Source: Escherichia coli (GTDB lineage Bacteria > Pseudomonadota > Gammaproteobacteria > Enterobacterales > Enterobacteriaceae). From it: a stretch of 64,000 bases of DNA. Under the pieces are notes generated by a model. The model worked only from the letters and a program-made list of their open reading frames with translations. It was not told where the DNA came from and ran no database searches. Position numbers and translations under genes: made by a program. This document shows positions 1 through 64,000 of the stretch, piece by piece. How positions within the stretch are numbered: position 1 is the first letter of the stretch; each line of letters starts with the position of its first letter. The stretch lies in assembly GCF_048403405.1 (NCBI RefSeq), contig NZ_CP183129.1; one strand, given 5' to 3'.

Positions 1-151
1 TTGAGAACGGACGTTTGTCACGCTCATCCATCACTACCATCAAATACTGACCAGCACGAAAAGAAAAGGCCGCGTCTGGCACGATGCGGACACGATATAC
101 GGTATCCGTGATAGCTTCTACCGAGGTCACTTTACAGCTTAAGGTTGTCAT
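1..151 (-). CDS. fre: NAD(P)H-flavin reductase Fre, N-terminal part only (gene runs off the left edge of the window)
   Basis: Reverse-complement translation from the ATG at 149-151 gives MTTLSCKVTSVEAITDTVYRVRIVPDAAFSFRAGQYLMVVMDERDKRPFS, which I recognise as the Fre N-terminus; it lies immediately downstream of ubiD on the same strand as in E. coli. Confidence 0.8.
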   Translation of the reverse strand, partial: MTTLSCKVTSVEAITDTVYRVRIVPDAAFSFRAGQYLMVVMDERDKRPFS

Positions 152-196
152 GCGCTTTCTCTGTCGGATCGATAAATAGGGCAAAACAAACGCGCA

Positions 197-1690
197 TCAG
201 GCGCTTTTACCGTTGTTAAAAATAGCCAGTTCATCCCAGATGGCGTCAATATGCGCGACAACATCCGGATCTTTTTTGATGGGACGTCCCCATTCACGCT
301 GGGTTTCCCCTGGCCATTTATTCGTGGCATCCAGCCCCATTTTTGAACCCAGCCCGGACACAGGCGAGGCAAAATCCAGATAATCAATAGGCGTATTTTC
401 GACCAACACCGTGTCCCGCGCCGGGTCCATACGGGTGGTAATCGCCCAAATCACATCGTTCCAGTCGCGTGCGTTGACGTCATCATCGCAAACGATCACA
501 AATTTAGTGTACATAAACTGGCGTAAGAACGACCAGACGCCCATCATGACGCGCTTCGCGTGTCCGGCGTACTGTTTTTTGATCGTCACTACCGCCAGGC
601 GATAAGAGCAGCCTTCCGGCGGCAGGTAAAAATCGACAATTTCCGGGAACTGTTTTTGCAGAATCGGCACAAACACTTCGTTCAGTGCGACACCCAGCAC
701 CGCAGGTTCATCCGGCGGACGCCCGGTATAGGTGGAATGATAAATCGCATCTTCACGCTGGGTAATATGCGTCACAGTAAATACCGGGAAACTATCGACT
801 TCGTTATAGTAACCGGTGTGGTCGCCATACGGCCCTTCCGGCGCAGTTTCGCCTTGTTCGATATACCCTTCCAGCACTATCTCCGCACTGGCGGGCACTT
901 CAAGGTCATTGGAGATACACTTCACCACTTCGGTCTTGGTGCCGCGCAGCAATCCGGCAAACGCATACTCTGAAAGCGTATCTGGAACGGGGGTGACTGC
1001 ACCGAGAATCGTGGCGGGATCGGCACCCAGCGCCACAGAAACCGGGAAACGTTCGCCCGGATGCGCCGCACACCACTCCTGGAAATCCAGCGCGCCGCCG
1101 CGATGCGACAACCAGCGCATAATCAGTTTATTTTTACCAATCAACTGTTGACGATAAATACCCAGATTCTGCCGCTCTTTATGCGGGCCACGCGTCACGG
1201 TCAACCCCCAGGTAATCAGCGGCGCGGCGTCTTCCGGCCAGCAGGTCATAATGGGGATACGGTGAAGATCGACGTCATCGCCGGAGATAATTTTTTGCTG
1301 ACACGGCGCACCACGCAGTCGCTTTGTCGGCATGTTCAATACTTGCTTGAACTGCGGCAGTTTATCAAACAGGTCGCGGAAACCTTTTGGCGGCTCCGGC
1401 TCTTTCAGAAACGCCAATAATTTACCAACTTCACGCAGCGCCGAAACATCTTCCTGCCCCATGCCCATCGCCACGCGCTTTGGCGTACCGAACAGGTTGC
1501 ACAGCACCGGCATTGAGTAGCCTTTAGGGTTTTCGAACAACAGCGCAGGCCCACCGGCACGCAAAGTACGGTCAGCAATTTCAGTGATTTCCAGATGCGG
1601 ATCCACCGGGAGCGTGATACGTTTTAGCTCACCCTGCTGTTCAAGCAGCGTCAAGAAGTCGCGTAAATCGTTATATTTCATGGCGTCCAT
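197..1690 (-). CDS. ubiD: 4-hydroxy-3-polyprenylbenzoate decarboxylase UbiD
   Basis: 497-aa ORF of the expected length and sequence for the UbiD family; conserved neighbourhood with fre and rfaH. Confidence 0.93.
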
Positions 1691-1811
1691 TGTAGCCTCT
1701 TAATCTGCGCCCATTATACGGCGTTCATCTTTGCGATGCTGTAAATTTGTTAAATTAGCGTGAACTCTGACGGTATAACGCAAACCGGGGAATATAATTA
1801 ACTTAGCGTAA

Positions 1812-3124
<1,313 letters not shown>

Positions 3125-3165
3125 CCTGAACTCCATATGACAACCGCCCTGACGGGCGGTTGAAT

Positions 3166-3942
3166 TTATTCTTCAGTTTTTTCGCTTTCTGCTTCAGCGT
3201 CGTTTTCCTCTTCCCGATTTCGCCCTTTACCAACGTAAAAGCGTGAGAAGAAGACACCGATTTCAAACAGGCAGTACATCGGGATCGCCAACAGCGTTTG
3301 CGAGAAGACATCCGGCGGCGTCAGCAGCATCCCGACAACAAATGCACCAACCAGCACATACGGGCGTTTTTTGCGTAAGTCTTCTGGCGAGGTAATCCCC
3401 ATCCAGCACAGCAGCACTATTGCCACCGGCACTTCAAAGGAGACACCAAACGCCATAAACAGCGCCATAACGAAGCTTAAATAGCTGGCGATGTCGGTGG
3501 ATACCTGTACCCCTTCCGGCGCGGTATTGGCAAGGAAGCCAAATGCCAGCGGAAAGACCACAAAGTAGGCGAACGCCATGCCGATATAAAACAACAGAGA
3601 GCTGGAAACCAGCAGCGGCACCACCAGGCGACGTTCATGCTTATACAGCGCTGGGGCGATAAACGCCCACACCTGATAGAGAATCACCGGCGCTGACAGA
3701 ATCAGCGACACCATAAAGGTCAGCTTGATCGGCGTAAAGAACGGTGAGGCCACGTCGGTGGCGATCATCGTTGAACCTTGCGGCAACTGCTTGATCAATG
3801 GCGCGGATACCAGGTGATAGATGTCATTGGCGAAATAGACCAGACACAGGAATATCACGATCACCGCGATAATGCAGTTCAGCAGACGCTTACGCAGCTC
3901 AATCAGATGCGTGATAAGCGGTTGAGTATCTTCTACAGACAT
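3166..3942 (-). CDS. tatC: Twin-arginine translocase subunit TatC
   Basis: 258-aa polytopic membrane protein starting [20 protein letters not shown]; position in the tatABCD operon. Confidence 0.95.
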
Positions 3943-3944
3943 GT

Positions 3945-4460
3945 TTACGGTTTATCACTCGACGAAGGGGAAGGTGCAGCGGTTTTCGGTTCAGCGTCCG
4001 CAGCAGGTTTTACCACCGGCTCTGGCGTGGTTTCTGGCTTCTGTTCCGGCGAACTGGCCTGCGTTTGTGCAGCAGCAGGCGTTACGCCTTCATGCGCAGC
4101 TTCATTGTCTTTCACCACCGGGTTGTGGATGGTGTGCGCTTCATCACTCGCCTTTTCAGGATCGTTTGCAACGTAGGAACGCTTCATCGACTCCGCGGCC
4201 TGGCGTAGTTCATCCATCGACGCTTTCAGTTCGGGCGTCAGGTTAGTGAGGCTCGCCTTTTCAACCTTTTTCAGACTGTCCTGAAACTCCTGGAGTTTTA
4301 ACTCCTGGGTCAGTTCGTTCTGCACCGTTGTCGCCAGTGAACGCAACGCGCGAATCCAGCCCGCGACCGTTTTTACCGCCACAGGCAGTCGTTGCGGCCC
4401 CAGAACGACGAGGCCGATGATGAATACCAATAGCAGTTCGCTAAAACCGATATCAAACAC
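3945..4460 (-). CDS. tatB: Twin-arginine translocase subunit TatB
   Basis: 171-aa ORF starting [26 protein letters not shown], with the TatA/B-type N-terminal TM helix and amphipathic helix. Confidence 0.95.
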
Positions 4461-4463
4461 GGA

Positions 4464-4733
4464 TTACACCTGCTCTTTATCGTGGCGCTTCGCGTCTTCT
4501 GTTTTAGCCTGTTCCTGATTCGTATCCGCCTGCTTATCGGCGATAGTTTTCGCAGTAAAATCAGCATCCTGACTGGTTTTATCCTGCTTTGGTTCATCAT
4601 CGCTCATTGCTTTTTTAAAGCCTTTGATCGACGCACCAAGATCGGAACCGATGGAGCCGAGCTTTTTGGTGCCAAAAAGCAGTACAACGATGACGGCAAT
4701 AATCAATAACTGCCAAATACTGATACCACCCAT
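4464..4733 (-). CDS. tatA: Twin-arginine translocase subunit TatA
   Basis: The ORF is open back to 4775, but the canonical 89-aa TatA starts at the internal Met ([33 protein letters not shown]). Confidence 0.9.
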
Positions 4734-4811
4734 ACATGTTCCTCTGTGGTAGATGATGATTAAACAAGGCCGCATTATACGTTACACGGCCCGCCTTGAG
4801 CGATGAAAAAA

Positions 4812-7054
<2,243 letters not shown>

Positions 7055-7067
7055 TTCCGGTCTCCTG

Positions 7068-7823
7068 TCAGAACTTATAACCACGATGCAGCGCCACAAC
7101 CCCTGCCGTCAGATTGTAGTAGTCGACACTTTCGAATCCGGCATCTTGCATCATGGCTTTCAGGGTATCCTGATCGGGATGCATACGGATGGATTCTGCC
7201 AGATAACGGTAGCTGTCGGCGTCGTTCGCGACCAATGAGCCAATACGCGGCAGCACATGGAAGGAGTATGCATCATAGGCTTTGCTCAGCGGCTCGATAA
7301 TTGGCTTCGAGAACTCAAGCACCAGCAGGCGGCCGCCGGGTTTCAGCACGCGATACATTGAACGCAGTGCTTTATCTTTGTCGGTGACGTTACGCAGACC
7401 AAACGAAATGGTGATGCAATCAAAGGTGTTATCCGGGAACGGCAGCGCCTCAGCGTTCGCCTGAACATACTCAACGTTGCCAATCACACCGATATTACGC
7501 AGCTTCTCGCGTCCCATTTTGAGCATGGATTCATTGATATCAGCAAGGACCACTTTGCCAGTTTCTCCGACCAGGCGGGAGAATTTCGCTGTCAGGTCGC
7601 CGGTGCCACCAGCCAGATCCAGCACGGTCTGCCCGCGGCGTACGCCGCTGCAATCAATCGTGAATCGCTTCCACAAACGATGAATACCAAATGACATCAA
7701 ATCATTCATGACATCGTATTTTGATGCCACGGAATGGAAAACGTGGGCGACCATATCCGCTTTTTGTTCCTTCGCGACGGTCTGAAAACCAAAGTGCGTC
7801 GTTTCTTGTGACTTATCCACCAT
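7068..7823 (-). CDS. ubiE: Ubiquinone/menaquinone C-methyltransferase UbiE
   Basis: 251-aa SAM-dependent methyltransferase ([10 protein letters not shown] motif), first gene of the ubiE-ubiJ-ubiB cluster. Confidence 0.95.
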
Positions 7824-7917
7824 CTCAATGCCTGCTCATCAAAAAATTGTTCCAGAAGTGTAACAGATTGGGCGTCGATGCCCTAGATTTCTACCCGGCT
7901 TAACTACCCCCAATGGG

Positions 7918-9345
7918 CTAGCGCGACTGCTGATTATATTCATCATCGCGTTGATAAGCTTCATCATTCGGCTGCTCCGGAACCGACCGCAGTCGATACT
8001 CTTCATCCTGGCTCACCGCCTGTTCAGCCAAATCCGGATTAATCTCGCGTTTAATTTCTACCCCTAAACCGCGAAACGCTTCTGCCTGCGCCAGCACATT
8101 TCCGCGACCTGAAGAGAGTTTTTTCATTGCCTGGCGGTAGTTATCCTGCGCTTTGTCGAGACTTTGACCAATCGCGGACATGTCATCGATGAACAAACGC
8201 ATCTTGTCGTACAGCTTGCTGGCACGATCGGCGATTTGCTGGGCGTTGCGGCTTTGATGCTCATAACGCCACAGGTTGGCGATAGTGCGCAGCGCCACCA
8301 GCAGCGTAGTCGGGCTAACCAGCATGATATTGTTTTTCAACGCTTCGGTGATCAGCTCCGGCTGGCGGTCAAGCGCCAGTAAAAAAGCGGGTTCAACGGG
8401 AATAAACATCAGCACGTAATCCAGGGTTCGCAGCCCCGGCAGCTGTTGATAATCTTTGCGTCCCAGCAAACGGATATGGTTACGCACCGACGCGATATGT
8501 TCCTGTAGCGCGCTTTCGCGGGTGTAGTCATCTTCGGCGTTGAAATAGCGTTCATAGGCGACCAGCGTCATTTTGGCGTCGATCACCACATCTTTTCCCT
8601 GCGGCAACCGCACGATGACATCCGGCTGCATCCGCGAGCGGGCGTCATTTTCGATGCTGACCTGGGTTTCATATTCATACCCTTCACGCAGACCGGAAGC
8701 CTCCAGCACCCGCGTCAATACTACCTCGCCCCAGTTGCCCTGGGTTTTATTGTCGCCTTTCAGCGCGCGCGTCAGGTTGATCGCTTCCTGGGCCATTTGC
8801 GCGTTGAGCTGCTGGAGATTGCGAATTTCGTGGGTCAGGGTATGGCGTTCTTGTGCTTCTTTACCAAAGCTGTCCTGAACCTGACGGCGGAAACCGTCCA
8901 GTTGTTCACGTAGCGGCGACAACAGGCTGTTCAGACTCTGACGGTTTTGCTCATCAACCCGGCGATTGCTGTGCTCAAAAATACGGTTGGCGAGGTTTTC
9001 AAACTGCTCACTGAGGCGCTGCTCGCTGTTAATCATCTGGCGAATTTTATCGTCAGCATGTTGCTGTGCGGCTTCCATCCGCGTGGTTACTTCACGCAGA
9101 TCGGCCTCCAGAGAGGTGTTAATACTTTGCAGGCTGCGCACTTCGTTATTGAGTAACTCGCACTCAGCGCGCCAGTGCTCGCTTTGGGTAATTTGTTGTT
9201 TTGCCGCGCTTAACTCCGCGACCATCTCTTCACGTTCAGCTAATTGCTCGGCTTTTTGCTGCGCATGTTGATAACTGGCAAACAGCCAGCCAATTGCCAC
9301 ACCCACCAACGCAATAACTGCGTAAACCATGATTGAGAAATCCAC
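7918..9345 (-). CDS. rmuC: DNA recombination protein RmuC
   Basis: 475-aa ORF with N-terminal TM helix and long coiled-coil region; located between udp and ubiE. Confidence 0.9.
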   Translation of the reverse strand: MDFSIMVYAVIALVGVAIGWLFASYQHAQQKAEQLAEREEMVAELSAAKQQITQSEHWRAECELLNNEVRSLQSINTSLEADLREVTTRMEAAQQHADDKIRQMINSEQRLSEQFENLANRIFEHSNRRVDEQNRQSLNSLLSPLREQLDGFRRQVQDSFGKEAQERHTLTHEIRNLQQLNAQMAQEAINLTRALKGDNKTQGNWGEVVLTRVLEASGLREGYEYETQVSIENDARSRMQPDVIVRLPQGKDVVIDAKMTLVAYERYFNAEDDYTRESALQEHIASVRNHIRLLGRKDYQQLPGLRTLDYVLMFIPVEPAFLLALDRQPELITEALKNNIMLVSPTTLLVALRTIANLWRYEHQSRNAQQIADRASKLYDKMRLFIDDMSAIGQSLDKAQDNYRQAMKKLSSGRGNVLAQAEAFRGLGVEIKREINPDLAEQAVSQDEEYRLRSVPEQPNDEAYQRDDEYNQQSR

Positions 9346-9436
9346 AACGCCTCCTGACGCAACAACTTACCCGCACAAAATAGAATTGTGCTGTACAAAC
9401 GTCCAGTTGGAAAGGCATTTCCTGCGAGGCGCTACG

Positions 9437-9469
9437 CAAAAATACAAAAGGCCGAACGCGTCGGCCTTC
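9437..9469 (-). terminator. Rho-independent terminator downstream of udp
   Basis: On the minus strand: GGCCGACGCGTTCGGCC hairpin followed by TTTTGTATTTTT, about 20 nt after the udp stop. Confidence 0.6.
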
Positions 9470-9485
9470 AGACAGGAGAAGAGGA

Positions 9486-10247
9486 TTACAGCAGACGACG
9501 CGCCGCTTCCACCACGATTTTCACCGCTTGGCTTTCAGTTTGTTTCATCGTCTCAGCATTCGGGATCTCTTGCTGGGTGCGGTTAACGATAACACCCGCT
9601 ACCATACCGGCACGTAGGCCCTGACTTGCACACATGGTCAGCAGGGTTGCAGATTCCATTTCATAGTTCATTACGCCCATCGCCTGCCACTCTTCCATAG
9701 AACCTTTAAAGTGACGAACTACGCGACCAGAGTAAGTATCGTAACGTTCCTGACCTGGGTAGAAGGTATCAGAAGAAGCCGTCACGCCAACGTGAGTCGT
9801 CGCGCCGATGGATTTCGCAGCCTCAACCAGCGCAGTCGTACATTCGAAATCAGCGACAGCCGGGAATTCCAGCGGTGCGAAGTGCAGGCTCGCGCCATCC
9901 AGACGAACAGACGCCGTGGTAACCAGGACATCACCCACATTAATATGCGGCTGAATAGCGCCCGTTGTACCGATACGCAGGAAGGTGCGAATGCCCAGCT
10001 GTGCCAGCTCTTCAACAGCAATAGAGGTAGACGGGCCGCCGATACCGGTAGAGCAGACGATAACAGGTTTACCATCCAGCTCTGCACGCCAGGTGGTGAA
10101 TTCGCGGTGAGATGCCAGCTTAACCGGCTTATCCATCAGCGCGGCGATCTTTTCCACACGATCCGGGTCGCCAGGGACGATGGCAAGCGTAGCCCCTTGT
10201 AAATCGTTTTTAGTGAGGCCGAGATGAAAAACATCAGACTTGGACAT
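9486..10247 (-). CDS. udp: Uridine phosphorylase
   Basis: ORF open to 10253; canonical 253-aa Udp begins [19 protein letters not shown]. Confidence 0.95.
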
Positions 10248-10508
10248 ATACAACTCCTCTGTGAATCGGTTTAGTCAGAAGAAGCAAAAAGACACTTTAC
10301 CGAAGGGTTTAACATTTTTTCGTGATACTCATCACCATGACGCAAATGCGTTGCATAAATTTACCCACCAAAAGTGATGCAAATCACATAAATCACTCTT
10401 CATTCTGCAGGACTGCATAAAAGATGAGCCGATTCAGGCAATGTGATTTGTTGCATGCTGACTATAGTTAACATTGCGCAACATTTTTATAAGGGTACGG
10501 AGAATACC

Positions 10509-11318
10509 ATGGCAACAACACAACAATCTGGATTTGCACCTGCTGCATCGCCTCTAGCTTCGACCATCGTTCAGACCCTGGACGACGCGATTGTGGCGGG
10601 CTTCACCTCTATCCCTTCACAAGGGGATAACATGCCTGCTTACCATGCCAGACCAAAGCAAAGCGATGGCCCACTGCCAGTGGTCATTGTAGTGCAGGAA
10701 ATTTTTGGCGTGCATGAACATATTCGCGACATTTGTCGCCGTCTGGCGCTGGAGGGGTATCTGGCTATCGCACCTGAACTTTACTTCCGCGAAGGCGATC
10801 CGAATGATTTTGCCGATATCCCCACGTTGCTTAGCGGTCTGGTAGCAAAAGTGCCTGACTCGCAGGTGCTGGCCGATCTCGATCATGTCGCCAGTTGGGC
10901 TTCCCGCAACGGCGGCGATGTTCATCGTTTAATGATCACCGGATTCTGCTGGGGTGGACGTATCACCTGGCTGTATGCCGCGCATAATCCACAGCTAAAA
11001 GCCGCAGTGGCGTGGTACGGCAAACTGACGGGCGATAAGTCGCTGAATTCACCGAAACAACCTGTTGATATCGCAACCGATCTTAACGCGCCGGTTCTCG
11101 GCTTATATGGCGGCCAGGATAACAGCATTTCGCAAGAGAGCGTGGAAACGATGCGCCAGGCGCTGCGGGCAGCAAACGCGAAAGCAGAAATTATCGTGTA
11201 CCCGGATGCAGGGCATGCGTTCAACGCCGATTATCGTCCGAGCTATCATGCCGAGTCTGCGAAAGACGGCTGGCAGCGAATGTTGGAATGGTTTACACAG
11301 TATGGTGTTAAAAAGTAA
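10509..11318 (+). CDS. ysgA: Dienelactone hydrolase family protein (YsgA-like)
   Basis: ORF open from 10443; start placed at MATTQQSGFAPAAS, which is preceded by a GGAGA SD. Alpha/beta-hydrolase features (GFCWGG nucleophile elbow). Confidence 0.85.
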   Translation: MATTQQSGFAPAASPLASTIVQTLDDAIVAGFTSIPSQGDNMPAYHARPKQSDGPLPVVIVVQEIFGVHEHIRDICRRLALEGYLAIAPELYFREGDPNDFADIPTLLSGLVAKVPDSQVLADLDHVASWASRNGGDVHRLMITGFCWGGRITWLYAAHNPQLKAAVAWYGKLTGDKSLNSPKQPVDIATDLNAPVLGLYGGQDNSISQESVETMRQALRAANAKAEIIVYPDAGHAFNADYRPSYHAESAKDGWQRMLEWFTQYGVKK

Positions 11319-11574
11319 CGCCATAGTCGCTAAATCTGATGATTAAGCTCACACAATTTCAACGATTTTTTTAATCTCAAAACCATACAGCATCAAAAAA
11401 TTTGTTGCTGTATGCCACTCTTTGACTCCCTTCACATTCGTCATCACACCACCTGCTGAATGCAAAAATTTCGTTGCTGTGCGGCAAACTTTTTTCCTGT
11501 TTTGTGCCGCTTTTCTCCTGAATACTCGTTCTCAGAACAACTGGATCGTTTAAACATCAGACAGGAGATTTACC

Positions 11575-12243
11575 ATGACGCAATCCATTTTTCAGGCTCA
11601 ACCCTTTGAATTACCTTTTGATCCGCGCACAACTGCACTGGTCATGATCGACATGCAGCGTGACTTTGTCGAAGCAGGGGGCTTCGGTGAGGCACTGGGC
11701 AATGATGTTTCACTGGTACGCACGGCTATCGCACCATGTACAGAGGTGCTGGCAGCCGCACGTCAAAAAGGAATTATGGTTATTCATACTCGTGAAGGCC
11801 ATCGTGCAGACTTAAGCGACTGCCCGCCAGCCAAACTGACGCGCGGCGGAAAAACCTTTATTGGTGAACCAGGACCGATGGGACGCATTCTGGTCAGAGG
11901 TGAAGCAGGTCATGACATCATTCCTGAACTGTACCCGGTGGCAGGCGAACCGGTGATTGATAAGCCTGGCAAAGGCGCGTTTTATCAAACCGACTTACAT
12001 CTGATTTTGCAAAACCACGGTATCAAGACGCTGATAGTTTGTGGTGTAACAACCGAAGTTTGCGTAACCACCACCGTGCGCGAAGCAAATGATCGTGGCT
12101 ATGAATGCATTATCCCGGAAGATTGTGTCGGCTCCTATTTCCCGGAATTCCAGAAATACGCCCTCGAGATGATCAAAGCACAAGGTGCCATTTTCGGTTG
12201 GGTTACTGATTCCAAAGCCATTATTGCAGGTCTGGAAGGCTAA
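11575..12243 (+). CDS. Isochorismatase-family cysteine hydrolase (RutB / N-carbamoylsarcosine amidase / biuret hydrolase-like amidase)
   Basis: 222-aa ORF with the isochorismatase-fold signature: Asp in VMIDMQRDF near the N-terminus and catalytic Cys in CGVTTEVCV. AGGAGA SD upstream. First gene of accessory operon A. Confidence 0.8.
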   Translation: MTQSIFQAQPFELPFDPRTTALVMIDMQRDFVEAGGFGEALGNDVSLVRTAIAPCTEVLAAARQKGIMVIHTREGHRADLSDCPPAKLTRGGKTFIGEPGPMGRILVRGEAGHDIIPELYPVAGEPVIDKPGKGAFYQTDLHLILQNHGIKTLIVCGVTTEVCVTTTVREANDRGYECIIPEDCVGSYFPEFQKYALEMIKAQGAIFGWVTDSKAIIAGLEG

Positions 12244-12248
12244 CGCCG

Positions 12249-13109
12249 ATGGCACAGATTACGCTTTGCGCATCGTCGTTGGGATATCTTTTCCCGCAGA
12301 ATGAAACGCAAGATTTACGTCTGCATAGCGCTTTTAAACATGCGGTAAATCTGTATTCAGAAGCGGGAACATTCATCACTCTGTTGTGTGCGCAAACGTA
12401 TCTGAATCTCCCTGATGCTGCCAGAGTCTGGCTACCTGAATGTTGGGACTGGCGAAGAGAGATTGCCCATTCCGATCCCGTTCAGTTAACCCCAGGCTTA
12501 CTGCAGACACCTCGCTTTTGTGTGGCTCTCGATAACGCAACGCTCTGGCAGCCGTCATTTGTGGGAGGAAGGCTGACACTTGAGGCGTTCCCTTTGGTTT
12601 TCCAGCACTACCCAACGATGGCATCGCAACGGCTTTTATTTTGTCTGGAGCATAACGTTCAAAGCACATTGCACCTGCCGGATAGTCTCACGCACCAGGG
12701 ATTAGCGATTATGGAACATCCAGATGCGCTGGAACGCCAGGTGCCACAACTGATCGGCTTTGGTAAAGGCTTAACGCCCGATGGAGATGACTATTTGTTG
12801 GGCTATCTGGCAGCACTCTGGTTATGGCAACTCCCTGCACCACTTGCCGATCATCAATACCGGTTGCAGCAGGCAATTGATCAACATGCGCACAACACCA
12901 CGGATATCAGTCGTCATTATCTGGAGCGTGCGCTTCAGGGACATTTTTCAGAACCGATTTGCCAGTTACTCGCACAACTGGTTGGGAGCGCATCGGCAAT
13001 GACAATCGCATCCTGTGCAGAACAGGTCATGCAATTTGGCGCAACGTCAGGAGTAGATTGCCTTGCAGGAATGCTGCATGGCTTTCGAACCCTGAACACC
13101 ATGAATTGA
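12249..13109 (+). CDS. DUF2877-family protein (YlbF/YahE/AllH-like subunit of an oxamate-carbamoyltransferase-type complex)
   Basis: 286-aa ORF starting 6 nt after the previous stop; Gly-rich motifs GKGLTPDGDDYLLGY and GATSGVD resemble the DUF2877 family as I recall it. Position matches the yahE-yahF-yahG-yahI order. Confidence 0.65.
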   Translation: MAQITLCASSLGYLFPQNETQDLRLHSAFKHAVNLYSEAGTFITLLCAQTYLNLPDAARVWLPECWDWRREIAHSDPVQLTPGLLQTPRFCVALDNATLWQPSFVGGRLTLEAFPLVFQHYPTMASQRLLFCLEHNVQSTLHLPDSLTHQGLAIMEHPDALERQVPQLIGFGKGLTPDGDDYLLGYLAALWLWQLPAPLADHQYRLQQAIDQHAHNTTDISRHYLERALQGHFSEPICQLLAQLVGSASAMTIASCAEQVMQFGATSGVDCLAGMLHGFRTLNTMN

Positions 13110-13203
13110 TTTCAACCTTTTCTCCTGTAGCTCATTTATGGCGCTACACGGGGATGCTTTGCCCGAATTTTACTATCGGGCGGAATGAAACAGGCGTAAC
13201 AGC

Positions 13204-14763
13204 ATGAAAGTTAAATATAAAGTTTTCAGTAATCTTTATCAGGACTCAGTTTCTCTGATGCAGATTTCCGCGCAAATCAGCAAGTTGCCCGGTATTCAAC
13301 AGGCCTCGGTCGTCATGGGAACACCCAATAATCTCGAACAATTGCGCGATGCGGGTCTGGGTAACGAAATCAACGCCAGTCCCAATGATTTAGTGATTGC
13401 AGTCATGGGTGAAGAAGATATTTGCAATGAAGCACTGGCACTGGCCCAGCAACGTCTGACCAGCAAACCCGATGATGAAACGGATAGTGGCATTAAAACA
13501 CCGGAAAATGTCAGCCTGGACATGGCACTGGAAGCCGAACCCGAAGCCAACCTGGCACTCATTTCTGTACCGGGAGACTACGCCGCCGCCGAAGCAATTA
13601 AAGCGTTAAACCTCGGAATGAACGTGATGATGTTCAGCGATAACGTCAGTATCGCGCAGGAAAAATCCATCAAAATACTTGCCCGAGAACGTCAGCGCAT
13701 CGTAATGGGACCTGACTGTGGAACCGCCATTGTTAACGGCATTCCGTTAGGCTTCGCTAATGTGGTGAAACGCGGAGCAATTGGTGTTATTGGCGCGTCA
13801 GGCACCGGGCTACAGGAAGTGACTTGCCGAATCGACCAGCTCGGAGCGGGTATTTCTCAGGCGCTGGGAACAGGCGGGCATGATCTCAGTGAAGAGATTG
13901 GTGGAATATCGATGCTCTTCGCTTTAGATGCGCTGGCGCAAGACGATGAAACTCGCGTAATTGTGCTGATTTCAAAACCGCCTTCACCGATCGTTGCCCG
14001 GACTATTCTGGAGCGTGCCGAGGCTTGTGGAAAACCCGTGGTGGTGAATTTCCTCGGTGCGAATCCGCATGATCTGGCACGTCCCAATATCACTGCCGCC
14101 ACCACACTTGCCAGCGCCGCCGACATCGCTGTGGCGTTACTGAATGCTCAGCCACTTCCGGCTGTCGAGACCGAGATTTCCTGCGCCGATCTCACAATGT
14201 TACAAAACGCCTGTCAGCGCCTGCCAGCCCATCGCCAGGCGATACGCGGTGTTTTCGCCGGAGGAACCTTCTGCTACGAAGCGCAACTTATCTGCCAGCA
14301 AAAGGGATTCCGCGCCGCCTCCAATACGCCAGTTGCGAGTAATCGTACTCTGGCAAATATCTGGCAAAGCGAAGATCACACGCTGATCGATATGGGCGAC
14401 GATGATTTCACCCGTGGCAAACCGCATCCAATGATCGACCCGACTCTGCGCAATCAACGTCTGCTCAACGAACTCAACGACTCACACACTGCCGTCGTGT
14501 TATTCGACCTGGTACTTGGTTATGGCGCTTCCGCTACACCTGCCAGCGAATTACTGGACCAACTTTCACACATCGACATGAATAACGCACCGTTGCTGAT
14601 TGCGCACGTTTGCGGAACGGAAGCTGATCCGCAAATACGCAGTCAGCAGATAAGCGCACTACAAAATGCGGGCATCATCATTGCCAGCAGCAATGCACAG
14701 GCGGCGCTATGGGCCAGCGTCGTTGCGCAGACTCAGTTGCAGAAAAAGGGGCTAAACGCATGA
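13204..14763 (+). CDS. FdrA-like protein (CoA-binding / succinyl-CoA-synthetase-like fold; AllF/YahF family)
   Basis: 519-aa ORF sharing long motifs with E. coli FdrA as I recall it (NLALISVPGDYAA, MMFSDNVS, MGPDCGTAIVNGIPLGFANVV, GVIGASGTGLQEV, GRPHPMIDPTLRNQ). Confidence 0.8.
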   Translation: MKVKYKVFSNLYQDSVSLMQISAQISKLPGIQQASVVMGTPNNLEQLRDAGLGNEINASPNDLVIAVMGEEDICNEALALAQQRLTSKPDDETDSGIKTPENVSLDMALEAEPEANLALISVPGDYAAAEAIKALNLGMNVMMFSDNVSIAQEKSIKILARERQRIVMGPDCGTAIVNGIPLGFANVVKRGAIGVIGASGTGLQEVTCRIDQLGAGISQALGTGGHDLSEEIGGISMLFALDALAQDDETRVIVLISKPPSPIVARTILERAEACGKPVVVNFLGANPHDLARPNITAATTLASAADIAVALLNAQPLPAVETEISCADLTMLQNACQRLPAHRQAIRGVFAGGTFCYEAQLICQQKGFRAASNTPVASNRTLANIWQSEDHTLIDMGDDDFTRGKPHPMIDPTLRNQRLLNELNDSHTAVVLFDLVLGYGASATPASELLDQLSHIDMNNAPLLIAHVCGTEADPQIRSQQISALQNAGIIIASSNAQAALWASVVAQTQLQKKGLNA

Positions 14764-16184
14764 ATACCTTATTTAATCAGCCTTTGAAGGTTGTGAACGC
14801 GGGACTACACAGTTTTGCTGACAATATTCAACATGCCGGGGGAAGCGCAATTGCACTCAACTGGCAGCCACCAGCACAAGGCGATATTGACGCTGGATTG
14901 GATCTGGCATCGTTGCTACGTCATCCACTGGTAGAAAATGCCAACCAAATCGCCATGACACGTTATCTCGAAGCACAGCCCGTGCTGGTAGATGTCATGC
15001 TCGCTAAAGAGGCCATTCCAGCAATGGCTGAACAAAAACGTATTTTGCACTCTGGCCCGCCGATTGCCTGGGAAGAGATGTGTGGTCCGGTAAAAGGGGC
15101 GATTATTGGTGCCATGCTGTACGAAGGTTGGGCCACCAGCCAGCAAGACGCTGAAAACCAGATAAACGCAGGCGAAATCGACCTTGCCCCTTGTCATCAT
15201 TATCACGCGGTTGGCCCAATGGCTGGCATCATCAGCCCGTCGATGCCGTTATGGGTGGTAGAAAACAAAACCAACGGCCACCGTACTTTTAGCAATTTCA
15301 ATGAAGGTCTGGGTAAGGTTCTCCGTTTTGGCGCCAATAACGATGAAGTTCTCAATCGTCTGGCCTGGATGCGCGATGAACTGGCGCCGGCAATGAAAGC
15401 AGCAATCGCACAACACGGCGAGCTGGAACTCAAGCCATTAATGGCGCAGGCGCTGCATATGGGGGATGAAGTTCATAACCGCAATGCTGCCGCTACCGGT
15501 TTGCTGATTAAGCGCCTGCTCCCGGCATTGCTGGCCTGCTCTCTTCCACAGGAACATATCCAGCGCGTCGTGGCATTTATCACCGGTAACGATCACTTCT
15601 TCCTCAATCTGTCGATGGCTGCCTGTAAAGCAATGATGGATGCCGCCGCCAATGTACCGTTCAGTTCAATGGTTACGGTGATGGCGCGTAACGGGGTGAA
15701 TTTTGGTATTCGGCTTTCCGGTACTGGCGATCGCTGGTTCCAGGCTCCTGCCAATGCCGTTGAAGGTCTGTTCTTCCCCGGATTTGGCGTTGACGACGCT
15801 GCTGCTGACCTGGGTGATAGCGCAATTACTGAAACCGCAGGTGTGGGTGGCTTCGCGATGGCGTCGTCTCCGGCGATCGTCAAATTTGTGGGAGGCACCC
15901 CTGCCGATGCCACCAATAACAGCCGTCGGATGCAAGCCATCACCCTCGGCGGTAACCCCGCATTTACACTTCCAGCCCTCAATTTTGCCCCCACCGCAGC
16001 AGGGATTGATGCGCGTAAAGTGACCGATCGCGGCATTTTACCGGTCATCAATACGGGTATCGCCCACAAACAAGCGGGGGTCGGGCAAATTGGTGCCGGG
16101 ATCACCACTGCGCCGATGGCCTGTTTTGTCGCCGCTGTACGTGCACTGGCGGAGATCGTCGCAAAGGAGAACCATCATGGTTAA
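14760..16184 (+). CDS. DUF1116-family protein (YlbE/YahG/AllG-like)
   Basis: ORF open from 14709; I place the start at the ATG at 14760, which overlaps the FdrA-like stop (ATGA), giving MNTLFNQPLKVVNAG. Same gene order as yahF-yahG and fdrA-ylbE. Confidence 0.75.
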   Translation: MNTLFNQPLKVVNAGLHSFADNIQHAGGSAIALNWQPPAQGDIDAGLDLASLLRHPLVENANQIAMTRYLEAQPVLVDVMLAKEAIPAMAEQKRILHSGPPIAWEEMCGPVKGAIIGAMLYEGWATSQQDAENQINAGEIDLAPCHHYHAVGPMAGIISPSMPLWVVENKTNGHRTFSNFNEGLGKVLRFGANNDEVLNRLAWMRDELAPAMKAAIAQHGELELKPLMAQALHMGDEVHNRNAAATGLLIKRLLPALLACSLPQEHIQRVVAFITGNDHFFLNLSMAACKAMMDAAANVPFSSMVTVMARNGVNFGIRLSGTGDRWFQAPANAVEGLFFPGFGVDDAAADLGDSAITETAGVGGFAMASSPAIVKFVGGTPADATNNSRRMQAITLGGNPAFTLPALNFAPTAAGIDARKVTDRGILPVINTGIAHKQAGVGQIGAGITTAPMACFVAAVRALAEIVAKENHHG

Positions 16185-17133
16185 GCCACTGGCTGTTGTC
16201 GCGGTTGGCGGCAATGCGCTCATTCAGGACGAGCAACGCAATAGTATTCCCGATCAATATGTTGCAGTGATGGAAAGCGTGCAGCATATCGTTGATATGG
16301 TTGAAGCCGGATGGGACCTGGTGCTAACCCACGGTAATGGCCCGCAGGTGGGCTTTATTCTGCGCCGCTCTGAACTCGCCAGTAACGAAGTTTCTCCGGT
16401 TCCACTTGATTACGCCGTGGGTGATACACAAGGTGCAATTGGCTACATGTTCCAGAAAGCGCTGCATTACGAATTGGCTCGCCGTGGCATAAACAAACCG
16501 GTAATTGCCCTGGTGACACAAACGCGAGTCAGCCCACATGACGATGCTTTCGCCAACCCCAGTAAACCGATTGGCGCGTTTCTCGATGAAGCAACGGCCC
16601 AACAACGCCAACAACAACTCGGCTGGACGCTGATGGAGGACGCCGGGCGTGGTTGGCGGCGTACAGTTCCCTCTCCTGCACCACTGGAAATTATTGAGCA
16701 CGACACCATCGCTCACCTGGTGCGCCAGGGATATCTGGTTATTGCCTGCGGCGGCGGCGGTATTCCGGTGGTGCGAGACGGGCAACAACTGAAAGGTGTA
16801 GAAGCCGTGATCGATAAAGATCTGGCCTCCGCGCTGCTCGCCAGTCAGTTAGGCGCAGATCTGCTGGTGATCCCCACCGGTGTAGAAAAAGTGGCGATTA
16901 ACTTTGGTACACCACAACAACAGTGGCTCGACGCTATCAGCGTTGCCGAAGCGCAAACGCTGTTGCGGGAAGGTCAGTTTGGTGTCGGCAGTATGCAACC
17001 CAAAGTGGAAGCCATTGTTGATTTCATCAATGCCAGCCAGCAACAAGGCAAACAGGCCAGCGGCCTGATTACTTCACCGCAAACCATAAAAGCAGCCCTG
17101 GCGCATCAGAGCGGTACATGGATAACCCTTTAA
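16177..17133 (+). CDS. Carbamate kinase (ArcC/YahI/AllK family)
   Basis: ORF open from 16090; start placed at MVKPLAVVAVGGNALI (the classic carbamate kinase N-terminus) with an AAGGAGA SD 7 nt upstream; 8-bp overlap with the preceding gene. Confidence 0.85.
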   Translation: MVKPLAVVAVGGNALIQDEQRNSIPDQYVAVMESVQHIVDMVEAGWDLVLTHGNGPQVGFILRRSELASNEVSPVPLDYAVGDTQGAIGYMFQKALHYELARRGINKPVIALVTQTRVSPHDDAFANPSKPIGAFLDEATAQQRQQQLGWTLMEDAGRGWRRTVPSPAPLEIIEHDTIAHLVRQGYLVIACGGGGIPVVRDGQQLKGVEAVIDKDLASALLASQLGADLLVIPTGVEKVAINFGTPQQQWLDAISVAEAQTLLREGQFGVGSMQPKVEAIVDFINASQQQGKQASGLITSPQTIKAALAHQSGTWITL

Positions 17134-17149
17134 ATCTCTGGAGAACACA

Positions 17150-17539
17150 ATGACTACAACGCTTTTAGCCGTTAACGGAACGCTGATGCGCGGCCTGGAA
17201 CTCAACCCAAATATGAAAAAAGCGGGCGGTATTTTTGTCCGTGAAGACCGAACTGACGCCCATTACCGGTTGTGGAGTATTAACGATCGCCATCCGGGAA
17301 TGATTCGCGTGAATGAAGGAGGAACACACGTCGACGTAGAAATTTGGCAATTACCGCTGGCCAGTTTTGCCGCTCTGTTAATGAGCGAACCCGCTGGGCT
17401 GGCAATTGGCAAAATCAAACTTGCCGATGGTAGCGAAGTGCTGGGCGTACTGGCAGAAAACTGGCTGACCGAAGGCCAACGGGAAATTACAGAACTGGGC
17501 GGCTGGCGCAAATACACCGGGCATTTTCATACTGTGTAA
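17150..17539 (+). CDS. Small protein resembling the C-terminal domain of allophanate hydrolase (GGCT-like fold), tentative
   Basis: 129-aa ORF. The segment YRLWSINDRHPGMIRVNEGGTHVDVEIWQLPLASFAALLMSEPAGLAIGKIKLADGSEVLGVLAENW...LGGWRKY resembles the allophanate hydrolase C-terminal domain pattern as I remember it. Assignment from memory only. Confidence 0.5.
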   Translation: MTTTLLAVNGTLMRGLELNPNMKKAGGIFVREDRTDAHYRLWSINDRHPGMIRVNEGGTHVDVEIWQLPLASFAALLMSEPAGLAIGKIKLADGSEVLGVLAENWLTEGQREITELGGWRKYTGHFHTV

Positions 17540-17564
17540 CGCGCATTTATAAAGGGAACATACT

Positions 17565-18788
17565 ATGCGTAAAAAAGAAGAGAATCTGAATACGGCATCA
17601 GGATTGCGTATTGCCATGATTTTGCTGGGTATTGCCGTCACACCTGTGCTGTTGTCATCCTCAAGCCTCGGCAATCAACTTTCCAGCGGCAGTTTAATTA
17701 GCGTCGTATTGTTAGGCGGCGTCATTCTGACCTTACTTTCAGCCATCACCATTAGCGTGGGAGAAAAAGCCCGCCTGCCAACGTATGGCATTGTGAAATA
17801 TTCGTTTGGCGAAAAAGGGGCCATCGCCATTAACATTTTGATGGCGATAAGTCTGTTCGGCTGGATTGCCGTTACCGCCAATATGTTTGGTCATTCGGTA
17901 CATGACTTACTGGCTCAACATGGACTGGAAGTTCCACTGGCACTGTTAGTGGCGGCTGGCTGTGTCATTTTTGTCGCCTCTACGGCATTTGGCTTTGCCG
18001 TTCTGGGAAAAATTGCCCAGGTTGCCGTGCCGGTTATCGCGCTGGTGCTGTGTTACATCCTCTATGTGGCAACCCATACCGAAGTGGCAGTACCAGCGGC
18101 GATTGTGGAGATGAATACAGGTGTCGCCGTTTCCACCGTTGTTGGCACCATTATTGTGCTGGTTGCCACACTGCCTGATTTCGGTAGTTTTGTGCATAAC
18201 CGCAAACATGCACTGATTGCCGCAGGCGTGACGTTTCTGGTTGCCTACCCTCTGCTCTACTGGGCGGGTGCAACGCCGAGCGCCATTAGTGGTCAGGGAT
18301 CTTTACTGGGTGCGATGGCGGTATTCGGTGCGGTTCTGCCTGCGGCGCTGTTGTTGATTTTCGCCTGCGTCACCGGTAACGCGGGCAATATGTTCCAGGG
18401 CACGCTGGTGGTTTCCACACTGCTTACCCGCTTTCCCAAATGGCAGATTACCGTGGCGCTGGGTATCCTTTCCGCCATCGTAGGCAGTATGGATATTATG
18501 GCGTGGTTTATTCCGTTTCTGCTGTTCCTGGGTATCGCCACGCCACCCGTTGCCGGAATTTATATCGCTGACTTTTTCCTTTATCGCCGTAATGGCTATC
18601 AAGAGTCAGTGTTAGCCCAGGAGTCACAGATTAAAGTGCTGACATTCGCAGCATGGATCATAGGCGCAGCGGTTGGCTTTATGACCGTAAAAGGCTTATT
18701 CACCCTGACGACGATCCCTTCGGTAGACTCGATTCTGGTGGCATGTATCGCGTATGCGATTCTCAGTCGGGCAAGTCAACACCGCTAA
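17565..18788 (+). CDS. NCS1-family nucleobase/hydantoin-type permease (CodB-like)
   Basis: 407-aa polytopic membrane protein (about 12 hydrophobic segments) with length and organisation like the cytosine permease CodB. Confidence 0.75.
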   Translation: MRKKEENLNTASGLRIAMILLGIAVTPVLLSSSSLGNQLSSGSLISVVLLGGVILTLLSAITISVGEKARLPTYGIVKYSFGEKGAIAINILMAISLFGWIAVTANMFGHSVHDLLAQHGLEVPLALLVAAGCVIFVASTAFGFAVLGKIAQVAVPVIALVLCYILYVATHTEVAVPAAIVEMNTGVAVSTVVGTIIVLVATLPDFGSFVHNRKHALIAAGVTFLVAYPLLYWAGATPSAISGQGSLLGAMAVFGAVLPAALLLIFACVTGNAGNMFQGTLVVSTLLTRFPKWQITVALGILSAIVGSMDIMAWFIPFLLFLGIATPPVAGIYIADFFLYRRNGYQESVLAQESQIKVLTFAAWIIGAAVGFMTVKGLFTLTTIPSVDSILVACIAYAILSRASQHR

Positions 18789-18865
18789 TTCCTGGGTATA
18801 CTCAGGCAATGATTACGGCTGAATCTGGAGAGATTCAGCCACTTTACCACTGACCAGGGAGCCTT

Positions 18866-19771
18866 ATGTTCATCTCAGACGAAACGCTTCGTGTTATTCA
18901 TCTGGTCGCCAGACACCAGAGCATTACCATCGCAGCCGAGCAGTTAAATAAAGTCCCTTCCGCCATCAGTTACACCATCAAGAAAGCGGAAGAGAGCCTG
19001 GGCGTTGAACTGTTCATTCGTAAGGGACGCTATATTGAATTATCGCCAGCGGGAAGTTACTTCATCGAACATAGCAAAACTATTCTTGGCGACCTGGAAG
19101 CATTAAAGCGCAACACAGTGCTGATTCACGATGGTATTGAGCGTGAACTGACAATTGCGGTAAACAATATTATTCCTGGTAATTTGCTGGTGGCATTTAT
19201 TCGAGATTTTGAACGGCAATTCACATCAACAACACTGACGGTAGATCTTGAGGTATACAACGGCTGCTGGGATGCGCTGTACAGTAAGCGTGCTGATCTG
19301 GTCTACGGTGCTCCTCATGCAGTACCAAGTAGTGAAGGCATCATTAGCGAACCGGTCGGACAAATGGAATGGGATTTTGTCGTCAGCCCACTCCACCCAC
19401 TGGCAGCGAAGCGGCATCCATTAGAAAACAGTGAATTGCGTCATTATCCAGCGGTTTGTATCCGCGATACCTCCGTTAACTTCCCCCCGATGCAAGCCTG
19501 GTTGTTGGAAGGACAAAAACCCATTTTTGTTCCTGACTTCGCTACGGCAATCGCCTTAATAGAACAAAACGTCGGTATTGGTTATATTCCACATCATCTG
19601 GCATTGCCGTTATTGAACAGCGGTAAATTGCTTAAAAAGCCAATGCGCGAACATAAACACGCCACCAAGTTATTTCTTGCCGCTCGTTCCGATGGTATGG
19701 GCAAAGCCTGTCAGTGGTGCATAGAATATTTAAGAAACCCGCAATTAATGACACGATTTGTATTTAATTGA
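18866..19771 (+). CDS. LysR-family transcriptional regulator
   Basis: 301-aa ORF with N-terminal HTH (ITIAAEQLNKVPSAISYTIKKAEESLGVELFIRKGR) and C-terminal LysR substrate-binding domain. Confidence 0.85.
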   Translation: MFISDETLRVIHLVARHQSITIAAEQLNKVPSAISYTIKKAEESLGVELFIRKGRYIELSPAGSYFIEHSKTILGDLEALKRNTVLIHDGIERELTIAVNNIIPGNLLVAFIRDFERQFTSTTLTVDLEVYNGCWDALYSKRADLVYGAPHAVPSSEGIISEPVGQMEWDFVVSPLHPLAAKRHPLENSELRHYPAVCIRDTSVNFPPMQAWLLEGQKPIFVPDFATAIALIEQNVGIGYIPHHLALPLLNSGKLLKKPMREHKHATKLFLAARSDGMGKACQWCIEYLRNPQLMTRFVFN

Positions 19772-19899
19772 CAATACAATGATAAAAATATAAGTCTTGC
19801 TTTAATTAGAGCGCCCGTTTAAATTATTTTTGTGCAGTTGACGTAACTCATGAAAATTAACCGGTCTGTTAATCATTACGTTCACTGCACACCTTCATT

Positions 19900-19940
19900 T
19901 TTTCACACCTATCCACGCCTGAAAACTATGTTATAATCAG
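19900..19940 (+). promoter_or_regulatory. Putative sigma70 promoter with extended -10 (TGTTATAAT) for the RpiR-family gene
   Basis: TGTTATAAT at about 19929-19937 in an AT-rich intergenic region, about 30 nt upstream of the ATG at 19971. No convincing -35. Confidence 0.3.
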
Positions 19941-19970
19941 CACTTTCTGTCAGAATGAAATTTACTAATT

Positions 19971-20816
19971 ATGAATAACATAACCGTAAAAAGTCTGATT
20001 CAAAGCAATTACCCTACACTGCATCAGGCGGAAAAAAAGGTCGCCGACTATATTCTTAGCCACGCACATGAAGTCGTGAACTATAGTGTCACTGAACTAT
20101 CAGAAAAAAGCCATGCCAGTGAAGCGACTATCGTGCGCACCTGTAAGAAATTAGGTTATCAGGGTTATTACCATTTAAAAATTGCATTAGCAAAAGAAGT
20201 CATTAATCCTGACAATAGCTATCCTGATAATACCGATTTTACCGATATAACGTCGCTGGCCACATTTTTATTAAAAAAACAGGCCGAAGATTTAATACAA
20301 TCAACGCAATTTTTTAATGCCGAAGTGCTTGAGTCCATTCTCAAACTACTTGCTAATTGCGATACTATTTTCTTTTTTGCTGCCGGAAATTCAAACCCTC
20401 TGGCCGTTTATGGTGCTTATAAATTCAGCCAACTCGGATTAAAAACCGTTGTTCACGTCAGCCCGGAAATGCAAATTAATGCGGCATATTCTATGGGGAA
20501 ACGCGACCTGGCGATTGGTATTTCTAACTCTGGCAGCACCAACTTAATGGTCGATATCTTTAAAGTGGTGAAAGAGCGCGGTGCCAAATCCGTTTGTATC
20601 ACTAACTATATTAAATCTCCGTTATCAAAACTCTCCACCCATCAACTCAATACCGCGGTCAGCGATAAAATCTTCTTTGAAGCCTTCGACTCCACTCGCG
20701 TTCCGGCAATGGGCGTTATTGATATGCTGGTGCTGTTGTTTATGTATAAAAACAAGGCGCATTACGAGAAATACCGCACCCGTGAAGAGTTTCTCGGCTC
20801 CCGTTTCAAGGGGTAA
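19971..20816 (+). CDS. RpiR/MurR-family transcriptional regulator (HTH + SIS domain)
   Basis: 281-aa ORF with N-terminal HTH_6-type region (SVTELSEKSHASEATIVRTCKKLGYQGYYHLK) and C-terminal SIS domain. Confidence 0.85.
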   Translation: MNNITVKSLIQSNYPTLHQAEKKVADYILSHAHEVVNYSVTELSEKSHASEATIVRTCKKLGYQGYYHLKIALAKEVINPDNSYPDNTDFTDITSLATFLLKKQAEDLIQSTQFFNAEVLESILKLLANCDTIFFFAAGNSNPLAVYGAYKFSQLGLKTVVHVSPEMQINAAYSMGKRDLAIGISNSGSTNLMVDIFKVVKERGAKSVCITNYIKSPLSKLSTHQLNTAVSDKIFFEAFDSTRVPAMGVIDMLVLLFMYKNKAHYEKYRTREEFLGSRFKG

Positions 20817-20840
20817 AAGGTCATCCTTTCACCCCTTGTG
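20810..20840. terminator. Hairpin between the convergent RpiR-family and transketolase genes (possible bidirectional terminator)
   Basis: GGGGTAAAAGG-TCAT-CCTTTCACCCC inverted repeat overlapping the rpiR-like stop codon, followed by TTGTG; 30-bp gap between convergent stops. Confidence 0.4.
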
Positions 20841-20845
20841 CAGGT

Positions 20846-22843
20846 TTAGCTATTCAGTAGCTCACGCGCCTGCGCCAGGACATTTTCCGGCGTAAAACCA
20901 AAGTGTTTGAACAACACATTCGCCGGAGCAGACTCACCAAAGCTCGTCATCCCAATGACTTTACCATCCAGACCGACGTAGCGTTCCCAGAATCCGGCGA
21001 TGCTGGCTTCTACCGCCAGACGTTTGCGTACAGCTTTTGGCAATACCGATTCTTTGTACGCCGCATCCTGATTATCGAAACGCTCGGTACACGGCATGGA
21101 AACTACGCGAACTTTACGCCCTTCTTCCGTTAACGCTTTTGCGGCGCTGACCACTAACTCAATCTCTGAACCCGCAGAAATGAGGATCATCTCAGGCTGA
21201 CCGTCACAATCACTCAGTACATAACCACCACGCGCAATCTCTGCCAACTGTGCAGCGGTGCGCGGCTGTTGCGCCAGCGGTTGGCGCGTTAATACCAACG
21301 ACGTTGGGCCATCTTTGCGCTCAATCGCCTGTTGCCAGGCCACCGCCACTTCCACCTGATCGCAACCGCGCCAGGTTTCCATATTCGGCGTCAGACGCAG
21401 CGACGCCAGTTGCTCAACGGGCTGATGTGTCGGGCCGTCTTCGCCCAGGCCGATGGTATCGTGGGTATAAACAAACACCGAGCGGATCTTCATCAGCGCC
21501 GCCATGCGCAGTGCATTACGCGCATATTCCATAAACATCAGGAAAGTACCGCCGTAAGGGATAAACCCACCATGCAGCGCAAGACCGTTCATGATGGCCG
21601 ACATACCAAATTCACGCACGCCATAGGAGATGTAATTCCCCGCCGGATTTTCCCCGGTGAAATCAACCGATTTCTGATGGCGAGTCAGGTTAGAGGGCGA
21701 CAAGTCCGCCGAGCCGCCCATCAGTTCCGGCAGCATATCAGCGAAGTGATTGAGGCATTTCTGGCTGACCTGACGGGTTGCCAGCGCCGCCGGATGGGAT
21801 TGCAGATCGTGCACATATTTCTGCATATTCTCGGCCCAGCCAGCAGGCAAATCACCCTTCATGCGACGAGTAAACTCCGCCGCCAGTTCCGGCCACTGCT
21901 TCGCGTAGTCAGCAAACAGTGCATCCCATTCCTGTTGAACCTGCGCGCCTTTCTCGGTCGCATCCCATTCGGCATAAATTTCACCAGGAATTTCGAAAGG
22001 GGCATACGGCCATTGCAGACGTTCACGCACCAGCGCCACTTCATCTGCACCCAGCGCCGAGCCGTGGCAATCGTGGCTGTTGGCTTTATTTGGTGAACCA
22101 AAACCGATAATCGTTTTGCAGCACAGCAGACTGGGCTTATCCGTGACGCTTTTCGCTTCACGCACCGCAGCATCTACCGCTTCTGGATCGTGACCATCAA
22201 CGCCTTCAATGACATGCCAGCCGTAGGCACGAAAACGGGCAGCCGTATCTTCAGCGAACCAGCCTTCTACGTGACCATCGATCGAAATACCGTTATCGTC
22301 CCAGATAGCAATCAGATTGCCGAGCTTCAGCGTTCCTGCAAGACCACAGGCCTCGTGGGAGATCCCTTCCATCAGGCAGCCATCACCCAAAAATAGCCAT
22401 GTGTGATGATCAACAATATTAAAGCCCGGTTTGTTAAATTCTGCCGCCAGCGCCTTCTCCGCAATCGCCATCCCCACCGCATTAGCTACGCCCTGCCCCA
22501 ACGGGCCGGTGGTGGTTTCAACACCCGGCGTATAACCATATTCTGGATGACCCGGCGTGCGGGAGTGGAGCTGACGAAAGTCGCGAATATCATCCATCGA
22601 CAGGTCGTAGCCTGTAAGATGCAGCAAAGCGTAAATCAACATGGAGCCGTGACCGTTCGACTGAACATAGCGGTCGCGGTTAAACCACTGCGGATTTTTT
22701 GGGTTATGACGCAGGTGACGACGCCAGACCACTTCGGCAATATCCGCCATCCCCATCGGCGCGCCCGGATGACCGGAGTTCGCTTTCTGGATCGCATCAA
22801 CACTTAACATTCGGATGGCATTAGCCAGTAATTGTGAATTCAT
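20846..22843 (-). CDS. tkt: Transketolase paralog (third tkt copy; possibly the ExPEC-associated 'tkt1')
   Basis: 665-aa ORF collinear with E. coli TktA/TktB over its whole length ([81 protein letters not shown]) but clearly divergent from both, and located in an accessory island. Confidence 0.9.
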
Positions 22844-22893
22844 ACTTCAGCTCTCTCTGTCTGGCGGGCTGAAACCAGCCCGCTAATCTCGAA

Positions 22894-24402
22894 TTAGTTA
22901 GCACAGGCCACTGTCATTTCTGTCGGGCGCGGTCTGCTCATTACGGTTTTAATTTCGTCGCGCAGGATTTGCGATTTGCCGCCAAATATCACCTGTACAC
23001 CGCCATCACCCAGTTTCACTAACCCCGCAGCCCCCAACTCCTTCAGCCGTTTTTCATTCACTTTCTTATCGTCTACCAGCGCCAGCCTCAGGCGTGTTGC
23101 GCAGGCATCCACATCTTCGATATTGTCGAAACCACCTACTGCTTCGATGATTTGGTATGGACGTTCTTCGCGCGTTAATGTGGTTGCAACGGCAATCTCT
23201 TCATCCTCACGTCCCGGTGTTTTCAGATTCAACTTGCGGATCAGTACCCGAAATACGGTGTAGTAAATCGCTGCATAGCCCGCGCCTGCCAGGAACACCA
23301 GATACCACGGCGTGCGGTTTGGCATAACGCCATTCAGTACGAAATCAATAAGACCGCCAGCAAAAGGATGACCAATGTGCACATTCAGGATGTTCATCAG
23401 CACAAATGAAGTGGCATATAAGAAGATGTGAATGATGTAGAGAACCGGAGCTGCAAACAAAAATGCATATTCCAGCGGCTCCGTAATCCCGGTAACAAAT
23501 GTGGTCAGCGCACCGGAGAGTAAAAGGCCTTTAATCAGCGCCTTACGTTCCGGTTTTGCTTCCTGATACATCGCCAACGCGGCGGCAGGTAACGCAAACA
23601 TCATGATCGGGAAACGACCTGTCATAAACAGCCCCGCCGTCAACGGAACACCGTCGCGCAATTGGGCAAAGAACACCGGAATATCGCCCGTCACCAGTTG
23701 CCCGGATTTGGTCATGTAGTCGCCAAAGTTGTAATAAAACGGCACGTTCCAGATATGATGCAGGCCAAAAGGAATCAGCGAACGTTCGCCAACGGCGTAA
23801 ATAAAGGCCGCGAAGTTCGCGTTATGCCCACTGGTCACCAGCGTTGAAAGCGACGCCAGACCTTTTTGTACCGGTATCCACAGCCACGGCAATAAATAGC
23901 CGACAATAATTGCCGCCACCGCCGTAATAATCGGTACAAAGCGTTTTCCACCGAAGAAACCAAGAAACTGAGGCAATTCAATATTGTGGAAGCGGGTATA
24001 GAGCAGATAAACAAAGATGGCGACAATCAAACCGCCAAACACTCCCGTTTGTAACGTCGGTACCCCGAGGATCATCGCATAGTCACCGTTACTGGCTGCA
24101 ACGGACTCCGCGGTAATGCCAAGTTGCGTTCCCATCGTGGCATTCATGATCATGTAACTGATAATCGCTGAAAGTGATGAAGAACCATCACCTGTCAGGC
24201 CAATCACAATACCGACACAAAACAGCAAAGGAAGGTTGGCGAAAATCAGGCCGCCGCAATTCGCCAGCAGCTCAATGTTAAATGAAATCCCGATGGCTAA
24301 AATCAAACCCGCCGCCGGAAGAATGGCGATTGGTAACATCAGAGCAGAAGAAAATTTCTGCAACTTCTTGAAGTTAAACAAGGATGTTATTTTTTTGCTC
24401 AT
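22894..24402 (-). CDS. PTS glucose-family EIICB component (EIIC domain followed by EIIB domain)
   Basis: 502-aa ORF: polytopic EIIC region, then a C-terminal EIIB domain with the phosphocysteine motif DACATRLRL. No EIIA domain. Confidence 0.85.
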   Translation of the reverse strand: MSKKITSLFNFKKLQKFSSALMLPIAILPAAGLILAIGISFNIELLANCGGLIFANLPLLFCVGIVIGLTGDGSSSLSAIISYMIMNATMGTQLGITAESVAASNGDYAMILGVPTLQTGVFGGLIVAIFVYLLYTRFHNIELPQFLGFFGGKRFVPIITAVAAIIVGYLLPWLWIPVQKGLASLSTLVTSGHNANFAAFIYAVGERSLIPFGLHHIWNVPFYYNFGDYMTKSGQLVTGDIPVFFAQLRDGVPLTAGLFMTGRFPIMMFALPAAALAMYQEAKPERKALIKGLLLSGALTTFVTGITEPLEYAFLFAAPVLYIIHIFLYATSFVLMNILNVHIGHPFAGGLIDFVLNGVMPNRTPWYLVFLAGAGYAAIYYTVFRVLIRKLNLKTPGREDEEIAVATTLTREERPYQIIEAVGGFDNIEDVDACATRLRLALVDDKKVNEKRLKELGAAGLVKLGDGGVQVIFGGKSQILRDEIKTVMSRPRPTEMTVACAN

Positions 24403-24443
24403 TTTTATTCTCCTGTAGGGTATCGAGCAAATAACGGCGACGA

Positions 24444-25001
24444 CTATTCCAGATTGGCGTGGCGCTTAAACAGTTCACTTTCCGGCGCACCACTTTCAGC
24501 AGCCATCTTCATCACTAATGCATCGGCAATCACCAGCAAAGCTTGCTCATACAACGACGCCATCGGCTGTGCCGAGCGGAAAACAGAATCTTTTTGATTT
24601 TTGGAAGGGGCATTGATTTGCACGATGACGTCGACAAACTCGGTGATAGTGGCGTGTCGATTCGTGGTTAACACCGCCACAGCGCCGCCAAGCTGACGTG
24701 CTTTTTTCGCCAGTGCCACCAGTTGTGCTGTCTCACCGGAAGCGGAAGAAACGATAAACAGATCGCCAGGCCCAAAGTTCGGCGTAATGGTTTCCGTCAG
24801 AAAGTAAACCTCTTTTCCCATATGCATCAGGCGCATGGTGAAGGCTTTCATGGAAAAGCCGGCGCGTCCCAGGCCATAGCAGAAAACGCGCTGGCTTTGC
24901 TGAATAGCGTCGATCAATTTGGTGCAGTCATCCTCACGGATAGAGTCCTTAACGAAGGTTAATTCATTGATGATCTCAGTGATGTACAGCTTTGCGTCCA
25001 T
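24444..25001 (-). CDS. SIS-domain sugar-phosphate isomerase resembling 6-phospho-3-hexuloisomerase (PHI/HxlB-like)
   Basis: ORF open to 25013; start placed at the second Met (MDAKLYITEII), which has a GAGGTG SD about 6 nt upstream. About 185 aa with FTMRLMHMG, SASGET and C-terminal HANLE, as in PHI/HxlB as I recall it. Confidence 0.7.
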   Translation of the reverse strand: MDAKLYITEIINELTFVKDSIREDDCTKLIDAIQQSQRVFCYGLGRAGFSMKAFTMRLMHMGKEVYFLTETITPNFGPGDLFIVSSASGETAQLVALAKKARQLGGAVAVLTTNRHATITEFVDVIVQINAPSKNQKDSVFRSAQPMASLYEQALLVIADALVMKMAAESGAPESELFKRHANLE

Positions 25002-25307
25002 TTCACACCTCATGAAATAATTTTCTCAAACACAAAATCTCATGAAATTTTATTTCATTCCAATGCATCAGTATGAAATGTGAAGCTAGTCACAAGAAAG
25101 ATCATAGGTTGATATGTTTTTCATTAAAAAACATATAGATATCAAGTAATTTTTAATATGTGATGGAGAGGCAGATAGAAAAAATGGCGGAAATGACGAA
25201 ATTTATTTCATGAGAAGGGAATAAAGAAGATTTTCTTAAACAGGGTATGAACTGATATCTGGAATGGTTTACGCAGTATGCTGGGAAGACGTCGCTGTAA
25301 TGAGAAA

Positions 25308-25338
25308 AGACCGGGTGGTATTACCACCCGGTTTGGAT
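25308..25338 (-). terminator. Rho-independent terminator downstream of metE
   Basis: ACCGGGTGG-TATT-ACCACCCGGT palindrome just 3' of the metE stop, flanked by T-rich tracts in both orientations. Confidence 0.5.
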
Positions 25339-25339
25339 T

Positions 25340-27601
25340 TTACCCCCGACGCAAATTCTGCGCCGCCTGCACCATGTTCGCCAGTGCCGCGCGAGTTTCT
25401 GGCCAGCCGCGCGTTTTCAGGCCACAGTCCGGGTTGACCCACAGACGCTCTGCCGGAATGCGTTTTGCCGCTTTCTTCAGCAAGGCTTCAATCCATTCCA
25501 CGCTCGGTACGTTTGGCGAGTGAATGTCATAGACGCCAGGACCGATTTCATTTGGATAATCAAACTCTTCAAACGACTCCAGCAACTCCATGTCGGAACG
25601 CGAGGTTTCGATGGTGATGACGTCTGCGTCCAGCGCCGCAATCGAATCCATGATGTCGTTGAACTCGCAGTAACACATGTGAGTGTGGATTTGTGTGTCA
25701 TCTTTCGCCACGGCGGCGTTGATACGGAAAGCCTCTACGCCCCACTGGAGATATGCATCCCAGTCGCTACGACGCAGCGGTAAACCTTCGCGCAGCGCCG
25801 GTTCATCAATCTGAATGATGCCAATTCCAGCGGCTTCCAGGTCCGCGACTTCATCACGCAGCGCCAGCGCAATTTGTTTGGCGATGGTTTCACGGCTGAC
25901 ATCTTCACGCGGGAACGACCAGCAGAGAATGGTCACTGGGCCAGTCAGCATCCCTTTCACCGGTTTATCAGTCAGCGATTGCGCATACTTCGCCCACTCC
26001 ACGGTAATCGGTGCCGGGCGGCTAACGTCACCAATAACAATCGGTGGCTTCACGCAGCGGGAACCGTAGCTCTGTACCCAACCGTTTTGCGTAAAGACAA
26101 AGCCATCCAGATGCTCGCCAAAGTATTCCACCATGTCATTACGCTCGGCCTCGCCATGTACCAGCACATCCAGTCCCAAACGTTCCTGCTCAACAATGGC
26201 CTGCTTGATATGTTCCGCAATGCCCGTGCGGTAGTTGTTAGCGTCGAGATTACCCTTTTTAAAATCCAGACGCAGGGTACGAATCTCCGTGGTTTGCGGG
26301 AAGGAACCAATCGTGGTGGTCGGCCACGCGGGCAGTTTAAAACGCGCACGCTGGGCTTCAGCACGCACTTCATAGACATTCGCACGCTGACTGTCCTGGG
26401 CGGTGATCGCCGCCAGACGCTTTTCTACTGCCGGATTATGAACACGAGTAGAGTGACGACGCGCCTGAATCGGAGCGCTCCACTCTGCCAGAGCAGCCGT
26501 GTCACCACTGTTCAGCGCATCGCGCAGCAGTGCCAGTTCATGACATTTTTGCAGGGCGAAGGCAAACCAGCTTTTCACTTCTGCATCAAGACGCGTTTCC
26601 ACGCTCAGGTCGATGGGGCTGTGCAGCAGTGAGCAGGAAGATGCCACCCACAAATCGCGTTTGCCGACAATGTCCTTAATTTGCGCATACTTCTCGGTAA
26701 GATCGGCGCGCCAGACGTTACGACCATTGATCAGACCCGCAGACAGTAGCCAGTCAGAAGGCAGACGCTTGTGCAGTTCAGCAACGTCATCTTTACCATG
26801 TACAAGGTCCACATGCAGCCCCTGAACAGGCAGCGCAGTAATCGTGTCGAGATTTGGCGTTACGCCTTCAAAATAGGTAGTCAGCAGCAGTTTCACCTGG
26901 CCCTGAAGCGCGTCGTAAGCGGGTTTGTATGCGTCCAGCCACGCCTGCGGTAGTTCCAGTACCAGTGCGGGTTCGTCGATCTGTACCCACTCAATGCCGC
27001 GTTTTGCCAGTTCTGCCAGTACTTGCTGATAAACCGGCAGAATGTCGTTTAGCAGGCTCAGGCGGTCAAACTGTTCACCTTTCACTTTCCCAAGCCATAG
27101 GTAGGTAACCGGCCCCAGCAGCACAGGTTTCACCTTGTGGCCCAGCGCCAGCGCCTCGTCCACTTCCTCCAGCAGCTGCGTCCAGGTCAGTTTGAACTGC
27201 TGGCCTTTAACGAACTCCGGCACCATGTAGTGATAGTTGGTGTTAAACCATTTGGTCATTTCCGCTGCCGCCGCAGGTTCGCCAGTCGGCGCACGTCCAC
27301 GACCAATACGGAACAGGGTGTCGATATCTACCGAACCATCTTTGTTCTGATGACGTGGCGGAACATTACCCAGCAGCAGACTGGTGGTCAGTACATGATC
27401 GTACCAGGCAAAATCGCCCACCGGCAGCAGGTCGATACCCGCCTGCTTTTGTTGATCCCAGTGACGGGCACGCAGTTCACGCCCTACTGCCAGCAGTTCT
27501 TCACGCGTGGAGTTCCCCGCCCAATAACTCTCTTGCGCTTTTTTCAGCTCGCGACGCAGGCCAACGCGAGGGAAACCGAGGGTGTGATTAAGAATTGTCA
27601 T
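25340..27601 (-). CDS. metE: Cobalamin-independent methionine synthase MetE
   Basis: 753-aa ORF starting [29 protein letters not shown]; canonical MetE length and sequence. Confidence 0.96.
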
Positions 27602-27718
27602 TATATGCCCCTTATGGAATTTTTAGTATTTAGCCGTCCAGATGTTTACACATCCATAATTGGCGGTTACTGTATATTCCTCAAGCGCAAATTATTCATG
27701 CCGAAGTGAAGGACTTTC

Positions 27719-28672
27719 ATGATCGAAGTAAAACACCTGAAAACGCTACAAGCGTTGCGGAACTGCGGCTCGCTCGCAGCCGCTGCGGCGACGTTGCATC
27801 AGACGCAATCCGCCCTATCTCACCAGTTTAGCGATCTGGAACAACGCCTTGGCTTCCGGCTATTTGTGCGTAAGAGCCAGCCGCTTCGCTTTACACCGCA
27901 GGGAGAAATCCTGTTGCAACTGGCAAACCAGGTGCTGCCACAAATTAGCCAGGCACTGCAAGCCTGCAATGAACCGCAGCAGACGCGTCTGCGCATCGCC
28001 ATTGAGTGCCATAGCTGTATACAGTGGCTGACGCCCGCGTTAGAAAATTTCCATAAGAACTGGCCGCAGGTCGAGATGGACTTTAAATCGGGCGTGACGT
28101 TTGACCCGCAGCCTGCGTTGCAACAGGGCGAGCTGGATCTGGTGATGACGTCAGATATTCTGCCGCGCAGTGGCCTGCATTATTCGCCGATGTTCGACTA
28201 TGAAGTACGCCTGGTGTTAGCACCTGACCATCCATTGGCGGCAAAAACGCGTATTACACCGGAAGATCTCGCCAGCGAGACGCTGTTGATTTATCCGGTG
28301 CAGCGTAGCCGACTGGATGTCTGGCGGCATTTTCTTCAGCCGGCAGGCGTCAGCCCGTCACTGAAAAGCGTCGATAACACCTTATTGTTGATTCAGATGG
28401 TTGCCGCGCGGATGGGTATTGCCGCCCTGCCGCATTGGGTAGTAGAGAGTTTTGAGCGCCAGGGTCTGGTGGTGACCAAAACCCTGGGCGAAGGCTTGTG
28501 GAGCCGACTGTACGCCGCCGTGCGCGATGGCGAGCAGCGTCAGCCGATTACTGAAGCGTTTATTCGCTCAGCGCGCAATCACGCCTGCGATCATCTGCCG
28601 TTTGTGAAGAGCGCGGAGCGACCCACTTACGATGCACCCACAGTGAGGCCAGGATCACCAGCGCGCCTGTAA
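27719..28672 (+). CDS. metR: LysR-family regulator MetR
   Basis: 317-aa ORF starting [45 protein letters not shown], divergent from metE. Confidence 0.95.
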
Positions 28673-29459
28673 TGAACGTTGGCCAGTGCGGCTGTTGGTG
28701 CCAGATAGCCAGGTTTACCAGCAGCCCTGCCGGAACGTGCATATTATTCATAATACCCAGCGTTCCGGCGTCTACTTGGGTTGCGCCGTAGTTCCACATA
28801 AAGTAGCCAATCCCGGAAGCCACCACGCCAAGAAACACCAGAATGCCCCATTGCAACGTGGTTTGCGGCATTTTCTGCGCATTTCCCAGCAAGAACCATG
28901 CAATCACCGCCACCAGGAACGCGCCAAGATAGAACCACGCAAAGGCGTTATGCTGCGGCATCGGGCGAGTTTCCATCAGGCGTTTGTAACCCACCATGCC
29001 GATGGCAAATGTGATATTGGAGAGTTGCACCAGCAGCAAGCCAGTCCAGAAATGGTCGGTGACCTGATCATAGCGAATAATCCCGGCACCAATCACCGCC
29101 AGCAAGGCGCTAAAAGCATAGCCCCAGCGCAGACGGCGCTTACTCATGATGTCATAAATCAGCGTGATGTAGAGCGGCGTCAGTACGGTGAACAGCAGCA
29201 GTTCGGAGACCGTCAGGTAGAGATAGGCGCGGAAACTCAGCATATACATCACGCCGAGCTGCATCGCGCCCACCAGCATATACAGGCCGACCGTTTTCAG
29301 GCTATTGCCACGGGTACGCAGAAACGGCAGAAAAACGAGTGCCGCCAGGCCAACGCGCACCAGCACCGCAAAATAGCTATCGACGTGCCCCGCAAGGTAC
29401 TCGCCATAAAAGCTAAAGGAGAAGGCCCACAGAATCGTGGTGATGATAAGTAGCGCCAC
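28560..29459 (-). CDS. yigM: EamA/DMT-family transporter YigM
   Basis: 299-aa polytopic membrane protein convergent with metR; the 3' ends overlap by 113 bp. Confidence 0.85.
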
Positions 29460-29534
29460 AATGGAAAACTCTTTGATTAACGAGTATCCATTGTAGCGAA
29501 GTATCAGGTTGACAACTGACCAAATAAAGAACGA

Positions 29535-30335
29535 TTACGATAAATAGAGCTTACGCAGATAATGCGGCACTGCGTCTTCGGCGTTAGTACCAATCACTTC
29601 CAGCTCTGGATGCAGATCTTTCAGCCGTTGGTGCGCACTGCCCATAATGCAGCCTTTCCCCGCCATCGACAGCATTTCGGCGTCGTTCATCCCGTCACCA
29701 AACGCAATACAATCCTTCAGGCTGTAGCCCAGTTTCTTCGCCACTGCTTCCAACGCATGGCCTTTCGACACGCCGCCCGCCATCACTTCCAGACAGGTTA
29801 AGGTAGAGAAACTAACGTTGACGCGATCGCCCCAGCGAGCGTTGATCGCCTGCTCCAGCGGCAGCAGTTGTTCATGGGAATCGCAGGTGAAGAACACTTT
29901 GCTGACGCCTTCCGGCTCCAGTAATCCCGGCTCATACAGCGCATATTTGAACACCACTTCTTTAAAAAAGCGCATCTCTTCCGGGCGATGGCGATTCATA
30001 AACCATTCGTCGTCGCGATAAACGTTAGTAATGATGTCCGGATTGTCGTTGACTACGCCAAACAGATCGCTGGCAATGTCGCGATCCAGGTTATGAGCAA
30101 AAATCAGATTGCCATCCAGATCGTGAACGCGCGCGCCATTGGAGGTAATCATGTAAGACTTAATCTCCAGATTATCGCGAATTTGCCCCACATCAACGTG
30201 GTGACGACCGGTCGCAAACACAAAGTTGATGCCGCGCGCGGTGAGCAGCTTCAGAGTTTCTTTGGCGTAAGGGGATAACGTATGGTCGGGAGAAAGTAAC
30301 GTGCCATCTAAATCAGACGCAACAACCTGGTACAT
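29535..30335 (-). CDS. yigL: HAD-family (Cof-type) sugar phosphatase YigL
   Basis: ORF open to 30461; canonical start MYQVVASDLDGTLL (HAD motif I) is 8 nt downstream of the pldB stop. Confidence 0.85.
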   Translation of the reverse strand: MYQVVASDLDGTLLSPDHTLSPYAKETLKLLTARGINFVFATGRHHVDVGQIRDNLEIKSYMITSNGARVHDLDGNLIFAHNLDRDIASDLFGVVNDNPDIITNVYRDDEWFMNRHRPEEMRFFKEVVFKYALYEPGLLEPEGVSKVFFTCDSHEQLLPLEQAINARWGDRVNVSFSTLTCLEVMAGGVSKGHALEAVAKKLGYSLKDCIAFGDGMNDAEMLSMAGKGCIMGSAHQRLKDLHPELEVIGTNAEDAVPHYLRKLYLS

Positions 30336-30342
30336 AAGAAAT

Positions 30343-31365
30343 TTAAACCTCTGTAGAGCGGTTTCCGCTGGGTGAGTTATGCCTGTTGAAAAAATCAACG
30401 ATGGCGTGGAGCGCGACTGAGCGCATTGCGTCCTTTTCAAAAAGGATCTCATGGTACGCACCTTTAATTACCAACGGCCGTCCACCTTCGACAGGATGGC
30501 CCGCGGCGGTGCGGAGTTCACAAAAACGGTCGTGCATGCGGTTATCCACCACGCGTTCCTCTTCAGCTTGTAAGAGAAGCGTTGGCGTGGCGTCATCACC
30601 CGCACCGGCTAACACCTGTTCGCCAGCCAGAATACTTTCGCGTACCCAATGGTAGGTCGGCCCACCGACGCGAATCGTTGGGTCATCAGCATAGAAGCGT
30701 AAGTTACGTCGATATCGCTGTCTGCTGTGGGTCAGTACGTTGATAGCAAACGGCAACGCGCGCCAGCGCCCGGTGCCTATTGCATAGCCATCGCGGAAAC
30801 GTGGATGCGCTTCGGCCCAGTTGAGGATCTGCCGTGCCATAAATGACGGCATACGAATCACGATCCCAAACATTGGCGCAGTTAGCGCAATGGCGTCACA
30901 TACACCTGGATGGCGTTGCAGAAATAATGTGGAGATCGCACCGCCCATCGAGTGCGCCAGTATATAGCGTTTACGCCACGGACCGGGCTGAACCTCCTGT
31001 TGCCAGAATGCCGCCAGATCATCAACATAATCATTAAAGCGATTAACATGCCCGAGATGCGGATCGGCTAACAGGCGACCGGAACGTCCCTGCCCGCGAT
31101 GGTCGATGATTAAGACATCAAACCCTAAATGGAACAGGTCGTAAGCCAGTTCCGCATATTTTACGTAGCTCTCAATACGCCCCGGGCAGATGACTACCAC
31201 CCGGTCATGGTGCTGCGCGCGAAAACGGACAAAGCGCACCGGAATGTCATCCACACCAGTAAATTCTGCTTCATCACGCTGACGCCAGAAATCAGTCAGC
31301 GGTCCCATGGTAAAAGCAGCAAACGCGTTTTCTCTTGTTTCCCAGTCTTTTTGCTGCTGAAACAT
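30343..31365 (-). CDS. pldB: Lysophospholipase L2 PldB
   Basis: 340-aa alpha/beta hydrolase (AHSMGG nucleophile elbow) in the conserved pldB-yigL arrangement. Confidence 0.9.
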   Translation of the reverse strand: MFQQQKDWETRENAFAAFTMGPLTDFWRQRDEAEFTGVDDIPVRFVRFRAQHHDRVVVICPGRIESYVKYAELAYDLFHLGFDVLIIDHRGQGRSGRLLADPHLGHVNRFNDYVDDLAAFWQQEVQPGPWRKRYILAHSMGGAISTLFLQRHPGVCDAIALTAPMFGIVIRMPSFMARQILNWAEAHPRFRDGYAIGTGRWRALPFAINVLTHSRQRYRRNLRFYADDPTIRVGGPTYHWVRESILAGEQVLAGAGDDATPTLLLQAEEERVVDNRMHDRFCELRTAAGHPVEGGRPLVIKGAYHEILFEKDAMRSVALHAIVDFFNRHNSPSGNRSTEV

Positions 31366-31475
31366 CGGGTAATCTGCCTCTTAAACCACGTAAAATCGTT
31401 TTTTTAAGCGTGCCTGACACAACGCTGCGACAGTAGCGTATTGTGGCACAAAAATAGACACACCGGGAGTTCATC

Positions 31476-32096
31476 ATGACCTTAGAATGGTGGTTTGCCT
31501 ACCTGCTGACATCGATCATTTTAAGCCTGTCGCCAGGCTCTGGCGCAATCAACACCATGACCACCTCGCTCAACCACGGTTATCGCGGCGCGGTGGCGTC
31601 TATTGCTGGGCTTCAGACCGGACTGGCGATTCATATTGTGCTGGTTGGCGTGGGTTTGGGGACGCTATTTTCCCGCTCAGTGATTGCGTTTGAAGTGTTG
31701 AAGTGGGCAGGCGCAGCTTACTTGATTTGGCTGGGAATACAGCAATGGCGCGCCGCTGGTGCAATTGACCTTAAATCGCTAGCCTCTACTCAATCGCGCC
31801 GACATTTGTTCCAGCGCGCAGTGTTTGTGAATCTTACCAATCCCAAAAGTATTGTGTTTCTGGCAGCGCTATTTCCGCAATTCATCATGCCGCAACAGCC
31901 GCAGCTGATGCAGTATATCGTGCTCGGCGTCACCACTATTGTGGTCGATATTATTGTGATGATCGGTTACGCCACCCTTGCTCAACGGATTGCTCTATGG
32001 ATTAAAGGACCAAAGCAGATGAAGGCGCTGAATAAGATTTTCGGCTCGTTGTTTATGCTGGTGGGAGCGCTGTTAGCATCGGCGAGGCATGCGTGA
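31476..32096 (+). CDS. rhtB: Homoserine/homoserine-lactone exporter RhtB (LysE family)
   Basis: 206-aa LysE/RhtB-family membrane protein, divergent from pldB. Confidence 0.9.
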
Positions 32097-32104
32097 AAAA
32101 TAAT

Positions 32105-32134
32105 GTCGGATGCGGCGTAAACGCCTTATCCGAC
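32105..32134. repeat. REP (repetitive extragenic palindrome) element between rhtB and rhtC
   Basis: GTCGGATGCGGCGTAAACGCCTTATCCGAC, the typical enterobacterial REP consensus, between convergent genes. Confidence 0.5.
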
Positions 32135-32157
32135 TTACTCTGATGACGCGTCTGGCA

Positions 32158-32778
32158 TCAACGCGAAATAATCAAATGAATGCCAAATCCGGCAAATAAC
32201 GCCCCGGCAAAACCATCAATCCACTTCGCCAGACGTTGATAACCACGGCGCATTTGCGGCAGGGCAAACAGGCTGGCAACGACGGTAAACCATGCCAGCG
32301 TTTCGACAATAATCAGCGCGAAAATGCCCCAGCGCTCGGTGGTGCCGACGTTATCGCCGACAAACAATGAGAATACCGAACCAAAATAGATAATCGCTTT
32401 CGGATTGGCGAGATTGGTCAGTAAGCCCTTAAGAAAACTACGCCCGCTTTTCGCCAGTTCGACTTGTGGCGCAGGGGCAGAAACAACCTCTTTTTTCAGT
32501 GCACCACGTAGCATCTGGTAACCCATCCAGCAGAGATACAGGCCACCGCCCACCATAATCAGTGTATGCAGCCAGGCCATTTTTTCGATAATCAAATGCA
32601 GGCCAAGCAACGCAATCCCAGCCCAAACCATTACGCCGCAGGTAATGCCCAGCACGCCCATCATCGCTTCTTTACGGGAACGACTGACAGCGGTCTGAGA
32701 GACAAAAAAGAAATCGGGACCGGGGCTCATAAGCGCCACAATGTGCACCATGGCGACGGTGAGGAATAACATCAACAT
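32158..32778 (-). CDS. rhtC: Threonine exporter RhtC (LysE family)
   Basis: 206-aa LysE/RhtB-family paralog convergent with rhtB. Confidence 0.9.
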   Translation of the reverse strand: MLMLFLTVAMVHIVALMSPGPDFFFVSQTAVSRSRKEAMMGVLGITCGVMVWAGIALLGLHLIIEKMAWLHTLIMVGGGLYLCWMGYQMLRGALKKEVVSAPAPQVELAKSGRSFLKGLLTNLANPKAIIYFGSVFSLFVGDNVGTTERWGIFALIIVETLAWFTVVASLFALPQMRRGYQRLAKWIDGFAGALFAGFGIHLIISR

Positions 32779-32841
32779 ACATTAGACTCGCGGGGGAAAC
32801 GTTTACGGAGTCTTCATCCTGGCACTTTTTTATCCTGCTGA

Positions 32842-34677
32842 CTACTCTTCGTCATCGCCATCAACATGTGCACGAATCAGCGCCATAAACGGTTTGCCAA
32901 AGCGTTCCAGCTTGCGCATCCCAACGCCGTTAACGCTGAGCATTTCGCTGGCAGTGATCGGCATCTGTTCCGCCATCTCAATCAAGGTTGCGTCGTTAAA
33001 CACCACGTACGGCGGGACATTGCTTTCATCGGCAATCGATTTACGCAGTTTGCGTAATTTGACGAACAGTTTGCGATCGTAGTTGCCGCCGAAGGATTTC
33101 TGCATCGCTTTCGGTTTGAGCGCCACGATACGTGGCACGGCAAGTTGCAAAGAGGATTCGCCGCGCAGCACCGGACGCGCAGCCTCTGTCAGTTGTAGGG
33201 CAGAATGCTGGGCAATATTTTGCGTCACCAGGCCGAGGTGAATCAGCTGGCGGATCACGCTCACCCAATGTTCATGGCTTTTATCACGGCCCATGCCATA
33301 GACTTTCAGTTTGTCATGACCATAGTCGCGGATACGCTGGTTATTAGCGCCACGAATCACTTCCACCACATAACCCATCCCAAACCGCTGATTCACACGA
33401 CCAATGGAGGAAAGGGCAATCTGAGCATCGGTTGAACCATCGTATTGTTTCGGCGGATCGAGGCAGATATCGCAGTTCCCGCACGGCTCCTGCCGCCCTT
33501 CGCCAAAGTAGTTCAGCAGCACCAGACGACGGCAAGTTTGCGCTTCGGCAAACGCGCCCATCGCATTGAGTTTATGACGTTCGATATCCTGTAACTGCCC
33601 CTGCGGTTTCTCTTCCAGACAACGACGCAGCCACGCCATATCCGCCGGATCGTAAAACAGCATCGCTTCCGCGGGCAGGCCATCACGCCCGGCGCGTCCG
33701 GTTTCCTGATAATAGGATTCAATGTTGCGCGGAATATCAAAATGCACCACGAAGCGAACGTTTGGTTTATTGATGCCCATGCCGAACGCCACCGTCGCCA
33801 CCACAATTTGCAGGTCATCGCGCTGGAATTTCTCCTGCACATCAGCGCGAACATTATTTTCCAGCCCGGCATGATAGGCCGCCGCGCTAATTCCCTTGCT
33901 TTGCAGGCGCGCAGCGGTGTCTTCTACTTTCGCACGACTATTACAGTAAATAATCCCCGACTTACCGCGTTGTTCCTGTACATAACGCATCAACTGATCG
34001 AGCGGTTTGAATTTCTCCATCAGCATGTAGCGAATATTCGGACGGTCAAAACTGCTGATTTGAATCAGCGGATCGTTCAGCCCCAGCAGGCGCACGATAT
34101 CCTGGCGCGTGGTGTCATCGGCTGTGGCAGTCAGCGCCATAAACGGCAGCGTCGGAAAACGCTGACGCAGCTGACCGAGGGCAGCGTATTCCGGGCGGAA
34201 ATCGTGACCCCATTGGGAGATACAGTGCGCTTCATCAACGGCTAATAACACCGGATTCCAGTGCGCCAGATGCTCAAGAAAGTTATCCAGCATCAGACGT
34301 TCCGGCGCGATATAAAGCAGGCGGATTTGCCCGGTGCGACAGCCTGTCATAACTTCAAGTTGCTGCTCGCGGGTTTGCGTCGAGTTAAGGCACGCCGCCG
34401 CCACGCCGTTGGCTTGCAGTTGATCCACCTGATCTTTCATCAACGAAATCAGCGGTGAAACAACCACGGTAAGGCCGTTTAGCAATAAGGCAGGAATTTG
34501 ATAGCAAAGGGATTTTCCGCCACCAGTGGGCATGACGACGAGGCAATCGCGGCCGGAAAGCACAGTGTCGATAATTTCTTCCTGGCCGGGGCGAAACTGT
34601 TGGTAGCCAAAGGTTTCTTGTAAAACCTGTTTAGCTCCGGACTCCAGATTCAACACTTCCGCCTGCGCCACATTCAC
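32842..34677 (-). CDS. recQ: ATP-dependent DNA helicase RecQ
   Basis: 611-aa ORF with DEAH helicase motifs ([15 protein letters not shown]), zinc-binding cysteines ([10 protein letters not shown]) and an HRDC region. The canonical start may be 2 codons downstream. Confidence 0.95.
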
Positions 34678-34689
34678 CCCGATTGCCTG

Positions 34690-34720
34690 AAATAAAAACA
34701 GGCGCTATTTTCAGCGCCTG
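34690..34720 (-). terminator. Rho-independent terminator downstream of pldA, immediately upstream of recQ
   Basis: On the minus strand: CAGGCGCT-GAAAAT-AGCGCCTG hairpin followed by TTTTTATTT, between the pldA stop (34804) and the recQ start (34677). Confidence 0.5.
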
Positions 34721-34803
34721 CGCGAGAAACTGCAATGCTTTTAGTCTCTGAGAGGGTAATCCTGGATACTGGATTCCAGATTTGCCAACCACTCAACCGT
34801 TCA

Positions 34804-35673
34804 TCAAAACAAGTCGTTTAGCATAACCCCTACACCAACGCGGGTCTGGTTGAAGTTATAGTCGATGAGCGATTCGCCGTAACCGCTGTAAACCTGAGTA
34901 TAAAGGCGCACATGTTTGGTGATCGGGTAACTTAAGCCTAACTCCGCGCCGCCGTAGCCCGTGTTCCAGTTGTACTGTCCTTTCGCACTCAACACCGCAT
35001 CACCGAGGTGATAGCCAATTTTAAGCTGGTAGTAACCCATATATTTGGTGATATCCGGGTTATCGTCAGTATTACCCACCACATACCACGGCTTCACCTC
35101 TACCAGCCAGTTACCGTTTTCTGCCATCAGGCGGGTATAAAGGCGGTTCCAGCTACGGGAGGTCGGGTCTGAACGCCCGTTAGAGTCGTGGTTATACCCC
35201 ATCTCCACATCGCGCAGCGTCCAACCTGCAAAACGGTAATCGGTAGCAAAACCGAGGAACAATTGCGGTTCGTAGTTGGTTTCACGAAACGGTGAAGACT
35301 CTTCGCTATTGGACAGTTGCCACCAGGATTTTTGCGTATAAGACGCACCCAATACCGAGTTCGGGCCTAAAATCCCACGCCACAGCGGAAATGCCAGGCT
35401 CAACTGAAACTTTACTTCATCCTTACGCGCATTTTCCGCCCAGTCGTAACTGGCAATCGCTTCTTTATTCAGATCGCTGGTTTGGGTATAGATGATGTAG
35501 TTGGTGTCATAAGGATAAAGGGTGAACGGATTGTCATGCTCCTGCAGCATATTGGCGATAATACTGCCACGCACCGCTGGCGCGTCATGCACCTCTTTCA
35601 CCGTTGCCTCTTGTGCATATACTGCCATAGGCAACATAAACACCGGCAACAACCAGCCCTGCAGAGTCCGCAT
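34804..35673 (-). CDS. pldA: Outer-membrane phospholipase A (PldA)
   Basis: 289-aa ORF with N-terminal signal peptide (MRTLQGWLLPVFMLPMAVYA) and beta-barrel-type sequence. Confidence 0.95.
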   Translation of the reverse strand: MRTLQGWLLPVFMLPMAVYAQEATVKEVHDAPAVRGSIIANMLQEHDNPFTLYPYDTNYIIYTQTSDLNKEAIASYDWAENARKDEVKFQLSLAFPLWRGILGPNSVLGASYTQKSWWQLSNSEESSPFRETNYEPQLFLGFATDYRFAGWTLRDVEMGYNHDSNGRSDPTSRSWNRLYTRLMAENGNWLVEVKPWYVVGNTDDNPDITKYMGYYQLKIGYHLGDAVLSAKGQYNWNTGYGGAELGLSYPITKHVRLYTQVYSGYGESLIDYNFNQTRVGVGVMLNDLF

Positions 35674-35837
35674 CGCTCGTGTTCTCCGTAACGAATTATT
35701 GATAAGGTGAATATTTTTCTGCGGGCTATTTTACATACTTAACTCCATAGCCGTTAGTTATCCCTTCCTAAAGTAGAAACCAACAACAAAGAAGCATAAA
35801 ATCAACATTTCATTAACTAATGAAGTGTAAGGATGAT

Positions 35838-36305
35838 ATGTCTGCCGTACTGACCGCTGAACAAGCCCTGAAATTAGTGGGTGAGATGTTTGTTTATCAC
35901 ATGCCATTTAACCGCGCATTGGGGATGGAACTGGAGCGTTACGAAAAAGAGTTCGCACAGCTGGCCTTTAAAAATCAGCCAATGATGGTGGGTAACTGGG
36001 CGCAAAGCATTTTGCACGGCGGGGTCATTGCGTCGGCGCTGGATGTCGCCGCAGGTCTGGTGTGCGTGGGAAGTACCTTAACCCGCCACGAAACCATCAG
36101 TGAAGATGAACTACGTCAGCGGCTATCGCGAATGGGGACCATTGATCTTCGCGTCGATTATCTGCGCCCAGGCAGAGGCGAGCGTTTTACTGCTACCAGT
36201 AGCCTGTTACGTGCAGGCAATAAAGTCGCCGTCGCCCGCGTTGAATTACACAATGAAGAACAGCTTTATATTGCCAGTGCTACAGCCACCTATATGGTAG
36301 GTTGA
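35838..36305 (+). CDS. yigI: Hotdog-fold (PaaI-type) thioesterase YigI
   Basis: ORF open from 35820; canonical start [18 protein letters not shown]. Confidence 0.85.
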
Positions 36306-36356
36306 TAACGTAAAAGCAGGTAAACTGCTGTTACCAATTAAAAATGAGTATTCCCG

Positions 36357-37247
36357 ATGGATGCAAAACAAACGCGGCAGGGCGTATTACTCGCTCTTGC
36401 CGCTTATTTTATTTGGGGTATTGCGCCAGCGTACTTCAAGCTAATTTACTACGTGCCCGCCGATGAGATCCTGACGCATCGCGTGATCTGGTCGTTTTTC
36501 TTTATGGTGGTGCTGATGAGCATCTGCCGCCAGTGGTCCTATTTAAAAACGCTGATTCAGACGCCACAGAAAATTTTTATGCTGGCAGTCTCTGCCGTGC
36601 TGATTGGTGGCAACTGGCTACTGTTTATCTGGGCGGTGAACAATCACCATATGCTGGAAGCGAGCCTTGGTTACTTTATTAACCCGCTGGTGAACATTGT
36701 GCTAGGGATGATTTTCCTCGGCGAGCGATTCCGCCGGATGCAATGGCTGGCGGTGATTCTGGCGATATGTGGCGTGTTGGTTCAGTTGTGGACTTTTGGT
36801 TCACTACCGATTATCGCGCTGGGGCTGGCGTTTAGTTTTGCCTTCTACGGCCTGGTACGCAAGAAGATTGCTGTTGAAGCGCAAACCGGCATGTTAATCG
36901 AAACTATGTGGTTGCTGCCCGTGGCGGCGATTTACCTGTTTGCTATTGCCGACAGCGCAACCAGCCATATGGGGCAAAACCCGATGTCACTGAATTTACT
37001 GCTGATCGCCGCCGGGATTGTCACTACCGTACCGCTGTTGTGTTTTACTGCGGCTGCGACACGCCTGCGTCTCTCAACGTTAGGCTTTTTTCAGTACATT
37101 GGCCCGACGCTGATGTTCCTGCTGGCTGTGACGTTTTATGGTGAAAAACCGGGTGCCGATAAGATGGTGACCTTCGCCTTTATTTGGGTGGCGCTGGCAA
37201 TTTTTGTGATGGATGCGATTTATACGCAGCGTAGAACGTCCAAATAA
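36357..37247 (+). CDS. rarD: EamA/DMT-family transporter RarD
   Basis: 296-aa 10-TM membrane protein following yigI. Confidence 0.9.
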   Translation: MDAKQTRQGVLLALAAYFIWGIAPAYFKLIYYVPADEILTHRVIWSFFFMVVLMSICRQWSYLKTLIQTPQKIFMLAVSAVLIGGNWLLFIWAVNNHHMLEASLGYFINPLVNIVLGMIFLGERFRRMQWLAVILAICGVLVQLWTFGSLPIIALGLAFSFAFYGLVRKKIAVEAQTGMLIETMWLLPVAAIYLFAIADSATSHMGQNPMSLNLLLIAAGIVTTVPLLCFTAAATRLRLSTLGFFQYIGPTLMFLLAVTFYGEKPGADKMVTFAFIWVALAIFVMDAIYTQRRTSK

Positions 37248-37557
37248 AAAATAAATATATTCTGAAAAAATATGCCGACTCTTGCATGAGAGTGGGCATA
37301 TTGCCATGCTGACAGGAGACTCACATAAGGAAAGGCAGAATTTCCAGACGTCGTTGTATATTTTCATTTGCTTTAATAAATTTCATTTTTAGTAAATTCA
37401 GCATTATGTTATTAGCGATGAGCAAGACCAATCATTAACCAAGTTCTCTTCAGAATGTAATGAAAAATGTGAAGTGCATTTCTTTTTTAAAATTTTTTTA
37501 GCCTATTATTTCTTATCAAATTAACATTGCCCTTAATTATAAGAAAGGAGAATATAA

Positions 37558-38406
37558 ATGAACAACATATTAGGCTCATCAATTAATATGCCCTGTACAC
37601 TTTTCGAAACTATTACTTTATTCGATGATTTTTCTGCTGATGATATGCAATATGGGGATATGGAAGAACAAGATTTTCTCTCACTCGGCTTAAGCGACAT
37701 CTCTGCAAAAGTTGATCCTTACCGCCTCATTAAATACCATTTTCCTGGGCCGAATTCTACTTATGGTGCTTTTAGTGTTCCAACTTCTGGAACAAAAATA
37801 TCACAAAGTGAATGTATTGATATTTTATTTGCAGAAATGAAAGATCTGGCAAAAATGTTTTCCTTTTTTGGACAATACAAAACACTCATCCAGGATCTGA
37901 TTGATCATTTTAGATATGGAAATGGCAACAGTTTCCATAGCCAGGAATTGAACTTATCTTTTCATGAACGAATAAAAAAATATGATTATAATAGCCCAAT
38001 ACGTGTAATCAAAGAATGTATCGAAAATGATATTTCTTCAACACCTACGATAGGATACCGGCCTCTTCTCCTACAAAAGATTAAGATCGAATTACTTTCA
38101 TCAAGACTAAATAAATTCAATGATTTTAAAGATAATTTTAATGGCCTGGGAATCAGCATTCATGATATCTCAGCTCAAAAAATATCTCTTTTAAGTTTTC
38201 AAAAATACGCTATAGGATGGAGTGCAACAATTCATTTTGTAGCACAGGACCACTTCGGTCTTGATGTAACTGATATCAAAAACAAGACTTACAGCAAATA
38301 TAGATTTTTTCGCATATGGTTCTTTTTACAACGGCATAAAGACTTTGCTTTCAAACCTTTTTTCACCAATTTTAACACTATCGAAAGAATCGAAAATTAT
38401 CTATGA
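37558..38406 (+). CDS. Hypothetical cytoplasmic protein, 282 aa, in a low-GC two-gene module (possibly DUF3289-like; unverified)
   Basis: Clean ORF with AAGGAGA SD (37545-37551), acidic N-terminus, no signal peptide. Strongly AT-rich codon usage unlike the flanking rarD/corA. Confidence 0.6.
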   Translation: MNNILGSSINMPCTLFETITLFDDFSADDMQYGDMEEQDFLSLGLSDISAKVDPYRLIKYHFPGPNSTYGAFSVPTSGTKISQSECIDILFAEMKDLAKMFSFFGQYKTLIQDLIDHFRYGNGNSFHSQELNLSFHERIKKYDYNSPIRVIKECIENDISSTPTIGYRPLLLQKIKIELLSSRLNKFNDFKDNFNGLGISIHDISAQKISLLSFQKYAIGWSATIHFVAQDHFGLDVTDIKNKTYSKYRFFRIWFFLQRHKDFAFKPFFTNFNTIERIENYL

Positions 38407-38894
38407 AAAACAAACTCCAGAAAATTATATTATGTTTATTTCTTCTATGCTGCATCTATAATTTATGGACATTGCGTCCTGTACAGATTTTGTATACATA
38501 CTCTGATGCTGGCAATTCAGTCTTTCTGGTCGTTGATCATCTGCCATGGACTGACAGCGATAAAATAAATTGGTATCTGAAGCATCAGAATGAAATTAAA
38601 AATCAACATCCCCTACCAGAAGGTAGTTGGCATACCTGGTATGTCATTGATATCGGTAATGGCTTCACTGACTATAAAAAATATATCGAAGGGCCGTATG
38701 AAGATCTCTACTGTTTCCCGACAATTAAGAGCAATGATAATTGCATCGTGAAAAATTACTTAATGGTTATTAATGAATACCCTTATCGTAACACTCATAT
38801 TGGTATTAACGATTTTACTGAGTATCAATTAACACAAGAAAATAAAATAGAGCGAGTTTTCAATCCGCATGACTTTAAAAAAGACAATTTTTAG
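38403..38894 (+). CDS. Hypothetical membrane-anchored protein, 163 aa, translationally coupled to the upstream gene (possibly DUF943-like; unverified)
   Basis: Start overlaps the upstream stop (ATGA at 38403-38406). N-terminal hydrophobic segment IILCLFLLCCIYNLW, then a soluble domain. Same AT-rich composition. Confidence 0.6.
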   Translation: MKNKLQKIILCLFLLCCIYNLWTLRPVQILYTYSDAGNSVFLVVDHLPWTDSDKINWYLKHQNEIKNQHPLPEGSWHTWYVIDIGNGFTDYKKYIEGPYEDLYCFPTIKSNDNCIVKNYLMVINEYPYRNTHIGINDFTEYQLTQENKIERVFNPHDFKKDNF

Positions 38895-38935
38895 AAATAA
38901 GCCGGATAAAAAAATAGCTTTATCCGGCACTCATA

Positions 38936-39886
38936 TTACAACCAGTTCTTCCGCTTAAAATACAGATACGGTGCCAGGCCCGCGAGGATCATAAAGATAA
39001 TCGCGCCAGGGTAGCCGAAACTCCACTTCAGTTCCGGCATAAACTCAAAGTTCATCCCGTAGCTGGAAGCAACCAGCGTTGGCGGCAGGAACACGACGGA
39101 TACCACCGAGAAGATTTTGATGATGCGGTTCTGCTCGATGTTGATAAAGCCCATCGCCGCCTGCATCAGGAAGTTCACCTTCTGGAACAGGGATTCGTTA
39201 TGCGGCAGCAGGGATTCGATATCTCGCAGGATTTCACGCGCCTGCTCCAGTTGACCACCCGGTAAACGCGCCTTGCGTACCAGGAAGTTGAGCGCACGCT
39301 GGGTATCCATCAGACACAGGCGAACTTTCCAGCCGATATCTTCCAGTTCCGCCAGCGTGGAGAGCGCCTCGTCGTACTCATCGCCCTGATGCCCTTCCAT
39401 AATTACCCGGCTCAACTGCTCCAGGTCGCTGTAGATATTTTCAATTTCATCTGCCAACTGTTCGATTTTGGTTTCGAACAGATCCAGCAGCAGCTCGTAG
39501 GCATTACCGTCTACCATCGACTGGCTACGGGCACGCATACGATATAGACGAAAAGCGGGCAGTTCACGCTCACGCAGAGTAAACAGACGACCATCACGGA
39601 TGGTAAATGCCACAGTGGAGTTACCGGCGTGATCTTCCGCATCTTCAAAGAAGAAGAAGGAGTGAATATGCAGGCCGTCATCGTCTTCAAAGAAACGTGC
39701 CGATGCTTCGATGTCTTCCAGTTCCGGGCGGGTTGCCAGGCTCTGGCCAAGTTCAGATTGTACGCGCAGTCGCTCGTCGTCGTCCGGTTCGACAAGATCA
39801 ATCCATACTGCATTTACAAGGGGTTGTGACTCTTCGACTTCCAGCCGGGTCAGTCGGTTATTTTCCAGTTGAAATGCGCTCAGCAT
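38936..39886 (-). CDS. corA: Magnesium/cobalt transporter CorA
   Basis: ORF open to 39901; canonical 316-aa start [15 protein letters not shown]; C-terminal TM helices with the YGMNF motif. Confidence 0.95.
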
Positions 39887-40255
39887 GACCGGGACTCCCA
39901 ATGCTTAAAATATCGGACAGTTCGGTGGGCACACAGAAACAAATTGGGTTTCAGACCATTAAACAGCCTGACTCAGCGCGACGGGAAAAATTGAGGTCGC
40001 TGACAACCGCTAAGGCTATCAGCAAAAAGGGATAGCCTTAGGAGTTGATCCTGGATGACAGGATAGTGAGCCAGTATCTACTGGGTGTGTCCAAGGCGAA
40101 TGTCCTCTTAGAGTGATCGTGCGCGCATGTTACGCCAGCAAAATTTTGCCGTCAACACGCAACAGAACACCACAGAACAATAGTTGAACTTCGCGCTTTT
40201 TGGTACTCGTCAAGGTCGCTAACAGGATAAAAAAATCCCACATCCAGGACCTATA

Positions 40256-41020
40256 ATGGCGCATCGGCTACTCATTGGTAAAGGAATGATCACCTTGAAT
40301 CTCAAACGGATTTTTCTCACCCTCACCTTACTTCCCTTGTTTGCTGTTGCCGCTGATGATTGCGCACTCTCAGATCCGGCGCTGACCGTACAGGCGTATA
40401 TCGTTAATCCTCAAACAGAGCGGGTGAAAATGTACTGGCAAAAAGCCAATGGCGAAGCGTGGGGAACGTTACATGCTCTGCTGGCGGATATTAATAGTCA
40501 GGGTCAGGTGCAGATGGCGATGAACGGCGGCATCTATGATGAAAGCTATGCGCCGCTCGGTTTGTACATCGAAAACGGTCAGCAGAAGGTGGCGTTAAAT
40601 CTCGCTTCAGGTGAAGGGAATTTCTTTATTCGTCCTGGCGGCGTGTTTTATGTCGCGGGAGATAAAGTCGGCATCGTTCGTCTGGATGCCTTTAAAACCA
40701 GTAAAGAGATTCAGTTTGCGGTGCAGTCAGGGCCAATGTTGATGGAAAACGGCGTAATTAATCCGCGTATTCATCCCAACGTCGCCTCACGTAAAATTCG
40801 TAACGGTGTTGGGATTAATAAACAAGGGAACGCCGTGTTTTTGTTGAGCCAGCAGGCGACAAATTTTTATGATTTTGCCTGTTATGCCAAAGCGAAACTG
40901 AACGTTGAGCAGCTGCTTTATCTTGATGGCACAATTTCACATATGTATATGAAAGGCTGGGCAATCCCGTGGCAACGCTATCCTTTTGTTACCATGATTT
41001 CCGTCGAGCGGAAAGGTTAA
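40256..41020 (+). CDS. yigE: DUF2233-family protein YigE (signal-peptide protein)
   Basis: 254-aa ORF with a hydrophobic N-terminal region (IFLTLTLLPLFAVAADD); position next to corA matches yigE. Confidence 0.75.
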   Translation: MAHRLLIGKGMITLNLKRIFLTLTLLPLFAVAADDCALSDPALTVQAYIVNPQTERVKMYWQKANGEAWGTLHALLADINSQGQVQMAMNGGIYDESYAPLGLYIENGQQKVALNLASGEGNFFIRPGGVFYVAGDKVGIVRLDAFKTSKEIQFAVQSGPMLMENGVINPRIHPNVASRKIRNGVGINKQGNAVFLLSQQATNFYDFACYAKAKLNVEQLLYLDGTISHMYMKGWAIPWQRYPFVTMISVERKG

Positions 41021-41102
41021 GCATTGTACACTCGAGGAGGCCAGACAAACTGGGACTGGCTACACAGTTGGAAAATCATCAGATAAATGAAGGGAAACAA
41101 AA

Positions 41103-42005
41103 ATGAAAAAAACGCTCGCAACGTTATTTTTATTAACGTGTCTGGGATCATCATCCGCCTATGCAGATAACGCTTTGATTTTACAAACTGATTTTAGCCT
41201 GAAAGATGGTGCCGTCTCGGCGATGAAAGGGGTCGCATTCGGCGTTGACCATAATCTTAAAATCTTTGATTTAACACACGAAATTCCACCGTATAACATC
41301 TGGGAAGGCGCTTATCGCCTGTATCAGACTGCCAGTTACTGGCCGCAAGGTTCGGTGTTTGTTAGCGTGGTCGATCCGGGCGTAGGCACTGACCGTAAAT
41401 CGGTGGTGCTAAAAACCAAAAACGGTCAGTACTTCGTTTCACCAGATAACGGTACGCTCACTTTGGTGGCACAAACTCTGGGTATTGATAGCGTCCGGGA
41501 AATCGACGAAAAAGCTAACCGCCTGAAAGGTTCTGAAAAGTCATATACCTTCCACGGTCGTGACGTGTATGCCTACACCGGTGCGCGTCTGGCTTCCGGG
41601 GCGATTACGTTCGAACAGGTGGGGCCAGAGCTTCCTGCAAAAGTTGTCGAACTTTCTTATCAGAAAGCAAAAGCAACAAAAGGTGAAGTGAAGGGCAATA
41701 TCCCGATTCTCGATATTCAGTACGGCAACGTCTGGAGCAATATCAGCGACGAGTTGCTGAATCAGGCAGGAATCAAACTCAACGACACGTTGTGTGTGAC
41801 CATTTCCGAAGGTTCCCAGCAAAAATACGCAGGGAAAATGCCGTATGTCGCAAGCTTCGGCGATGTGCCGGAAGGCCAGCCGATGGTGTATCTGAACAGC
41901 TTATTGAATGTTTCCGTGGCGCTGAATATGGATAATTTTGCGCAGAAACATCAGGTTGCGTCTGGTGCTGACTGGAATATTGATGTGAAGAAGTGCGCTA
42001 AGTAA
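41103..42005 (+). CDS. DUF62-family protein (SAM hydroxide adenosyltransferase / fluorinase-chlorinase-like fold) with predicted signal peptide
   Basis: 300-aa ORF. N-terminus MKKTLATLFLLTCLGSSSAYA looks like a cleavable Sec signal; the mature part begins DNALILQTDFSLKDGAVSAMKGV, resembling the conserved N-terminal motif of SAM-hydrolase DUF62 proteins as I recall it. Confidence 0.65.
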   Translation: MKKTLATLFLLTCLGSSSAYADNALILQTDFSLKDGAVSAMKGVAFGVDHNLKIFDLTHEIPPYNIWEGAYRLYQTASYWPQGSVFVSVVDPGVGTDRKSVVLKTKNGQYFVSPDNGTLTLVAQTLGIDSVREIDEKANRLKGSEKSYTFHGRDVYAYTGARLASGAITFEQVGPELPAKVVELSYQKAKATKGEVKGNIPILDIQYGNVWSNISDELLNQAGIKLNDTLCVTISEGSQQKYAGKMPYVASFGDVPEGQPMVYLNSLLNVSVALNMDNFAQKHQVASGADWNIDVKKCAK

Positions 42006-42013
42006 GGTGCTGA

Positions 42014-42044
42014 TGCGGAATGCGGTGTGGCGCACCGCATTCCG
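42014..42044. terminator. Perfect 13-bp inverted repeat between the convergent DUF62 gene and uvrD (possible bidirectional terminator or REP-like element)
   Basis: GCGGAATGCGGTG-TGGCG-CACCGCATTCCGC; no clear T-tract. Confidence 0.4.
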
Positions 42045-42049
42045 CAACG

Positions 42050-44212
42050 TCACACCGTCTCCAACCGGGCGTAAGCCGCCACCAGCCATTTAATACCCTG
42101 GCCCTGGAACGCCACCTGCAAACGGCTATGCTCACCGCTGCCTTCCATATTGACGATGGTGCCTTCACCAAACTTAGCGTGGCGTACGCGCTGGCCGAGC
42201 TTGTAGCCGCTGTCGTTCTCGACCATCGGCGTACCCATCCGTTGATGGCTGACCGGGCGGCTTACCGTGGCGCGCAGGCGCACCTCTTCCACACACTCTT
42301 CCGGCAGCTCGCCGATAAAGCGCGATGGGCGATGGTAAACCTCTTTGCCATACAGACGGCGGGTTTCCGCGTAGGTCAGCGTCAGTTTCTGCATCGCGCG
42401 GGTTACGCCAACGTAGGCCAGACGGCGTTCTTCTTCCAGACGTCCGCCTTCATCCAGCGACATCTGGCTTGGGAACATGCCCTCTTCCATACCGACGATA
42501 AACACCTGCGGGAACTCCAGCCCTTTCGCCGAGTGTAGCGTCATCAACTGCACCGCATCCTGCCAGGTATCCGCCTGCCCCTCGCCCGCTTCCAGTGCCG
42601 CATGGGAGAGGAACGCCTGCAGCGGCATTAAATCTTCGTCTTCTTCGTTGTAGCTGAACTGGCGCGTCGCCGTTACCAGTTCCTCTAAGTTTTCGATACG
42701 CGTCTGGCCTTTTTCGCCTTTCTCCTGCTCGTACATGGTGCGCAGGCCGGAGTCTTTAATTACCCGGTCAGTCTGTACATGCAGCGGCATATCGGCAGTT
42801 TCCTGCGCTAAGGCGTCGATCAGTTCCATAAACCGCTGTAAGGCACTGGCAGCACGTCCGGCGAGGGCTTTTTCCTGCAACAGTTCACGACATGCCTGCC
42901 AGAGTGTTAACTGGCGATCGCGCGATGTCTGACGTACCACGTCCAGCGTCCGGTCACCAATACCCCGCGTTGGTGTATTCACCACGCGCTCAAAGGCCGC
43001 GTCGTCATTACGGTTGGCAATCAGGCGCAGATACGAGAGCGCATCTTTGATTTCCTGGCGTTCGAAGAATCGCATCCCGCCGTAAATACGGTACGGCATA
43101 CTTGCCTGTAACAGTGCTTCTTCCAGCACACGCGACTGGGCGTTGCTGCGGTAGAGAATGGCGCACTCGGCAAGCGCCCCGCCGTTGTCCTGCCAGGTTT
43201 TGATACGGTTAACCACAAAACGCGCTTCATCGAGTTCGTTAAAAGCGCAATAGAGGGAAATAGGCTCACCATCCGCGCCATCGGTCCACAGTTTTTTACC
43301 CAAACGCCCGTTGTTGTTTTCAATCAGGGCGTTCGCGGCGCTCAGAATATTGCTGGTAGAGCGGTAGTTCTGCTCCAGACGGATAGTTTCAGCACCGGGG
43401 AAATCATTGAGGAAACGCTGAATATTCTCCACCTGCGCTCCACGCCAGCCGTAGATTGACTGATCGTCATCGCCAACGATCATCACTTTGCCGGTATCGC
43501 CCGCCAGCAGGCGGATCCACGCATACTGAATGTTGTTGGTATCCTGGAATTCGTCCACCAGGATATTGGTAAACCGTTCGCGATAGTGCTGAAGGATATG
43601 CGGCTTGTTAAGCCACAACTCGTGAGCACGTAGCAGCAGCTCGGCGAAGTCCACCAGGCCCGCGCGGTCACACGCTTCCTGATACGCCTGATACACCTTC
43701 TGCCAGGTCTGCTCCACCGGATTACCGTAGCTTTGAATATGATGTGGACGCAGGCCTTCATCTTTCTGGCTGTTGATGTACCACATTGCCTGGCGCGGCG
43801 GCCACTGCTTCTCGTCGAGGTTCATCGCCTTGATTAGGCGTTTGAGCAGGCGTAGCTGGTCCTCGCTGTCGAGGATCTGAAAATCCTGCGGCAGATTGGC
43901 GTCCATATGGTGCGCACGCAGCAGACGGTGCGCCAGCCCGTGGAAGGTGCCGACCCACATGCCGCCCTGGCTGGTGCCCATCAGCTGCCCGATACGATGA
44001 CGCATCTCCGCCGCCGCTTTGTTGGTAAACGTTACCGCCATAATCGAATATGGCGAGCAGTTTTCCACGCTCATCAGCCAGGCGATACGGTGCACCAGTA
44101 CGCGCGTCTTACCACTGCCCGCGCCCGCCAGCACCAGAAGGTTGCTGCGTGGCGCGGCCACCGCTTCGCGCTGTTTGTCATTAAGGCTGTCGAGCAGGTA
44201 AGAAACGTCCAT
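42050..44212 (-). CDS. uvrD: DNA helicase II UvrD
   Basis: ORF open to 44401 (783 aa); canonical 720-aa UvrD starts at MDVSYLLDSLNDKQREAVAAP (ATG at 44210-44212). Walker A motif GAGSGKT. Confidence 0.95.
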   Translation of the reverse strand: MDVSYLLDSLNDKQREAVAAPRSNLLVLAGAGSGKTRVLVHRIAWLMSVENCSPYSIMAVTFTNKAAAEMRHRIGQLMGTSQGGMWVGTFHGLAHRLLRAHHMDANLPQDFQILDSEDQLRLLKRLIKAMNLDEKQWPPRQAMWYINSQKDEGLRPHHIQSYGNPVEQTWQKVYQAYQEACDRAGLVDFAELLLRAHELWLNKPHILQHYRERFTNILVDEFQDTNNIQYAWIRLLAGDTGKVMIVGDDDQSIYGWRGAQVENIQRFLNDFPGAETIRLEQNYRSTSNILSAANALIENNNGRLGKKLWTDGADGEPISLYCAFNELDEARFVVNRIKTWQDNGGALAECAILYRSNAQSRVLEEALLQASMPYRIYGGMRFFERQEIKDALSYLRLIANRNDDAAFERVVNTPTRGIGDRTLDVVRQTSRDRQLTLWQACRELLQEKALAGRAASALQRFMELIDALAQETADMPLHVQTDRVIKDSGLRTMYEQEKGEKGQTRIENLEELVTATRQFSYNEEDEDLMPLQAFLSHAALEAGEGQADTWQDAVQLMTLHSAKGLEFPQVFIVGMEEGMFPSQMSLDEGGRLEEERRLAYVGVTRAMQKLTLTYAETRRLYGKEVYHRPSRFIGELPEECVEEVRLRATVSRPVSHQRMGTPMVENDSGYKLGQRVRHAKFGEGTIVNMEGSGEHSRLQVAFQGQGIKWLVAAYARLETV

Positions 44213-44270
44213 TGGCACCGCCGCGTAAAAATAGGTTGGGCGGAGAAGCGCAACGCCCTCCGCCAAAAAG

Positions 44271-44286
44271 CTGGGTATATATACAG
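44271..44286 (-). promoter_or_regulatory. LexA (SOS) box upstream of uvrD
   Basis: CTGGGTATATATACAG (CTG-N10-CAG with AT-rich spacer) about 60 nt upstream of the uvrD start; matches the uvrD SOS operator as I recall it. Confidence 0.7.
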
Positions 44287-44295
44287 ATTTGCTGA

Positions 44296-45012
44296 TTATA
44301 TCAGCGAGGTCAGAGATGCCAACCGGGAAATTTCCAGATGCGGGAGTAAACGGCTGTCCCAGGTTTGCATCAGATCGCCATTTTCCGGTCTGATCCAACA
44401 AGCCTGCATTCCGCTGCGAATTGCCCCACCCACGTCAGTGGTGAGATCGTCCCCAACATGTAAGATCTCGCCGATCGGCACGTTGAGTTTTTCCGCAGCC
44501 AGAAAGTACATATCGCTGAACGGTTTTGAGCGCCCGTGCGGGCCAGCGCGCAGCACAAACTCAAAATAATCCCCCAAACCAAACAGTTCCGGCTGGGCGT
44601 TACCGTTGGTGATCGCCACCAGCGGCCATTTCTTCGCCAGCTGTTTTAAGGTGTCGTGGGTTTGCTGCGGGACATCGATTCGGCTGCGCCATTTGGCAAA
44701 GTTGATCATTGCCGCGTGTGCGCCTGCACTGGCTTCTTCGGCACTCAGCCCGGCGTCGAGCATGGCTTGTTCAATCGAACGAAAACGCCAGCGCGTCACG
44801 TCGTGATAAATCTCGGGTTCCGCTTCCCGTACCGCCTGGCGCAGGCGTTGCAGATCTTCATTCTGGAAGCTGCGCAGCGCCGGATGATAATTTTGCACAA
44901 AGGTAAGCGCCTCTCGCTCGGTGCGCAAAATCACCGGACGGTTATCGTAAAGGGTATCATCCAGGTCAAAGGTGAGCGCCGAGATGCGCCCCAAAGGCCG
45001 GTAAAAACGCAT
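44296..45012 (-). CDS. yigB: HAD-family phosphatase YigB
   Basis: 238-aa ORF with HAD motif I ([12 protein letters not shown]); last gene of the dapF-yigA-xerC-yigB operon. Confidence 0.85.
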
Positions 45013-45908
45013 TATTTCCCCCGTTTGGCGCGTGGATGCGCCGCATCGTACACCGAGGCAAGGTGTTGAAAATCAAGATGAGTATAGATTTGCGTGGTGG
45101 AGAGGTTGGCATGACCCAGCAGCTCCTGCACACCACGAAGATCGCCGCTCGACTCCAGCATATGCGTAGCGAACGAGTGACGTAATTTATGCGGGTGAAC
45201 GTGATTATTCAGCCCTTGTTTTATGCCCCATTCGGCAAAGCGTTTCTGCACATTACGCGCGGAGATACGCTTGCCCAGTTTCGACAGAAAAAGCGCGTCG
45301 TCTTCGCTACCAAACAGGTCGCGCAAATCAAGCCAGTGCTCAATCCACGCCACAGCGTTGCGACCAATCGGCAGGCGGCGCTCTTTGCTGCCTTTTCCCA
45401 TCACCCACACTTCGCCGGACTCCAGGTCGAGGTGTTTGATATCGAGCCCCACCAGTTCGGAAAGACGCAGACCCGCGCCGTACATCACTTCCAGCATTGC
45501 CCGATCGCGCACGGCGAGGGGATCGTTGATATCAATATCCAGCAGCCGATTCATATCATCGACGTCGATGTTTTTCGGCAGATGACGCGGCGCTTTCGGT
45601 GCCGAAACACCTTTCGCCGGGTTGGCTTTGAGCTCGTTCTGGCTGACCAGCCAGTCAAAAAAGCTACGTAGCGCAGAAAGCCGTAACGCCAGACTTGCAG
45701 CTCCCAGCCCTTTACGGCGACTGCGTACAGCGAAATTGCGCACCATCGTCACATCACATTGCTGCCAGCTTTGCAGGCCGTTTTCGCTGGCAAAATTGAT
45801 GATCGCCTCAAGCTGACGCTGGTAGTTAAGCAGGGTTATCGGGCTTAGCTGGCGCTCCACGCTCAGATAACGTAGGTAGCGTTCTACATCGGTGTGTAAA
45901 TCGGTCAT
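45012..45908 (-). CDS. xerC: Site-specific tyrosine recombinase XerC
   Basis: 298-aa ORF with tyrosine-recombinase catalytic residues near the C-terminus ([12 protein letters not shown] ... [14 protein letters not shown]); conserved housekeeping context. Confidence 0.95.
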
Positions 45909-46612
45909 ACGCGTTCAATCCAACGCTCCAGAAGCTCCGGCAACATCAGCGCAATTTCATGAAGTAACTGCGTTCCCTGCCCTTGTTGATAGTGACTGGC
46001 ATCGCGACTGGTAAACAGCACAACACCCAAATCAGCATCGCTTCCCAGCATCGACATCGCCACCGATCCCACCGCTTTCGCTTCAGGTAGCACCACCAGC
46101 AACTCCGGCCCGTTAAGCGGCCCAAGATAGTGCTGTTCCTGCCCCAGACGCTGAATACGCAGCGGTTCGAAAGACTGACGGCTTAATGCCAGATGAGTGT
46201 AGTTCGACGGTGCACCTAAACGCCAGCGATCCGGGAACAGGCGCAGACTCGCACCCGCCAGGCCGAGATCGCGCGCCCAGCGGTGAAAGCGCATCAGCAT
46301 ATCGTCGAGACTGCTGGCGGCGGTGAGACTACGCTGCAGGTAGAGTAAGCGATAAAACAGGCCTTCGTTGGCGATAGCCTGTTCCATCAACAGCGCCATG
46401 TTCTCTTCCAGAACATGAATATGATTACGTGCGCGGGCCATGTGCCATTCGACCAACGAAACGGTGCCGCGTACCGGATGCGGCACACGTATCGCTTCAA
46501 CTGCGCGCGCATTGCGGATAAAAAACTCAGGATTTTTAATCAGATAATCGACAACCGCCCGGTCATCAAGCTCCGTGAGTGTTTCCTGCAGTTCTTCCCC
46601 TGGTTGCTTCAT
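45905..46612 (-). CDS. yigA: DUF484-family protein YigA
   Basis: 235-aa ORF between dapF and xerC with overlapping stop/start codons on both sides. Confidence 0.85.
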
Positions 46613-47433
46613 AGATGAATAAATCCGTCGTAGACATGTACCGCCGGGCCAGTCATATATAACGGGTGACCCGGACCTTTCCAGGCGATATCAAGACGAC
46701 CGCCGGGGAGTTCCACGCGTACTTCTTCGGCCAGCAAACCTTGCTGGATCCCTACCGCCACCGCCGCACATGCGCCGCTGCCGCAGGCCTGGGTTTCTCC
46801 TGCCCCACGCTCATAAACGCGTAAACGAATATGCTCGCGCTTAACCACTTGCATAAAACCGATATTGGCGCGCTCCGGAAAACGCTCATGGCTTTCCAGA
46901 ACAGGACCAAGCGTTTCTACCGCCGCAGTATCGACATCATCGACCTGAATCACGCAGTGCGGATTTCCCATCGACACCACGCCACATAAGATTGTCTGCT
47001 CGGCGGCGCGCATAATATAGGTCTTTTCCGCTTTGTTAGCGCGAAACGGCACAGCGGAAGGTTCGAAGTTGGGCTCGCCCATGTTTACGCGAACCAGATC
47101 ATCATCGGTGACGGTCAGAACCATCCGCCCGTTGGCGGTGCTGACGCGGATATCGCGCTTATTGGTCAGCCCTTTCAGACGCACAAAACGGGCAAAGCAG
47201 CGCGCGCCGTTGCCGCACTGCGCCACTTCACTGCCATCAGCATTGAAAATGCGATAGTGAAAATCCAGTTCAGGATCATACGGTGGCTCAACCACCAGCA
47301 GTTGGTCAAACCCTACCCCCAGGTGCCGATCCGCCAGGCGACGAATCAGCTCCGGTGAAAAAAAGACATTCTGCGTTACCGCGTCGACGACCATAAAATC
47401 GTTGCCAAGGCCATGCATTTTCGAGAACTGCAT
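46609..47433 (-). CDS. dapF: Diaminopimelate epimerase DapF
   Basis: ORF open to 47436; canonical 274-aa start [19 protein letters not shown]; catalytic-Cys motifs GNGARCF and CGSGACA. Confidence 0.95.
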
Positions 47434-47469
47434 CATTTACTCCAATCACGCGGGTACAGAAACTGACTT

Positions 47470-47673
47470 TTAGTAATTCACCTGGGATGGACCATCGCCA
47501 GTGGCGCGGTCGTTTTTATCCGGCACTGTGGATTGCGTTTGCGTCTCTACCGGTTTGGTCGGCGGCGGTGCGTTTTTATCTGCAGGCGGGAAATAGAGCG
47601 GACCTTTCAGACCGCAGCCCGTCAGGCTGAAGAGAGTAAGTAATACAGTGAGTGCCTTAAACACGTTTTTCAT
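47470..47673 (-). CDS. yifL: Small lipoprotein YifL
   Basis: 67-aa ORF with lipoprotein signal and lipobox (LTLFSLTGCGLKGP). Confidence 0.8.
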   Translation of the reverse strand: MKNVFKALTVLLTLFSLTGCGLKGPLYFPPADKNAPPPTKPVETQTQSTVPDKNDRATGDGPSQVNY

Positions 47674-48138
47674 TATGGATTGCCTGTAAAGTTCATCGCT
47701 TTCTGCTTTCTATCATCGCAGGAGAAGGCGTAAAAGCAAGCGTTTAGCGACTCTTTATGAAGTCTGAAAAGTGAGGAAATGCTGCGAGTATAACGCTTAC
47801 TCGTGGCGATTTATGTTTTGCTGGTAGTTTCGTGATCGGCACCTCGCGCCAGGATGGCTTTATGCACTATCGCAATGTGGTTTGTTTGTTGGCTTGTTCG
47901 TTGTTTTTATCGTCGGCATGGGGATGTCGGCTTGATGAGCGGAACATAATATTTACCAGAAACAGGGAAAAGGCGTGGTGTATTTGCGCCCTTATGAAAA
48001 GACCAATCTTTCGCTATATAGAGACATTATTATTCCGTTGACGGATGAATCATGCCAGAACGCAGCAGACGAGCAAACTTTGAAGCCCTGACCCCATGCC
48101 GCTATACTGCCGCCATCACTTAAAAACAGGATACAACA

Positions 48139-48459
48139 ATGAACGACAGTGAATTTCATCGCCTGGCTGATCAACTGTGGCTGACCATTGAAGAGCGTCT
48201 GGACGACTGGGATGGCGACAGCGATATCGACTGTGAAATCAACGGCGGTGTACTAACCATTACCTTTGAGAACGGCAGCAAAATCATTATCAACCGCCAG
48301 GAACCGCTGCACCAGGTATGGCTGGCAACCAAACAGGGCGGCTACCATTTTGATCTGAAAGGCGATGAGTGGATTTGCGATCGTAGCGGCGAAACCTTCT
48401 GGGATTTGCTGGAACAGGCGGCAACGCAGCAAGCGGGTGAAACAGTCAGTTTCCGCTAA
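48139..48459 (+). CDS. cyaY: Frataxin homolog CyaY (iron-sulfur cluster assembly)
   Basis: 106-aa acidic protein [33 protein letters not shown], convergent with cyaA. Confidence 0.95.
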
Positions 48460-48498
48460 GATTGCATGCCGGATAAGCCTCGCTTTCCGGCACGCTCA

Positions 48499-51045
48499 TC
48501 ACGAAAAATACTGCTGTAATAGCGGCGTGTCGTGATCCTGATTGGCAGGCGGCATGTTGCCAATCGATTTGGTGCGGAACGGAATCACCTGTTCACGACC
48601 ATCAACCTTCACAATCTGATAGAACTGCGGCAGGTTGAAGTTGATGAAGCTTGAGCCGTAGGTAAAACGGTCGTGCGATGACGAGTAGAAGCGACTGACG
48701 TCACGCACCAGCTCCTCTTTGCTGCCTTCGCAGTGGTGATACACCTCAACCCGGTTGCTTTCGTCGAGAATGTAGATATTAAAGCCATTTTCGTCTTGCG
48801 TTTCTTCGAAGAAGAACTGGATGATCCCTTCGCTGGCAAAGCCGTCCACCACCGCCGGTAATTTGACGTGATTGGTTTCAACCTGCACTGACAGGCCGTG
48901 CAGTTTGTTATGCGAAATAGCGCCATAAAACTCGATGGCATTTTCTAGTTTCTGTACCGATACATTCAGGCGCTCGAAGAATAAGCCCCAGGTTTGACCA
49001 GAAACGCGCAGCGCCTTGAAGCGCCCGGTTTCCTGGCGGGTGCTGGAAAGACGCAGTTCAATGCACTCAGAAACCAGTTGCTGCACGCGAGTACGGATTA
49101 ATCCGCGCAGATGCTGGCTGTAGCAGAAGACTTCCACGCTATCTGGCGGTGCTGCGTCCTGATGCATTTTACCGAGAATGGTTTTCAGGGCTTCGATCAT
49201 CGACTGCTCGCCGTTGAAGTGCAACGTACGCACTTCGTTCCACGAGTTGCGGTACAGCAGGTCCACGCTACCTACCAGGCAATTTTGATTCTCGCCAAAG
49301 CTGAAGACATCCAGCTTACGGAAATCGAAATGCACCACCTGATTGCGGAACGCAGCTGTCGGGTCATATTCCAGGTTAACGATAATCGCCAGATGGCGAA
49401 TTTCACACGGGCTGTAGAGCGCTTTTGGCGTCGGTGCAGGCAGGCGCAGCGGGAAATGGTGTGACACATCGGCGACCATCTCCTGCAACTTAGGCAAATC
49501 GACAATGCCGTTGCCTTTAATATACAAGCGGGTACGCGAGGTCAGCAGGCCGTTAAACCATGCCCACGCCACCAGTTTATTCAGGTAACGGTTATATTCC
49601 AGCGGCTGATGGCTGATGATCGACTCAATATTTGGCGCGCGGTTATACAGATACCAACCTGAACGGTTAGCCCGGCCCGGCGGCACATAAATAAAGGTCA
49701 GATTCGGTTCCGAGAGATCGGGCGAAATCTGCGGGTTTACCAGCGTCACTTTACCTGGCAATGCTTCAAACGCGGCGTACAGTTTACGCGTCAGCACGCC
49801 GATATCCTGCGGACTGGCGGAGACGCTAAGGTTATTGCGACGCGCAAAGCGGATCAGATTACGGTAGCTCTGCATCATCGCGTCGAGCAGCTCGTTGTGC
49901 GCCTCACGCACCTGATCAATCTTCCAGTTAGCGCGGTTATCGAGCATTGCCAGACGAGCTTCGTCCCAACCCCACTCGCTCACTAACTGGCTCAACACTG
50001 CGCGACGCCAGCCTACACAGGCGCGTTCACGGCTGAGTTTTTCGCACACTTTTAAATAGAAGCAGCGACGCACTAAATCCAGACGGGTGAAATCTTCAAT
50101 CGCCGTCAGGTATTCAGTAACACGCTCCAGCATCATGCAGTATGGATCGAGGCCAAACGATACAATCTCGCCGTCGTGCAAACGCTGTTTGATATCTTTC
50201 GCCAGCAGACGTGGGTTCGGGTATTCCCAGGAATAGGCTTCCAGCAGCAGTGTTTTCAGCACCGCTTTGTATGGGGAATCAATACTCTTGTAGAGCTGCC
50301 AAAGGCTGGCACCAAAGTACTCTTCAGCAGAAAGTGAGCTTAAACCACCGAGATCCAGCCATTCATTTGGCGTCAGCACGCCCTGCGCGTAAAGCGTCAT
50401 CACATAGTCGTCGTAATGCTCTTCTTCGTCGCACGGCACCATATTCCACAGAATACGCTTACCAGCGAGACGCACGGCGGTACGGTAAAATTCGTCAAGC
50501 AGCAGTATATGCTGGGTGGAGCCACAATCTTCGCCCCCCAGGCTGCCGCTTTCATTATGACGGAAGCGATTTTCATCAATCAGGAAGAAGCTAACTTCCA
50601 CGCCCAGCGAGGCGGCCCAGCTTTCCAGCAGACTGCATTTACGTTGTAGTAACTGGCGCTCTTCGCTATCAAGCCAGGATTGATGACAGACCCAGATATC
50701 CAGGTCAGAGGAACAACTTTGCCCTACGGACGAGGTGCTGCCCATGGTGTATACACCAGTAATTGGAAGCTCACCTTTCGGCGGATCCTGTACTGACATT
50801 CCACGATACAGTTCAAGCTCGTTCAGGTAGTGGCGTTGAGTTTCATCAGGCGTGTAAAGGCAAATGCCTTTGGGAACGTTACCATCAAGGTAACCCGGCA
50901 TTAGCGGATGGTGATAGTGCAACAATGTCGGCAGTAGACTGTAGACCTGTTGGAATGCAGGCCCCATAGCAGCAAGCGCGCGATCCACACGCAATTGATT
51001 TATGGCATCCAGTCTCTGTTTCAGAGTCTCAATATAGAGGTACAA
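48499..51045 (-). CDS. cyaA: Class I adenylate cyclase CyaA (TTG start codon)
   Basis: 848-aa product beginning [28 protein letters not shown]; the initiation codon at 51043-51045 reads TTG on the coding strand. Confidence 0.95.
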
Positions 51046-51431
51046 GACGTATCGCCTGATTTGCTACCCGTCATGACTGTGATTCCGCCAACATCAACGG
51101 TAACACGCGGCATTCGGGATATTTCGTATGTCAAAGGTAACCGTTACCACTTTTCGCGCCTGGTTTTTTTAGTTTCACGACGAAAAAATGGTCTAAAACG
51201 TGATCAATTTAACACCTTGCTGATTGACCGTAAAGAAAGATGCGCTACATACAAGTGTAGCACCGTTTATTCTCTGTAAATTCCTTATTACGACGGCGTG
51301 AAACGCCTGTCAGGATCCACTGCCAGACCTCATTTTACGGTTTGCGCAGGCGTCTACGTTTCACCACAACACTGACATCGCTCTGGCAAGGATGTTAGGA
51401 TGGACCACGGATGATAATGACGGTAACAAGC

Positions 51432-52373
51432 ATGTTAGACAATGTTTTAAGAATTGCCACACGCCAAAGCCCACTTGCACTCTGGCAGGCACACTATGTC
51501 AAAGACAAGTTGATGGCGAGCCATCCGGGCCTGGTCGTTGAACTGGTACCGATGGTGACGCGCGGCGATGTGATTCTTGATACGCCGCTGGCGAAAGTAG
51601 GCGGAAAAGGCTTATTTGTAAAAGAGCTGGAAGTCGCGCTCCTCGAAAATCGCGCCGATATCGCCGTACATTCAATGAAAGATGTGCCGGTTGAATTCCC
51701 GCAAGGTCTGGGGCTGGTCACTATTTGTGAGCGTGAAGATCCTCGCGATGCCTTTGTGTCCAATAACTATGACAGTCTGGATGCGTTACCGGCAGGCAGT
51801 ATCGTCGGGACGTCCAGTTTACGTCGCCAGTGCCAACTGGCTGAACGCCGCCCGGATCTGATTATCCGCTCCCTGCGCGGCAACGTCGGCACTCGCCTGA
51901 GCAAACTGGATAACGGCGAATACGATGCCATCATTCTTGCCGTAGCCGGACTAAAACGTTTAGGTCTGGAGTCACGCATTCGCGCCGCGTTGCCACCCGA
52001 GATTTCTCTTCCGGCGGTAGGACAAGGTGCGGTGGGCATTGAATGCCGCCTTGATGATACACGCACTCGCGAGCTGCTTGCCGCGCTGAATCACCACGAA
52101 ACTGCACTGCGCGTTACCGCAGAACGCGCCATGAATACCCGTCTCGAAGGCGGATGTCAGGTACCAATTGGTAGCTACGCCGAGCTTATTGATGGCGAAA
52201 TCTGGCTGCGTGCGCTGGTCGGCGCGCCGGACGGTTCGCAGATTATTCGCGGTGAACGCCGCGGTGCGCCGCAAGATGCCGAACAAATGGGGATTTCGCT
52301 GGCAGAAGAGCTACTGAATAACGGCGCGCGCGAGATCCTTGCTGAAGTCTATAACGGAGACGCCCCGGCATGA
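51432..52373 (+). CDS. hemC: Porphobilinogen deaminase (hydroxymethylbilane synthase) HemC
   Basis: ORF open from 51411; canonical start [19 protein letters not shown]. Confidence 0.93.
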
Positions 52374-53110
52374 GTATCTTGGTCACCCGCCCGTCTCCCG
52401 CTGGAGAAGAGTTAGTGAGCCGTCTGCGCACACTGGGGCAGGTGGCCTGGCATTTTCCGCTGATTGAGTTTTCTCCGGGTCGACAATTACCGCAACTTGC
52501 TGATCAACTTGCAGCGCTGGGGGAGAGGGATCTGTTGTTTGCCCTCTCGCAACACGCGGTTGCTTTTGCCCAATCACAGCTGCATCAGCAAGATCGTAAA
52601 TGGCCCCGACTACCTGATTATTTCGCCATTGGACGCACCACCGCACTGGCGCTACATACCGTAAGCGGACAGAAGATTCTCTACCCGCAGGATCGGGAAA
52701 TCAGCGAAGTCTTGCTACAATTACCTGAATTACAAAATATTGCGGGCAAACGTGCGCTGATATTACGTGGCAATGGCGGTCGTGAGCTAATTGGGGATAC
52801 CCTGACGGCGCGCGGTGCTGAGGTCACTTTTTGTGAATGTTATCAACGATGCGCAATCCATTACGATGGTGCAGAAGAAGCGATGCGCTGGCAATCCCGC
52901 GAGGTGACGACGGTCGTTGTTACCAGCGGTGAAATGTTGCAGCAACTCTGGTCGCTGATCCCACAATGGTATCGTGAGCACTGGTTACTACACTGTCGAC
53001 TATTGGTCGTCAGTGAGCGTTTGGCGAAACTCGCCCGGGAACTGGGCTGGCAAGACATTAAGGTCGCCGATAACGCTGACAACGATGCGCTTTTACGGGC
53101 ATTACAATAA
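52370..53110 (+). CDS. hemD: Uroporphyrinogen-III synthase HemD
   Basis: 246-aa ORF with ATGA overlap with hemC. Confidence 0.93.
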
Positions 53111-53131
53111 CTCTCATAACAGGAAGCCATA

Positions 53132-54325
53132 ATGACGGAACAAGAAAAAACCTCCGCCGTGGTTGAAGAGACCAGGGAGGCCGTGGACACCACGTCACAA
53201 CCTGTCGCAACAGAAAAAAAGAGTAAGAACAATACCGCATTGATTCTCAGCGCGGTGGCTATTGCTATTGCTCTGGCGGCGGGCGTCGGTTTGTATGGCT
53301 GGGGTAAACAACAGGCCGTCAATCAGACTGCCACCAGCGATGCCCTGGCTAATCAACTGACGGCACTGCAAAAAGCCCAGGAGAGCCAAAAAGCTGAGCT
53401 GGAAGGCATTATCAAGCAACAAGCTGTACAGCTTGAGCAGGCGAATCGTCAGCAAGAAACGCTGGCAAAACAGTTGGATGAAGTCCAACAAAAGGTCGCC
53501 ACCATTTCCGGCAGCGATGCTAAAACCTGGCTGCTGGCTCAGGCCGATTTTCTGGTGAAACTCGCAGGACGGAAGCTGTGGAGCGATCAAGACGTCACGA
53601 CCGCTGCAGCGTTGCTGAAAAGTGCAGATGCCAGCCTGGCGGATATGAATGACCCGAGTCTGATTACCGTTCGTCGGGCAATTACCGATGATATCGCCAG
53701 CCTTTCTGCGGTATCGCAGGTGGATTATGACGGCATCATCCTTAAGCTTAATCAGCTTTCAAATCAGGTAGATAACCTGCGTCTGGCCGATAATGACAGC
53801 GATGGTTCGCCGATGGATTCCGACGGTGAAGAGCTTTCCAGTTCCATCAGCGAATGGCGTATCAATCTACAAAAAAGCTGGCAGAATTTTATGGACAACT
53901 TCATTACGATTCGCCGTCGTGATGACACCGCCGTACCGCTGTTAGCGCCAAATCAGGATATCTATCTGCGCGAAAATATTCGCTCTCGCCTGCTGGTCGC
54001 AGCACAAGCTGTACCGCGTCACCAGCAAGAGACTTATCGCCAGGCGCTGGAGAACGTCTCCACCTGGGTACGTGCTTACTACGATACTGATGATGCCACC
54101 ACCAAAGCGTTCCTCGACGAGGTGGACCAGTTAAGCCAGCAAAATATCTCGATGGATCTTCCGGAAACCCTGCAAAGCCAGGCGATGCTGGAAAAACTGA
54201 TGCAGACTCGCGTGCGTAACCTGCTGGCACAACCGGCAGCGGGGACAACGGAAGCTAAACCTGCACCTGCACCTGCACCTGCACCGCAAGCTGATACTCC
54301 GGCAGCCGCGCCGCAAGGAGAATAA
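53132..54325 (+). CDS. hemX: HemX (uroporphyrinogen-III methyltransferase-like membrane protein)
   Basis: 397-aa ORF with N-terminal TM helix, coiled-coil-rich body and Pro/Ala-rich C-terminal tail. Confidence 0.9.
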
Positions 54326-54327
54326 CC

Positions 54328-55524
54328 ATGCTAAAAGTGTTATTGCTCTTTGTTTTGCTGATTGCGGGGATAGTGGTTGGCCCGATGATTGCCGGTCATC
54401 AGGGTTACGTGCTGATCCAGACCGACAACTACAATATCGAAACCAGCGTCACTGGCCTGGCGATTATTTTGATTCTGGCGATGGTAGTGCTGTTTGCCAT
54501 TGAGTGGCTACTGCGGCGGATCTTCCGCACAGGCGCACACACCCGTGGGTGGTTTGTCGGACGTAAGCGTCGCCGTGCCCGTAAGCAGACCGAGCAGGCG
54601 CTGCTGAAACTAGCGGAAGGCGATTATCAGCAAGTTGAAAAGCTGATGGCGAAAAATGCCGATCACGCTGAACAACCGGTGGTGAACTATCTACTGGCTG
54701 CCGAAGCCGCGCAACAACGTGGTGATGAAGCACGCGCCAACCAACATCTGGAACGTGCAGCGGAGCTGGCCGGCAACGACACCATTCCGGTAGAAATCAC
54801 CCGTGTACGTCTTCAACTGGCCCGTAATGAAAACCATGCTGCACGCCACGGCGTGGATAAGCTGCTGGAAGTTACGCCACGCCATCCGGAAGTATTACGT
54901 CTGGCGGAACAGGCGTATATCCGCACAGGTGCATGGAGTTCGCTGCTGGATATCATCCCATCAATGGCGAAAGCCCACGTTGGCGATGAAGAACATCGTG
55001 CAATGCTGGAACAACAGGCATGGATTGGCCTGATGGATCAGGCGCGCGCCGATGACGGTAGCGAAGGTTTGCGAAACTGGTGGAAAAACCAAAGCCGGAA
55101 AACGCGTCATCAGGTGGCGTTACAGGTGGCAATGGCGGAACATCTTATTGAATGTGACGATCATGATACTGCTCAGCAAATTATCATCGACGGCCTGAAA
55201 CGCCAGTATGATGATCGTCTGCTGCTGCCGATCCCGCGTCTGAAAACCAATAACCCGGAACAGCTGGAAAAAGTGCTACGCCAGCAAATCAAAAACGTCG
55301 GTGATCGCCCGCTGTTGTGGAGCACATTGGGTCAGTCACTGATGAAGCACGGTGAATGGCAGGAAGCATCGCTCGCCTTCCGCGCGGCGCTGAAACAACG
55401 TCCGGACGCCTACGATTACGCATGGCTCGCCGACGCGCTGGACAGACTGCACAAACCAGAAGAAGCTGCAGCGATGCGCCGCGACGGTTTGATGTTAACG
55501 TTGCAGAACAACCCGCCACAGTAG
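54328..55524 (+). CDS. hemY: HemY (TPR-containing membrane protein)
   Basis: 398-aa ORF with two N-terminal TM segments followed by TPR-like repeats; last gene of hemCDXY. Confidence 0.9.
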   Translation: MLKVLLLFVLLIAGIVVGPMIAGHQGYVLIQTDNYNIETSVTGLAIILILAMVVLFAIEWLLRRIFRTGAHTRGWFVGRKRRRARKQTEQALLKLAEGDYQQVEKLMAKNADHAEQPVVNYLLAAEAAQQRGDEARANQHLERAAELAGNDTIPVEITRVRLQLARNENHAARHGVDKLLEVTPRHPEVLRLAEQAYIRTGAWSSLLDIIPSMAKAHVGDEEHRAMLEQQAWIGLMDQARADDGSEGLRNWWKNQSRKTRHQVALQVAMAEHLIECDDHDTAQQIIIDGLKRQYDDRLLLPIPRLKTNNPEQLEKVLRQQIKNVGDRPLLWSTLGQSLMKHGEWQEASLAFRAALKQRPDAYDYAWLADALDRLHKPEEAAAMRRDGLMLTLQNNPPQ

Positions 55525-55534
55525 TTCTTTCTCA

Positions 55535-55568
55535 CCCGGAGGCAAGCACCTCCGGGACCTTTCTGATA
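55535..55568 (+). terminator. Rho-independent terminator of the hemCDXY operon
   Basis: CCCGGAGG-CAAGCA-CCTCCGGG hairpin followed by ACCTTTCTGAT, 10 nt after the hemY stop. Confidence 0.5.
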
Positions 55569-55571
55569 CAT

Positions 55572-55777
55572 AAAAAAACGCCTGCTCTTATTACGGAGCA
55601 GGCGTTAAAACAGGTCTGTATGACAACAAGTGGGTGCTTCACTCAACGTTGTGTCCATGGTGTCTGATGAGGCATAAGCGACATCTGTCAGTGGACGATA
55701 AGCACCGTAAACGGCTCTGCGTCATTCCGGAGTTTATGAGGCACTAAGGCGAACATAAGAGATGGAATGAGCATCTA
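55572..55777 (-). ncRNA. glmZ: GlmZ small regulatory RNA (activator of glmS translation), including its own terminator
   Basis: The reverse complement of 55572-55777 reads GTAGATGCTCATTCCATCTCTTATGTTCGCC ... ACAGACCTGTTTTAACGCCTGCTCCGTAATAAGAGCAGGCGTTTTTTT, which matches GlmZ as I remember it, in the expected hemY-aslA intergenic position and ending in a hairpin plus U-tract. Confidence 0.8.
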
Positions 55778-56202
55778 CTCGTTTATTATGCCACAGAGAA
55801 CCGGGAAATAACATCCCTTAACACTTTTTATGAGATAATTCTGTAATCCTCTTTGCTTCCTGAGTAATAACTTCCTGAGTGAATATTTCTCCTGCGCACG
55901 ATTCTACACATATATATAATGAATAATAAAAGTCATTCAATTAATAACATATATATTAATTGCCGTTAAAACTAAAAACAGCATCAATAATCAACGCGAT
56001 ATAACATCACCGCCTTACATATCACCTGCGCCAGAGGTAGGATTGAAAACGCTCTCCTGATTTTCCAATTCATTATCTGGATAAATAAATAATTTATTTT
56101 CATCACTATTATTTATGCAATCATCCTGTCAGGGAGAGGGATCTCAATTATCAATGCTTAATTACGTCAACATTTTGACGACATGAAACCGGAGCATTTT
56201 GC

Positions 56203-57858
56203 ATGGAATTTTCGTTTTCACCCAAACTTCTTGTTGTGGCTGTCGCCGCCGCTCTTCCACTCATGGCCAACGCAGCAGATACCCCGTCAACCGCCACCGC
56301 ACGCAAAGGCTTTGCCGGATACGATCACCCAAACCAGTATCTGGTTAAACCGGCGACCACTATTGCCGACAACATGATGCCGGTGATGCAGCATCCTGCA
56401 CAAGACAAAGAAACCCAGCAGAAGCTGGCAGAACTTGAGAAAAAAACCGGTAAGAAACCGAACGTGGTTGTTTTCTTGCTGGATGATGTGGGCTGGATGG
56501 ATGTTGGCTTTAACGGCGGCGGCGTGGCGGTGGGTAATCCTACACCAGATATCGACGCCGTTGCCAGCCAGGGGCTGATTTTAACTTCGGCGTATTCTCA
56601 ACCGAGTTCTTCCCCAACCCGCGCCACGATTCTTACCGGACAATACTCCATCCACCACGGCATTCTGATGCCGCCAATGTACGGGCAACCGGGCGGTCTG
56701 CAAGGGTTAACCACTCTGCCGCAGTTGCTGCACGATCAGGGCTACGTCACTCAGGCCATCGGGAAATGGCATATGGGGGAAAACAAAGAGTCGCAGCCGC
56801 AGAACGTTGGCTTTGATGATTTCCGCGGCTTTAACTCGGTATCCGATATGTATACCGAATGGCGTGATGTTCACGTCAACCCGGAAGTCGCCCTGAGCCC
56901 GGATCGTTCTGAATACATCCAAAAACTGCCGTTCAGCAAAGATGACGTTCATGCCGTGCGCGGCGGTGAACAGGAAGCCATTGCCGACATTACGCCGAAA
57001 TATATGGAAGACCTGGATCAACGCTGGATGGAATATGGCGTTAAGTTCCTCGACAAGATGGCGAAGAGCGATAAGCCTTTCTTCCTCTACTACGGCACTC
57101 GCGGCTGTCACTTCGATAACTACCCAAATGCGAAATATGCGGGTAGCTCTCCGGCGCGCACCTCTTACGGCGACTGCATGGTGGAGATGAACGATATCTT
57201 CGCCAATCTGTATAAAGCACTGGAGAAAAACGGTCAGCTTGATAACACGCTGATTGTGTTCACCTCTGATAACGGTCCGGAAGCCGAAGTTCCGCCACAC
57301 GGTCGCACGCCGTTCCGCGGTGCGAAAGGTTCTACATGGGAAGGCGGCGTTCGTGTGCCAACCTTCGTTTACTGGAAAGGCATGATCCAACCGCGTAAAT
57401 CTGACGGCATTGTCGATCTGGCGGATCTCTTCCCTACGGCGCTGGATCTGGCGGGGCATCCTGGGGCGAAAGTAGCGAATTTAGTACCGAAAACCACCTT
57501 TATCGATGGTGTGGACCAGACATCTTTCTTCCTGGGAACAAATGGTCAGTCTAACCGTAAGGCCGAGCACTACTTCCTCAACGGTAAACTTTCTGCTGTG
57601 CGTATGGATGAGTTCAAGTATCACGTCCTGATCCAGCAACCGTACGCGTATACCCAGAGCGGGTATCAGGGTGGATTCACCGGCACAGTAATGCAAACGG
57701 CGGGATCGTCGGTGTTTAACCTGTACACCGATCCGCAGGAAAGCGACTCCATCGGCGTGCGCCATATCCCAATGGGTGTACCGCTACAGACCGAAATGCA
57801 CGCGTATATGGAGATCCTGAAAAAATATCCACCACGCGCGCAGATTAAATCTGATTAA
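56203..57858 (+). CDS. aslA: Arylsulfatase-family protein AslA (periplasmic)
   Basis: 551-aa ORF with signal peptide ([26 protein letters not shown]) and sulfatase fold; the active-site motif reads [12 protein letters not shown] (Ser-type). Confidence 0.9.
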
Positions 57859-57894
57859 GCCGGCGCTATCGCTACATCGGGCCACACTGACCTT

Positions 57895-57924
57895 GCCGGA
57901 TGCGACGTGAACGCCTTATCCGGC
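57895..57924. repeat. REP element between aslA and aslB
   Basis: GCCGGATGCGACGTGAACGCCTTATCCGGC, the typical REP consensus. Confidence 0.5.
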
Positions 57925-57936
57925 AATTAACCGCAG

Positions 57937-57962
57937 GCGGCCACAAAATGGCCGCTTTTTTA
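57937..57962. terminator. Bidirectional rho-independent terminator between convergent aslA and aslB
   Basis: GCGGCC-ACAAAAT-GGCCGC hairpin flanked by an A-tract upstream and TTTTTT downstream. Confidence 0.55.
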
Positions 57963-59195
57963 CTTATTCACCACCATCAAATGCGCCTGCATAATGTCGC
58001 TGGCCGGACGACCGTGCGCCAGCAAATCAGCCATTGCTTTAAGATATGGCGGTAGATGGCGGAAATAACGCTGATACCCGGCACACAAATAATTCAGCCC
58101 GGGTTTGCCGCTGGCATCGAGCATAAAGCGGTGTTTCGGACAGCCTCCCCAGCACGCTTTTAACACGTTGCAACTGCGACACTGCGCCGGTAACTGCTTA
58201 AATTTATCTTCACCAAACACCTGCTGTTGCGGGGAATCTACCATTTCTGCAATTGTTTGCTGGTGCATATTCCCCAGTCGATATTGCGGATAAACATAGT
58301 GATCGCAGGCGTAAACGTCGCCGTTGTGTTCAACAATCACCGAGCGCCCACAGGTTGGCTGATGATGGCAAACCGCACCTGGCGCACCAACAAAATTGGC
58401 AAACGCCCATTCGATATTCATCACGAAAATCTTGCCGACGTCGCGTTTGATCCAGTGGTCGAATATCGCCACCAAAAATTCACCGAACTCATCGGGGCGT
58501 ACCGACCATTCCGTCAGTTCGCCCTGAATATCGCCGGGAGCATGTAGCTTAAGTCCAGCATGAGCAGCCGTTTCATCAGCCAGGCGCTCGACCACCGGAA
58601 TAAACTGGATGAACTCAGCGCCTGCATCACACAGAAAATCATAGACTTGCAAAGGTTGTAACGCACTGGTGCGATTAACGCAGACCAGCACGTTATAGTC
58701 GACATGATGTTTTTGCAGGAGCGTCAGGGCACGCATCACCAGCTTATGCGTTGGTCTGCCGCCTTTGGTCACGCGATATTGATTGTGGATCTCAGCCGGA
58801 CCATCCAGCGATAACCCTACAAGAAAATGATTTTCTGCCAGAAATGCACACCATTCGTCATCAAGCAGAACGCCGTTAGTCTGGAAGCTGTTACTTATCT
58901 TCCTGCCAGCACCATATTTCGCCTGTAGCGCCACGGCACGGCGGTAAAAATCCAGCCCGAGTAACGTTGGTTCGCCGCCCTGCCAGGTAAAAGCCACTTC
59001 GTTTTGGGTTTCGCTGGCAGCGATATAGTGACGGACATACGCTTCCAGCGTGTCATCGTCCATATGCGTGACTGGCTTTTCGCGGTAAAGGGATTGTTTT
59101 TCGAGATAAAAACAGTAGTCACAGTTCAGATTACAATCGGAACCGCTCGGTTTCGCCATCACATGAAAAGCACGCGTTGGAACCTGTTGCAGCAT
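57960..59195 (-). CDS. aslB: Anaerobic sulfatase-maturating enzyme homolog AslB (radical SAM)
   Basis: ORF open to 59225; canonical start MLQQVPTRAFHVMAKPSGSDCNLNCDYCFY with the radical-SAM CxxxCxxC motif and additional C-terminal Cys clusters. Confidence 0.9.
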   Translation of the reverse strand: MLQQVPTRAFHVMAKPSGSDCNLNCDYCFYLEKQSLYREKPVTHMDDDTLEAYVRHYIAASETQNEVAFTWQGGEPTLLGLDFYRRAVALQAKYGAGRKISNSFQTNGVLLDDEWCAFLAENHFLVGLSLDGPAEIHNQYRVTKGGRPTHKLVMRALTLLQKHHVDYNVLVCVNRTSALQPLQVYDFLCDAGAEFIQFIPVVERLADETAAHAGLKLHAPGDIQGELTEWSVRPDEFGEFLVAIFDHWIKRDVGKIFVMNIEWAFANFVGAPGAVCHHQPTCGRSVIVEHNGDVYACDHYVYPQYRLGNMHQQTIAEMVDSPQQQVFGEDKFKQLPAQCRSCNVLKACWGGCPKHRFMLDASGKPGLNYLCAGYQRYFRHLPPYLKAMADLLAHGRPASDIMQAHLMVVNK

Positions 59196-59341
59196 GGTCG
59201 CTCCTTGCCTGAAGTCATCCTTCAATAAGTTAAGGGCGAAATCATACCGTGGCGCAATGAGTTATTACGGGCGTTTATTGCGAAGGGAAAGAGACGAAAT
59301 GCACAGAAAACAAAAAACCCCGCCGAAGCGGGGTTCAAAAT

Positions 59342-59418
59342 TGGTCGGCGAGAGAGGATTCGAACCTCCGACCCACTGGTCCCAAACCAGTTGCGCTACC
59401 AAGCTGCGCTACTCGCCG
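59342..59418 (-). tRNA. proM: tRNA-Pro (anticodon TGG)
   Basis: Reverse complement reads CGGCGAGTAGCGCAGCTTGGTAGCGCAACTGGTTTGGGACCAGTGGGTCGGAGGTTCGAATCCTCTCTCGCCGACCA; cloverleaf with a TGG anticodon loop. Confidence 0.9.
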
Positions 59419-59460
59419 AAATACTGCTTTTTGAATTTTTAGTTCAATTCTTTAAAGTCG

Positions 59461-59546
59461 TGGTGCGAGGGGGGGACTTGAACCCCCACGTCCGTAAGGA
59501 CACTAACACCTGAAGCTAGCGCGTCTACCAATTCCGCCACCTTCGC
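59461..59546 (-). tRNA. leuT: tRNA-Leu (anticodon CAG), long variable arm
   Basis: Reverse complement reads GCGAAGGTGGCGGAATTGGTAGACGCGCTAGCTTCAGGTGTTAGTGTCCTTACGGACGTGGGGGTTCAAGTCCCCCCCTCGCACCA. Confidence 0.9.
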
Positions 59547-59566
59547 ATTGTCACAACTTCTAATAA

Positions 59567-59642
59567 TGGGGTGGCTAATGGGATTCGAACCCACGACAAC
59601 TGGAATCACAATCCAGGGCTCTACCAACTGAGCTATAGCCAC
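59567..59642 (-). tRNA. hisR: tRNA-His (anticodon GTG)
   Basis: Reverse complement reads GTGGCTATAGCTCAGTTGGTAGAGCCCTGGATTGTGATTCCAGTTGTCGTGGGTTCGAATCCCATTAGCCACCCCA. Confidence 0.9.
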
Positions 59643-59700
59643 CACTACAAATCTTGTTACGCGGTATTACTACCACCGCAGCTCAAGCGCCGGGACTAAA

Positions 59701-59777
<77 letters not shown>

Positions 59778-59879
59778 TTAGCGCCGTTGCGGGGGTGGAT
59801 AATACGGACTTCCCACCCCTCTGTCTAGTCCCTTTTTAAATAAATTGCGCGTTTGGTTACGGTTTGTGCGTTTTGCTGC

Positions 59880-61265
59880 TTATTCCTCCAGTTTATGCGC
59901 TTTCCCGTGGCGATTAAGCCCAAAAACTTTATAAATCGCCGTCACCGCCAGCATAAAGATGATGCCGACAAACAGCGACATACGCGTATCTTCATTAAAG
60001 TACATGCCGATCAAAACGCAAATCAGGAATGCCATTGTTACGTAGTTGGCCCACGGGAACAGGATTGAGCGGAACGGATGGCTGGCAATCGCCGCTTTAT
60101 GCGCACGACGAAAACGCAGCTGGCTTATCAATATCACAAACCATGGCACCATCCCCGGAAGCACGCTGGCACTGTAGACGTAGACAAACACACGCTGCGG
60201 ATTGGGAATGATGTAGTTCAGGCATGAGCCAATTAACAGGATAGCAATAGATACTGCCACACCCGCAACCGGTACGCCGTGACGGGAAACTTTCGCCATC
60301 GCCGTCGGTAACTGACGGTTTTTCGCCAGTGCGTAGAGCATACGTCCGCAACTGTACATGCCGCTGTTACAGCCAGAGAGCGCAGCCGTCAGCACCACAA
60401 AGTTGATAATGCCCGCCGCTGCGGTAATGCCGATTTTGGCGAAAGTCAGTACGAACGGGCTGCCGTTACTGCCTATTTCATTCCACGGGAAGATAGTAAC
60501 GATAACGAAAATCGCGCCTACGTAGAAAATCAGGATCCTCCACAGCACTTTGCCTACTGCACTGCGCAGCGTCACCTGCGGATTCTTCGCTTCACCAGCG
60601 GTAATGCCAATCAGCTCCACGCCCTGGTAGGACGCCACCACAATACACAATGCGGTCAGGAACCCTTTCCAGCCCCCCGCAAAGAAACCGCCATGCTCTG
60701 TGAGATTGCTAAAACCAATCGACTGCCCGCCATTGCCAAAACCAAAGAAAATCACGCCCAGGCCAATGACAATCATCACGATAATCGTGGTGACTTTGAT
60801 CATCGCGAACCAGAACTCGATTTCGCCGTACAACCTCACCGCAGTCAGATTCGCCAACGCCACCAGCGCCACCGCGATTAATGCGGGTATCCACTGCGCC
60901 ATCTCCGGGAACCAGAACTGGACATAAACGCCAATGGCGGTGATTTCTGAGATCCCCACCGCCATCCACATAAACCAGTAAGACCAGGCGGTGAGATAGC
61001 CAAAGAACGGGCTCATATAACGATGCGCATAAACGGCGAACGAACCGGTAACCGGTTCGAGGAATAACATTTCGCCCATTGAACGCATGATGAAAAAGAC
61101 GAACAGCCCGGCGATGATATAGGCCAACAATACGGATGGCCCGGCCCATTTCAGGGTACTGGCGGCCCCCATAAACAGGCCGACGCCAATGGTGCCCCCC
61201 AGGGCGATGAGTTCGATATGTCGAGCTTCCAGCCCACGCTGTAGCTCTGGTTTGTTATCTGCCAT
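59880..61265 (-). CDS. yifK: APC-family amino acid permease YifK
   Basis: 461-aa 12-TM amino-acid permease in the conserved position beside the argX-hisR-leuT-proM tRNA cluster. Confidence 0.9.
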
Positions 61266-61455
61266 AAATCCTCGTGTTGTGTTTGCATGCTTTCCGGTGT
61301 TACCGGTTATCGTTATGGGTACATCGAGTGTTGCGAATGTTTTCGTAATTCAGGAGAAATGGCAAATAAAGCATTAAAAATTTGAATGCTTTGTGTAATA
61401 AAAAAGCAGGAAGGCGACGAAGTGACCACTCCGTCGCTTTACAGAGAGAGGAAAA

Positions 61456-62196
61456 TCAGAGGTTGCCGGTGTAATGCCAGCGTAAATAACGCAGCAAACG
61501 AAGCTGACGCTTAATGCGGCTCGGCTGCGAAAGCAGGCGGTAGAGCCACTCCAGCCCCAGCGTTTGCCAGATTTTCGGTGCGCGTTTCACGTGACCGGTG
61601 AAAACATCGTAGGTCCCGCCAACGCCCATATACAGCGCATCTGGATGCACCAGACGGCAGTCGCGCATGAAGATCTCCTGCTTTGGCGATCCCATCGCAA
61701 CGGTGACGATTTGCGCTCCGCTGGCATGAATGCGTTCAAACAGCGCCTGACGCTGCTCGGGTTTAAAATAACCATCCTGGCTGCCAACGATATTCACATT
61801 CCACTGGTTGTGCAGTTTAGCTTCAGTTTGCGCCAGCACTTCAGGTTTACCGCCCACAAGAAATACCGGTGTCCCTTCTTTGCCTGCGCGCGCCATCAGC
61901 TCTTCCCAGAGATCGGCCCCTGCAACGCGGGAAACCTGCGCCTGCGGGTACTTTTTACGTACTGAACGTACAACGCTGATGCCATCCGCATATTTAAATT
62001 CGGCAGCGTTAATTAACTCCCGGACCTCGGCGTTATCTTCAATGGTCAGCATTTTTTCGGCATTAATGGCAACCAGCGTTCCCTGCTTAAGCTTCCCGTC
62101 AGCGAACAGATAATCGAGGGCGTGCTGCATATCACGCCAACCTATCAACTGTAAGCCACGCAGCGTATAGGTCGGTGCCGTGGTGTTGTTATTCAT
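61456..62196 (-). CDS. wecG: UDP-N-acetyl-D-mannosaminuronic acid transferase WecG (ECA biosynthesis)
   Basis: 246-aa WecB/TagA/CpsF-family glycosyltransferase, last gene of the ECA cluster. Confidence 0.9.
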
Positions 62197-62198
62197 TG

Positions 62199-63551
62199 TT
62201 ATCCTTCAACCTGCGTCCGGAGCGATGATTTTGTTCGTTTATGAATGAGTCCGGCGCTTTCAAAAAGCCAGTACAACAGTTTTGCGATCATCAGACATGC
62301 GCCGAAGACCACGATAAAAAAGACCACGCGTGAGACAAACGAATCCAGCCCTTCACGCGCCAGCACGATCATATTGAAGATCGCCCCGAAGCAGAAACTG
62401 TGCAATATCGCAGCTTTATAGCGATTAGGCTCGCGGTTGCCCAGCTCATACAGCCAGTCGAACCATTTGATGATCAGTCCAACAACAATCGCCCCGAGCG
62501 GGATGAACAACGCGCCGCCCATCACCACCAGTGAGCCTATAAGCGTAGGCGAGATCGCCAGTCCGGAGTGGTTATTCAGCACTTCCCAGGTAAAGTAGTT
62601 GGCGGAGTTCAGCACCATACTCGGGCGACCCGGCCACAGCCAGGAAGGGATAAAGACATAGAAATCGCGGACAATGGGAGCCAGGCCCTGGAAGTCGATG
62701 TTGTCGTAGTTCTGCAACAGCAATGCCAGATTCTCCCACGGCGAAAAGGTATCGCGGGTGAGATAGAGAAACGTATAGAACGCTTCATCACCGCTCACAT
62801 TCATTCCATAGCGTTTTAGCGCCAGCCAGAACATGCCAACAATCCCCAGCACGCCCGCTGCCGCCAGCATCCACAACGAAATCCAGCCGCGAATAATGCC
62901 AATAAACAGGAAGATAGCGAATGCGATAATGATATTGGCGCGAGTGCCGCCGACAATCATATAAGTCAGCAAGCCAAAAGCGACCGTGCTGACGAGGAAA
63001 AACAGCCACGCTTTGCTGTCCTGGCGCAGAAAGTAGACCACCAGCATCGCCGGGATGAAAAAGTAAAAGAAGCGTTTTAACGCCACGCCGGAGACTTCAC
63101 TGGAGAAGATCTGACTGTAGGAGTTAAGCCGGAACAGCAAAAAGCCGTTGTGCATGAAGAAGATGCCGACGCTTACCAGCGCGATGCCCATCAGGATCAC
63201 CCACGTGAGATTGGTCTCCACGCGGTTCATGGTAAACAGCGGACGGCGCGGTACATCGGCAACGCGTTTGCGTAGGCGGGTTTTGTAGGTGACGTAGTAA
63301 ACCGCGTAGAAGCAGCCCGCAGAAAGCAACGCCTGCAACAAGATTTCTGGCGGCGCGACACCAACATCAAAGCGAAATACCAGCACGCTGGTCAGCGGGA
63401 AGCCGAAGAAAAAGGTGAGCAAAAACAGCAATGAAAAGAAGACATTGAAGTTAAAACGCACACGGCGAAACTCAAACCAGGTCAGCGTGGCAATAAACAG
63501 CGTGCAGAGCAGCCAGACAATAAACAGGCCACTGAATTGCAGCAGACTCAT
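62199..63551 (-). CDS. wzyE: Enterobacterial common antigen polymerase WzyE
   Basis: 450-aa polytopic membrane protein between wecF and wecG; start overlaps the wecF stop. Confidence 0.9.
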
Positions 63552-64000
63552 GCAACCTCCCCGGCGGCAATCGCCAACGCCCGCTGCCAGCCTTGCAGAT
63601 AGTTCGGGCTAAAGAAGGCAATGGTGTTTTTATCCACCGACGCCAACTGGCGCTGCGCTTCACGCACAATATCCTCGTTGAGATCGTCGGTAGTAAACAG
63701 TACTGGCAAATGCTGTTCCGTCATATCCTGCCAGAACGGATTTTCCCGGTTAAGCACACAAGGAATGCCCGCCTGAATCAGTAAGCAAAGCGTACCAATG
63801 CCCTGCTGGCGGGCAAAAATAAAGTAACCAAGATCGCACTGACGAAGTAGCGCCAGATAGGCGTCAAATTCCAGTTTTTCGTTCAGAATTTGCAGATTTT
63901 CTTCGCTGAATAACTCCAGCCCCGCCTGACGAACTTCCTCAATGTACGCTTCGTTATTAGGCGGATATCCCATCGGCACCACCACTTTTACCGTATCGCC
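63548..64000 (-). CDS. wecF: TDP-Fuc4NAc:lipid II Fuc4NAc transferase WecF (RffT), C-terminal part only (gene continues past the window end)
   Basis: C-terminal ~150 aa are in the window and the reading frame stays open to position 64000; conserved order wecF-wzyE-wecG. Confidence 0.85.

Follow-up and report, generated by a model that had tools for sequence, protein, structure and literature searches.

The closest described relatives of the gene pair analysed here are DUF3289 toxins and their immunity proteins. In Yersinia pseudotuberculosis IP32881, the PAAR-DUF3289 protein T6EC1 is toxic when directed to the periplasm of E. coli (BL21), where cells become round, and the DUF943 protein T6IC1, with a transmembrane (TM) segment at residues 7-26 and the rest of the chain in the periplasm, rescues E. 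coli from it (PMC11148199). In the case of Aeromonas jandaei, an orphan DUF3289 protein (WP_042032936.1) shows T6SS-dependent secretion and kills cells without its immunity gene (PMC12135965). PIX-DUF3289 effectors have been described as orphan T6SS cargo in Enterobacterales, including Escherichia and Salmonella, with the immunity gene located downstream (bioRxiv 10.1101/2023.07.16.549128). A further system is BtpeA, a protein of 608 aa with a large N-terminal part, loaded via the adaptor BtapC; the papers citing the original BtpeA study contain nothing on BtpeA activity. PDB entries 9JDI and 9JG8 are the C-terminal domain (CTD) of BtpeA and BtpiA, the complex of a Bacteroides fragilis T6SS effector with its immunity protein. 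Finally, the colicin M family (ColM 2XMX, PaeM 4G76, pectocin M1 8JC1) consists of bacteriocins that cleave lipid II between undecaprenol and the pyrophosphate, and the colicin M immunity protein carries an N-terminal TM anchor.

The E. coli pair stands by itself at a variable site of the core genome, within the stretch of 64,000 nucleotides analysed here (the window). The positions of all features are collected in Table 1. Two ORFs of 282 and 163 aa that overlap by ATGA between rarD and corA had already been noticed in an earlier inspection of the letters (the sequence-only reading), and our coordinates agree with it. The ATGA at 38403-38406 is common to the stop codon of the toxin gene and the start codon of the immunity gene, and translation of the DUF943 protein is coupled to that of the toxin. 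This order, in which the toxin gene is directly followed by the co-oriented immunity gene, is the same in Salmonella and Enterobacter. A Shine-Dalgarno sequence (AAGGAG, 37546-37551) lies 7 nt ahead of the toxin gene start. Concerning a cassette promoter, a sigma-70 consensus scan gave a site count not above that of shuffled sequence, and Rfam returned no credible RNA element in 36900-40400. The hairpin between the two stop codons, with an 11-bp stem and a T tail on the minus strand, was scored as intrinsic terminator for corA in a terminator scan and probably ends the cassette transcript too.

Table 1. Features of the rarD-corA interval and its borders (positions in the window)
Feature	Position	Strand	Description
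rarD	36357-37247	+	gene bordering the pair
Left spacer	37248..37391	+	K-12-type rarD-yigG intergenic remnant and yigG 5' fragment (~37340-37390)
Cassette upstream region	37392..37557	+	AT-rich; homologous to cassette left edge
Toxin gene (ORF A)	37558..38406	+	282 aa; DUF3289 / YPO3983-family; exact sequence WP_418511956.1
Recombination breakpoint, approximate	38190..38200		inside toxin gene, near codon 210
Immunity gene (ORF B)	38403..38894	+	163 aa; DUF943
GC-rich hairpin	38901..38928		between convergent immunity-gene and corA stop codons
corA	38936-39886/39901	-	gene bordering the pair

On its left side, the cassette is preceded by a spacer in which the yigG start codon was lost through a 38-nt deletion (multiple alignment). 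The junction between spacer and cassette lies at ~37390/37391, as located by blastn against K-12-type and 214-4 loci and by the switch to cassette-type sequence in the multiple alignment. In XJ6.1- and 214-4-type loci, the left edge of the cassette comes after a 147-bp duplicate of the corA 3' end. The strong AT-richness and the base composition unlike that of the flanks, both pointed out in the sequence-only reading, could be put into numbers. GC content is 0.30-0.35 over 37200-38999 versus 0.50-0.56 in the flanks, and this region contains the most AT-rich kilobase of the entire window (average 51%). The genes themselves have a GC of 0.327 (toxin) and 0.333 (immunity), and their GC3 values of 0.27 and 0.35 compare with 0.52-0.62 in pldA, yigI, rarD and corA.

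Both proteins belong to known Pfam families. The toxin matches PF11692 (DUF3289) with an E-value of 3.5e-82 over residues 10-278 (model positions 2-270 of 272), and TIGR03034 with 399.6 bits (cutoff 156.45) over positions 1-274 of 274. The immunity protein matches PF06092 (DUF943) with an E-value of 2.1e-26 over model positions 1-150 of 151. The resemblance to DUF3289/DUF943-type pairs suggested in the sequence-only reading was thus correct. In structure comparison, the AF2 model of the toxin (pLDDT 90.6) shows the same fold as the BtpeA CTD (9JDI), a family member of solved structure, and the toxin family profile matches 9jdi_A with an E-value of 5e-37. In the alignment of 62 sequences, the family core motifs QDHFGLDxxD, FRxWFxLQ and KPF form invariant or near-invariant columns, and the toxin retains every invariant family residue (D231, H232, F233, G234, D236, D239, W254, L257, Q258 and P267). 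The former impression that there are no recognisable enzymatic motifs is therefore right by eye, but it overlooks this retained family core (DHFGLD..D / FRxWFxLQ / KPF).

The toxin has no signal peptide, because it has no hydrophobic segment (maximal Kyte-Doolittle mean over 19 residues of 1.17), in agreement with the cytoplasmic 282-aa protein that had been proposed. Pfam finds DUF3289 only and none of the carrier domains PAAR, Hcp, VgrG or PIX. Among 34 distant relatives scanned, fusions to T6SS carriers were detected (PAAR in 10, Hcp in 2, DUF4280 in 1), as well as fusions to the cell-wall modules M23 peptidase, PG_binding, LysM and SH3. The PAAR-fused relatives align to toxin residues 9-274 with ~37% identity.

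In the immunity protein, a single hydrophobic segment was found at residues ~5-26 (Kyte-Doolittle 1.79 for 8-26) and no lipobox. The AF2 model (pLDDT 89.4) shows residues 2-24 as one helix, followed by an alpha/beta domain, so that the single N-terminal anchor previously noted for the 163-aa protein is seen in the hydrophobicity profile and in the model alike. The invariant pair Cys104/Cys114 is kept. Judging from the TM segment and the Cys pair, the predicted topology fits a domain that would be periplasmic and held by the N-terminal TM anchor. The AF2 model also matches the structure of BtpiA, for which immunity to a DUF3289 toxin is proven.

When compared to the described systems, the E. 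coli pair shares with T6EC1/T6IC1 both Pfam families, the toxin-then-immunity order and the immunity topology. However, T6EC1 is a specialised effector with a covalently fused PAAR inside a T6SS operon, whereas the E. coli toxin is PAAR-less and stands alone between housekeeping genes. In this respect it is more like the A. jandaei effector, which is also a stand-alone DUF3289 protein away from T6SS genes with an immunity gene directly downstream; the A. jandaei immunity protein (95 aa, signal peptide, three TM helices) seems, from its description, unlike DUF943. The PIX-DUF3289 effectors differ by their N-terminal ~140-aa PIX, which binds VgrG and for which there is no room in the E. coli toxin, where DUF3289 takes up almost all of the 282 residues. 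In the case of BtpeA, the CTD shares the motifs DHFGLD..D, FRxWFxLQ and YKPF with the toxin, but the system comes from another phylum and sequence identity is low (toxin ~20%, immunity protein ~11%). Enterobacterial proteins additionally contain an N-terminal subdomain (residues ~8-80, motif DDxxADDMxxGD) for which the BtpeA CTD has no aligned counterpart.

Because of the published Yersinia and Aeromonas DUF3289 work, we read the pair as an orphan T6SS effector-immunity module whose toxin is a carrier-less cargo, with a probability of about 0.8. It is assigned to the orphan cargo type since it has neither a known delivery domain nor any vgrG, hcp or PAAR gene nearby; the 64-kb window contains no T6SS gene, and neither do the surroundings of the Salmonella and Enterobacter homologues (loci L006-L008) up to 10 kb away. 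The toxin, which has no export signal, would be synthesised in the cytoplasm. As cargo without a PAAR, Hcp or PIX module of its own, it would be attached non-covalently to the spike or tube of the host T6SS and fired into neighbouring Gram-negative cells. In the periplasm of the target it would harm cell-wall synthesis, so that cells round up and die. By analogy with the family, the toxin probably attacks cell-wall synthesis, and its target is probably the lipid-linked peptidoglycan precursor proposed for DUF3289 proteins. The DUF943 protein would be held in the inner membrane of the producer with its domain in the periplasm, where it may bind and block toxin arriving from sister cells. Toxicity in the periplasm, neutralisation by DUF943 and delivery through the T6SS are known from homologues in the literature, and the E. 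coli pair would share them. The searchable literature holds no experimental work on any E. coli copy, including its secretion or killing, and no papers were found on YPO3983 or TIGR03034.

The pair belongs to an already known type of weapon and leaves the understanding of the DUF3289 family unchanged. For E. coli itself, the RefSeq labels still read ‘YPO3983 family protein’ and ‘DUF943 family protein’, and the effector-immunity reading gives a probable function to genes that are present in about half of the sequenced genomes. The pair is a likely determinant of competition between strains in the gut, and K-12 and BL21, which do not have the immunity gene, are predicted to be natural sensitive prey. 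The carrier-less form would also be a simple system for studying how orphan cargo is loaded onto the E. coli T6SS.

For a link between cassette and T6SS, the aspV island was inspected in four genomes by coordinate estimation. TUM14771, the nearest genome among the matches listed (99.9% identical over the cassette), has a complete aspV-island T6SS with tssA-M, two hcp, vgrG and rhs, and XJ6.1 likewise has a complete T6SS. The VgrG of the aspV island is WP_001550647.1. In EC-JS426 the cassette is intact although IS3 splits tssF, and the yigGF-type genome XJW9B263 also has a T6SS cluster. In this very small sample of four genomes, there is no strict linkage between cassette and T6SS.

The intact cassette of EC-JS426 next to a disrupted tssF is also what one would expect if the cassette were kept mainly for defence, with DUF943 protecting against the DUF3289 effectors of competitors while the carrier-less toxin is undelivered and slowly decaying. 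The missing delivery domain and the missing T6SS linkage would suit such a relic, as would the additional orphan DUF943 gene in Enterobacter. In MS8320 and 214-4 the toxin is frameshifted and the immunity gene intact, and 84 genomes carry the MS8320 allele (>=99% identity). Between the two main alleles, the immunity protein is 98.8% identical with a dS of 0, where the N-terminal two-thirds of the toxin differ by 19%. On the other hand, of the 10 genomes sampled, 8 have an intact toxin gene and 9 an intact immunity gene. Purifying selection acts on the toxin (dN/dS 0.13-0.22), which, as described above, has lost no invariant residue. Furthermore, the equally carrier-less orphan DUF3289 protein of Aeromonas is a genuine secreted effector (PMC12135965). 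Altogether, we consider a mainly defensive relic unlikely.

It is much less probable still that the toxin is a colicin M-like bacteriocin independent of any T6SS, leaving the cell by lysis, vesicles or other export, with DUF943 as its immunity protein. The predicted topology of DUF943 is similar to that of colicin M immunity, and the colicin M family resembles the E. coli toxin, as it is read here, in its periplasmic action and cell-wall phenotype. DUF3289 has also been described as a structural homologue of colicin M (PMC11148199). Comparing the 62-sequence toxin profile with ColM residues 121-271 (query sequence identical to 2XMX), hhalign gave a probability of 0.15% and an E-value of 0.4, and the ColM catalytic motif DxYD(x5)HR was absent from the toxin in a regular-expression search. 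Sequence homology to colicin M was therefore rejected. Foldseek detected a weak fold resemblance to PaeM (4G76; E-value 0.11, probability 0.54, TM-score 0.29), past which we find no support for a relationship with colicin M. In contrast to the colicin M family with its uptake domains, the toxin has no receptor-binding or translocation domain, and neither a lysis gene nor a signal peptide was found. The fusion partners seen in its relatives are PAAR and Hcp rather than modules for colicin uptake, and homologues have been demonstrated as T6SS substrates (PMC12135965). As a side observation, the best local ColM alignment places toxin H232 opposite ColM H235, which is not evidence of homology.

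A toxin-antitoxin or abortive-infection (anti-phage) system acting inside the cell, to which an overlapping AT-rich gene pair in a variable locus looks similar, is hardly credible. PADLOC, searched with both proteins, gave no family at E ≤ 0.1. The antidote carries a membrane anchor, a conserved Cys pair and a domain predicted to lie outside the cytoplasm. Toxicity of the homologous toxin was assayed by periplasmic expression, by design (PMC11148199), and the crystal structure of a T6SS effector with its immunity protein is matched by the toxin as well as by DUF943. From the module types listed in the sequence-only reading, toxin/immunity (as DUF3289/DUF943) is consequently retained, while the defence module and the effector/chaperone pair were dropped in view of the empty PADLOC result and the match to an immunity structure.

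Returning to the orphan effector-immunity module, its distribution indicates a considerable age. The cassette is present in ~48% of complete E. coli genomes, yigG-yigF being found instead in ~44%, and the pair occupies the same rarD-corA site in some Salmonella (non-enterica). Against Salmonella, synonymous divergence is saturated and dN/dS was 0.13 (toxin) and 0.15 (immunity gene), and between E. coli alleles the toxin gave 0.22; both genes are under purifying selection. Because of the shared site and the saturated synonymous divergence, the cassette is better described as an old, recombining presence/absence polymorphism than as a fresh import. Horizontal acquisition, which had been proposed from AT-richness, thus keeps its foreign-looking composition as an argument but not a recent date.

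Recombination is seen within the toxin gene itself. In binned difference counts (window versus L004/L001), 5-25 nt per 100 separate the two main allele types of E. coli to the left of the breakpoint, and to the right it is 0-2 nt per 100, over the toxin C-terminus and the immunity gene into corA. Accordingly, amino acid identity between the alleles is 86.5% for the entire toxin. A tentative scenario, possible but in our view not the probable one, is that a carrier-free DUF3289/DUF943 pair has been at rarD-corA since before the split of Escherichia and Salmonella, as a long-lived presence/absence and allelic polymorphism that alternates with yigG/yigF, whose small membrane proteins might themselves be immunity-like, and in which the breakpoint makes one unit of the immunity gene and the final ~75 residues of the toxin. 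If this were true, an orphan effector would be under balancing selection, and T6SS loading would proceed by a route that needs no known delivery domain.

The K-12 genes yigG and yigF do lie in the rarD-corA slot on the same strand, and the sequence-only reading had placed them there. They are like the pair in occupying this slot and in being equally AT-rich (GC 0.33 and 0.35), but YigG and YigF are both small multi-pass membrane proteins of 126 aa, unlike the pair. The accompanying suggestion that they could be related or degenerate versions does not hold, since pairwise BLASTP (word size 2) gave best E-values of 0.42 and 0.55 over 10-36 residues. Instead, yigG-yigF is an alternative cassette, unrelated in sequence to the DUF3289/DUF943 pair.

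The interval at 37248-38935 is exactly the gap between the stop codons of rarD and corA, and it holds two ORFs, here called A (the toxin gene) and B (the immunity gene), which share an ATGA tetranucleotide at the A end and the B start. An AAGGAG motif precedes the A start with a 7-nt spacing. GC across the interval is 0.30-0.35 compared with about 0.51 in the flanks and is the minimum of the whole 64-kb window; GC3 is 0.27 in A and 0.35 in B, against 0.52-0.62 in the four adjoining core genes. The sequence-only reading had described the interval accurately: two ORFs, the ATGA overlap, a strongly AT-rich composition with deviant codon usage and a single anchor in B.

Coordinates of the cassette, its neighbours and features in the compared loci
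Feature	Locus	Position	Strand	Length
rarD	window	36357-37247	+	
yigG 5' remnant	window	37340-37390		
ORF A (DUF3289)	window	37558-38406	+	282 aa
Mosaic boundary in A	window	approximately 38190-38200		
ORF B (DUF943)	window	38403-38894	+	163 aa
corA	window	38936-39886	-	
Second accessory gene	window	41103-42005	+	
Permease-like and regulator genes	window	17565-20816		
yigG-yigF	L002 (K-12-type)	3095-3869		
corA 3' duplicate	L001 (214-4-type)	3410-3556		147 bp
corA 3' duplicate	L004 (XJ6.1-type)	2837-2983		147 bp
corA 3' duplicate	L011-L014	137-283		147 bp
Small ORF	L004 (XJ6.1-type)	1914-2228	-	
Small ORF	L004 (XJ6.1-type)	2426-2812	+	
Orphan DUF943 gene	L006 (Enterobacter sp.)	9335-9829		
tssF split by IS3	L019 (EC-JS426)	33420-36531		
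tssM with internal stop codon	L020 (XJW9B263)	28440-31874		

In the Pfam check, A proved to be a full-length DUF3289 protein (PF11692, E 3.5e-82; NCBIfam TIGR03034 'YPO3983 family', 399.6 bits, cutoff 156) and B a DUF943 protein (PF06092, E 2.1e-26). The sequence-only reading was right both on the DUF3289/DUF943 pairing and on a toxin/immunity type of module. In Yersinia pseudotuberculosis, a PAAR-DUF3289 protein encoded in a T6SS operon was assayed in E. coli: directed to the periplasm it was toxic and cells became round, the adjoining DUF943 protein (TM 7-26, the rest periplasmic) rescued the expressing cells, and from a Foldseek match to PaeM the authors proposed that lipid II is attacked in the manner of colicin M (Mol Syst Biol 2024, PMC11148199). 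In Aeromonas jandaei, an orphan DUF3289 protein is present in the T6SS-dependent secretome, and a strain lacking its gene and the downstream immunity gene is sensitive to the parent's T6SS attack (PLoS Biol 2025, PMC12135965). Orphan effectors of Enterobacterales also include proteins in which DUF3289 follows the PIX delivery domain (bioRxiv 10.1101/2023.07.16.549128), and in a survey of Klebsiella, clusters of DUF3289 and DUF943 were associated with a single type of T6SS. Our literature search found no publication on the E. coli rarD-corA copy. A and B add an orphan pair from E. coli to this family, which was characterised in 2024-2025. The assignment helps annotation and the study of competition in E. 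coli, and a specialist would not find it surprising.

Searching 1.84 billion representative proteins brought up 472 relatives of A in three size classes: stand-alone proteins of ~280 aa like A, proteins of 400-450 aa with an N-terminal extension, and larger ones matching only A residues about 85-275. Pfam scans of 34 long relatives detected PAAR in 10, Hcp in two and DUF4280 in one, and several carried cell-wall modules (M23 peptidase, PG_binding_1, LysM, SH3). A itself (32.8 kDa) has no PAAR, Hcp or PIX module and no hydrophobic segment. An alignment of 62 DUF3289 sequences shows an invariant core (F233, G234, D239, L257, Q258, P267), near-invariant D231, H232, D236 and W254, the motifs QDHFGLDxxD, FRxWFxLQ and KPF, and a conserved acidic N-terminal motif including D29 and D34; the window's A retains all of these.

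The AlphaFold2 model of A is confident (pLDDT 90.6) and has one strong match in the PDB, the C-terminal domain of BtpeA (9JDI, Foldseek E 1.1e-11). The DUF3289 profile also matched the PDB sequence of BtpeA (E 5e-37), and the alignment brings the DHFGLD..D, FRxWFxLQ and YKPF motifs into register. In the model of B (pLDDT 89.4), residues 2-24 form a helix that leads into an alpha/beta domain. A and B are thus homologous to both partners of BtpeA-CTD/BtpiA, a solved T6SS effector-immunity complex from Bacteroides fragilis, i.e. from a different phylum. Homology to colicin M was not confirmed: hhalign of the DUF3289 profile with the ColM catalytic domain (sequence checked against 2XMX) gave a probability of 0.15%, and the ColM catalytic motif DxYD(x5)HR was not found in A. 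The phenotype of the homologue and the cell-wall domains that relatives carry as fusions give good support for a periplasmic cell-wall target.

B has a single hydrophobic segment (residues 5-26) and no lipobox, and V44, H46, D51, W57, G87, C104, C114 and Y141 are invariant in 45 relatives. The conserved Cys pair and the N-terminal anchor fit a periplasmic location of its domain.

In the mechanism that we propose, A would be produced without an export signal, loaded on the T6SS as cargo and fired into neighbouring cells, acting in their periplasm; carriage by binding to VgrG or PAAR seems likelier than inside the Hcp tube. Translationally coupled to A, B would be anchored in the inner membrane, face the periplasm and neutralise toxin coming from kin. 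The nearest genome over this locus, TUM14771, whose cassette (the segment that holds A and B) is 99.9% identical to the window's, encodes a full T6SS in its aspV island (tssA-M, two hcp, vgrG, rhs), and XJ6.1 also has a complete T6SS. In EC-JS426 the cassette is intact, yet tssF of the aspV island is split by IS3, and XJW9B263, with a yigGF-type locus, possesses a T6SS cluster whose tssM is interrupted by a stop codon. Thus, the few genomes inspected show no strict linkage of cassette and T6SS, and among them T6SS inactivation seems common and independent of locus type.

The two main E. coli alleles, those of the window and XJ6.1, show 5-25 nt differences per 100 between 37392 and about 38190; farther right, the C-terminal end of the toxin gene, the immunity gene and corA are near-identical. 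At the protein level, the N-terminal ~205 toxin codons differ by about 19%, and the C-terminal ~75 codons are near-identical (overall toxin identity 86.5%; immunity protein 98.8%, dS 0). From this sharp mosaic we infer that the toxin's C-terminal quarter, bearing the invariant motifs, moves together with the immunity gene. In non-enterica subspecies of Salmonella, the rarD-corA site holds the pair as well (63% and 66% aa identity), with saturated dS (1.7-1.8; flanking genes 0.7-1.2) and dN/dS of 0.13-0.15. These values and the shared site indicate a cassette that is old here and, for all its foreign composition, subject to purifying selection; a recent horizontal acquisition is too simple a reading. 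In Enterobacter the pair lies at another site with an additional orphan DUF943 gene, directly upstream and 27% identical to the window's B, which suggests an immunity-gene array.

Of ten genomes sampled among those bearing the cassette, eight have an intact toxin gene and nine an intact immunity gene; the frameshifted toxin allele of MS8320 recurs at >=99% identity in 84 genomes. In the main alternative reading, the pair would serve many E. coli chiefly as a defence through immunity, the carrier-less toxin being unused. Frameshifts confined to the toxin and the highly conserved immunity gene speak for this, whereas the precedent from Aeromonas and the purifying selection that acts on the toxin speak against it; both readings could hold in different lineages. 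There is little support for a T6SS-independent bacteriocin, for a classical toxin-antitoxin system or for a phage-defence system. The 90%-identity toxin cluster includes many 142-165-aa proteins named 'DUF943 family protein' (e.g. in E. coli F11); these probably stem from frameshifted loci, as truncated or mis-called products. The A sequence is found in identical form on one contig only, the B sequence on at least 1,000.

Over 5,426 complete E. coli genomes, 2,626 carry at least 80% of the cassette and 2,408 carry yigG-yigF; a few, e.g. 214-4 and 98203, have both. The yigG-yigF genes, an alternative cassette, match the toxin pair in AT-richness (GC 0.33/0.35) and encode two small multi-pass membrane proteins. 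Sequence comparison found them unrelated to A and B, so that the earlier interpretation stands in its toxin/immunity and family assignments and not in this suggested kinship. The cassette has at least two kinds of left junction. In the window type, the yigG remnant, whose start codon was taken by a 38-nt deletion, joins the cassette edge directly at about 37391. The XJ6.1-type left arm occurs in 1,433 genomes; XJ6.1- and 214-4-type loci have a duplicate of the corA 3' end directly left of the cassette, lost in the window type. Such direct repeats could allow cassette excision by homologous recombination. The 214-4 order, rarD-yigG*-yigF-corA'-A*-B-corA, looks like the source of the other locus types, the K-12 type by deletion between the corA repeats and the window type by deletion from yigG to corA'.

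Upstream of the corA duplicate, XJ6.1-type loci contain an unannotated, divergent yigG-like ORF of 128 aa and, on the opposite strand, a membrane ORF of 104 aa. Like yigG and yigF, they may be orphan immunity-type genes. Near the window's cassette lies a second accessory gene, annotated in TUM14771 as 'SAM hydrolase/SAM-dependent halogenase family protein'. The loci of 214-4 and XJ6.1 lack this gene, and there uvrD comes directly after yigE. Elsewhere, a permease-like 407-aa ORF with LysR-type and RpiR-type regulators adjoins a transketolase gene in a stretch of reduced GC (0.42-0.44 at 19-21 kb), which may be an accessory sugar-utilisation island.

Follow-up and report, generated by a model that had tools for sequence, protein, structure and literature searches.

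The DUF62 gene between yigE and uvrD

The window, that is, the whole 64,000-nt stretch of E. coli DNA that was analyzed, contains on its plus strand an intact ORF of 300 codons plus stop (41103 to 42005), which begins at the first possible start codon past an in-frame stop. It is flanked by yigE (40256 to 41020, plus strand) and uvrD (42050 to 44401, minus strand), in agreement with the placement given in a preliminary description of this DNA. A Shine-Dalgarno-like AAGGGA (41090 to 41095, plus strand) was read 7 nt 5' of the ATG, within a 26-nt upstream stretch that can still be aligned to the leader of the Helicobacter pylori gene HP0709.

Pfam analysis revealed two domains, SAM_HAT_N (PF01887; i-E 4.9e-53; residues 26 to 174; model positions 2 to 145 of 145; 41178 to 41624, plus strand) and SAM_HAT_C (PF20257; i-E 3.9e-18; residues 198 to 291; 41694 to 41975, plus strand). 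The first contains the ribose-binding Asp30 and the triad Asp91/Arg98/His151. The second, a beta-barrel domain also seen in the conservation table and by Foldseek, has Asp204, Asn209, Asn213, Phe252, and Asn275 as conserved residues. Together with the fold, these domains show that the protein belongs to the DUF62/SAM_HAT family, and the very strong PF01887 profile match confirmed what the preliminary description had proposed. RefSeq/PGAP labels an identical sequence "SAM hydrolase/SAM-dependent halogenase family protein." The dN/dS ratio was 0.03 to 0.06 in comparisons with other Escherichia copies and the H. pylori copy, demonstrating strong purifying selection. According to the ORF list, Pfam, RefSeq/PGAP, and dN/dS, 41103 to 42005 is a complete coding sequence for a DUF62 protein of the exported type described below.

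K-12 has a 146-bp yigE-uvrD spacer in place of the gene, as seen in its annotation and by pairwise alignment, so that the gene is indeed extra relative to K-12, as had been supposed. The presence/absence segment extends from 41021 to 42030 (the right boundary is approximate), and K-12 has the distal part of its spacer there instead. Between yigE and uvrD, the gene is present in 2,413 of 5,426 complete E. coli genomes (44%), and the order corA-yigE-gene-uvrD is kept, with approximately 94% nucleotide identity, in two divergent Escherichia lineages. The gene was thus inherited vertically within Escherichia and lost in K-12-like strains. It is also found in Shigella, Aeromonas, Pasteurellaceae, and thousands of H. 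pylori sequences.

Plasmid carriage was ruled out, since the E. coli "plasmid" matches were 4.9-Mb records. Phage carriage was rejected as well; the simplest view of the Helicobacter "phage" match is that a prophage record takes in the neighboring chromosomal gene. A copy with 80.6% identity in "E. coli HS-02" was considered as a donor for horizontal transfer and discarded as uninformative: it is a frameshifted pseudogene call, and since yigF in the same record is also interrupted by a stop, assembly errors are the probable cause.

A promoter scan of the 82-bp spacer between yigE and the DUF62 gene found no convincing sigma-70 promoter, the sole nearby match being inside yigE, and a terminator scan found no terminator between the two genes. 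Cotranscription with yigE is possible. The convergent stops of the DUF62 gene and uvrD are separated by a perfect 13-bp inverted repeat (GCGGAATGCGGTG-TGGCG-CACCGCATTCCGC; 42015 to 42045), read from the sequence, which may form a hairpin at the end of both transcripts. It was not called by the terminator scan because no T-run follows it.

Predicted export signal and the exported clade

Residues 1 to 21 (MKKTLATLFLLTCLGSSSAYA; 41103 to 41165, plus strand) were predicted to be a Sec (SPase I) signal peptide that would be cleaved at AYA|DN. The N terminus consists of MKK, TLATLFLLTCLG, and SSSAYA, followed by DNALILQTDF, and shows all features by which Sec/SPase I signals were recognized: a positive n-region (MKK), an h-region of 7 to 15 residues (here approximately 12), a polar c-region, and small residues at -3 and -1 (Ala at both). 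A further filter, crude by design (it asked for a positive n-region, a hydrophobic 9-mer, small residues at -3 and -1, and no later transmembrane segment), was passed by only 3 of the 53 long ORFs of the window, namely, pldA, a DUF943 ORF, and the DUF62 gene. A Tat twin-arginine motif (S/T-R-R-x-F-L-K) is absent from residues 1 to 21, which have no Arg, and Tat export was ruled out. Export as a lipoprotein by SPase II was also rejected, since the stretch ending in Cys13 reads L-L-T-C, with Thr at -1, instead of the lipobox [LVI][ASTVI][GAS]C.

The first approximately 22 residues are an extra N-terminal extension, since the solved cytoplasmic DUF62 structures all align only from query residues 23 to 29 onward, corresponding to homologue residues 2 to 15. 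In the AlphaFold2 monomer model of the 300-aa protein (pLDDT 92.8; pTM 0.86), the fold is confident from residue 24 onward, and residues 1 to 20 (pLDDT approximately 56) form one short helix (residues 5 to 13). We then compared 83 orthologues with 55 to 98% identity, among which six phyla were identified by name (Proteobacteria, Bacteroidota, Verrucomicrobiota, Synergistota, Fusobacteriota, and Planctomycetota), in addition to Thermotoga-type sequences and Tissierellia MAGs. All 83 have a hydrophobic N-terminal extension of 18 to 40 aa ahead of a conserved ALVxQTDFG core. The sequence of the extension diverges, and small -3/-1 residues recur just ahead of the core (AYA, VHA, ATA, AAA, FA, ALA). 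In line with this, dN was 0.217 in the signal segment versus 0.04 in the mature part, with the hydrophobic character kept. The Sec-type signal ending in SSSAYA, noticed in the preliminary description, thus has its n-, h-, and c-region features and appears to be kept in all orthologues examined. Conservation of the predicted signal provides good support for export of the E. coli protein, during which residues 1 to 21 would be cleaved off.

The mature protein has only two cysteines, Cys231 (41793 to 41795) and Cys298 (41994 to 41996), spanning 41793 to 41996 on the plus strand. Both are present in 37 of the 83 orthologues, both are missing in 46, and none has a single one. This perfect covariation suggests that Cys231 and Cys298 form a periplasmic disulfide. 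Cysteines in the mature domains otherwise number 0 to 2 in the exported clade versus 0 to 10 in the cytoplasmic type.

Every biochemically characterized DUF62 enzyme is cytoplasmic, being either a SAM/(R)-SAM hydrolase or a halogenase (bioRxiv 10.1101/2025.08.29.672840; PMC12120602). This precedent would favor an (R)-SAM repair hydrolase of the usual cytoplasmic kind, with a nonfunctional or miscalled N-terminal segment. We consider this very improbable. Met1 is the first start past the stop, and no other start is available; with the conserved core opening at residue 24, translation has to include the extension. Moreover, its character is kept in every orthologue across several phyla despite the sequence divergence, the cysteine pair covaries, and the exported clade is monophyletic against relatives without the extension.

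It is also conceivable that the N-terminal segment is an uncleaved signal anchor or carries a lipid, in which case the enzyme would be tethered at the periplasmic face of the inner membrane. Cys13 lies within the h-region, and lipobox-like N termini occur in 17 of the nearest 150 clusters (50% identity), so that membrane tethering exists elsewhere in the clade. However, a hydrophobic core of just approximately 12 residues is short for a transmembrane helix, the recurrence of small -3/-1 residues ahead of the core points to cleavage, and LLTC violates the lipobox rule, by which position -1 must be Gly, Ala, or Ser. Even H. pylori and Helicobacter acinonychis do not keep Cys13 throughout, since it is missing in the latter and in one H. 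pylori copy. Tethering is therefore unlikely, and a cleavable Sec signal remains our preferred reading.

Among the same 150 clusters, approximately 71 have signal- or lipoprotein-type N termini and approximately 59 have none. The statement that DUF62 enzymes are normally cytoplasmic thus holds for the solved and characterized enzymes but fails for the family at large, and the rarity that it implied was overstated: with export signals in about half of these 150 clusters, the E. coli protein is typical of a large exported clade and no one-off. Our search of full-text literature found no description of exported DUF62 proteins, although a mention in Kornfuehrer et al. 2020 is possible, and none of the relationship between the E. 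coli and H. pylori genes.

Active site and candidate substrates

A Foldseek search of the PDB returned only DUF62, chlorinase, or fluorinase chains among its top 40 matches (target-normalized TM 0.78 to 0.89; best E = 4e-32), with a target-normalized TM of 0.88 to 2zbu and SalL. The best PDB sequence match was also 2zbu (E 1.3e-43). Asp91 (41373 to 41375), Arg98 (41394 to 41396), and His151 (41553 to 41555; all plus strand) align column for column with Asp68, Arg75, and His127 of the characterized PH0463, and the alignment also covers the Arg89 position that is mutated in the MJ1651 R89A structure. This answered the question of the catalytic Asp/His/Arg triad raised in the preliminary description: judged from the alignment, the water-activating triad is intact. 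In the exported clade, D30, D91, and R98 are conserved in 83/83 and H151 in 78/83 sequences, and N116, D204, N209, and N213 are likewise conserved.

SalL (chlorinase) and FlA (fluorinase) belong to the same superfamily and share the fold, SalL chains being among the best structural matches. As the criterion for a halogenase, we used the halide-pocket residues Tyr70/Gly131 of SalL and Thr80/Ser158 of FlA. SalL Tyr70 corresponds to Asp91 of the E. coli protein, Tyr-Gly131 to His151-Gly152, and a SalL Thr to Arg98; these residues thus make up a hydrolase triad and not a halogenase pocket. In addition, the score against the fluorinase family TIGR04507 was 83.9 bits, far from the cutoff of 400. Halogenase function was ruled out by this score and the pocket residues.

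DUF62 membership combined with a secretion signal makes it probable that the protein degrades an adenosyl compound and does so outside the cytoplasm. SAM hydroxide adenosyltransferases are homotrimers with active sites at the subunit interfaces and convert SAM and water to adenosine and L-methionine. The reading that we favor, with our confidence about evenly divided, is that the E. coli protein is a catalytically competent, Sec-exported periplasmic SAM (or (R)-SAM) hydrolase that frees adenosine and methionine for uptake. Made with a cleavable signal peptide, the enzyme would work in the periplasm, where water activated by Asp91/Arg98/His151 would attack C5' of an adenosyl-sulfonium substrate by the SN2 chemistry known for the family. 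The most likely substrate would be S-adenosylmethionine from the environment or a host, as well as its (R)-sulfonium epimer, which persists and is biologically inert. Adenosine and L-methionine would then be taken up by the ordinary nucleoside and methionine importers, making the enzyme a stand-alone extracytoplasmic scavenging hydrolase. Both the substrate and this nutritional role are our inferences.

Two findings count against this reading: Phe replaces the catalytic His151 in 5 of the 83 orthologues, and 56% of the complete E. coli genomes, along with K-12, do without the gene. Furthermore, substrate availability is an assumption, given that no periplasmic SAM pool is known and that extracellular SAM is chemically labile.

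The lack of an obvious extracytoplasmic SAM pool also speaks for an alternative in which the protein is exported but has as its substrate a different adenosine derivative, substituted at 5' and bearing a good leaving group. This could be decarboxylated SAM, a further adenosyl-sulfonium or -selenonium compound, a 5'-halo-5'-deoxyadenosine from other microbes, or some as yet unknown adenosyl metabolite from a host or from soil. The protein scored far under the cutoffs of both NCBIfam "(R)-S-adenosyl-L-methionine hydrolase" equivalogs, NF058624 (131.5 bits versus 350) and NF053629 (116.9 versus 470), and by those criteria does not share a functional family with the characterized enzymes, though it is related. 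W67, N209, W211, Y148/T149, and the "NSLL" at 265 to 268 are invariant in the exported clade and variable in cytoplasmic-type relatives, suggesting that the binding pocket is tuned uniformly across the clade and may be a different one. SalL has an Arg aligned with L267, but this Arg is also missing in the Thermotoga maritima DUF62 protein, and the position is therefore not diagnostic. Against another substrate, all known adenosine-positioning and water-activating residues are kept. We regard this alternative as rather unlikely, though of real weight.

The gene neighborhoods bear on both readings. We clustered the flanking ORFs of 81 loci and annotated 30 neighbors with NCBIfam. No conserved neighbor or transporter was found across lineages in the 81 loci, apart from within-genus synteny (Aeromonas), and this lack of a partner counts against the scavenging reading. 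Clusters that spanned genera consisted of antisense shadow ORFs or of families found everywhere (DEAD-box helicase and LysR). Operon-like neighbors were sporadic: nucleobase permeases of the NCS2 (L063 and L065) and NCS1 (L055) types, an amidohydrolase (L049), deoB (L013, L016, and L037), TonB-dependent receptors (L044, L066, L063, and L065), and RNase T2 (eight Aeromonas loci). The sparse permease, deoB, RNase T2, and TonB receptor neighbors are a weak hint of scavenging, while the TonB-dependent receptors adjoining the gene in four loci could also hint at a scarce, specifically imported other substrate. Pfam analysis of four longer homologues revealed fusions to Y_phosphatase3, an alpha/beta hydrolase, Peptidase_M15, and Emfourin, which share no theme and do not help in identifying the substrate. 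Neither neighbors nor fusions thus point to an alternative to SAM, and hydrolysis of SAM or (R)-SAM remains the reading that we prefer.

HP0709 of H. pylori and comparison with known enzymes

The closest homologue outside Escherichia, an orthologue or xenologue, is H. pylori HP0709 (jhp0648; 300 aa), with approximately 90% amino acid and 85% nucleotide identity. In a local alignment to an H. pylori locus, DNA-level homology of approximately 85% covers 41077 to 42011 (plus strand), from 26 nt 5' of the ATG to 6 nt 3' of the stop, and identities at the three codon positions are 0.91, 0.96, and 0.67. Like the E. coli protein, HP0709 has its own predicted signal peptide (MKKTILALFLSTCIGLSSVHA|DN), the same triad, and the same cysteine pair; its gene surroundings, in contrast, are unrelated to those in E. 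coli, with rsmH/HP0708 on one side and homA on the other. Its GC content is 0.43, against a background of 0.38. HP0709 is nested among gammaproteobacterial sequences, which indicates an old horizontal transfer behind the E. coli and H. pylori copies, and it has been kept under purifying selection in H. pylori.

In the literature, HP0709 appears only as a gastric cancer GWAS hit, a serology antigen, and an entry in an outer membrane vesicle (OMV) list. The OMV and serology lists are uninformative on its location because cytoplasmic proteins are on the same lists. Given the hydrolase triad and the lack of a halogenase pocket, the labels "adenosyl-chloride synthase" and "salL" attached to the H. 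pylori copy are probably wrong. H. pylori needs exogenous methionine. It is also a purine auxotroph and imports adenosine through NupC/HP1180 (PMC13328217). In biofilms of strain SS1, a "salL/adenosyl-chloride synthase" gene, presumed to be HP0709, was upregulated 2.87-fold, metI 2.18-fold, and asparaginase 2.11-fold (PMC6212823). Like the sporadic gene neighbors, the retention of the gene in this purine auxotroph and the biofilm data are a weak, circumstantial hint of scavenging.

We tentatively propose, while holding the proposal to be doubtful as a whole, that exported DUF62 proteins are widespread, unrecognized extracytoplasmic SAM/(R)-SAM hydrolases with which bacteria obtain adenosine and methionine from SAM that hosts or dead cells release, and that an Escherichia-like enterobacterium was the source of one of these genes, which passed to the ancestor of H. 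pylori and was retained there. In the current view, DUF62 enzymes are "repair" hydrolases by which the cytoplasm is cleared of the inactive (R)-epimer of SAM. A branch located outside the cytoplasm could not do this, and of the nearest family clusters about half belong to the exported branch, which is represented in 44% of the complete E. coli genomes. If extracellular SAM is hydrolyzed, this would be a new scavenging route for methionine and purines, and free SAM or its long-lived (R)-epimer would be an ecologically relevant extracellular metabolite. HP0709 would gain a testable function, linking an orphan gastric cancer GWAS and serology hit to nutrient acquisition, and the misleading database labels "acetolactate synthase" and "adenosyl-chloride synthase" would be corrected.

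With PH0463, MJ1651, the Salinispora DUF62 protein, and T. maritima 2zbu, the E. coli protein shares both Pfam domains, the fold (target-normalized TM 0.84 to 0.89), the Asp-Arg-His triad, and the adenosine-binding residues, at 30 to 35% identity. In those cytoplasmic enzymes, the chain begins right with the catalytic core and the substrate is the SAM of the cell itself, whereas the E. coli protein has a 21-residue predicted export signal, a covarying cysteine pair, and clade-specific invariant pocket residues. In logic, the proposed role resembles that of UshA, CpdB, and RNase I of E. coli and of AnsB and gamma-glutamyltranspeptidase of H. pylori, soluble exported hydrolases that turn nonimportable compounds into importable pieces. 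The likeness is one of logic only, since these periplasmic scavenging hydrolases differ from the DUF62 protein in fold and chemistry.

Predicted export signal and the exported clade

The DUF62 gene is an unbroken ORF of 300 codons (41103..42005, +). Its ATG is the earliest possible start downstream of an in-frame stop in the ORF list, and a Shine-Dalgarno-like AAGGGA was read from the sequence 7 nt upstream of it. The Pfam models SAM_HAT_N (PF01887; residues 26-174, 4.9e-53) and SAM_HAT_C (PF20257; residues 198-291, 3.9e-18) matched the product, confirming the family assignment of the preliminary description.

That description had also proposed a secretion signal. Residues 1-21 consist of MKK, TLATLFLLTCLG, and SSSAYA, followed by DNALILQTDF. 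The n-region is positively charged, the hydrophobic core is 12 residues long, and the polar c-region has Ala at -3 and -1; cleavage is predicted between AYA and D. A lipobox was ruled out (Thr occupies -1 in L-L-T-C, and Cys13 varies), as was a Tat signal (no arginine in residues 1-21). A conservative home-made signal filter was passed by 3 of the 53 long ORFs in the window, namely pldA, the DUF943 ORF, and the DUF62 gene. Alignments to solved cytoplasmic homologues all begin at query residues 23-29, opposite homologue residues 2-15, and the N-terminal segment is therefore added onto the catalytic core. In an AlphaFold2 model built from an alignment of 38 sequences (mean pLDDT, 92.8; pTM, 0.86), this segment has a pLDDT of ~56 and forms one short helix outside the confidently folded core, which starts at residue 24. 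With Met1 as the sole start upstream of the conserved core, which begins at residue 24, an alternative start would not avoid the extension.

For comparison, one genome per bacterial or archaeal species was scanned, yielding 80 loci with relatives of 55-98% identity; 83 sequences from these and four Helicobacter pylori loci were aligned. All 83 orthologues carry an 18- to 40-residue extension with a hydrophobic core directly before the conserved ALVxQTDFG strand, mostly ending in small residues (ATA, AAA, FA, ALA, AQ). Together with the n/h/c layout ending in AYA, this upholds the predicted secretion signal. Among the hosts are Proteobacteria, Bacteroidota (Chitinophaga and relatives), Verrucomicrobiota, Synergistota, Fusobacteriota, Planctomycetota, and Fervidobacterium/Thermotogota and Tissierellia MAGs. 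Tissierellia and other monoderms would place the product fully outside the cell. In a neighbour-joining tree, the exported sequences form one clade apart from N-terminally unextended relatives. Between E. coli and H. pylori, dN is 0.217 in the signal peptide versus 0.04 in the mature part, and the n/h/c character is kept.

The mature protein has two cysteines, Cys231 and Cys298. Both are present in 37 orthologues and both are missing in 46, while none has a single one; otherwise, mature domains contain 0-2 cysteines in the exported clade and 0-10 in cytoplasmic-type relatives. A structural disulfide formed in an oxidising compartment would produce such a pattern, although the pattern represents few independent events, because the 37 carriers belong mostly to one proteobacterial subclade. 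We conclude that the DUF62 gene very probably encodes an exported enzyme.

According to the preliminary description, DUF62 enzymes are normally cytoplasmic. Its observation and interpretation stand overall, but the rarity of export was overstated: by an approximate, heuristic count, ~71 of the 150 best 50%-identity cluster representatives have signal- or lipoprotein-like N termini and ~59 have none, the rest being incomplete or unclear. The gene itself is not new, since it is annotated in thousands of genomes. No description of exported DUF62 proteins was found in the searchable full-text literature, and a large monophyletic exported branch in a family thought cytoplasmic appears to be undescribed.

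The yigE-uvrD locus in Escherichia

As originally described, the gene lies between yigE (40256..41020, +), with corA farther upstream, and the convergent uvrD (42050..44401, -). The space between the two stop codons is taken up by a perfect 13-bp inverted repeat with a 5-nt loop (42015-42045), at which the terminator scan made no call because neither strand has a T-run after it. The yigE-DUF62 spacer is 82 bp long, and neither a promoter nor a terminator was called in it, so the two genes may be cotranscribed. The annotated yigE start places MAHRLLIGKG ahead of the signal-peptide-like MITLNLKRIFLTLTLLPLFAVAADD. The internal start Met11 would yield a standard signal peptide, and export is therefore probable for YigE (phosphodiester glycosidase family) as well.

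The gene is indeed extra relative to K-12, which has a 146-bp yigE-uvrD spacer instead. The window diverges from K-12 directly past the yigE stop and rejoins it near the hairpin, of which K-12 keeps only the region of the distal arm; nothing in the K-12 spacer could be recognised as left over from the DUF62 ORF. By eye, this spacer (2322-2467 of the K-12 locus) contains a REP-like palindromic element (GCCGGATGCGGCGTAAACGCCCTATCCGGCC). A second strain-variable gene lies nearby: a 163-aa ORF adjoining corA (38403-38894, +), with a very hydrophobic N terminus (MKNKLQKIILCLFLLCCIYNLW...), occupies a position annotated as a DUF943 family protein in CFT073 and as yigF (DUF2628) in K-12.

PGAP annotates the gene as "SAM hydrolase/SAM-dependent halogenase family protein". 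Of 5426 complete E. coli genomes, 2413 carry it, nearly always as a single copy and on the chromosome. K-12, O104:H4, and many other strains lack it, while E. coli TUM14771 has the identical 2.2-kb yigE-DUF62-uvrD arrangement. The order corA-yigE-DUF62-uvrD is kept in two divergent Escherichia lineages, where the gene has diverged as much as its flanks (~94% nucleotide identity; dS, 0.25-0.28). From this synteny and matched divergence, we conclude that the gene is old, has been inherited vertically at this locus, and was lost from K-12-like strains. The one-genome-per-species scan gave no match in the Salmonella, Klebsiella, E. albertii, and E. fergusonii representatives. The lone E. coli match below 90% identity (80.6%; strain HS-02, NZ_CP172818.1, locus L087) carries a pseudogene annotation, with a frameshift and an internal stop. 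Since yigF of that record is likewise interrupted by a stop, sequencing or assembly errors are a more probable explanation than a divergent allele. Plasmid or phage carriage was rejected, as there was no true plasmid or phage record. Three PLSDB "plasmids" with the gene (NZ_CP134663.1, NZ_CP141089.1, and NZ_AP026896.1) are 4.9 Mb each and presumably misfiled chromosomes.

The Helicobacter pylori homologue HP0709

Among 5.8 billion sequences, the nearest proteins beyond Escherichia and Shigella are those of H. pylori and H. acinonychis (300 aa, ~90% identical). One cluster alone comprises 2579 members, some of them on complete 1.6- to 1.7-Mb chromosomes. The H. pylori copy, HP0709/jhp0648 (6001-6903 in the H. 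pylori loci L002-L005), is flanked by rsmH and a small ORF on one side and by homA on the other, with an HD-domain gene and rpoN downstream. Its DNA is 84.5-84.8% identical to the DUF62 gene (0.91/0.96/0.67 by codon position; dS, 0.85; dN/dS, 0.06), and alignable DNA ends 26 nt before the ATG on one side and 6 nt after the stop on the other (41077-42011). The GC content of HP0709 is 0.43 versus 0.38 for its locus, and that of the DUF62 gene is 0.476 versus 0.515 for the window.

The next relatives are found in Aeromonas (72-76%) and in Edwardsiella, Pasteurellaceae, Thorsellia, and some Neisseriales/Burkholderiales MAGs (65-75%); the remaining 50%-identity clusters reach at most 57% over full length. 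The tree places H. pylori as sister to Escherichia within a mostly gammaproteobacterial group, and representatives of other Helicobacter species gave no match in the one-genome-per-species scan. The simplest reading would be an old transfer from an Escherichia-like enterobacterium to the ancestor of H. pylori and H. acinonychis, where the gene then ameliorated in part and came under strong purifying selection. No account of this relationship was found in the searchable full-text literature, and HP0709 as an enterobacterial xenologue appears undescribed.

HP0709 has surfaced in other contexts. Its junction with homA is a reported prophage-insertion hotspot (PMC11321410), and a bacterial GWAS linked a nonsynonymous SNP at nt 145 (Asp/Asn, residue 49) to gastric cancer (PMC6090961). 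It belongs to an 11-antibody serology panel for intestinal metaplasia, as relayed in PMC11394471, and is among OMV protein lists (PMC8756444). It is mislabelled as "adenosyl-chloride synthase", "salL", or "acetolactate synthase".

Possible role and comparison with characterised enzymes

The chemistry of the family is known from PH0463 of Pyrococcus horikoshii and from bacterial and archaeal (R)-SAM hydrolases: a nucleophile attacks C5' of SAM, displacing L-methionine and yielding adenosine (bioRxiv 10.1101/2025.08.29.672840; PMC12120602). Because the active site is intact and its residues hardly vary across the exported clade, a similar reaction on an adenosyl-sulfonium substrate would be the default expectation. 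Outside the cytoplasm, the enzyme could not police the cell's own SAM. Its substrate could be SAM or the inert (R)-epimer supplied by the host, the diet, or lysed cells; cleavage would release adenosine and methionine, both importable.

Scavenging would be the most economical role, although its support is circumstantial. Scattered operon-like neighbours of exported DUF62 genes include nucleobase permeases, an amidohydrolase, deoB, RNase T2, and TonB-dependent receptors. The latter directly adjoin the gene in four loci, two from Opitutus/Verrucomicrobia MAGs (L063 and L065), where an NCS2 xanthine-permease-like gene is also adjacent, and two from Chitinophagaceae (L044 and L066), hinting at scarce-substrate import and purine uptake. 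H. pylori needs exogenous methionine. It is also auxotrophic for purines and imports adenosine by way of NupC/HP1180 (PMC13328217), and in SS1 biofilm a "salL/adenosyl-chloride synthase" gene, presumably HP0709, was upregulated 2.87-fold with metI and asparaginase (PMC6212823).

Several points count against scavenging. Domain fusions are heterogeneous: Fervidobacterium MAGs (L072, 3971-5890; L079) encode a 639-aa fusion of a duplicated SAM_HAT_C with Y_phosphatase3, and longer homologues (P0161, P0204, and P0239) carry an alpha/beta hydrolase (672 aa), a Peptidase_M15 D-Ala-D-Ala dipeptidase (482 aa), or an emfourin-like domain (437 aa). No conserved partner gene was found near exported DUF62 genes, and we know of no documented extracytoplasmic SAM pool. 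Furthermore, both NCBIfam "(R)-SAM hydrolase" equivalogs scored below their curated cutoffs (131.5 versus 350 bits and 116.9 versus 470 bits); the product is related to the characterised enzymes but not certified as their functional equivalent. Pocket residues W67, N209, W211, and NSLL 265-268, which are invariant specifically in the exported clade, could point to another substrate. On balance, we give a periplasmic SAM/(R)-SAM hydrolase serving scavenging an even chance.

The closest solved structure by sequence is Thermotoga maritima DUF62 (2zbu, 1.3e-43), followed by the chlorinases ClA1 and SalL, PH0463, and MJ1651. In a Foldseek search of the PDB with the model, the first 40 matches comprise DUF62, chlorinase, and fluorinase chains only (target-normalised TM, 0.78-0.89). 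A halogenase function was ruled out by the score of the fluorinase model TIGR04507 (83.9 bits versus a cutoff of 400) and by pocket residues unlike those of SalL, with Asp91 in place of its halide-pocket Tyr70, His151 in place of a Tyr, and Arg98 in place of a Thr. Because of these replacements and the low score, the product is placed, as judged from sequence, in the hydrolase rather than the halogenase branch. Arg98 also aligns with the residue mutated in the MJ1651 structure deposited as R89A. The catalytic triad whose conservation was in question is present: Asp91/Arg98/His151 align exactly with Asp68/Arg75/His127 of PH0463, the biochemically characterised SAM hydroxide adenosyltransferase with which the DUF62 gene product shares it.

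Follow-up and report, generated by a model that had tools for sequence, protein, structure and literature searches.

Background

REP sequences of Escherichia coli are defined by a GTAG box and an imperfect stem with an AA-GC bulge, are classified into y, z1 and z2 types, and are found in hundreds of copies; a REP and an inverted REP, together with a linker, make up a BIME (PMC8266576). Mutant REPs with a perfect stem are not processed by TnpA-REP (PMC8266576). Inverted REP doublets of the REPIN kind may also decay to REP singlets, the usual outcome being a single intact REP (Bertels & Rainey 2011).

Such structures can shape the 3' ends of transcripts. Rho terminates transcription diffusely downstream, and PNPase and RNase II then trim the RNA back to a stem-loop free of a U-tract, which becomes the steady-state 3' end; REPs comprise 24% of these U-less 3' end stem-loops (Dar & Sorek 2018, PMC6061677). 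By the account of Liang et al. 2015 cited in PMC12306157, REPs no further than 15 nt from a stop codon also stall ribosomes and down-regulate translation.

Here a hairpin is described that separates a DUF62 gene from uvrD in a 64,000 nt stretch of an E. coli chromosome (contig NZ_CP183129.1, assembly GCF_048403405.1), referred to throughout as the window; positions are those of the window, and comparison sequences are cited by L numbers. A sequence-only reading of the window had suggested that the hairpin might be a bidirectional terminator, a REP-like element, or a scar or target site associated with insertion of the DUF62 gene.

Results

A perfect palindrome between two convergent stop codons

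The palindrome GCGGAATGCGGTG-TGGCG-CACCGCATTCCGC is present as the sequence-only reading gave it, although it occupies 42015-42045, one base on from the 42014-42044 reported, and the inverted repeat, perfect as claimed, is 14 bp rather than 13 bp in length owing to an extra pair between T42014 and A42046. The stem does lie, as that reading had it, between the convergent genes, inside the 44 bp spacer separating their stop codons. The features of the region are these:

41103-42005, + strand: DUF62 / SAM hydroxide adenosyltransferase-family gene, 300 aa, with a signal-peptide-like N-terminus (PF01887/PF20257)
42003-42005, + strand: stop codon (TAA) of the DUF62/SAM-hydrolase gene; the stem lies 8 nt downstream
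42007-42053: extended imperfect stem, 21 nt per arm (42007-42027 and 42033-42053), 86% complementary, overlapping the uvrD stop codon
42014-42027: left arm of the perfect 14 bp repeat (T plus GCGGAATGCGGTG); its homologue in the ancestral BIME is the outer arm of the inverted y-type REP, which in relatives reads GCCGGATGCGGCG
42028-42032: loop TGGCG, identical in 14 of 14 hairpin-bearing E. coli sequences; the BIME equivalent is CGCAG
42033-42046: right arm (CACCGCATTCCGC plus A), homologous to the 3' arm of the uvrD-proximal REP (CACCGCATCCGGC in K-12, L014, L015 and L099)
42050-42052, - strand: stop codon of uvrD, TGA here and TAA in many other strains; the stem is 3 nt away
42050-44212, - strand: uvrD, DNA helicase II, 720 aa, with UvrD domains, convergent with the DUF62 gene

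A strong hairpin had been expected in either orientation, and both RNA strands were found to fold stably: within a 71 nt context, the free energies are -35.4 kcal/mol for the + strand and -36.6 kcal/mol for the - strand (z = -4.5 and -4.8), with none of 200 shuffles as stable, and that of the hairpin core is -27 to -28 kcal/mol. The 64 kb window contains no perfect hairpin longer than the 14 bp stem at 42014-42046, and a perfect stem of at least 13 bp with a loop of 3-10 nt was found in just one of 100 dinucleotide-preserving shuffles of the whole window. The palindrome is real, non-random and far beyond what chance would produce.

An Rfam scan of 38000-46000 at permissive E-values returned only chance matches resembling miRNAs (22 bits, against a gathering score of 100). 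Within the window, no second copy of the hairpin arm was detected beyond chance expectation, and searching with the REP consensus revealed no excess. The locus is 100% identical to that of E. coli TUM14771 over 2.5 kb. Other perfect hairpins in the window, each of 11 bp, are found at 39995-40041 and 55577-55606; the former is in the corA leader, where it adjoins the small ysgD/corL ORF and overlaps a terminator-like site with a T-run, and is probably the known corA leader attenuator.

Correspondence with the BIME downstream of uvrD

The equivalent yigE-uvrD spacer of K-12, a strain lacking the DUF62 gene, is a classical BIME, in which an inverted y-type REP (GCCGGATGCGGCGTAAACGCCCTATCCGGCCTAC) is followed by a 35 nt linker and a second REP; the latter ends in ...GGTGCGCAGCACCGCATCCGGC and is succeeded by AACG and then the uvrD stop codon. 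The linker includes, on the other strand, an IHF-site-like sequence, ATTCAATAAATTG, matching the IHF consensus WATCAANNNNTTR at 12 of 13 positions by direct reading. BIMEs with the same locus flanks were identified in K-12, L011, L012, L099, L014 and L015. That of L099, an Escherichia without DUF62 and with 93% flank identity, is of the K-12 type. In L014 and L015, divergent Escherichia with approximately 94-95% flank identity, the DUF62 gene is accompanied by a complete BIME, the order being DUF62 stop codon, a 9 nt junction GGTGC(T/A)GA(T/C) as in hairpin genomes, BIME, AAC(G/A) and uvrD stop codon.

When hairpin and BIME genomes were aligned, their outer flanks were found to be identical, with GGTGCTGAT to the left and AACG plus the uvrD stop codon to the right. 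The match extends over the left flank and the first 11 nt of the inverted REP, after which the hairpin genomes skip 60-105 nt and rejoin at the outer arm of the second REP, relatives reading GCCGGATGCGGCGTAAACGCCTTATCCGGCCTAC, linker, GTAGGCCGGATAAGGTGCGCAGCACCGCATCCGGC across this region. The AACG spacer towards the uvrD stop codon is common to the right arm in the window and the uvrD-proximal REPs of K-12, L014, L015 and L099. With the consensus of the REP 3' arm, GCCGGATGCGG(C/T)G, each arm agrees at 11-13 of its 13 positions. Compared with GCCGGATGCGGTG, the arms of the window agree at 11 of 13 positions and those of L009 and L097 at all 13, such that these hairpins, found in 220 genomes, consist of exact canonical REP arms, GCCGGATGCGGTG-TGGCG-CACCGCATCCGGC.

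Since the BIME is found both in genomes without the DUF62 gene (K-12, other E. coli and L099) and in genomes with it (L014 and L015), while the hairpin is confined to DUF62-bearing E. coli, parsimony favours the BIME as the ancestral state. From these alignments, it is well supported that the hairpin represents the remnant of a BIME once located directly after the uvrD stop codon in an ancestor. An internal deletion or template switch would have taken out the two GTAG boxes, the two inner, AA-bearing arms and the linker along with its IHF-site-like sequence, and the outer arms of the two REPs would have been left facing one another across a 5 nt loop as a single-copy perfect palindrome.

The details of the junction point to a more complex event. 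The left arm of the hairpin reads GTG where the inverted REP has GCG, and, together with the TGGCG loop, this suggests the event was not a simple deletion. Generation of the loop from the BIME by simple deletion, which would give CGCAG, or by loop inversion was considered and rejected, as only two to three of the five bases match. At least one step of the change from BIME to hairpin is unexplained by plain deletion, given the difference between TGGCG and CGCAG, and copying of the right arm by a template switch is a possible origin on the basis of these sequences.

Other small rearrangements were seen at the same site. E. coli Eco_24-2013, which lacks DUF62, has a BIME with a different short linker (L013 175-311), and its uvrD-proximal REP is without an outer arm, ending ...GGTGCGCAC immediately before AACG; this sequence shows repeated small deletions in the REPs at the 3' end of uvrD. 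A 10 nt indel (GAATCGTAAA, GAGTTGTAAA or similar) between the hairpin or BIME and the uvrD stop codon (equivalent to 42046-42050 in the window) alters the distance between stem and stop codon from 3-4 nt to 13-14 nt. As it is seen in both BIME and hairpin alleles, and in divergent Escherichia (L008-L010, L013, L014, L097-L099 and L102), this indel is either old or recurrent.

A REP-derived hairpin that is neither REP nor BIME

The suggestion of a REP-like element was borne out as to descent, the arms being the outer arms of the two REPs of the orthologous BIME, but not as to the defining features of REPs. Neither GTAG nor CTAC is found next to the hairpin, its flanks being GGTGCTGA preceding the T and ACGTCAC following the final A, whereas the BIME-bearing relatives have both boxes. 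The AA-GC bulge is absent from the perfect 14 bp stem, both arms of which correspond to the GC side, the AA-bearing inner arms being missing. Every hairpin allele was found at one place per genome, compared with a median of 27 places for the BIME segment of the relatives in the same search. Similarly, two full inverted REPs and a linker, as comprise a BIME, are not present, only the outer arms and the 5 nt loop. The locus is nevertheless orthologous to that of the BIME in related genomes, and the hairpin is consequently to be classified as REP/BIME-derived, while being neither a REP nor a BIME.

Compared with the E. coli BIME (of the BIME-1/RIP-like form, a y REP, L linker and REP), the hairpin is alike in its orthologous position, outer flanks, convergent neighbouring genes and location directly after uvrD, but is 31-33 nt rather than around 105 nt in length, lacking both GTAG boxes, the inner arms and the linker. 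It resembles REPs (E. coli group 2: y, z1 and z2) in being an extragenic stem-loop with the arm consensus and, as with many REPs, in lying within 15 nt of a stop codon; it differs from them in the absence of the GTAG box and AA-GC bulge and in being present as a single copy per genome. Because REPs with perfect stems are not processed by TnpA-REP, the hairpin should be immobile; by this analogy it should no longer be a substrate for the REP transposase, and the IHF site should be gone. As in the decay of REPINs to REP singlets, an inverted REP doublet has decayed in place, but instead of one REP persisting intact, the centre has been lost and two half-REPs have fused into a new perfect palindrome. 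What is new is a BIME that has lost its centre and been fused into a perfect palindrome, its compensatory steps still being visible.

Metagenomes were scanned for other collapsed-BIME hairpins using the pattern ATGCGGYG-N3-9-CRCCGCATYCSGC; among the matches listed were unrelated high-GC environmental hairpins, and none with Escherichia-like flanks. Several unrelated soil metagenome contigs (L120, L144, L173, L204, L207, L216 and L217) share a recurring GTAG-tagged hairpin, GTAGGCAACYGGATGCGGCGSTCACCCGCCGCATCCGGC, presumably a REP family of some other organism.

Linkage to the DUF62 gene

The DUF62 gene is harboured by 2,413 of 5,426 complete E. coli genomes, K-12 being among those without it. 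Within E. coli proper, the hairpin was found in approximately 2,412 of these 2,413 carriers, and in all 14 of the DUF62-bearing genomes sampled at even steps down the similarity ranking. The sequence-only reading had proposed comparison with the yigE-uvrD spacer of genomes lacking DUF62: among around 3,000 such E. coli, none has the hairpin, and K-12 and others carry the BIME, the alignment of DUF62-less genomes to the hairpin query beginning only at the loop or right arm. Among the complete E. coli genomes of the collection, not one has both the DUF62 gene and an intact BIME; the sequence that best matches the L014 junction is of the hairpin type, covering 82% of it in two pieces. Hairpin and DUF62 gene therefore form one haplotype within E. 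coli proper, representing linkage over 44 bp and not causation, since DUF62 coexists with an intact BIME in L014 and L015. As the BIME occurs both with and without DUF62, it predates the gene and is independent of it, and its collapse was a separate event.

The haplotype seems to extend into a diverged allele of the 3' end of uvrD: over 1.2 kb (window 42050-43200 against K-12, L001 1443-2618) identity is 95.9%, compared with 98.9% for corA-yigE, and uvrD terminates with TGA in the window, TAA being the stop codon of most other alleles. Genomes without DUF62 share a short island, TCAGATA..TGAAG, upstream and match the region of the DUF62 stop codon at 11-14 of 17 positions; these short stretches are suggestive of the DUF62-less alleles having arisen by deletion, but are too weak to decide the matter.

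The surrounding locus is variable. The interval between corA and uvrD takes at least three forms in E. coli (window 40256-42005; L003 2277-3434), having both yigE and DUF62, as in the window, yigE only, as in K-12, or DUF62 only, with yigE replaced by unrelated sequence, as in TW10722. Nearby, between rarD and corA, the window (37558-38894) and L102 have two genes with DUF3289 and DUF943 domains, in place of which K-12-like genomes (L003 and L099) have yigG and yigF, making this another replaced segment. In E. coli HS-02 (L098 1415-2272), the DUF62 gene is annotated as frameshifted, with an internal stop codon, and is 80.6% identical to that of the window, which may reflect either a low-quality assembly or a real pseudogene.

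The nearest relatives of the DUF62 gene outside Escherichia are found in Helicobacter pylori, at 88-91% amino acid and 83% nucleotide identity (window 41103-42005; L016 4001-4897). Counterparts occur throughout H. pylori and in Helicobacter acinonychis, with a single 90% identity cluster comprising 2,579 sequences. Next are those of Aeromonas (72-76% amino acid identity), the overall range for Aeromonas, Edwardsiella and Pasteurellaceae being 65-76%; the homologue search gave no match in Salmonella, Citrobacter, Klebsiella, E. albertii or E. fergusonii. The GC content of the gene is 0.43 in H. pylori, compared with 0.37 for its flanks, and 0.48 in E. coli, compared with 0.51 for the window. 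By these comparisons, it looks like a fairly recent inter-phylum transfer, and no description of the resemblance between the E. coli and H. pylori genes was found in the literature searched. The similarity is restricted to the ORF, with neither flank nor hairpin shared, hence the gene did not bring the hairpin with it.

Variation in the stem

Eight hairpin haplotypes were distinguished among the sequences read, and exact 37-mers were counted over 5,426 genomes. The haplotypes, given as left arm/right arm with the state of the stem and examples, are:

GCCGG/CCGGC: perfect; L009 and L097
GCCGG/CTGGC: G.U pair; L010
GCCGG/CCCGC: C.C mismatch; O157 and O145
GCGGG/CCCGC: perfect, compensated; L003-L005
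GCGGA/CCCGC: A.C mismatch; L095 and L096
GCGGA/TCCGC: perfect, compensated again; the window
GCCGA/CCTGC: two mismatches; L008 and L098
Window type with GTG to GTA at the top of the left arm: A.C mismatch in the top pair of the stem; L094

Exact copies numbered 87 for the window type, 267 for GCGGG/CCCGC, 220 for GCCGG/CCGGC, 181 for the type with two mismatches and several hundred for the types with one. A perfect 13 bp stem is thus found in approximately 574 of around 2,412 carriers, about a quarter. Two base pairs have been changed on both sides, with the mismatched intermediates still circulating; a covariation test gave modest support, 28 of 500 shuffles doing as well as the two doubly changed pairs. 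All alleles fold at -17 to -30 kcal/mol, compared with -12 to -21 kcal/mol for the K-12 REPs.

The proposed path would lead from GCCGG/CCGGC, through the C.C intermediate, to GCGGG/CCCGC and thence, through the A.C intermediate, to GCGGA/TCCGC; the intermediates are all segregating, in hundreds of genomes. Weak selection for a stable hairpin and templated correction of quasi-palindromes would each account for this variation. With the perfect stem in a minority and the two-mismatch allele common, any selection acting on the stem can be no more than weak, and the element may be neutral for the most part. It is put forward tentatively, as a doubtful proposition, that the locus constitutes a natural, population-scale record of palindrome evolution, with the collapse of a BIME followed by at least two cycles of mutation and compensation within one species.

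Transcript 3' ends

The absence of a U-tract had been reported correctly, the 3' flanks of the stem being AACGUCAC in the + RNA and AUCAGCAC in the - RNA. Of the stem-loop and 7-8 nt U-tract that characterise an intrinsic terminator only the former is present, and a terminator scan made no call at the hairpin; lacking a U-tract, it is not an intrinsic terminator, and in that sense the bidirectional terminator of the sequence-only reading is unsupported.

In K-12, Term-seq under two conditions places the dominant 3' end of the uvrD strand at 4,000,258/9 (Adams et al. 2021, PMC7815308, supplementary files 1 and 2), which by our calculation lies 113-114 nt downstream of the uvrD stop codon and 7 nt beyond the distal REP stem of the orthologous BIME. 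A Rho termination region defined with bicyclomycin is found at 4,000,389, approximately 130 nt further on (Rho score 3.5, p = 3e-10; PMC7815308). The same Term-seq study reports no yigE-strand 3' end at the BIME, which counts against a role on both strands (PMC7815308). For a hairpin-bearing strain, no published transcript-end data were found in the supplements of the EHEC Term-seq paper.

The hairpin is a stable, U-less structure positioned just after an ORF, and the sequence downstream of it, antisense to a coding region in both directions, has more C than G (a C/G ratio over the first 50 nt of 2.1 in the + RNA and 3.4 in the - RNA), so that in structure and composition it corresponds to a protective 3' stem-loop. 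It is therefore like the U-less 3' stem-loops of Rho-dependent transcripts (Dar & Sorek 2018), being a stable, GC-rich hairpin just after an ORF with no U-tract and with C exceeding G downstream; the difference is that here one hairpin would serve both convergent transcripts.

From the C-rich antisense downstream and the pattern in K-12, we infer that the collapsed hairpin does the work of the BIME for both mRNAs: by analogy, it probably serves each of them as the BIME serves uvrD in K-12, as a 3' end-protecting stem-loop. Transcription of either gene would probably pass the hairpin into the C-rich, untranslated antisense of the other, where Rho would terminate it, and PNPase and RNase II would trim the RNA in the 3'-5' direction back to the hairpin. 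The hairpin would in this way set the steady-state 3' ends of the two mRNAs and shield them, as REPs and other U-less stem-loops do in E. coli.

The stem is 3 nt from the uvrD stop codon and 8 nt from that of DUF62, and 13-14 nt from the former in alleles with the 10 nt insertion. With both stop codons no more than 15 nt away, it may have a dampening effect on translation termination as well. A role as an operator or protein-binding site was considered and dropped, the sequence being REP-derived and situated at the 3' ends of two genes with no promoter nearby.

Discussion

A BIME that collapsed into a palindrome and now acts as a 3' end-protecting stem-loop for both convergent mRNAs is, taken as a whole, a fairly probable account of the hairpin. 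That the DUF62 gene, on inserting, instead left it behind as a scar or target site is scarcely credible, even though hairpin and gene are completely linked within E. coli proper and the patchy distribution of the latter (Escherichia, then H. pylori, then Aeromonas) is like that produced by horizontal transfer, because in L014 and L015 the gene adjoins an intact BIME across the same 9 nt junction, the hairpin arms are REP sequence also present in the BIME of genomes without DUF62, homology with H. pylori stops at the ends of the ORF, and no direct repeats flank the gene. A bidirectional intrinsic (Rho-independent) terminator, releasing RNA polymerase from either gene, would accord with a strong, GC-rich stem-loop that is located exactly between convergent genes and folds equally on both strands; it is very unlikely, given that neither strand has a U-tract after the stem or an A-tract before it, that the consensus scan makes no call, that transcription of the uvrD strand in K-12 runs past the BIME into a Rho-dependent region, and that DUF62 homologues in Aeromonas and Haemophilus end in canonical terminators with a hairpin and T-run.

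Two further possibilities accept the derivation from a BIME and differ as to its consequences. In E. coli, template switching is established as a mutational process that corrects quasi-palindromes (Ripley, Lovett), and the hairpin may be a largely neutral relic, a decayed BIME without function that owes its symmetry to such templated mutation (quasi-palindrome or template-switch) rather than to selection. This is a serious alternative, possible if somewhat unlikely: around three quarters of carriers have at least one mismatch in the stem, the two-mismatch allele is common, the perfect allele of the window is in a minority with its 87 exact copies, mismatched haplotypes (C.C of the O157 type, A.C of L095 and L096) stand between the perfect ones, and the spacing to the uvrD stop codon varies with the 10 nt indel; yet every allele seen folds at -17 kcal/mol or better, no hairpin-less allele was seen despite nearby REP sequences being prone to deletion (L013), and the orthologous BIME coincides with the mapped 3' end of uvrD in K-12. 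Alternatively, by analogy with stop-proximal REPs as described in the account of Liang et al. 2015 cited above, the main role of the hairpin might be to stall terminating ribosomes at both stop codons, by way of the tmRNA pathway, and so lower the levels of UvrD and DUF62 protein. The short distances from the stem to both stop codons, at most 14 nt for uvrD even with the 10 nt insertion, and the equal, 4 nt spacing of the REP arm from the uvrD stop codon in K-12 are consistent with this, although such proximity may merely reflect where the BIME landed, and we consider this to be an unlikely primary function.

Conclusions

These comparisons correct the view of the hairpin as a marker of DUF62 insertion; the more surprising by-product is that the adjacent gene is 83% identical in DNA sequence to one of H. 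pylori. What looks like a striking perfect palindrome between convergent genes can turn out to be an ordinary repeat element, a finding of little significance beyond annotation. Perfect palindromes may be disguised BIMEs, so methods for finding REPs and BIMEs that are keyed on the GTAG box and the bulge miss remnants of this kind. The coexistence in E. coli of BIME-bearing and hairpin-bearing alleles of the 3' end of uvrD provides a test locus for the effects of REP-type structures at mRNA 3' ends and on translation termination. If the compensation observed in the stem is the result of selection, a single REP-derived hairpin would be maintained as a shared 3' end or translation-termination element for two convergent genes, one of them uvrD, which encodes a DNA-repair helicase; if it is the result of templated mutation, the locus would be an unusually clean natural example of quasi-palindrome correction.

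Follow-up and report, generated by a model that had tools for sequence, protein, structure and literature searches.

LexA operator of the uvrD promoter in an Escherichia coli chromosome: sequence, conservation and comparison with known SOS boxes

Introduction

The helicase encoded by uvrD is needed for mismatch repair and excision repair in cells that are not undergoing the SOS response. The SOS box of the gene has been in the literature since 1983 and is present in every compilation of the LexA regulon. Easton and Kushner reportedly characterised the uvrD LexA operator of E. coli K-12 in 1983 and are also said to have described attenuation of uvrD. A LexA dimer placed over the footprint of RNA polymerase lowers initiation, and RecA-stimulated self-cleavage of LexA relieves this repression.

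As a classical SOS gene, uvrD of E. coli has a heterology index of 8.5, a 2.1-fold induction by AZT and a 1.7-fold lexA dependence (PMC11228462). Its promoter is "early" after UV irradiation, with a peak at 35-38 min at all doses (PMC5999292), and the gene is included in a review of the SOS response (PMC6590174). In Salmonella, uvrD has a LexA box and was induced 13.9-fold by nalidixic acid, while the heterogeneity of its basal expression was LexA-independent (PMC8072944). Below, the uvrD regulatory region found in a 64,000-nt stretch of an E. coli chromosome, hereafter the window, is compared with these systems.

Results and Discussion

Identity and position of the uvrD operator

The features of the uvrD regulatory region, in window coordinates and following the direction of transcription, are the following.

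44296..45012, minus strand: yigB coding sequence (HAD phosphatase, 238 aa), from its translation, a Pfam HAD hydrolase match and the RefSeq annotation; its 3' end bears the uvrD promoter
44317..44322, minus strand: -35 hexamer TTGGCA of the uvrD promoter, inside yigB on Leu-Ala codons
44295..44303, minus strand: extended -10 element TGaTATAAT, with the hexamer at 44300..44295 and containing the yigB stop codon TAA at 44298..44296
44291..44305, no strand: second palindrome GCTGAT-ATA-ATCAGC, whose left arm covers the last yigB codons and the TG of the extended -10, and whose right arm lies in the discriminator
44288..44290, minus strand: transcription start predicted from promoter geometry, at A residues 6-8 nt past the -10 hexamer
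44269..44288, minus strand: LexA operator (SOS box) assigned to uvrD, 20-mer ATCTGTATATATACCCAGCT, with the 16-mer core CTG-N10-CAG at 44271-44286
44227..44264, minus strand: leader hairpin GGCGGAGGGCGTTGCGCTTCTCCGCC, with the stem at 44264..44239, followed by CAACCTA and by TTTTT at 44231..44227
42050..44212, minus strand: uvrD coding sequence (DNA helicase II, 720 aa), from its translation, Pfam matches to UvrD-helicase and UvrD_C and the RefSeq annotation; the product also has a tudor domain

On the plus strand, positions 44271-44286 read CTGGGTATATATACAG. An earlier note, made from the sequence alone, had correctly placed this site upstream of uvrD; its orientation has to be turned, since uvrD and yigB are both minus-strand genes, so that, as transcribed, the operator is CTGTATATATACCCAG (44286..44271, minus strand). 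Both the CTG and the CAG triplets of the core are without mismatch, and the distance from the operator to the uvrD ATG (44212) is 56 nt (56-58 nt as given in the comparison with Salmonella). The 25-mer AAATCTGTATATATACCCAGCTTTT corresponds letter for letter to the uvrD LexA motif of PMC3009722 (Tables 4 and 7). Moreover, the 146 nt from the -35 region to the uvrD start, including promoter, operator and leader, are the same as in K-12 MG1655 at every base. The coordinates that had been proposed for the SOS box were thus right, the site having both the K-12 sequence and that of the published uvrD LexA box, and the suggested comparison with the characterised uvrD operator returned identical sequences.

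Taken together, the sequence itself, its identity with K-12, its rank with a LexA matrix, its conservation and the promoter geometry, all from the present analysis, and the LexA dependence and induction known from the literature, indicate that 44288..44269 on the minus strand is almost certainly the LexA operator of the uvrD promoter.

On the other side of the gene, directly downstream of uvrD (41103-42005), lies a 300-aa ORF that the annotation of strain 7/2 gives as a SAM hydrolase / SAM-dependent halogenase family protein.

Scoring with a LexA matrix

A symmetrised position weight matrix was built from 17 published E. coli LexA boxes (PMC3009722, Table 4), with uvrD excluded. The uvrD 20-mer at 44269-44288 scored 15.9-16.3 bits, the top of all positions in the 64 kb (window mean -28.4, sd 9.4). 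The matrix scoring that had been proposed for this site therefore ranked it first. Its score falls inside the range of the training sites (12.9-29.2 bits, n = 17), in the lower part. An independent-base model predicts about 0.08 sites of such a score per 64 kb; the score was reached in 14 of 300 first-order Markov simulations of 64 kb (4.7%). By score alone, the uvrD site is not overwhelming.

The second-best site in the window was AACTGGACGTTTGTACAGCA at 9389-9408 (14.6 bits), 43 nt upstream of a 475-aa RmuC-family ORF (7918..9345, minus strand). This is the known SOS box of rmuC/yigN, which is listed as an SOS gene (PMC8072944, PMC11228462, PMC6590174), and the matrix thus recovers true sites. 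Two other LexA-like sites scored about 12 bits each. One is a half-site in the metE-metR intergenic region (27668-27687), and the other overlaps the 3' end, with the stop codon, of a 461-aa ORF (59874-59893). Since 93 of the 300 simulations reach about 12 bits, both are probably chance sites. In the region upstream of recQ (34678-34803; recQ itself at 32842..34677, minus strand), no LexA-matrix site above 6 bits was found.

The bare motif CTG-N10-CAG occurs 30 times in the window, against 13.7 times in dinucleotide shuffles. This enrichment was dropped as evidence, because the abundance of the two trinucleotides (CTG 1314, CAG 1583) accounts for the excess: their counts predict 32.5 matches, and the bare motif is not enriched in the window over this expectation. 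The trinucleotide bias behind the apparent excess is probably codon usage, and dinucleotide shuffles are a misleading null for CTG-N10-CAG in E. coli coding DNA. The AT-rich core ascribed to the uvrD box was confirmed, as eight of its ten spacer bases are A or T, the highest A/T content among the 30 matches.

The two halves of the uvrD operator are unequal: the left one (CTGTAT) is good, the right one (CTGGGT) is weak. Its outer flanks are AT...CT against the consensus TA...TA. These deviations point to an operator of intermediate strength. The term "canonical", which the earlier note had used for the box, therefore suits the core triplets, which are perfect, but not the site as a whole, which is of mid strength and, with CTGGGT in place of CTGTAT in its right half, not near-consensus. 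An operator of such predicted strength fits a housekeeping helicase that must be substantially expressed at the basal level and is induced only about 2-fold in the SOS response. This small induction, together with the LexA-independent heterogeneity of basal expression, suggests that LexA acts on uvrD as a modulator and not as an on/off switch.

Conservation of the site

A scan for the UvrD N-terminus, with one genome per species, yielded 80 loci from Enterobacterales, Vibrionales and Alteromonadales, in each of which the match, and hence the predicted uvrD start, begins at position 1501. When the whole locus of about 3.9 kb was scored with the LexA matrix, the top site was located within 200 nt upstream of uvrD in 78 of the 80, a figure to be read as a count and not as a probability, the loci being phylogenetically related. 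The median margin between the best and the second-best site was 10.4 bits, and the two exceptions are Colwellia-type. The pattern is unambiguous and indicates, at the level of predicted sites, that a LexA-type box upstream of uvrD is conserved across three orders of Gammaproteobacteria. The count agrees with the description of uvrD as a ubiquitously conserved SOS gene (PMC5963079).

Among the loci of Vibrionaceae (L046-L080, box at about 1460-1490), most Vibrio and Aliivibrio boxes have ATG for CTG in their left half, as in TTATGTATAAATAACCAGTA. These boxes with ATG lie 6-21 nt from the start ATG and have a conserved degenerate half-site.

Within the species, the 801-nt region around the site was present in 5425 of 5426 complete E. 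coli genomes, where it is annotated as yigB and uvrD, and it was 100% identical to that of several human and swine E. coli isolates. The 60 nt of promoter and operator fell in the band of at least 99% identity in 5409 of the 5425 genomes, and the surrounding 801 nt in only 730.

These data bear on the question of whether CTG-N10-CAG arose here by chance, in intergenic DNA rich in A and T, and has no regulatory role. Such a reading could draw on the bare motif being found at its expected frequency (30 vs 32.5) and on the simulated windows that contained an equal or better site (4.7%), but it leaves unexplained that the sequence is that of the published operator, that it sits at the predicted start of a near-consensus promoter, that in 78 of 80 loci of three orders an orthologous LexA site is the best of its locus, and that the site is almost invariant within E. 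coli. LexA-dependent induction of the gene has also been published (PMC11228462, PMC5999292). The conservation and the literature effectively refute the idea of a chance match, to which we attach next to no probability, and the site is treated below as the uvrD operator.

Promoter geometry and overlap with yigB

A consensus scan of 43900-44700 revealed a single promoter, on the minus strand, with the structure TTGGCA-16-TGnTATAAT, in which 11 of 12 positions match the consensus. Read as transcribed, the region from the -35 hexamer to the uvrD start codon is laid out as TTGGCA tctctgacctcgcTGa TATAAT cagcaa ATCTGTATATATACCCAGCT tttt GGCGGAGGGCGTTGCGCTTCTCCGCC caaccta TTTTT acgcggcggtgcca ATG. 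The operator starts 6 nt past the -10 hexamer TATAAT, and the uvrD promoter is embedded in the last nine codons and the stop codon of yigB.

This arrangement was found in all 38 Enterobacterales loci with a locatable promoter. In every one of them (38/38) the -35 hexamer is TTGGCA, TTGGCT or TTGGAT and falls on yigB codons, for Leu-Ala or, in three loci, for Leu-Asp; the promoter spacer is 16 nt; and the last yigB codon is NTA (ATA, CTA, TTA or GTA), followed by TAA. TATAAT is thereby kept while the terminal residue of YigB switches between Ile, Leu and Val. The 3' end of yigB is under a constraint beyond the needs of its protein, which supports the promoter assignment. In E. coli yigB, retention of TATAAT forces the use of the rare Ile codon ATA.

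The position of the box relative to this promoter varies. In the Enterobacterales it begins between -1 and +12 nt past the -10 hexamer, most commonly at +9. The register of the box is free, but an overlap of the initiation region is always retained.

With a start predicted at about 44288-44290, the operator would span roughly +1 to +20. In undamaged cells, the bound LexA dimer would overlap the region occupied by RNA polymerase and, probably by steric occlusion, reduce initiation. Upon DNA damage, RecA filaments would stimulate the self-cleavage of LexA, the operator would empty and the transcription of uvrD would rise modestly.

An operator at this position might also act mainly on a different source of transcripts, with LexA, and likewise the leader hairpin, serving as a roadblock to read-through from dapF-yigA-xerC-yigB and not as a repressor of initiation. 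The scan of 43900-44700 called no terminator on the minus strand in the 83 nt that separate yigB from uvrD, and uvrD has substantial LexA-independent basal expression (PMC8072944), two observations that would be in line with such a role. However, the near-consensus promoter directly before the box, whose sequence is kept at synonymous positions of yigB, speaks for initiation at this promoter as the main source of uvrD mRNA. A role mainly as a roadblock is therefore unlikely in our view, although roadblock and repression of initiation are not mutually exclusive, and repression of initiation at the uvrD promoter is the reading that we prefer.

The palindrome next to the operator

The sequence GCTGATTATATCAGC occupies exactly 44291-44305; its two 6-bp arms are perfect and enclose a centre of 3 nt. 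It does lie beside the SOS box, as had been claimed, but it is only partly within the end of yigB: positions 44296-44305 belong to the gene and 44291-44295 are intergenic. Its left arm consists of the last sense codons of yigB (..CTG ATA) and includes the TG of the extended -10. The centre and the start of the right arm complete TATAAT, which holds the yigB stop codon TAA, and the remainder forms the discriminator, which separates the -10 from +1. The window has 20 palindromes of this class, against 18.9 +/- 3.9 in simulated sequences.

As a LexA site, the palindrome was ruled out: its CTG and CAG are 7 nt apart, not 10, and none of the 20-mers overlapping 44291-44305 scored above -5 bits with the LexA matrix. 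The right arm also has a narrow distribution. E. coli and E. albertii alone have ATCAGC, against ATCACC in most Enterobacteriaceae; Pantoea, Erwinia and Yersinia have the LexA box itself in place of the right arm, directly after the -10.

The same observations weigh on a broader proposal, in which GCTGATATAATCAGC (44305..44291) would work as an operator of its own, bound by LexA as a second site or by some other dimeric regulator over the -10 box. Arms of 6 bp without a mismatch, with the -10 hexamer at their centre and the LexA box directly next to them, and the presence of CTG...CAG are what such an operator might look like. However, the spacing and the matrix scores do not fit LexA, palindromes of the class occur at chance frequency, the left arm is accounted for by the yigB codons and the extended -10, and the right arm completes the palindrome in E. 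coli and E. albertii alone and is absent where the LexA box abuts the -10. A second operator is thus highly improbable. Given its chance frequency, its lack of a LexA score, its unconserved right arm and its overlap with the -10 and the yigB codons, the palindrome is read here as an incidental by-product of the -10 region.

The leader hairpin

Between the operator and the uvrD start codon, the leader contains a hairpin whose isolated stem-loop (44264..44239) folds at -17.9 kcal/mol (z = -2.26), with a run of five T that begins 7 nt past the stem. The terminator consensus scan of 43900-44700 did not call this hairpin, owing to that distance between stem and T-run. The fold of the whole 86-nt leader had no extra stability over shuffled sequences (z = +0.67), and an Rfam search of 44100-44400 at E <= 1 matched no RNA family. 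The REP-like hairpin and its T-run, within a 77-nt leader, would be the likely site of the reported attenuation, and the hairpin is probably the uvrD attenuator of Easton and Kushner (1983).

The likeness to REP elements comes from a comparison of uvrD leaders. Where E. coli has CTTCTCCGCCCAAC, the sequence is CTTATCCGCYCTAC or CGTATCCGCCCTAC in the loci L004, L011 (Pluralibacter) and L012 (Enterobacter), and another REP-like unit comes after it in inverted orientation. In L004 (1393-1470) and in L011 and L012 (1394-1470), the arrangement is GGCGGATGGCG...CTTATCCGCCCTAC and then an inverted GTAGGCCCGGTAAGCG... unit, an order similar to that of paired REP elements. In most other Enterobacterales the leader is short and lacks such a hairpin. 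From these leaders, the E. coli hairpin looks like a decayed REP-type element that is found in some lineages only, the resemblance to REP resting on the intermediate forms in other species. In the window itself, a search for the REP tail CTTATCCGGCCTAC with up to two mismatches did not match the uvrD leader, and a classic REP at 32105-32140 could be aligned with the leader hairpin only in part. This classic REP, GTCGGATGCGGCGTAAACGCCTTATCCGACTTAC, lies between two convergent 206-aa ORFs, 31476..32096 (plus strand) and 32158..32778 (minus strand).

If the attenuator is a captured and decayed REP element, the attenuation of uvrD would be a recent addition derived from a mobile repeat and not part of the ancestral SOS control. 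Besides this, the perfect palindrome at the -10, which is seen only in the two Escherichia loci and arises from a single substitution in its right arm (ATCACC to ATCAGC), could be the site of a second regulator of uvrD; taken as one reading, the two ideas are very unlikely.

Comparison with known LexA-regulated promoters

The uvrD SOS box is already known, and it lies here in an ordinary E. coli chromosome. The value of this case is that of a positive control: a true operator was correctly located by a reader who had the sequence only, and a simple matrix from which uvrD had been excluded returned the uvrD and rmuC boxes as the two best sites in 64 kb. As a discovery it carries little weight, and the promoter inside yigB and the REP-like hairpin are tidy illustrations, not new biology.

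The closest described system is the uvrD operator of K-12. The window has the same sequence over the -35, the -10, the operator, the leader and the start codon, and the same flanking yigB and uvrD genes; there are zero differences in the regulatory region, although the strain of the window is itself not K-12.

With the strong E. coli boxes (umuDC, sbmC, recN and sulA; consensus TACTG(TA)5CAGTA), the uvrD box shares the 16-bp CTG-N10-CAG palindrome, the AT-rich spacer and the placement over the promoter or initiation region. It differs from them in strength, with 15.9 bits against 22-29 bits and a heterology index of 8.5 against about 2-5 (PMC11228462). The induction of uvrD is also weaker and earlier than that of the genes with strong boxes (PMC11228462, PMC5999292).

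The LexA box of uvrD in Salmonella enterica is orthologous to the one in the window; it is likewise located upstream of uvrD and responsive to DNA damage (PMC8072944). It differs in lying 105 nt from the ATG, against 56-58 nt in E. coli, and in having a heterology index of 11.48 (PMC8072944). Comparison with the leaders of other Enterobacteriaceae suggests that the extra length in Salmonella may consist of a pair of REP-like leader elements.

Follow-up and report, generated by a model that had tools for sequence, protein, structure and literature searches.

Translation of cyaA, the adenylate cyclase gene in Escherichia coli, starts at a UUG codon (51045..51043, minus strand), and the combination of this start codon with a weak Shine-Dalgarno (SD) sequence keeps adenylate cyclase at a low level, a reading to which we assign a probability of about 95%. 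All coordinates refer to the window, i.e. the whole stretch of 64,000 nucleotides that was analysed. The assignment of the TTG draws on the sequence, on its conservation and on the literature (Reddy 1985 and Roy 1983, both cited in PMC5499595), and no evidence contradicting the UUG-start explanation was found in this analysis. The TTG start itself is already known and is textbook knowledge for this gene.

Identity and annotation of the gene

The minus-strand open reading frame at 48499..51045 (848 codons plus stop) is the E. coli cyaA gene and encodes a class I adenylate cyclase, as shown by the list of open reading frames, the translation, Pfam and NCBIfam profiles and a RefSeq annotation with identical ends. 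The original prediction had placed an 848-aa frame at 48499-51045 with its TTG at 51043-51045, and coordinates, length and codon all proved exact against the sequence and the list of open reading frames. Pfam PF12633 (Adenyl_cycl_N) aligned to CyaA residues 5-200 (profile positions 2-198 of 199, E = 1.2e-82) and PF01295 (Adenylate_cycl) to residues 228-825 (profile positions 1-600 of 601, E = 3.2e-258); the NCBIfam equivalog NF006977 scored 2050 bits versus a curated cutoff of 1761, with CyaA aligned over residues 1-848 of 848. As these family profiles begin at CyaA residues 1-5, the start of the families is the start of the TTG-initiated protein. The translated protein is exactly identical to the cluster member CYAA_ECO57. 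A sequence search of the PDB with the 848-aa protein gave no matches at E <= 0.001, and the class I adenylate cyclase family is apparently without a solved structure in the PDB copy searched.

The window is part of an E. coli chromosome. Its cyaA start region matched another E. coli chromosome with 100% identity over a 721-nt query, and of 5426 complete E. coli genomes, 5425 contain it. Compared with the characterised E. coli K-12 gene (b3806; Roy, Haziza and Danchin 1983; Aiba et al. 1984; Reddy, Peterkofsky and McKenney 1985), gene, start codon and 5' region are the same, with 99.7% identity over the 721-nt start region and an identical annotated start (848 aa); apart from a few strain-level SNPs, nothing relevant differs. 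RefSeq/PGAP annotates the 'class I adenylate cyclase' from the same base in both the 100%-identical genome and K-12 W3110, in agreement with the predicted start. Position 51076 is one such SNP, being T in the window and A in L004, L005 and L007, the three species representatives of E. coli-type Escherichia. According to the RefSeq tables of two E. coli genomes, hemC lies divergently upstream of cyaA and cyaY convergently downstream, and hemC is also found upstream of cyaA in Vibrio-like and Aeromonas loci and on a contig of GCA_015689235.1.

Assignment of the initiation codon

On the minus strand, the sequence around the cyaA start reads atcaggcgatacgtcTTGtacctctatattgag / aatcaggcgatacgtcTTGtacctctatattgagactctgaaa, with the TTG at 51045..51043. 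An in-frame TAG (51064..51066, minus strand) closes the frame 7 codons upstream, and no ATG, GTG or TTG occurs in the cyaA frame between this stop and the TTG; an in-frame ATC at -15 is a formal start candidate by sequence alone and sits within the SD-like motif. The next in-frame candidates downstream on the same strand are TTG18 (50992..50994) and GTG20 (50986..50988), which together span 50986..50994, followed by ATG27 (50965..50967), the first in-frame ATG, from which an ATG-only gene caller would produce a protein of 822 aa.

Exact-sequence look-ups revealed how the start has been called in public data: the 848-aa form (TTG1) was present on at least 1000 contigs, the 829-aa form (GTG20) on 47 and the 822-aa form (ATG27) on 9. 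The expectation that ATG-only gene finders tend to mis-call this start is thus weakly borne out, since truncated forms do exist, but they are rare, and GTG20 is picked more often than the first ATG. The practical lesson is a small one: callers that prefer ATG or GTG still leave a few truncated CyaA entries in GenBank-derived data (56 contigs versus at least 1000 correct ones).

These annotations, together with the presence of ATG27 in all relatives, are the observations that favour initiation at GTG20 or ATG27, with the TTG as merely the first possible start. This alternative is contradicted by the codons that it would leave untranslated. The locus was taken from 80 Enterobacteriaceae species representatives, 79 of which include the cyaA start; the first 30 CyaA residues are identical across all 79, and codons 2-26 contain 20 variable nucleotide columns with 0 amino-acid changes. 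Nucleotide variation without a single replacement, as expected under pure amino-acid constraint, indicates that this stretch is translated, and its conservation at the protein level reaches down to about 41% identity. CTG stands at codon 18 in 53 of the 79 species, and GTA or GTC at codon 20 in 21, so that neither is maintained as a start. Moreover, no SD-like element is usable for codon 20 or 27, the best being a GGAU located 13-18 nt away, the family profiles begin at residues 1-5, and mutagenesis of the UUG has been reported to change expression (PMC5499595). Met27 was conserved in nine out of nine distant relatives (at position 27 in seven, and at 28 and 31 in the other two), and ATG27 is simply a conserved Met. 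Initiation downstream of the TTG is consequently regarded as effectively refuted.

Conservation of the start codon and its surroundings

The cyaA start codon is TTG in all 79 Enterobacteriaceae species and never GTG or ATG. To this set, nine distant relatives were added from a protein search (a 200-aa N-terminal query, which returned mostly fragments) combined with contig look-ups; their identity to the N-terminal domain is 41-80%, and among them are Photobacterium sanctipauli, an Aeromonas veronii MAG and Vibrio-like contigs. A TTG is found at the homologous position in all nine and is the called start in eight, the starts in these distant species being gene calls supported by homology. In the eight, in-frame stops lie 4-26 codons upstream, while the ninth retains the TTG and its gene caller picked an ATG four codons upstream. 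Among 5425 E. coli genomes, 5418 show 100% identity over the 61 nt around the TTG (-30 to +31), and the one variant inspected carries a change at -22 with the TTG intact. These comparisons reproduce, independently, the published claim of UUG selection across gammaproteobacteria.

In the 79-species alignment, the TTG is embedded in a nearly invariant translation-initiation block extending from -16 to +20 (51026..51061, minus strand). The segment from -16 to -1 exists in six forms, and just two of these cover 69 of the 79 species; a C/T alternation at -4 is the main variation within the otherwise invariant block. The 20 nt upstream of -16, in contrast, comprise 57 distinct sequences and a 1-nt indel, a divergence that marks this part as non-coding. 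Strong conservation extends into the coding region: among codons 2-13, the third position reaches at least 95% identity in 9 of 12, compared with 27 of 179 later codons (Fisher p = 1.7e-5). The idea that the ultra-conserved initiation region represents a special cyaA RNA element was nevertheless rejected, as hemC from these loci, used as a control, behaves likewise (6 of 12 early codons versus 1 of 184 later ones), which points to a general constraint on initiation regions rather than to one specific for cyaA.

Inspection of the sequence upstream of the TTG revealed a weak SD-like element, CAGGCGA (51052..51058, minus strand), which ends 6 nt before the start codon, a functional spacing, and forms a duplex with the 16S 3' end of -2.9 kcal/mol versus -9.2 kcal/mol for AGGAGG. 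The SD motif ATCAGGCGA does not vary among 10 aligned sequences whose protein identity goes as low as 71%, and AGG or GGA motifs occur 7-10 nt upstream of the TTG in the Vibrio-like, Photobacterium and Aeromonas loci. The CAGGCGA element is weak but invariant. No unusual secondary structure was detected in the fold from -60 to +60 of the cyaA start (z = -0.69), and a search of Rfam over 50700..51450 gave no match at E <= 1. A structured RNA or known RNA family at the start was thus considered and discarded; a small CUCUG-AAA-CAGAG hairpin at codons 7-11 is broken by an ACT-to-ACA change in many genera.

Consequences for adenylate cyclase synthesis

That the TTG limits adenylate cyclase synthesis, as originally predicted, is supported by published measurements in the cyaA context, in which adenylate cyclase from UUG, GUG and AUG starts stood at a ratio of 1:2:6 (Reddy et al. 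1985, as quoted in PMC5499595). In the proposed mechanism, the weak and interrupted SD CAGGCGA, located 6 nt upstream, would position the 30S subunit, and the initiator tRNA would decode the UUG despite a mismatch at the first position. Together, this weak SD and the near-cognate codon would result in a low initiation rate, which in turn would yield little adenylate cyclase and a low cAMP-producing capacity. cAMP drives catabolite control.

Rho-dependent termination inside the cyaA ORF has been described by Adams et al. (PMC7815308), who attribute such cases to regulated translation initiation. The supplement of that work lists Term-seq 3' ends at MG1655 positions 3991231 and 3991346, which correspond to window positions 50967 and 50852 (+78 and +193), as located by the printed flanking sequences, and places the Rho-termination region early in the cyaA ORF (50852..50967, minus strand). 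In our interpretation, this early termination may be a consequence of sparse ribosome loading.

Low synthesis may not be the main reason for which the codon has been kept. A possible, albeit tentative, alternative is that the UUG is retained mainly as a regulatory handle instead of an expression cap; its initiation would then respond differently from that at AUG to polyamines, ppGpp/IF2 and cold, so that CyaA synthesis would be preferentially maintained or stimulated in nutritional stress. Two articles point in this direction: PMC5499595 reports that the cyaA UUG is conserved in gammaproteobacteria and that the competitiveness of UUG mRNAs is least affected in stress-mimicking conditions, a property linked there to the conservation of UUG in cyaA and spoT, while PMC7177335, citing Yoshida 2001, places cya in the polyamine modulon on account of its inefficient start codon, at which polyamines enhance initiation by stimulating UUG-dependent fMet-tRNA binding on cya mRNA. 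In addition, an invariant TTG in 79 of 79 species that is retained in 9 of 9 distant relatives exceeds what would be predicted if any weak start would do. On the other hand, GUG, which is also weak, differs only 2-fold (PMC5499595), and a drift from TTG to GTG might be disfavoured for dosage alone; furthermore, a 'low level' and a 'regulated level' are not separable by the sequence analysis used. We favour the explanation in which the UUG and the weak SD keep the amount of enzyme low.

A weak start codon that is kept throughout the gammaproteobacteria and linked to control of translation is also found in other E. coli genes, namely infC (AUU), spoT (UUG) and the polyamine-modulon members cra, gshA, frr and uvrY (PMC5499595, PMC7177335). 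The AUU of infC is an autoregulatory target of IF3, whereas the effect described for cyaA consists of a lower basal rate together with stimulation by polyamines. To our knowledge, no autoregulatory factor is known for cyaA.

A candidate upstream reading frame

The original prediction further saw no in-frame ATG with a better SD upstream of the TTG. This is correct for the cyaA frame, but an ATG (51074..51072, minus strand) that is out of the cyaA frame in E. coli lies 29 nt upstream of the TTG and is preceded, at a spacing of 9, by an SD-like GGCGGA with -4.8 kcal/mol versus -2.9 kcal/mol for the cyaA SD. It opens a candidate upstream ORF (uORF) of 17 codons (51021..51074, minus strand), which overlaps the cyaA TTG and stops at 51021. 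In MG1655 coordinates, the UUG corresponds to 3991153 and the uORF AUG to about 3991124. The frame of this ATG depends on a single base: relative to E. albertii, Salmonella and Citrobacter, E. coli is without one base at about -16, and this ATG stands in the cyaA frame (codon -10), with no intervening stop, in E. albertii, Salmonella and most Citrobacter. The Salmonella enterica cya control region (Thorner, Fandl and Artz 1990) agrees with E. coli in the TTG, in the SD-like motif and over the first 30 codons, and differs by the extra base at about -16, which brings the upstream ATG (-30) into frame without a stop in between and makes a 10-residue N-terminal extension, MTGSNIRRYV-, formally possible. 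A paper on Salmonella N-terminal proteoforms does not mention cyaA.

A second ATG occurs in other members of the family. In 37 of the 79 Enterobacteriaceae species (among L022-L083), T instead of C at -4 generates an ATG at -5 (cf. window 51048..51050), where E. coli has ACG; this ATG, found in many other genera, opens a 9-codon ORF, MSCTSILR[HRLP] followed by a stop, which uses the alternative frame of the E. coli uORF and usually its stop as well. In about a quarter of the genera, the cyaA start is not crossed by any ATG-initiated ORF. The indel and the genera devoid of such an ORF imply that the uORF frame is not conserved.

It is conceivable, though in our view improbable, that low CyaA translation in E. 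coli is partly set by this uORF, in that ribosomes starting at the AUG at 51074 would read 17 codons across the UUG and thereby occlude, or couple to, cyaA initiation. The overlap with the TTG and the nominally more favourable SD-like match would fit such a role, as would the presence of the uORF in the window and in all four Escherichia loci with the 1-nt deletion (L004, L005, L007, L003), the near-identity of the surrounding 61 nt among E. coli genomes, and the ATG at -5 in many other genera with its shared frame and stop. The in-frame position of the same ATG in E. albertii, Salmonella and most Citrobacter and the quarter of genera lacking an ATG-initiated ORF across the start speak against it, as does one E. 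coli strain with a missense change in uORF codon 2. Likewise, neither cyaA nor the expected coordinates appear in the small-ORF ribosome-profiling supplement of Stringer et al., and no published record of the uORF was found, this supplement included. By the same comparison, the deletion of 1 nt near -16 in the lineage of E. coli may have switched the upstream AUG from an in-frame codon to the start of a 17-codon uORF; if used, which we consider a long shot, it would constitute an unreported lineage-specific translational control of adenylate cyclase, and it could contribute to the Rho-dependent termination early in the cyaA ORF. The candidate uORF appears to be the only unreported item at the cyaA start.

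Intergenic region and neighbouring genes

Several further elements were noted between hemC and cyaA. A CRP-consensus-like site, TGTTAAATTGATCACG (51199..51214, minus strand; pattern match with 2 mismatches), overlaps a promoter-like TTTACG-17-TAAATT (51234..51206). Both together we take to be, probably, the CRP-repressed cyaA P2 promoter (Aiba 1985, Roy 1983). A second CRP-consensus-like site with 2 mismatches, TGTTGGCGGAATCACA (51078..51093, minus strand), lies just upstream of the uORF ATG; by our own estimate, chance alone would give about 0.16 matches of this kind in the intergenic region. The cyaA 5' region also contains a perfect palindrome, GGTAACGGTTACC, at 51136..51148 (minus strand), followed by TTTGACATACG, as well as a TTGACA at 51129..51134. 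Most of the palindrome region (GGTAACGGTTA) is found again in other genera, among them Salmonella and Enterobacter, although the neighbouring sequence diverges; the palindrome may be bound by a protein or form part of a promoter. Upstream of the putative P2 promoter, a terminator-like hairpin, GTGCTACACTTGTATGTAGCGC followed by ATCTTTCTTT (51242..51263), was reported on both strands.

The divergent hemC (plus strand) presents the opposite start problem to cyaA (51411..51434): its longest ORF begins at ATG 51411 and encodes 320 aa, while the RefSeq start at ATG 51432, which is conserved in 74 of 74 species checked, gives 313 aa. On the other side of cyaA, RefSeq annotates a partial DKNYY-family pseudogene fragment (47828..48013, plus strand) between cyaY and lptM in the matching E. 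coli genomes; in K-12, the fragment is not only partial but frameshifted too.

Conclusion

For the window itself, confirmation of the start shows only that the gene is annotated correctly. With its UUG, cyaA is a classic case of a weak start codon that sets the level of a key signalling enzyme.

Follow-up and report, generated by a model that had tools for sequence, protein, structure and literature searches.

How can a core gene of Escherichia coli accommodate a short tandem repeat in its final codons, and does the length of this repeat differ between strains? The question is raised by the hemX gene in the 64-kb stretch of E. coli DNA analysed here (the window), for which a preliminary description had reported four in-frame copies of ACCTGC followed by a degenerate copy, encoding a (Pro-Ala)n tract near the HemX C-terminus. 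Both the coordinates and the description are correct, as seen in the sequence and by Tandem Repeats Finder, which identified a perfect hexanucleotide array, (ACCTGC)x4.5, at positions 54259-54285 of the plus strand (unit ACCTGC, period 6, 4.5 copies, 100% matches, score 54). The letters at 54259-54288 are ACCTGC ACCTGC ACCTGC ACCTGC ACC GCA. Read in the hemX frame, the array is (CCT GCA)x4 at 54260-54283, corresponding to Pro377-Ala384, and AAA (CCT GCA)x4 CCG CAA encodes the peptide Lys376-(Pro-Ala)4-Pro385-Gln386, located 12 residues from the stop. The array is located in frame within the last 22 codons of the gene, and the complete 3' end of hemX is GAA GCT AAA (CCT GCA)x4 CCG CAA GCT GAT ACT CCG GCA GCC GCG CCG CAA GGA GAA TAA. 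Thus, the Pro-Ala tract is indeed encoded, with four Pro-Ala pairs read in frame. The degenerate closing unit, ACCGCA (54283-54288, plus strand; Pro385-Gln386), consists of the final A of a GCA codon followed by CCG and by the CA of a CAA codon (..A CCG CA.) and therefore contributes Pro-Gln and no further Pro-Ala.

An array of this length is not expected to arise by chance in DNA of this composition. The longest perfect period-6 array in the window measures 27 bp, compared to a mean of 13.9 bp and a maximum of 19 bp in 200 dinucleotide-preserving shuffles of the 64-kb window, and therefore lies far beyond chance, ruling out a chance repeat. With its head-to-tail copies of a short unit beyond chance, the hemX array is a microsatellite, or variable-number tandem repeat (VNTR), and no other perfect array of short period occurs in the 64 kb analysed. 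In the intergenic region between the end of hemY at 55524 and the start of an ORF encoding a 551-aa sulfatase-like protein at 56203, positions 55856-55885 contain a direct repeat of 15-16 bp that is imperfect (unit CTTCCTGAGTGAATAA, about 1.9 copies with 93% matches).

The gene carrying the array (53132-54325, plus strand, 397 aa, stop codon TAA at 54323-54325) was identified as hemX by its ORF, a match to Pfam family PF04375 (HemX; E = 3.9e-108, 361 bits vs. a cut-off of 25.9, residues 130-363), and RefSeq, which names the corresponding gene hemX in each of the E. coli genomes inspected, with hemY starting 2 nt later. The gene order hemD-hemX-hemY is also found in the window, where hemX is flanked by an upstream ORF of 246 aa and a downstream ORF of 398 aa, the latter being hemY according to the RefSeq naming in other E. 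coli genomes. Furthermore, the hemX genes of Citrobacter and Salmonella have an upstream neighbour with PF02602 (HEM4, HemD domain) and a downstream neighbour with PF07219 (HemY_N). The RefSeq product name for HemX is uroporphyrinogen-III C-methyltransferase. A Pfam search of HemX returned PF04375 and weak sub-threshold matches only, with no methyltransferase family among them, and the product name would seem to be a historical mislabel. HemX has been called poorly characterised (PMC2704936) and described as a distant homologue of Mic60 (bioRxiv 10.1101/2022.06.14.496148), and deletion of hemX, which is viable (Keio strain), lowers gentamicin sensitivity (PMC12282077).

The length of the array varies extensively in the species. 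A megablast search with a 181-bp query around the array found the hemX 3' locus in 5,425 of 5,426 complete E. coli genomes, and a second search with a 361-bp query again found it in 5,425 of 5,426. A match to the hemX 3' end is missing in one of the 5,426 genomes, two hemX 3' places occur in at least one E. coli genome, and one of 5,429 places is found on a plasmid. From each search, 60 records were taken at even ranking steps, yielding 59 + 60 genomes with the array (n = 119); one further sampled record, in which the array is deleted, was kept apart from these. Copy numbers of the 119 genomes were derived from the match spans (window = 4), and 12 loci were checked at the sequence level. In all 119 genomes, the span differs from that of the window by multiples of 6 bp, corresponding to alleles of 1-16 copies: allele 1 is present in 1 genome, allele 2 in 20, allele 3 in 2, allele 4 in 10, allele 5 in 22, allele 6 in 17, allele 7 in 11, alleles 8 and 9 in 9 each, allele 10 in 6, allele 11 in 5, allele 12 in 1, allele 13 in 2, allele 14 in 1, allele 15 in 2, and allele 16 in 1. 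The most common alleles are thus 5 (18%), 2 (17%), and 6 (14%), and allele 3 accounts for merely 1.7% of the 119 genomes, an uneven distribution that could reflect clone structure or selection. Simpson's diversity index (D) of the array alleles in these genomes is 0.89. The preliminary description had predicted length variation between strains and suggested a comparison of hemX alleles, where slippage would be contradicted by a copy number shared by all strains; the comparison instead bears out the prediction, with 1-16 copies in 6-bp steps.

At the sequence level, no interruption was seen in any of the 11 (ACCTGC)n arrays retrieved from other strains, which represent alleles 1, 2, 5-9, 11, 13, 15, and 16, with identical borders in all 11 (TAA|ACCTGC...ACC|G, including the 3' border formed by the closing unit) and an intact reading frame. 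Copy numbers read from the sequence include 2 in K-12 MC4100, 9 in an ST131 isolate, 11 in O104:H4 HUSEC2011, and 16 in one O157:H7 strain. Variation is also found within clones. O157:H7 is a young clone, and strains labelled O157:H7 carry 5, 6, 7, 8, 12, or 16 copies. With whole-unit copy differences between strains and constant flanks, the array is a VNTR also by comparison among genomes. A different rearrangement is seen in protein P0001 (485 aa), encoded on a contig of an ENA metagenome, which is a HemX with an 88-residue internal tandem duplication. The duplication junction lies right after the residues KPA at the array start, and the array of P0001 is interrupted (PAPAPAPTPAPAPAP). As it comes from a single contig, this duplication could be real or an assembly chimera.

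The array proved to be a known typing locus. Primer CVN014-R of the generic E. coli multilocus VNTR analysis (MLVA) scheme (GCAGCRGGGACAACGGAAGC) matches the window exactly at 54236-54255 on the plus strand, where 0 matches are expected by chance, and primer CVN014-F (TCCCCGCAATCAGCAAMACAAAGA) matches exactly at 54347-54370 on the minus strand, inside the start of hemY. Both primers, which are listed in Table 1 of PMC8143711 together with the offset formula (size-111)/6, match the window uniquely, one on each side of the array. The predicted amplicon (54236-54370) is 135 bp long, i.e. 111 + 4x6, corresponding to allele 4, and 111 + 6n also holds for every amplicon of the remaining fetched strains (117-207 bp). 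The exact primer matches and the fit to the offset formula identify the hemX array as the known MLVA locus CVN014, so that its detection here is a rediscovery and not a new finding. The primers of the other nine loci of the scheme have no match in the 64-kb window. The generic E. coli MLVA scheme (GECM-7/GECM-10) goes back to Lindstedt et al. 2007, as cited in PMC8143711, PMC5217547, and PMC3877011, and typing papers describe CVN014 as its most variable locus. The genome-derived D value agrees with this high-diversity ranking, which itself is taken from those papers. Published CVN014 alleles comprise 2-12 (PMC5217547) and up to 15 repeats (PMC3407997), and isolates of ST131 differing only at CVN014 were reported to have 2-11 repeats (PMC3407997). 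The allele spectrum of the complete genomes (1-16, with 2, 5, 6, 8, and 9 being common) mirrors the published one, and there is no difference between the hemX array and CVN014. Text searches of the literature found no paper connecting hemX with a VNTR; the link came through the primer sequences. Neither the location in hemX nor the coding of a (Pro-Ala)n tract is mentioned for CVN014 in the typing literature examined, so that its assignment to hemX is a minor contribution of this analysis.

The array is distinct from the VNTRs TR1-TR7 described by Noller for O157. The units of these loci are AAATAG, TGGCTC, TATCTT, TGCAAA, AAGGTG, an 18-mer, and GACCAC (PMC2246123), none of which is a rotation or complement of ACCTGC, and identity of the hemX array with any of the seven was therefore rejected. 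Nevertheless, the 6-bp VNTRs used in MLVA of O157:H7 (TR1-TR7, Vhec, O157-n) are likewise perfect arrays of a hexanucleotide, short in length and changing by one or several units at a time, and like them, the hemX array varies among O157:H7 genomes, in this case between 5 and 16 copies.

Intragenic tandem repeats are a classic substrate of phase variation, and repeats can be mis-assembled; the length differences might thus conceivably reflect phase-variable switching of HemX on and off, or else an assembly artefact. Both, however, are scarcely credible here. On/off switching is refuted by the 6-bp unit and the intact frame of the fetched loci: all length differences among the 119 genomes are multiples of 6, and since the unit equals two codons, the frame does not shift at any allele. 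In all 12 fetched loci, including that of strain NCTC11023, hemX is open through to its normal ...PQGE end, and there is thus no off state. An assembly artefact is excluded, as the arrays (9-99 bp) are shorter than sequencing reads and the variation has been observed independently in many laboratories by capillary sizing of PCR products. The contingency loci of other bacteria, such as those with tetranucleotide repeats in Haemophilus or pentanucleotide repeats (opa) in Neisseria, share their substrate and probably their process with the hemX array, namely slipped-strand mispairing in a perfect intragenic repeat. In contrast to the 6-bp unit of hemX, which is located at the extreme 3' end of the gene and leaves the ORF intact, the units of these loci are not multiples of three and result in on/off switching.

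We consider it very probable that the array is a slippage-driven and largely neutral microsatellite, the CVN014 locus, residing in a non-conserved and probably unstructured tail of hemX, and that it does not act as a switch. Slipped-strand mispairing is an established mechanism for short tandem repeats. Perfect arrays, whole-unit differences, and variation within clones together are its signature, making replication slippage the likely mutational process, although the sequence alone does not separate it from unequal recombination. During replication, nascent and template strands would misalign by whole 6-bp units, and each such step would add or remove one Pro-Ala pair. Other 6-bp VNTRs of O157:H7 change at 4e-5 to 1.8e-3 events per generation in passage experiments (PMC3777172), which may serve as an analogy for the hemX array. 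Weak hairpins may assist the process, as every unit contains the palindrome TGCA, from which imperfect hairpins with 4-bp stems separated by 2x2 mismatches are predicted. As single-stranded DNA, the 16-copy array has a predicted folding energy of -19.4 kcal/mol (z = -6.9) for the coding strand and -23.8 kcal/mol (z = -3.4) for the other strand, compared to only -3.2 kcal/mol (DNA parameters) for the 4.5-copy array of the window, which barely folds. The predicted imperfect hairpins in 16-copy arrays (L001) could thus favour slippage in long alleles, in line with the general loss of stability as arrays lengthen.

Why such changes would persist is suggested by the position of the array in HemX. 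The Ala/Pro/Thr-rich tail that hosts it (residues 367-397; 54230-54322, plus strand) was delimited by the Pfam match, an alignment of homologues, and an AlphaFold2 model. The PF04375 match ends at residue 363, before the array-bearing tail, and in a search of 1.8 billion cluster representatives, the alignments of most HemX homologues end near query residues 355-370. Among 51 aligned family representatives, what follows residue 363 is a stretch of 1-85 residues, unrelated in sequence and rich in Ala, Glu, Pro, Thr, and Ser. Hence, the tail has no sequence conservation across homologues. The AlphaFold2 model, built on the alignment of the 51 representatives (mean pLDDT 81), consists of a membrane helix, a helix of roughly 90 residues, and an all-helical domain. 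It predicts helices up to residue 366 and coil thereafter, with pLDDT values of ~95 in the domain and 82 at residues 361-370, followed by 62, 58, and 53, suggesting that the C-terminal tail is probably disordered. The single membrane helix (residues ~36-57) is directly preceded by a Lys-rich stretch in the N-terminal region, and following the positive-inside rule, the C-terminal domain and the tail are probably periplasmic. The HemX protein P0063 of Salmonella enterica serovar Berta (413 aa) has a 24-residue tandem duplication extending across the end of the membrane helix.

Changes in copy number would persist because the array lies past the folded domain, in a tail that is non-conserved and probably unstructured and in which length appears to be of little consequence. 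The array would thus represent a fast and largely neutral length polymorphism, useful for strain typing. A natural deletion further illustrates how dispensable the tract is. In E. coli NCTC11023 (NZ_LS483297.1, 4601378-4601519; L004), the array and the following PQADTPA have been lost by an in-frame deletion of 39 bp, indicating that E. coli can live without the Pro-Ala tract. The CVN014-R primer site of this strain contains a mismatch (GGGATAAC), and together with the deletion, this probably results in a null or odd CVN014 allele.

The proximity of the array to hemY could also point to a regulatory role, in which array length would alter mRNA structure or spacing near the hemY ribosome-binding site and thereby affect the translation of HemY or its coupling to hemX. 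The distance from the end of the array to the hemY ATG (54328) is 42 nt, and a Shine-Dalgarno-like motif, AAGGAG (54315-54320, plus strand), read from the sequence, is located within the last hemX codons (CAA GGA GAA), 7 nt upstream of this ATG; it presumably acts as the hemY ribosome-binding site. In addition, long arrays are predicted to self-pair via their TGCA palindromes (DNA parameters). However, the 29 nt between the array and AAGGAG are present in all 11 array-bearing strains fetched, so that the spacing between the hemX stop and the hemY start never changes, and during translation of hemX the array would be opened by the ribosomes. Together with the lack of any promoter-like site within 53900-54600, the constant spacing makes an effect on hemY very unlikely.

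The hemX 3' end of other Enterobacteriaceae provides a further perspective on the locus. Citrobacter gillenii (L014) has an E. coli-type hexamer (GCA CCT x4.5), and in C. sedlakii the site orthologous to the E. coli array (L013, 1380-1503; L016, 1380-1485) contains a 9-nt in-frame unit, CCTGCCGCA (CCT GCC GCA, Pro-Ala-Ala), in 1, 2, or 3 copies, giving HemX proteins of 394, 397, and 400 aa, respectively (P0016, P0009, P0024). This array is apparently a parallel VNTR that has not been described before. No repeat is found at the hemX site of Salmonella (L015). The hexamer of E. coli and C. gillenii and the 9-mer of C. sedlakii indicate that this site repeatedly hosts in-frame arrays. The last residues of HemX, APAAAPQGE, are conserved across Escherichia, Citrobacter, and Salmonella, and the codons CAA GGA GAA are also present in Citrobacter and Salmonella. 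Since AAGGAG is contained in its codons, the conservation of APAAAPQGE can be explained at least partly at the DNA level, and the motif probably accounts for the conservation of ...PQGE at the end of an otherwise variable tail. Alternatively, the conserved residues could be the end of a tail with a function in the protein, and the length of the preceding spacer would then matter.

The latter option leads to an adaptive reading of the array, according to which a stiff, extended (Pro-Ala)n spacer sets the periplasmic reach of the conserved HemX C-terminus and acts as a selected "tuning knob", a contingency locus with effects on envelope or respiratory phenotypes. A terminus conserved in three genera behind a variable spacer is consistent with this idea, as is the fact that arrays arose or persist at one site in several lineages (E. 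coli, C. gillenii, and C. sedlakii). The distant homology to Mic60 (bioRxiv 10.1101/2022.06.14.496148) and the lower gentamicin sensitivity of the deletion mutant (PMC12282077) might also be taken in its favour. By analogy, the hemX tract resembles the OmpA hinge and the proline-rich region of TonB, which are Pro-Ala- or Pro-rich extended periplasmic linkers: the composition is similar, and the location in the envelope is probably similar as well. These linkers, however, join two functional domains, whereas the hemX tract is followed by 12 residues only. Furthermore, many HemX homologues have tails of just 1-10 residues, the natural strain NCTC11023 lacks the array, and the hemY motif can account for the conserved last codons at the DNA level. 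Finally, alleles 1-16 coexist, and close clones differ widely, which resembles drift at a fast locus. Taken together, adaptive tuning of spacer length appears quite unlikely, and it is slightly less likely still that the (Pro-Ala)n tract is a selectable length regulator providing heritable, reversible variation in an envelope or respiration trait. If this were true, the traits affected through HemX, a Mic60-like protein of the inner membrane, might include membrane potential and aminoglycoside uptake, and the Citrobacter arrays would represent convergent selection for tunability.

For the slippage-driven, largely neutral microsatellite favoured here, the weight of the finding as a discovery is small, as CVN014 has been in use since 2007 as the most discriminating marker of its scheme. 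What is added is the exact placement of CVN014 in the last hemX codons as a (Pro-Ala)n tract, together with the spectrum of alleles in complete genomes (1-16 copies, D 0.89), which can be taken straight from assemblies. In addition, the unconserved tail beyond the folded domain offers a reason why such a fast repeat would be tolerated in a core gene. Should array length affect the function of HemX after all, the locus would provide a naturally occurring series of alleles of a poorly characterised protein.
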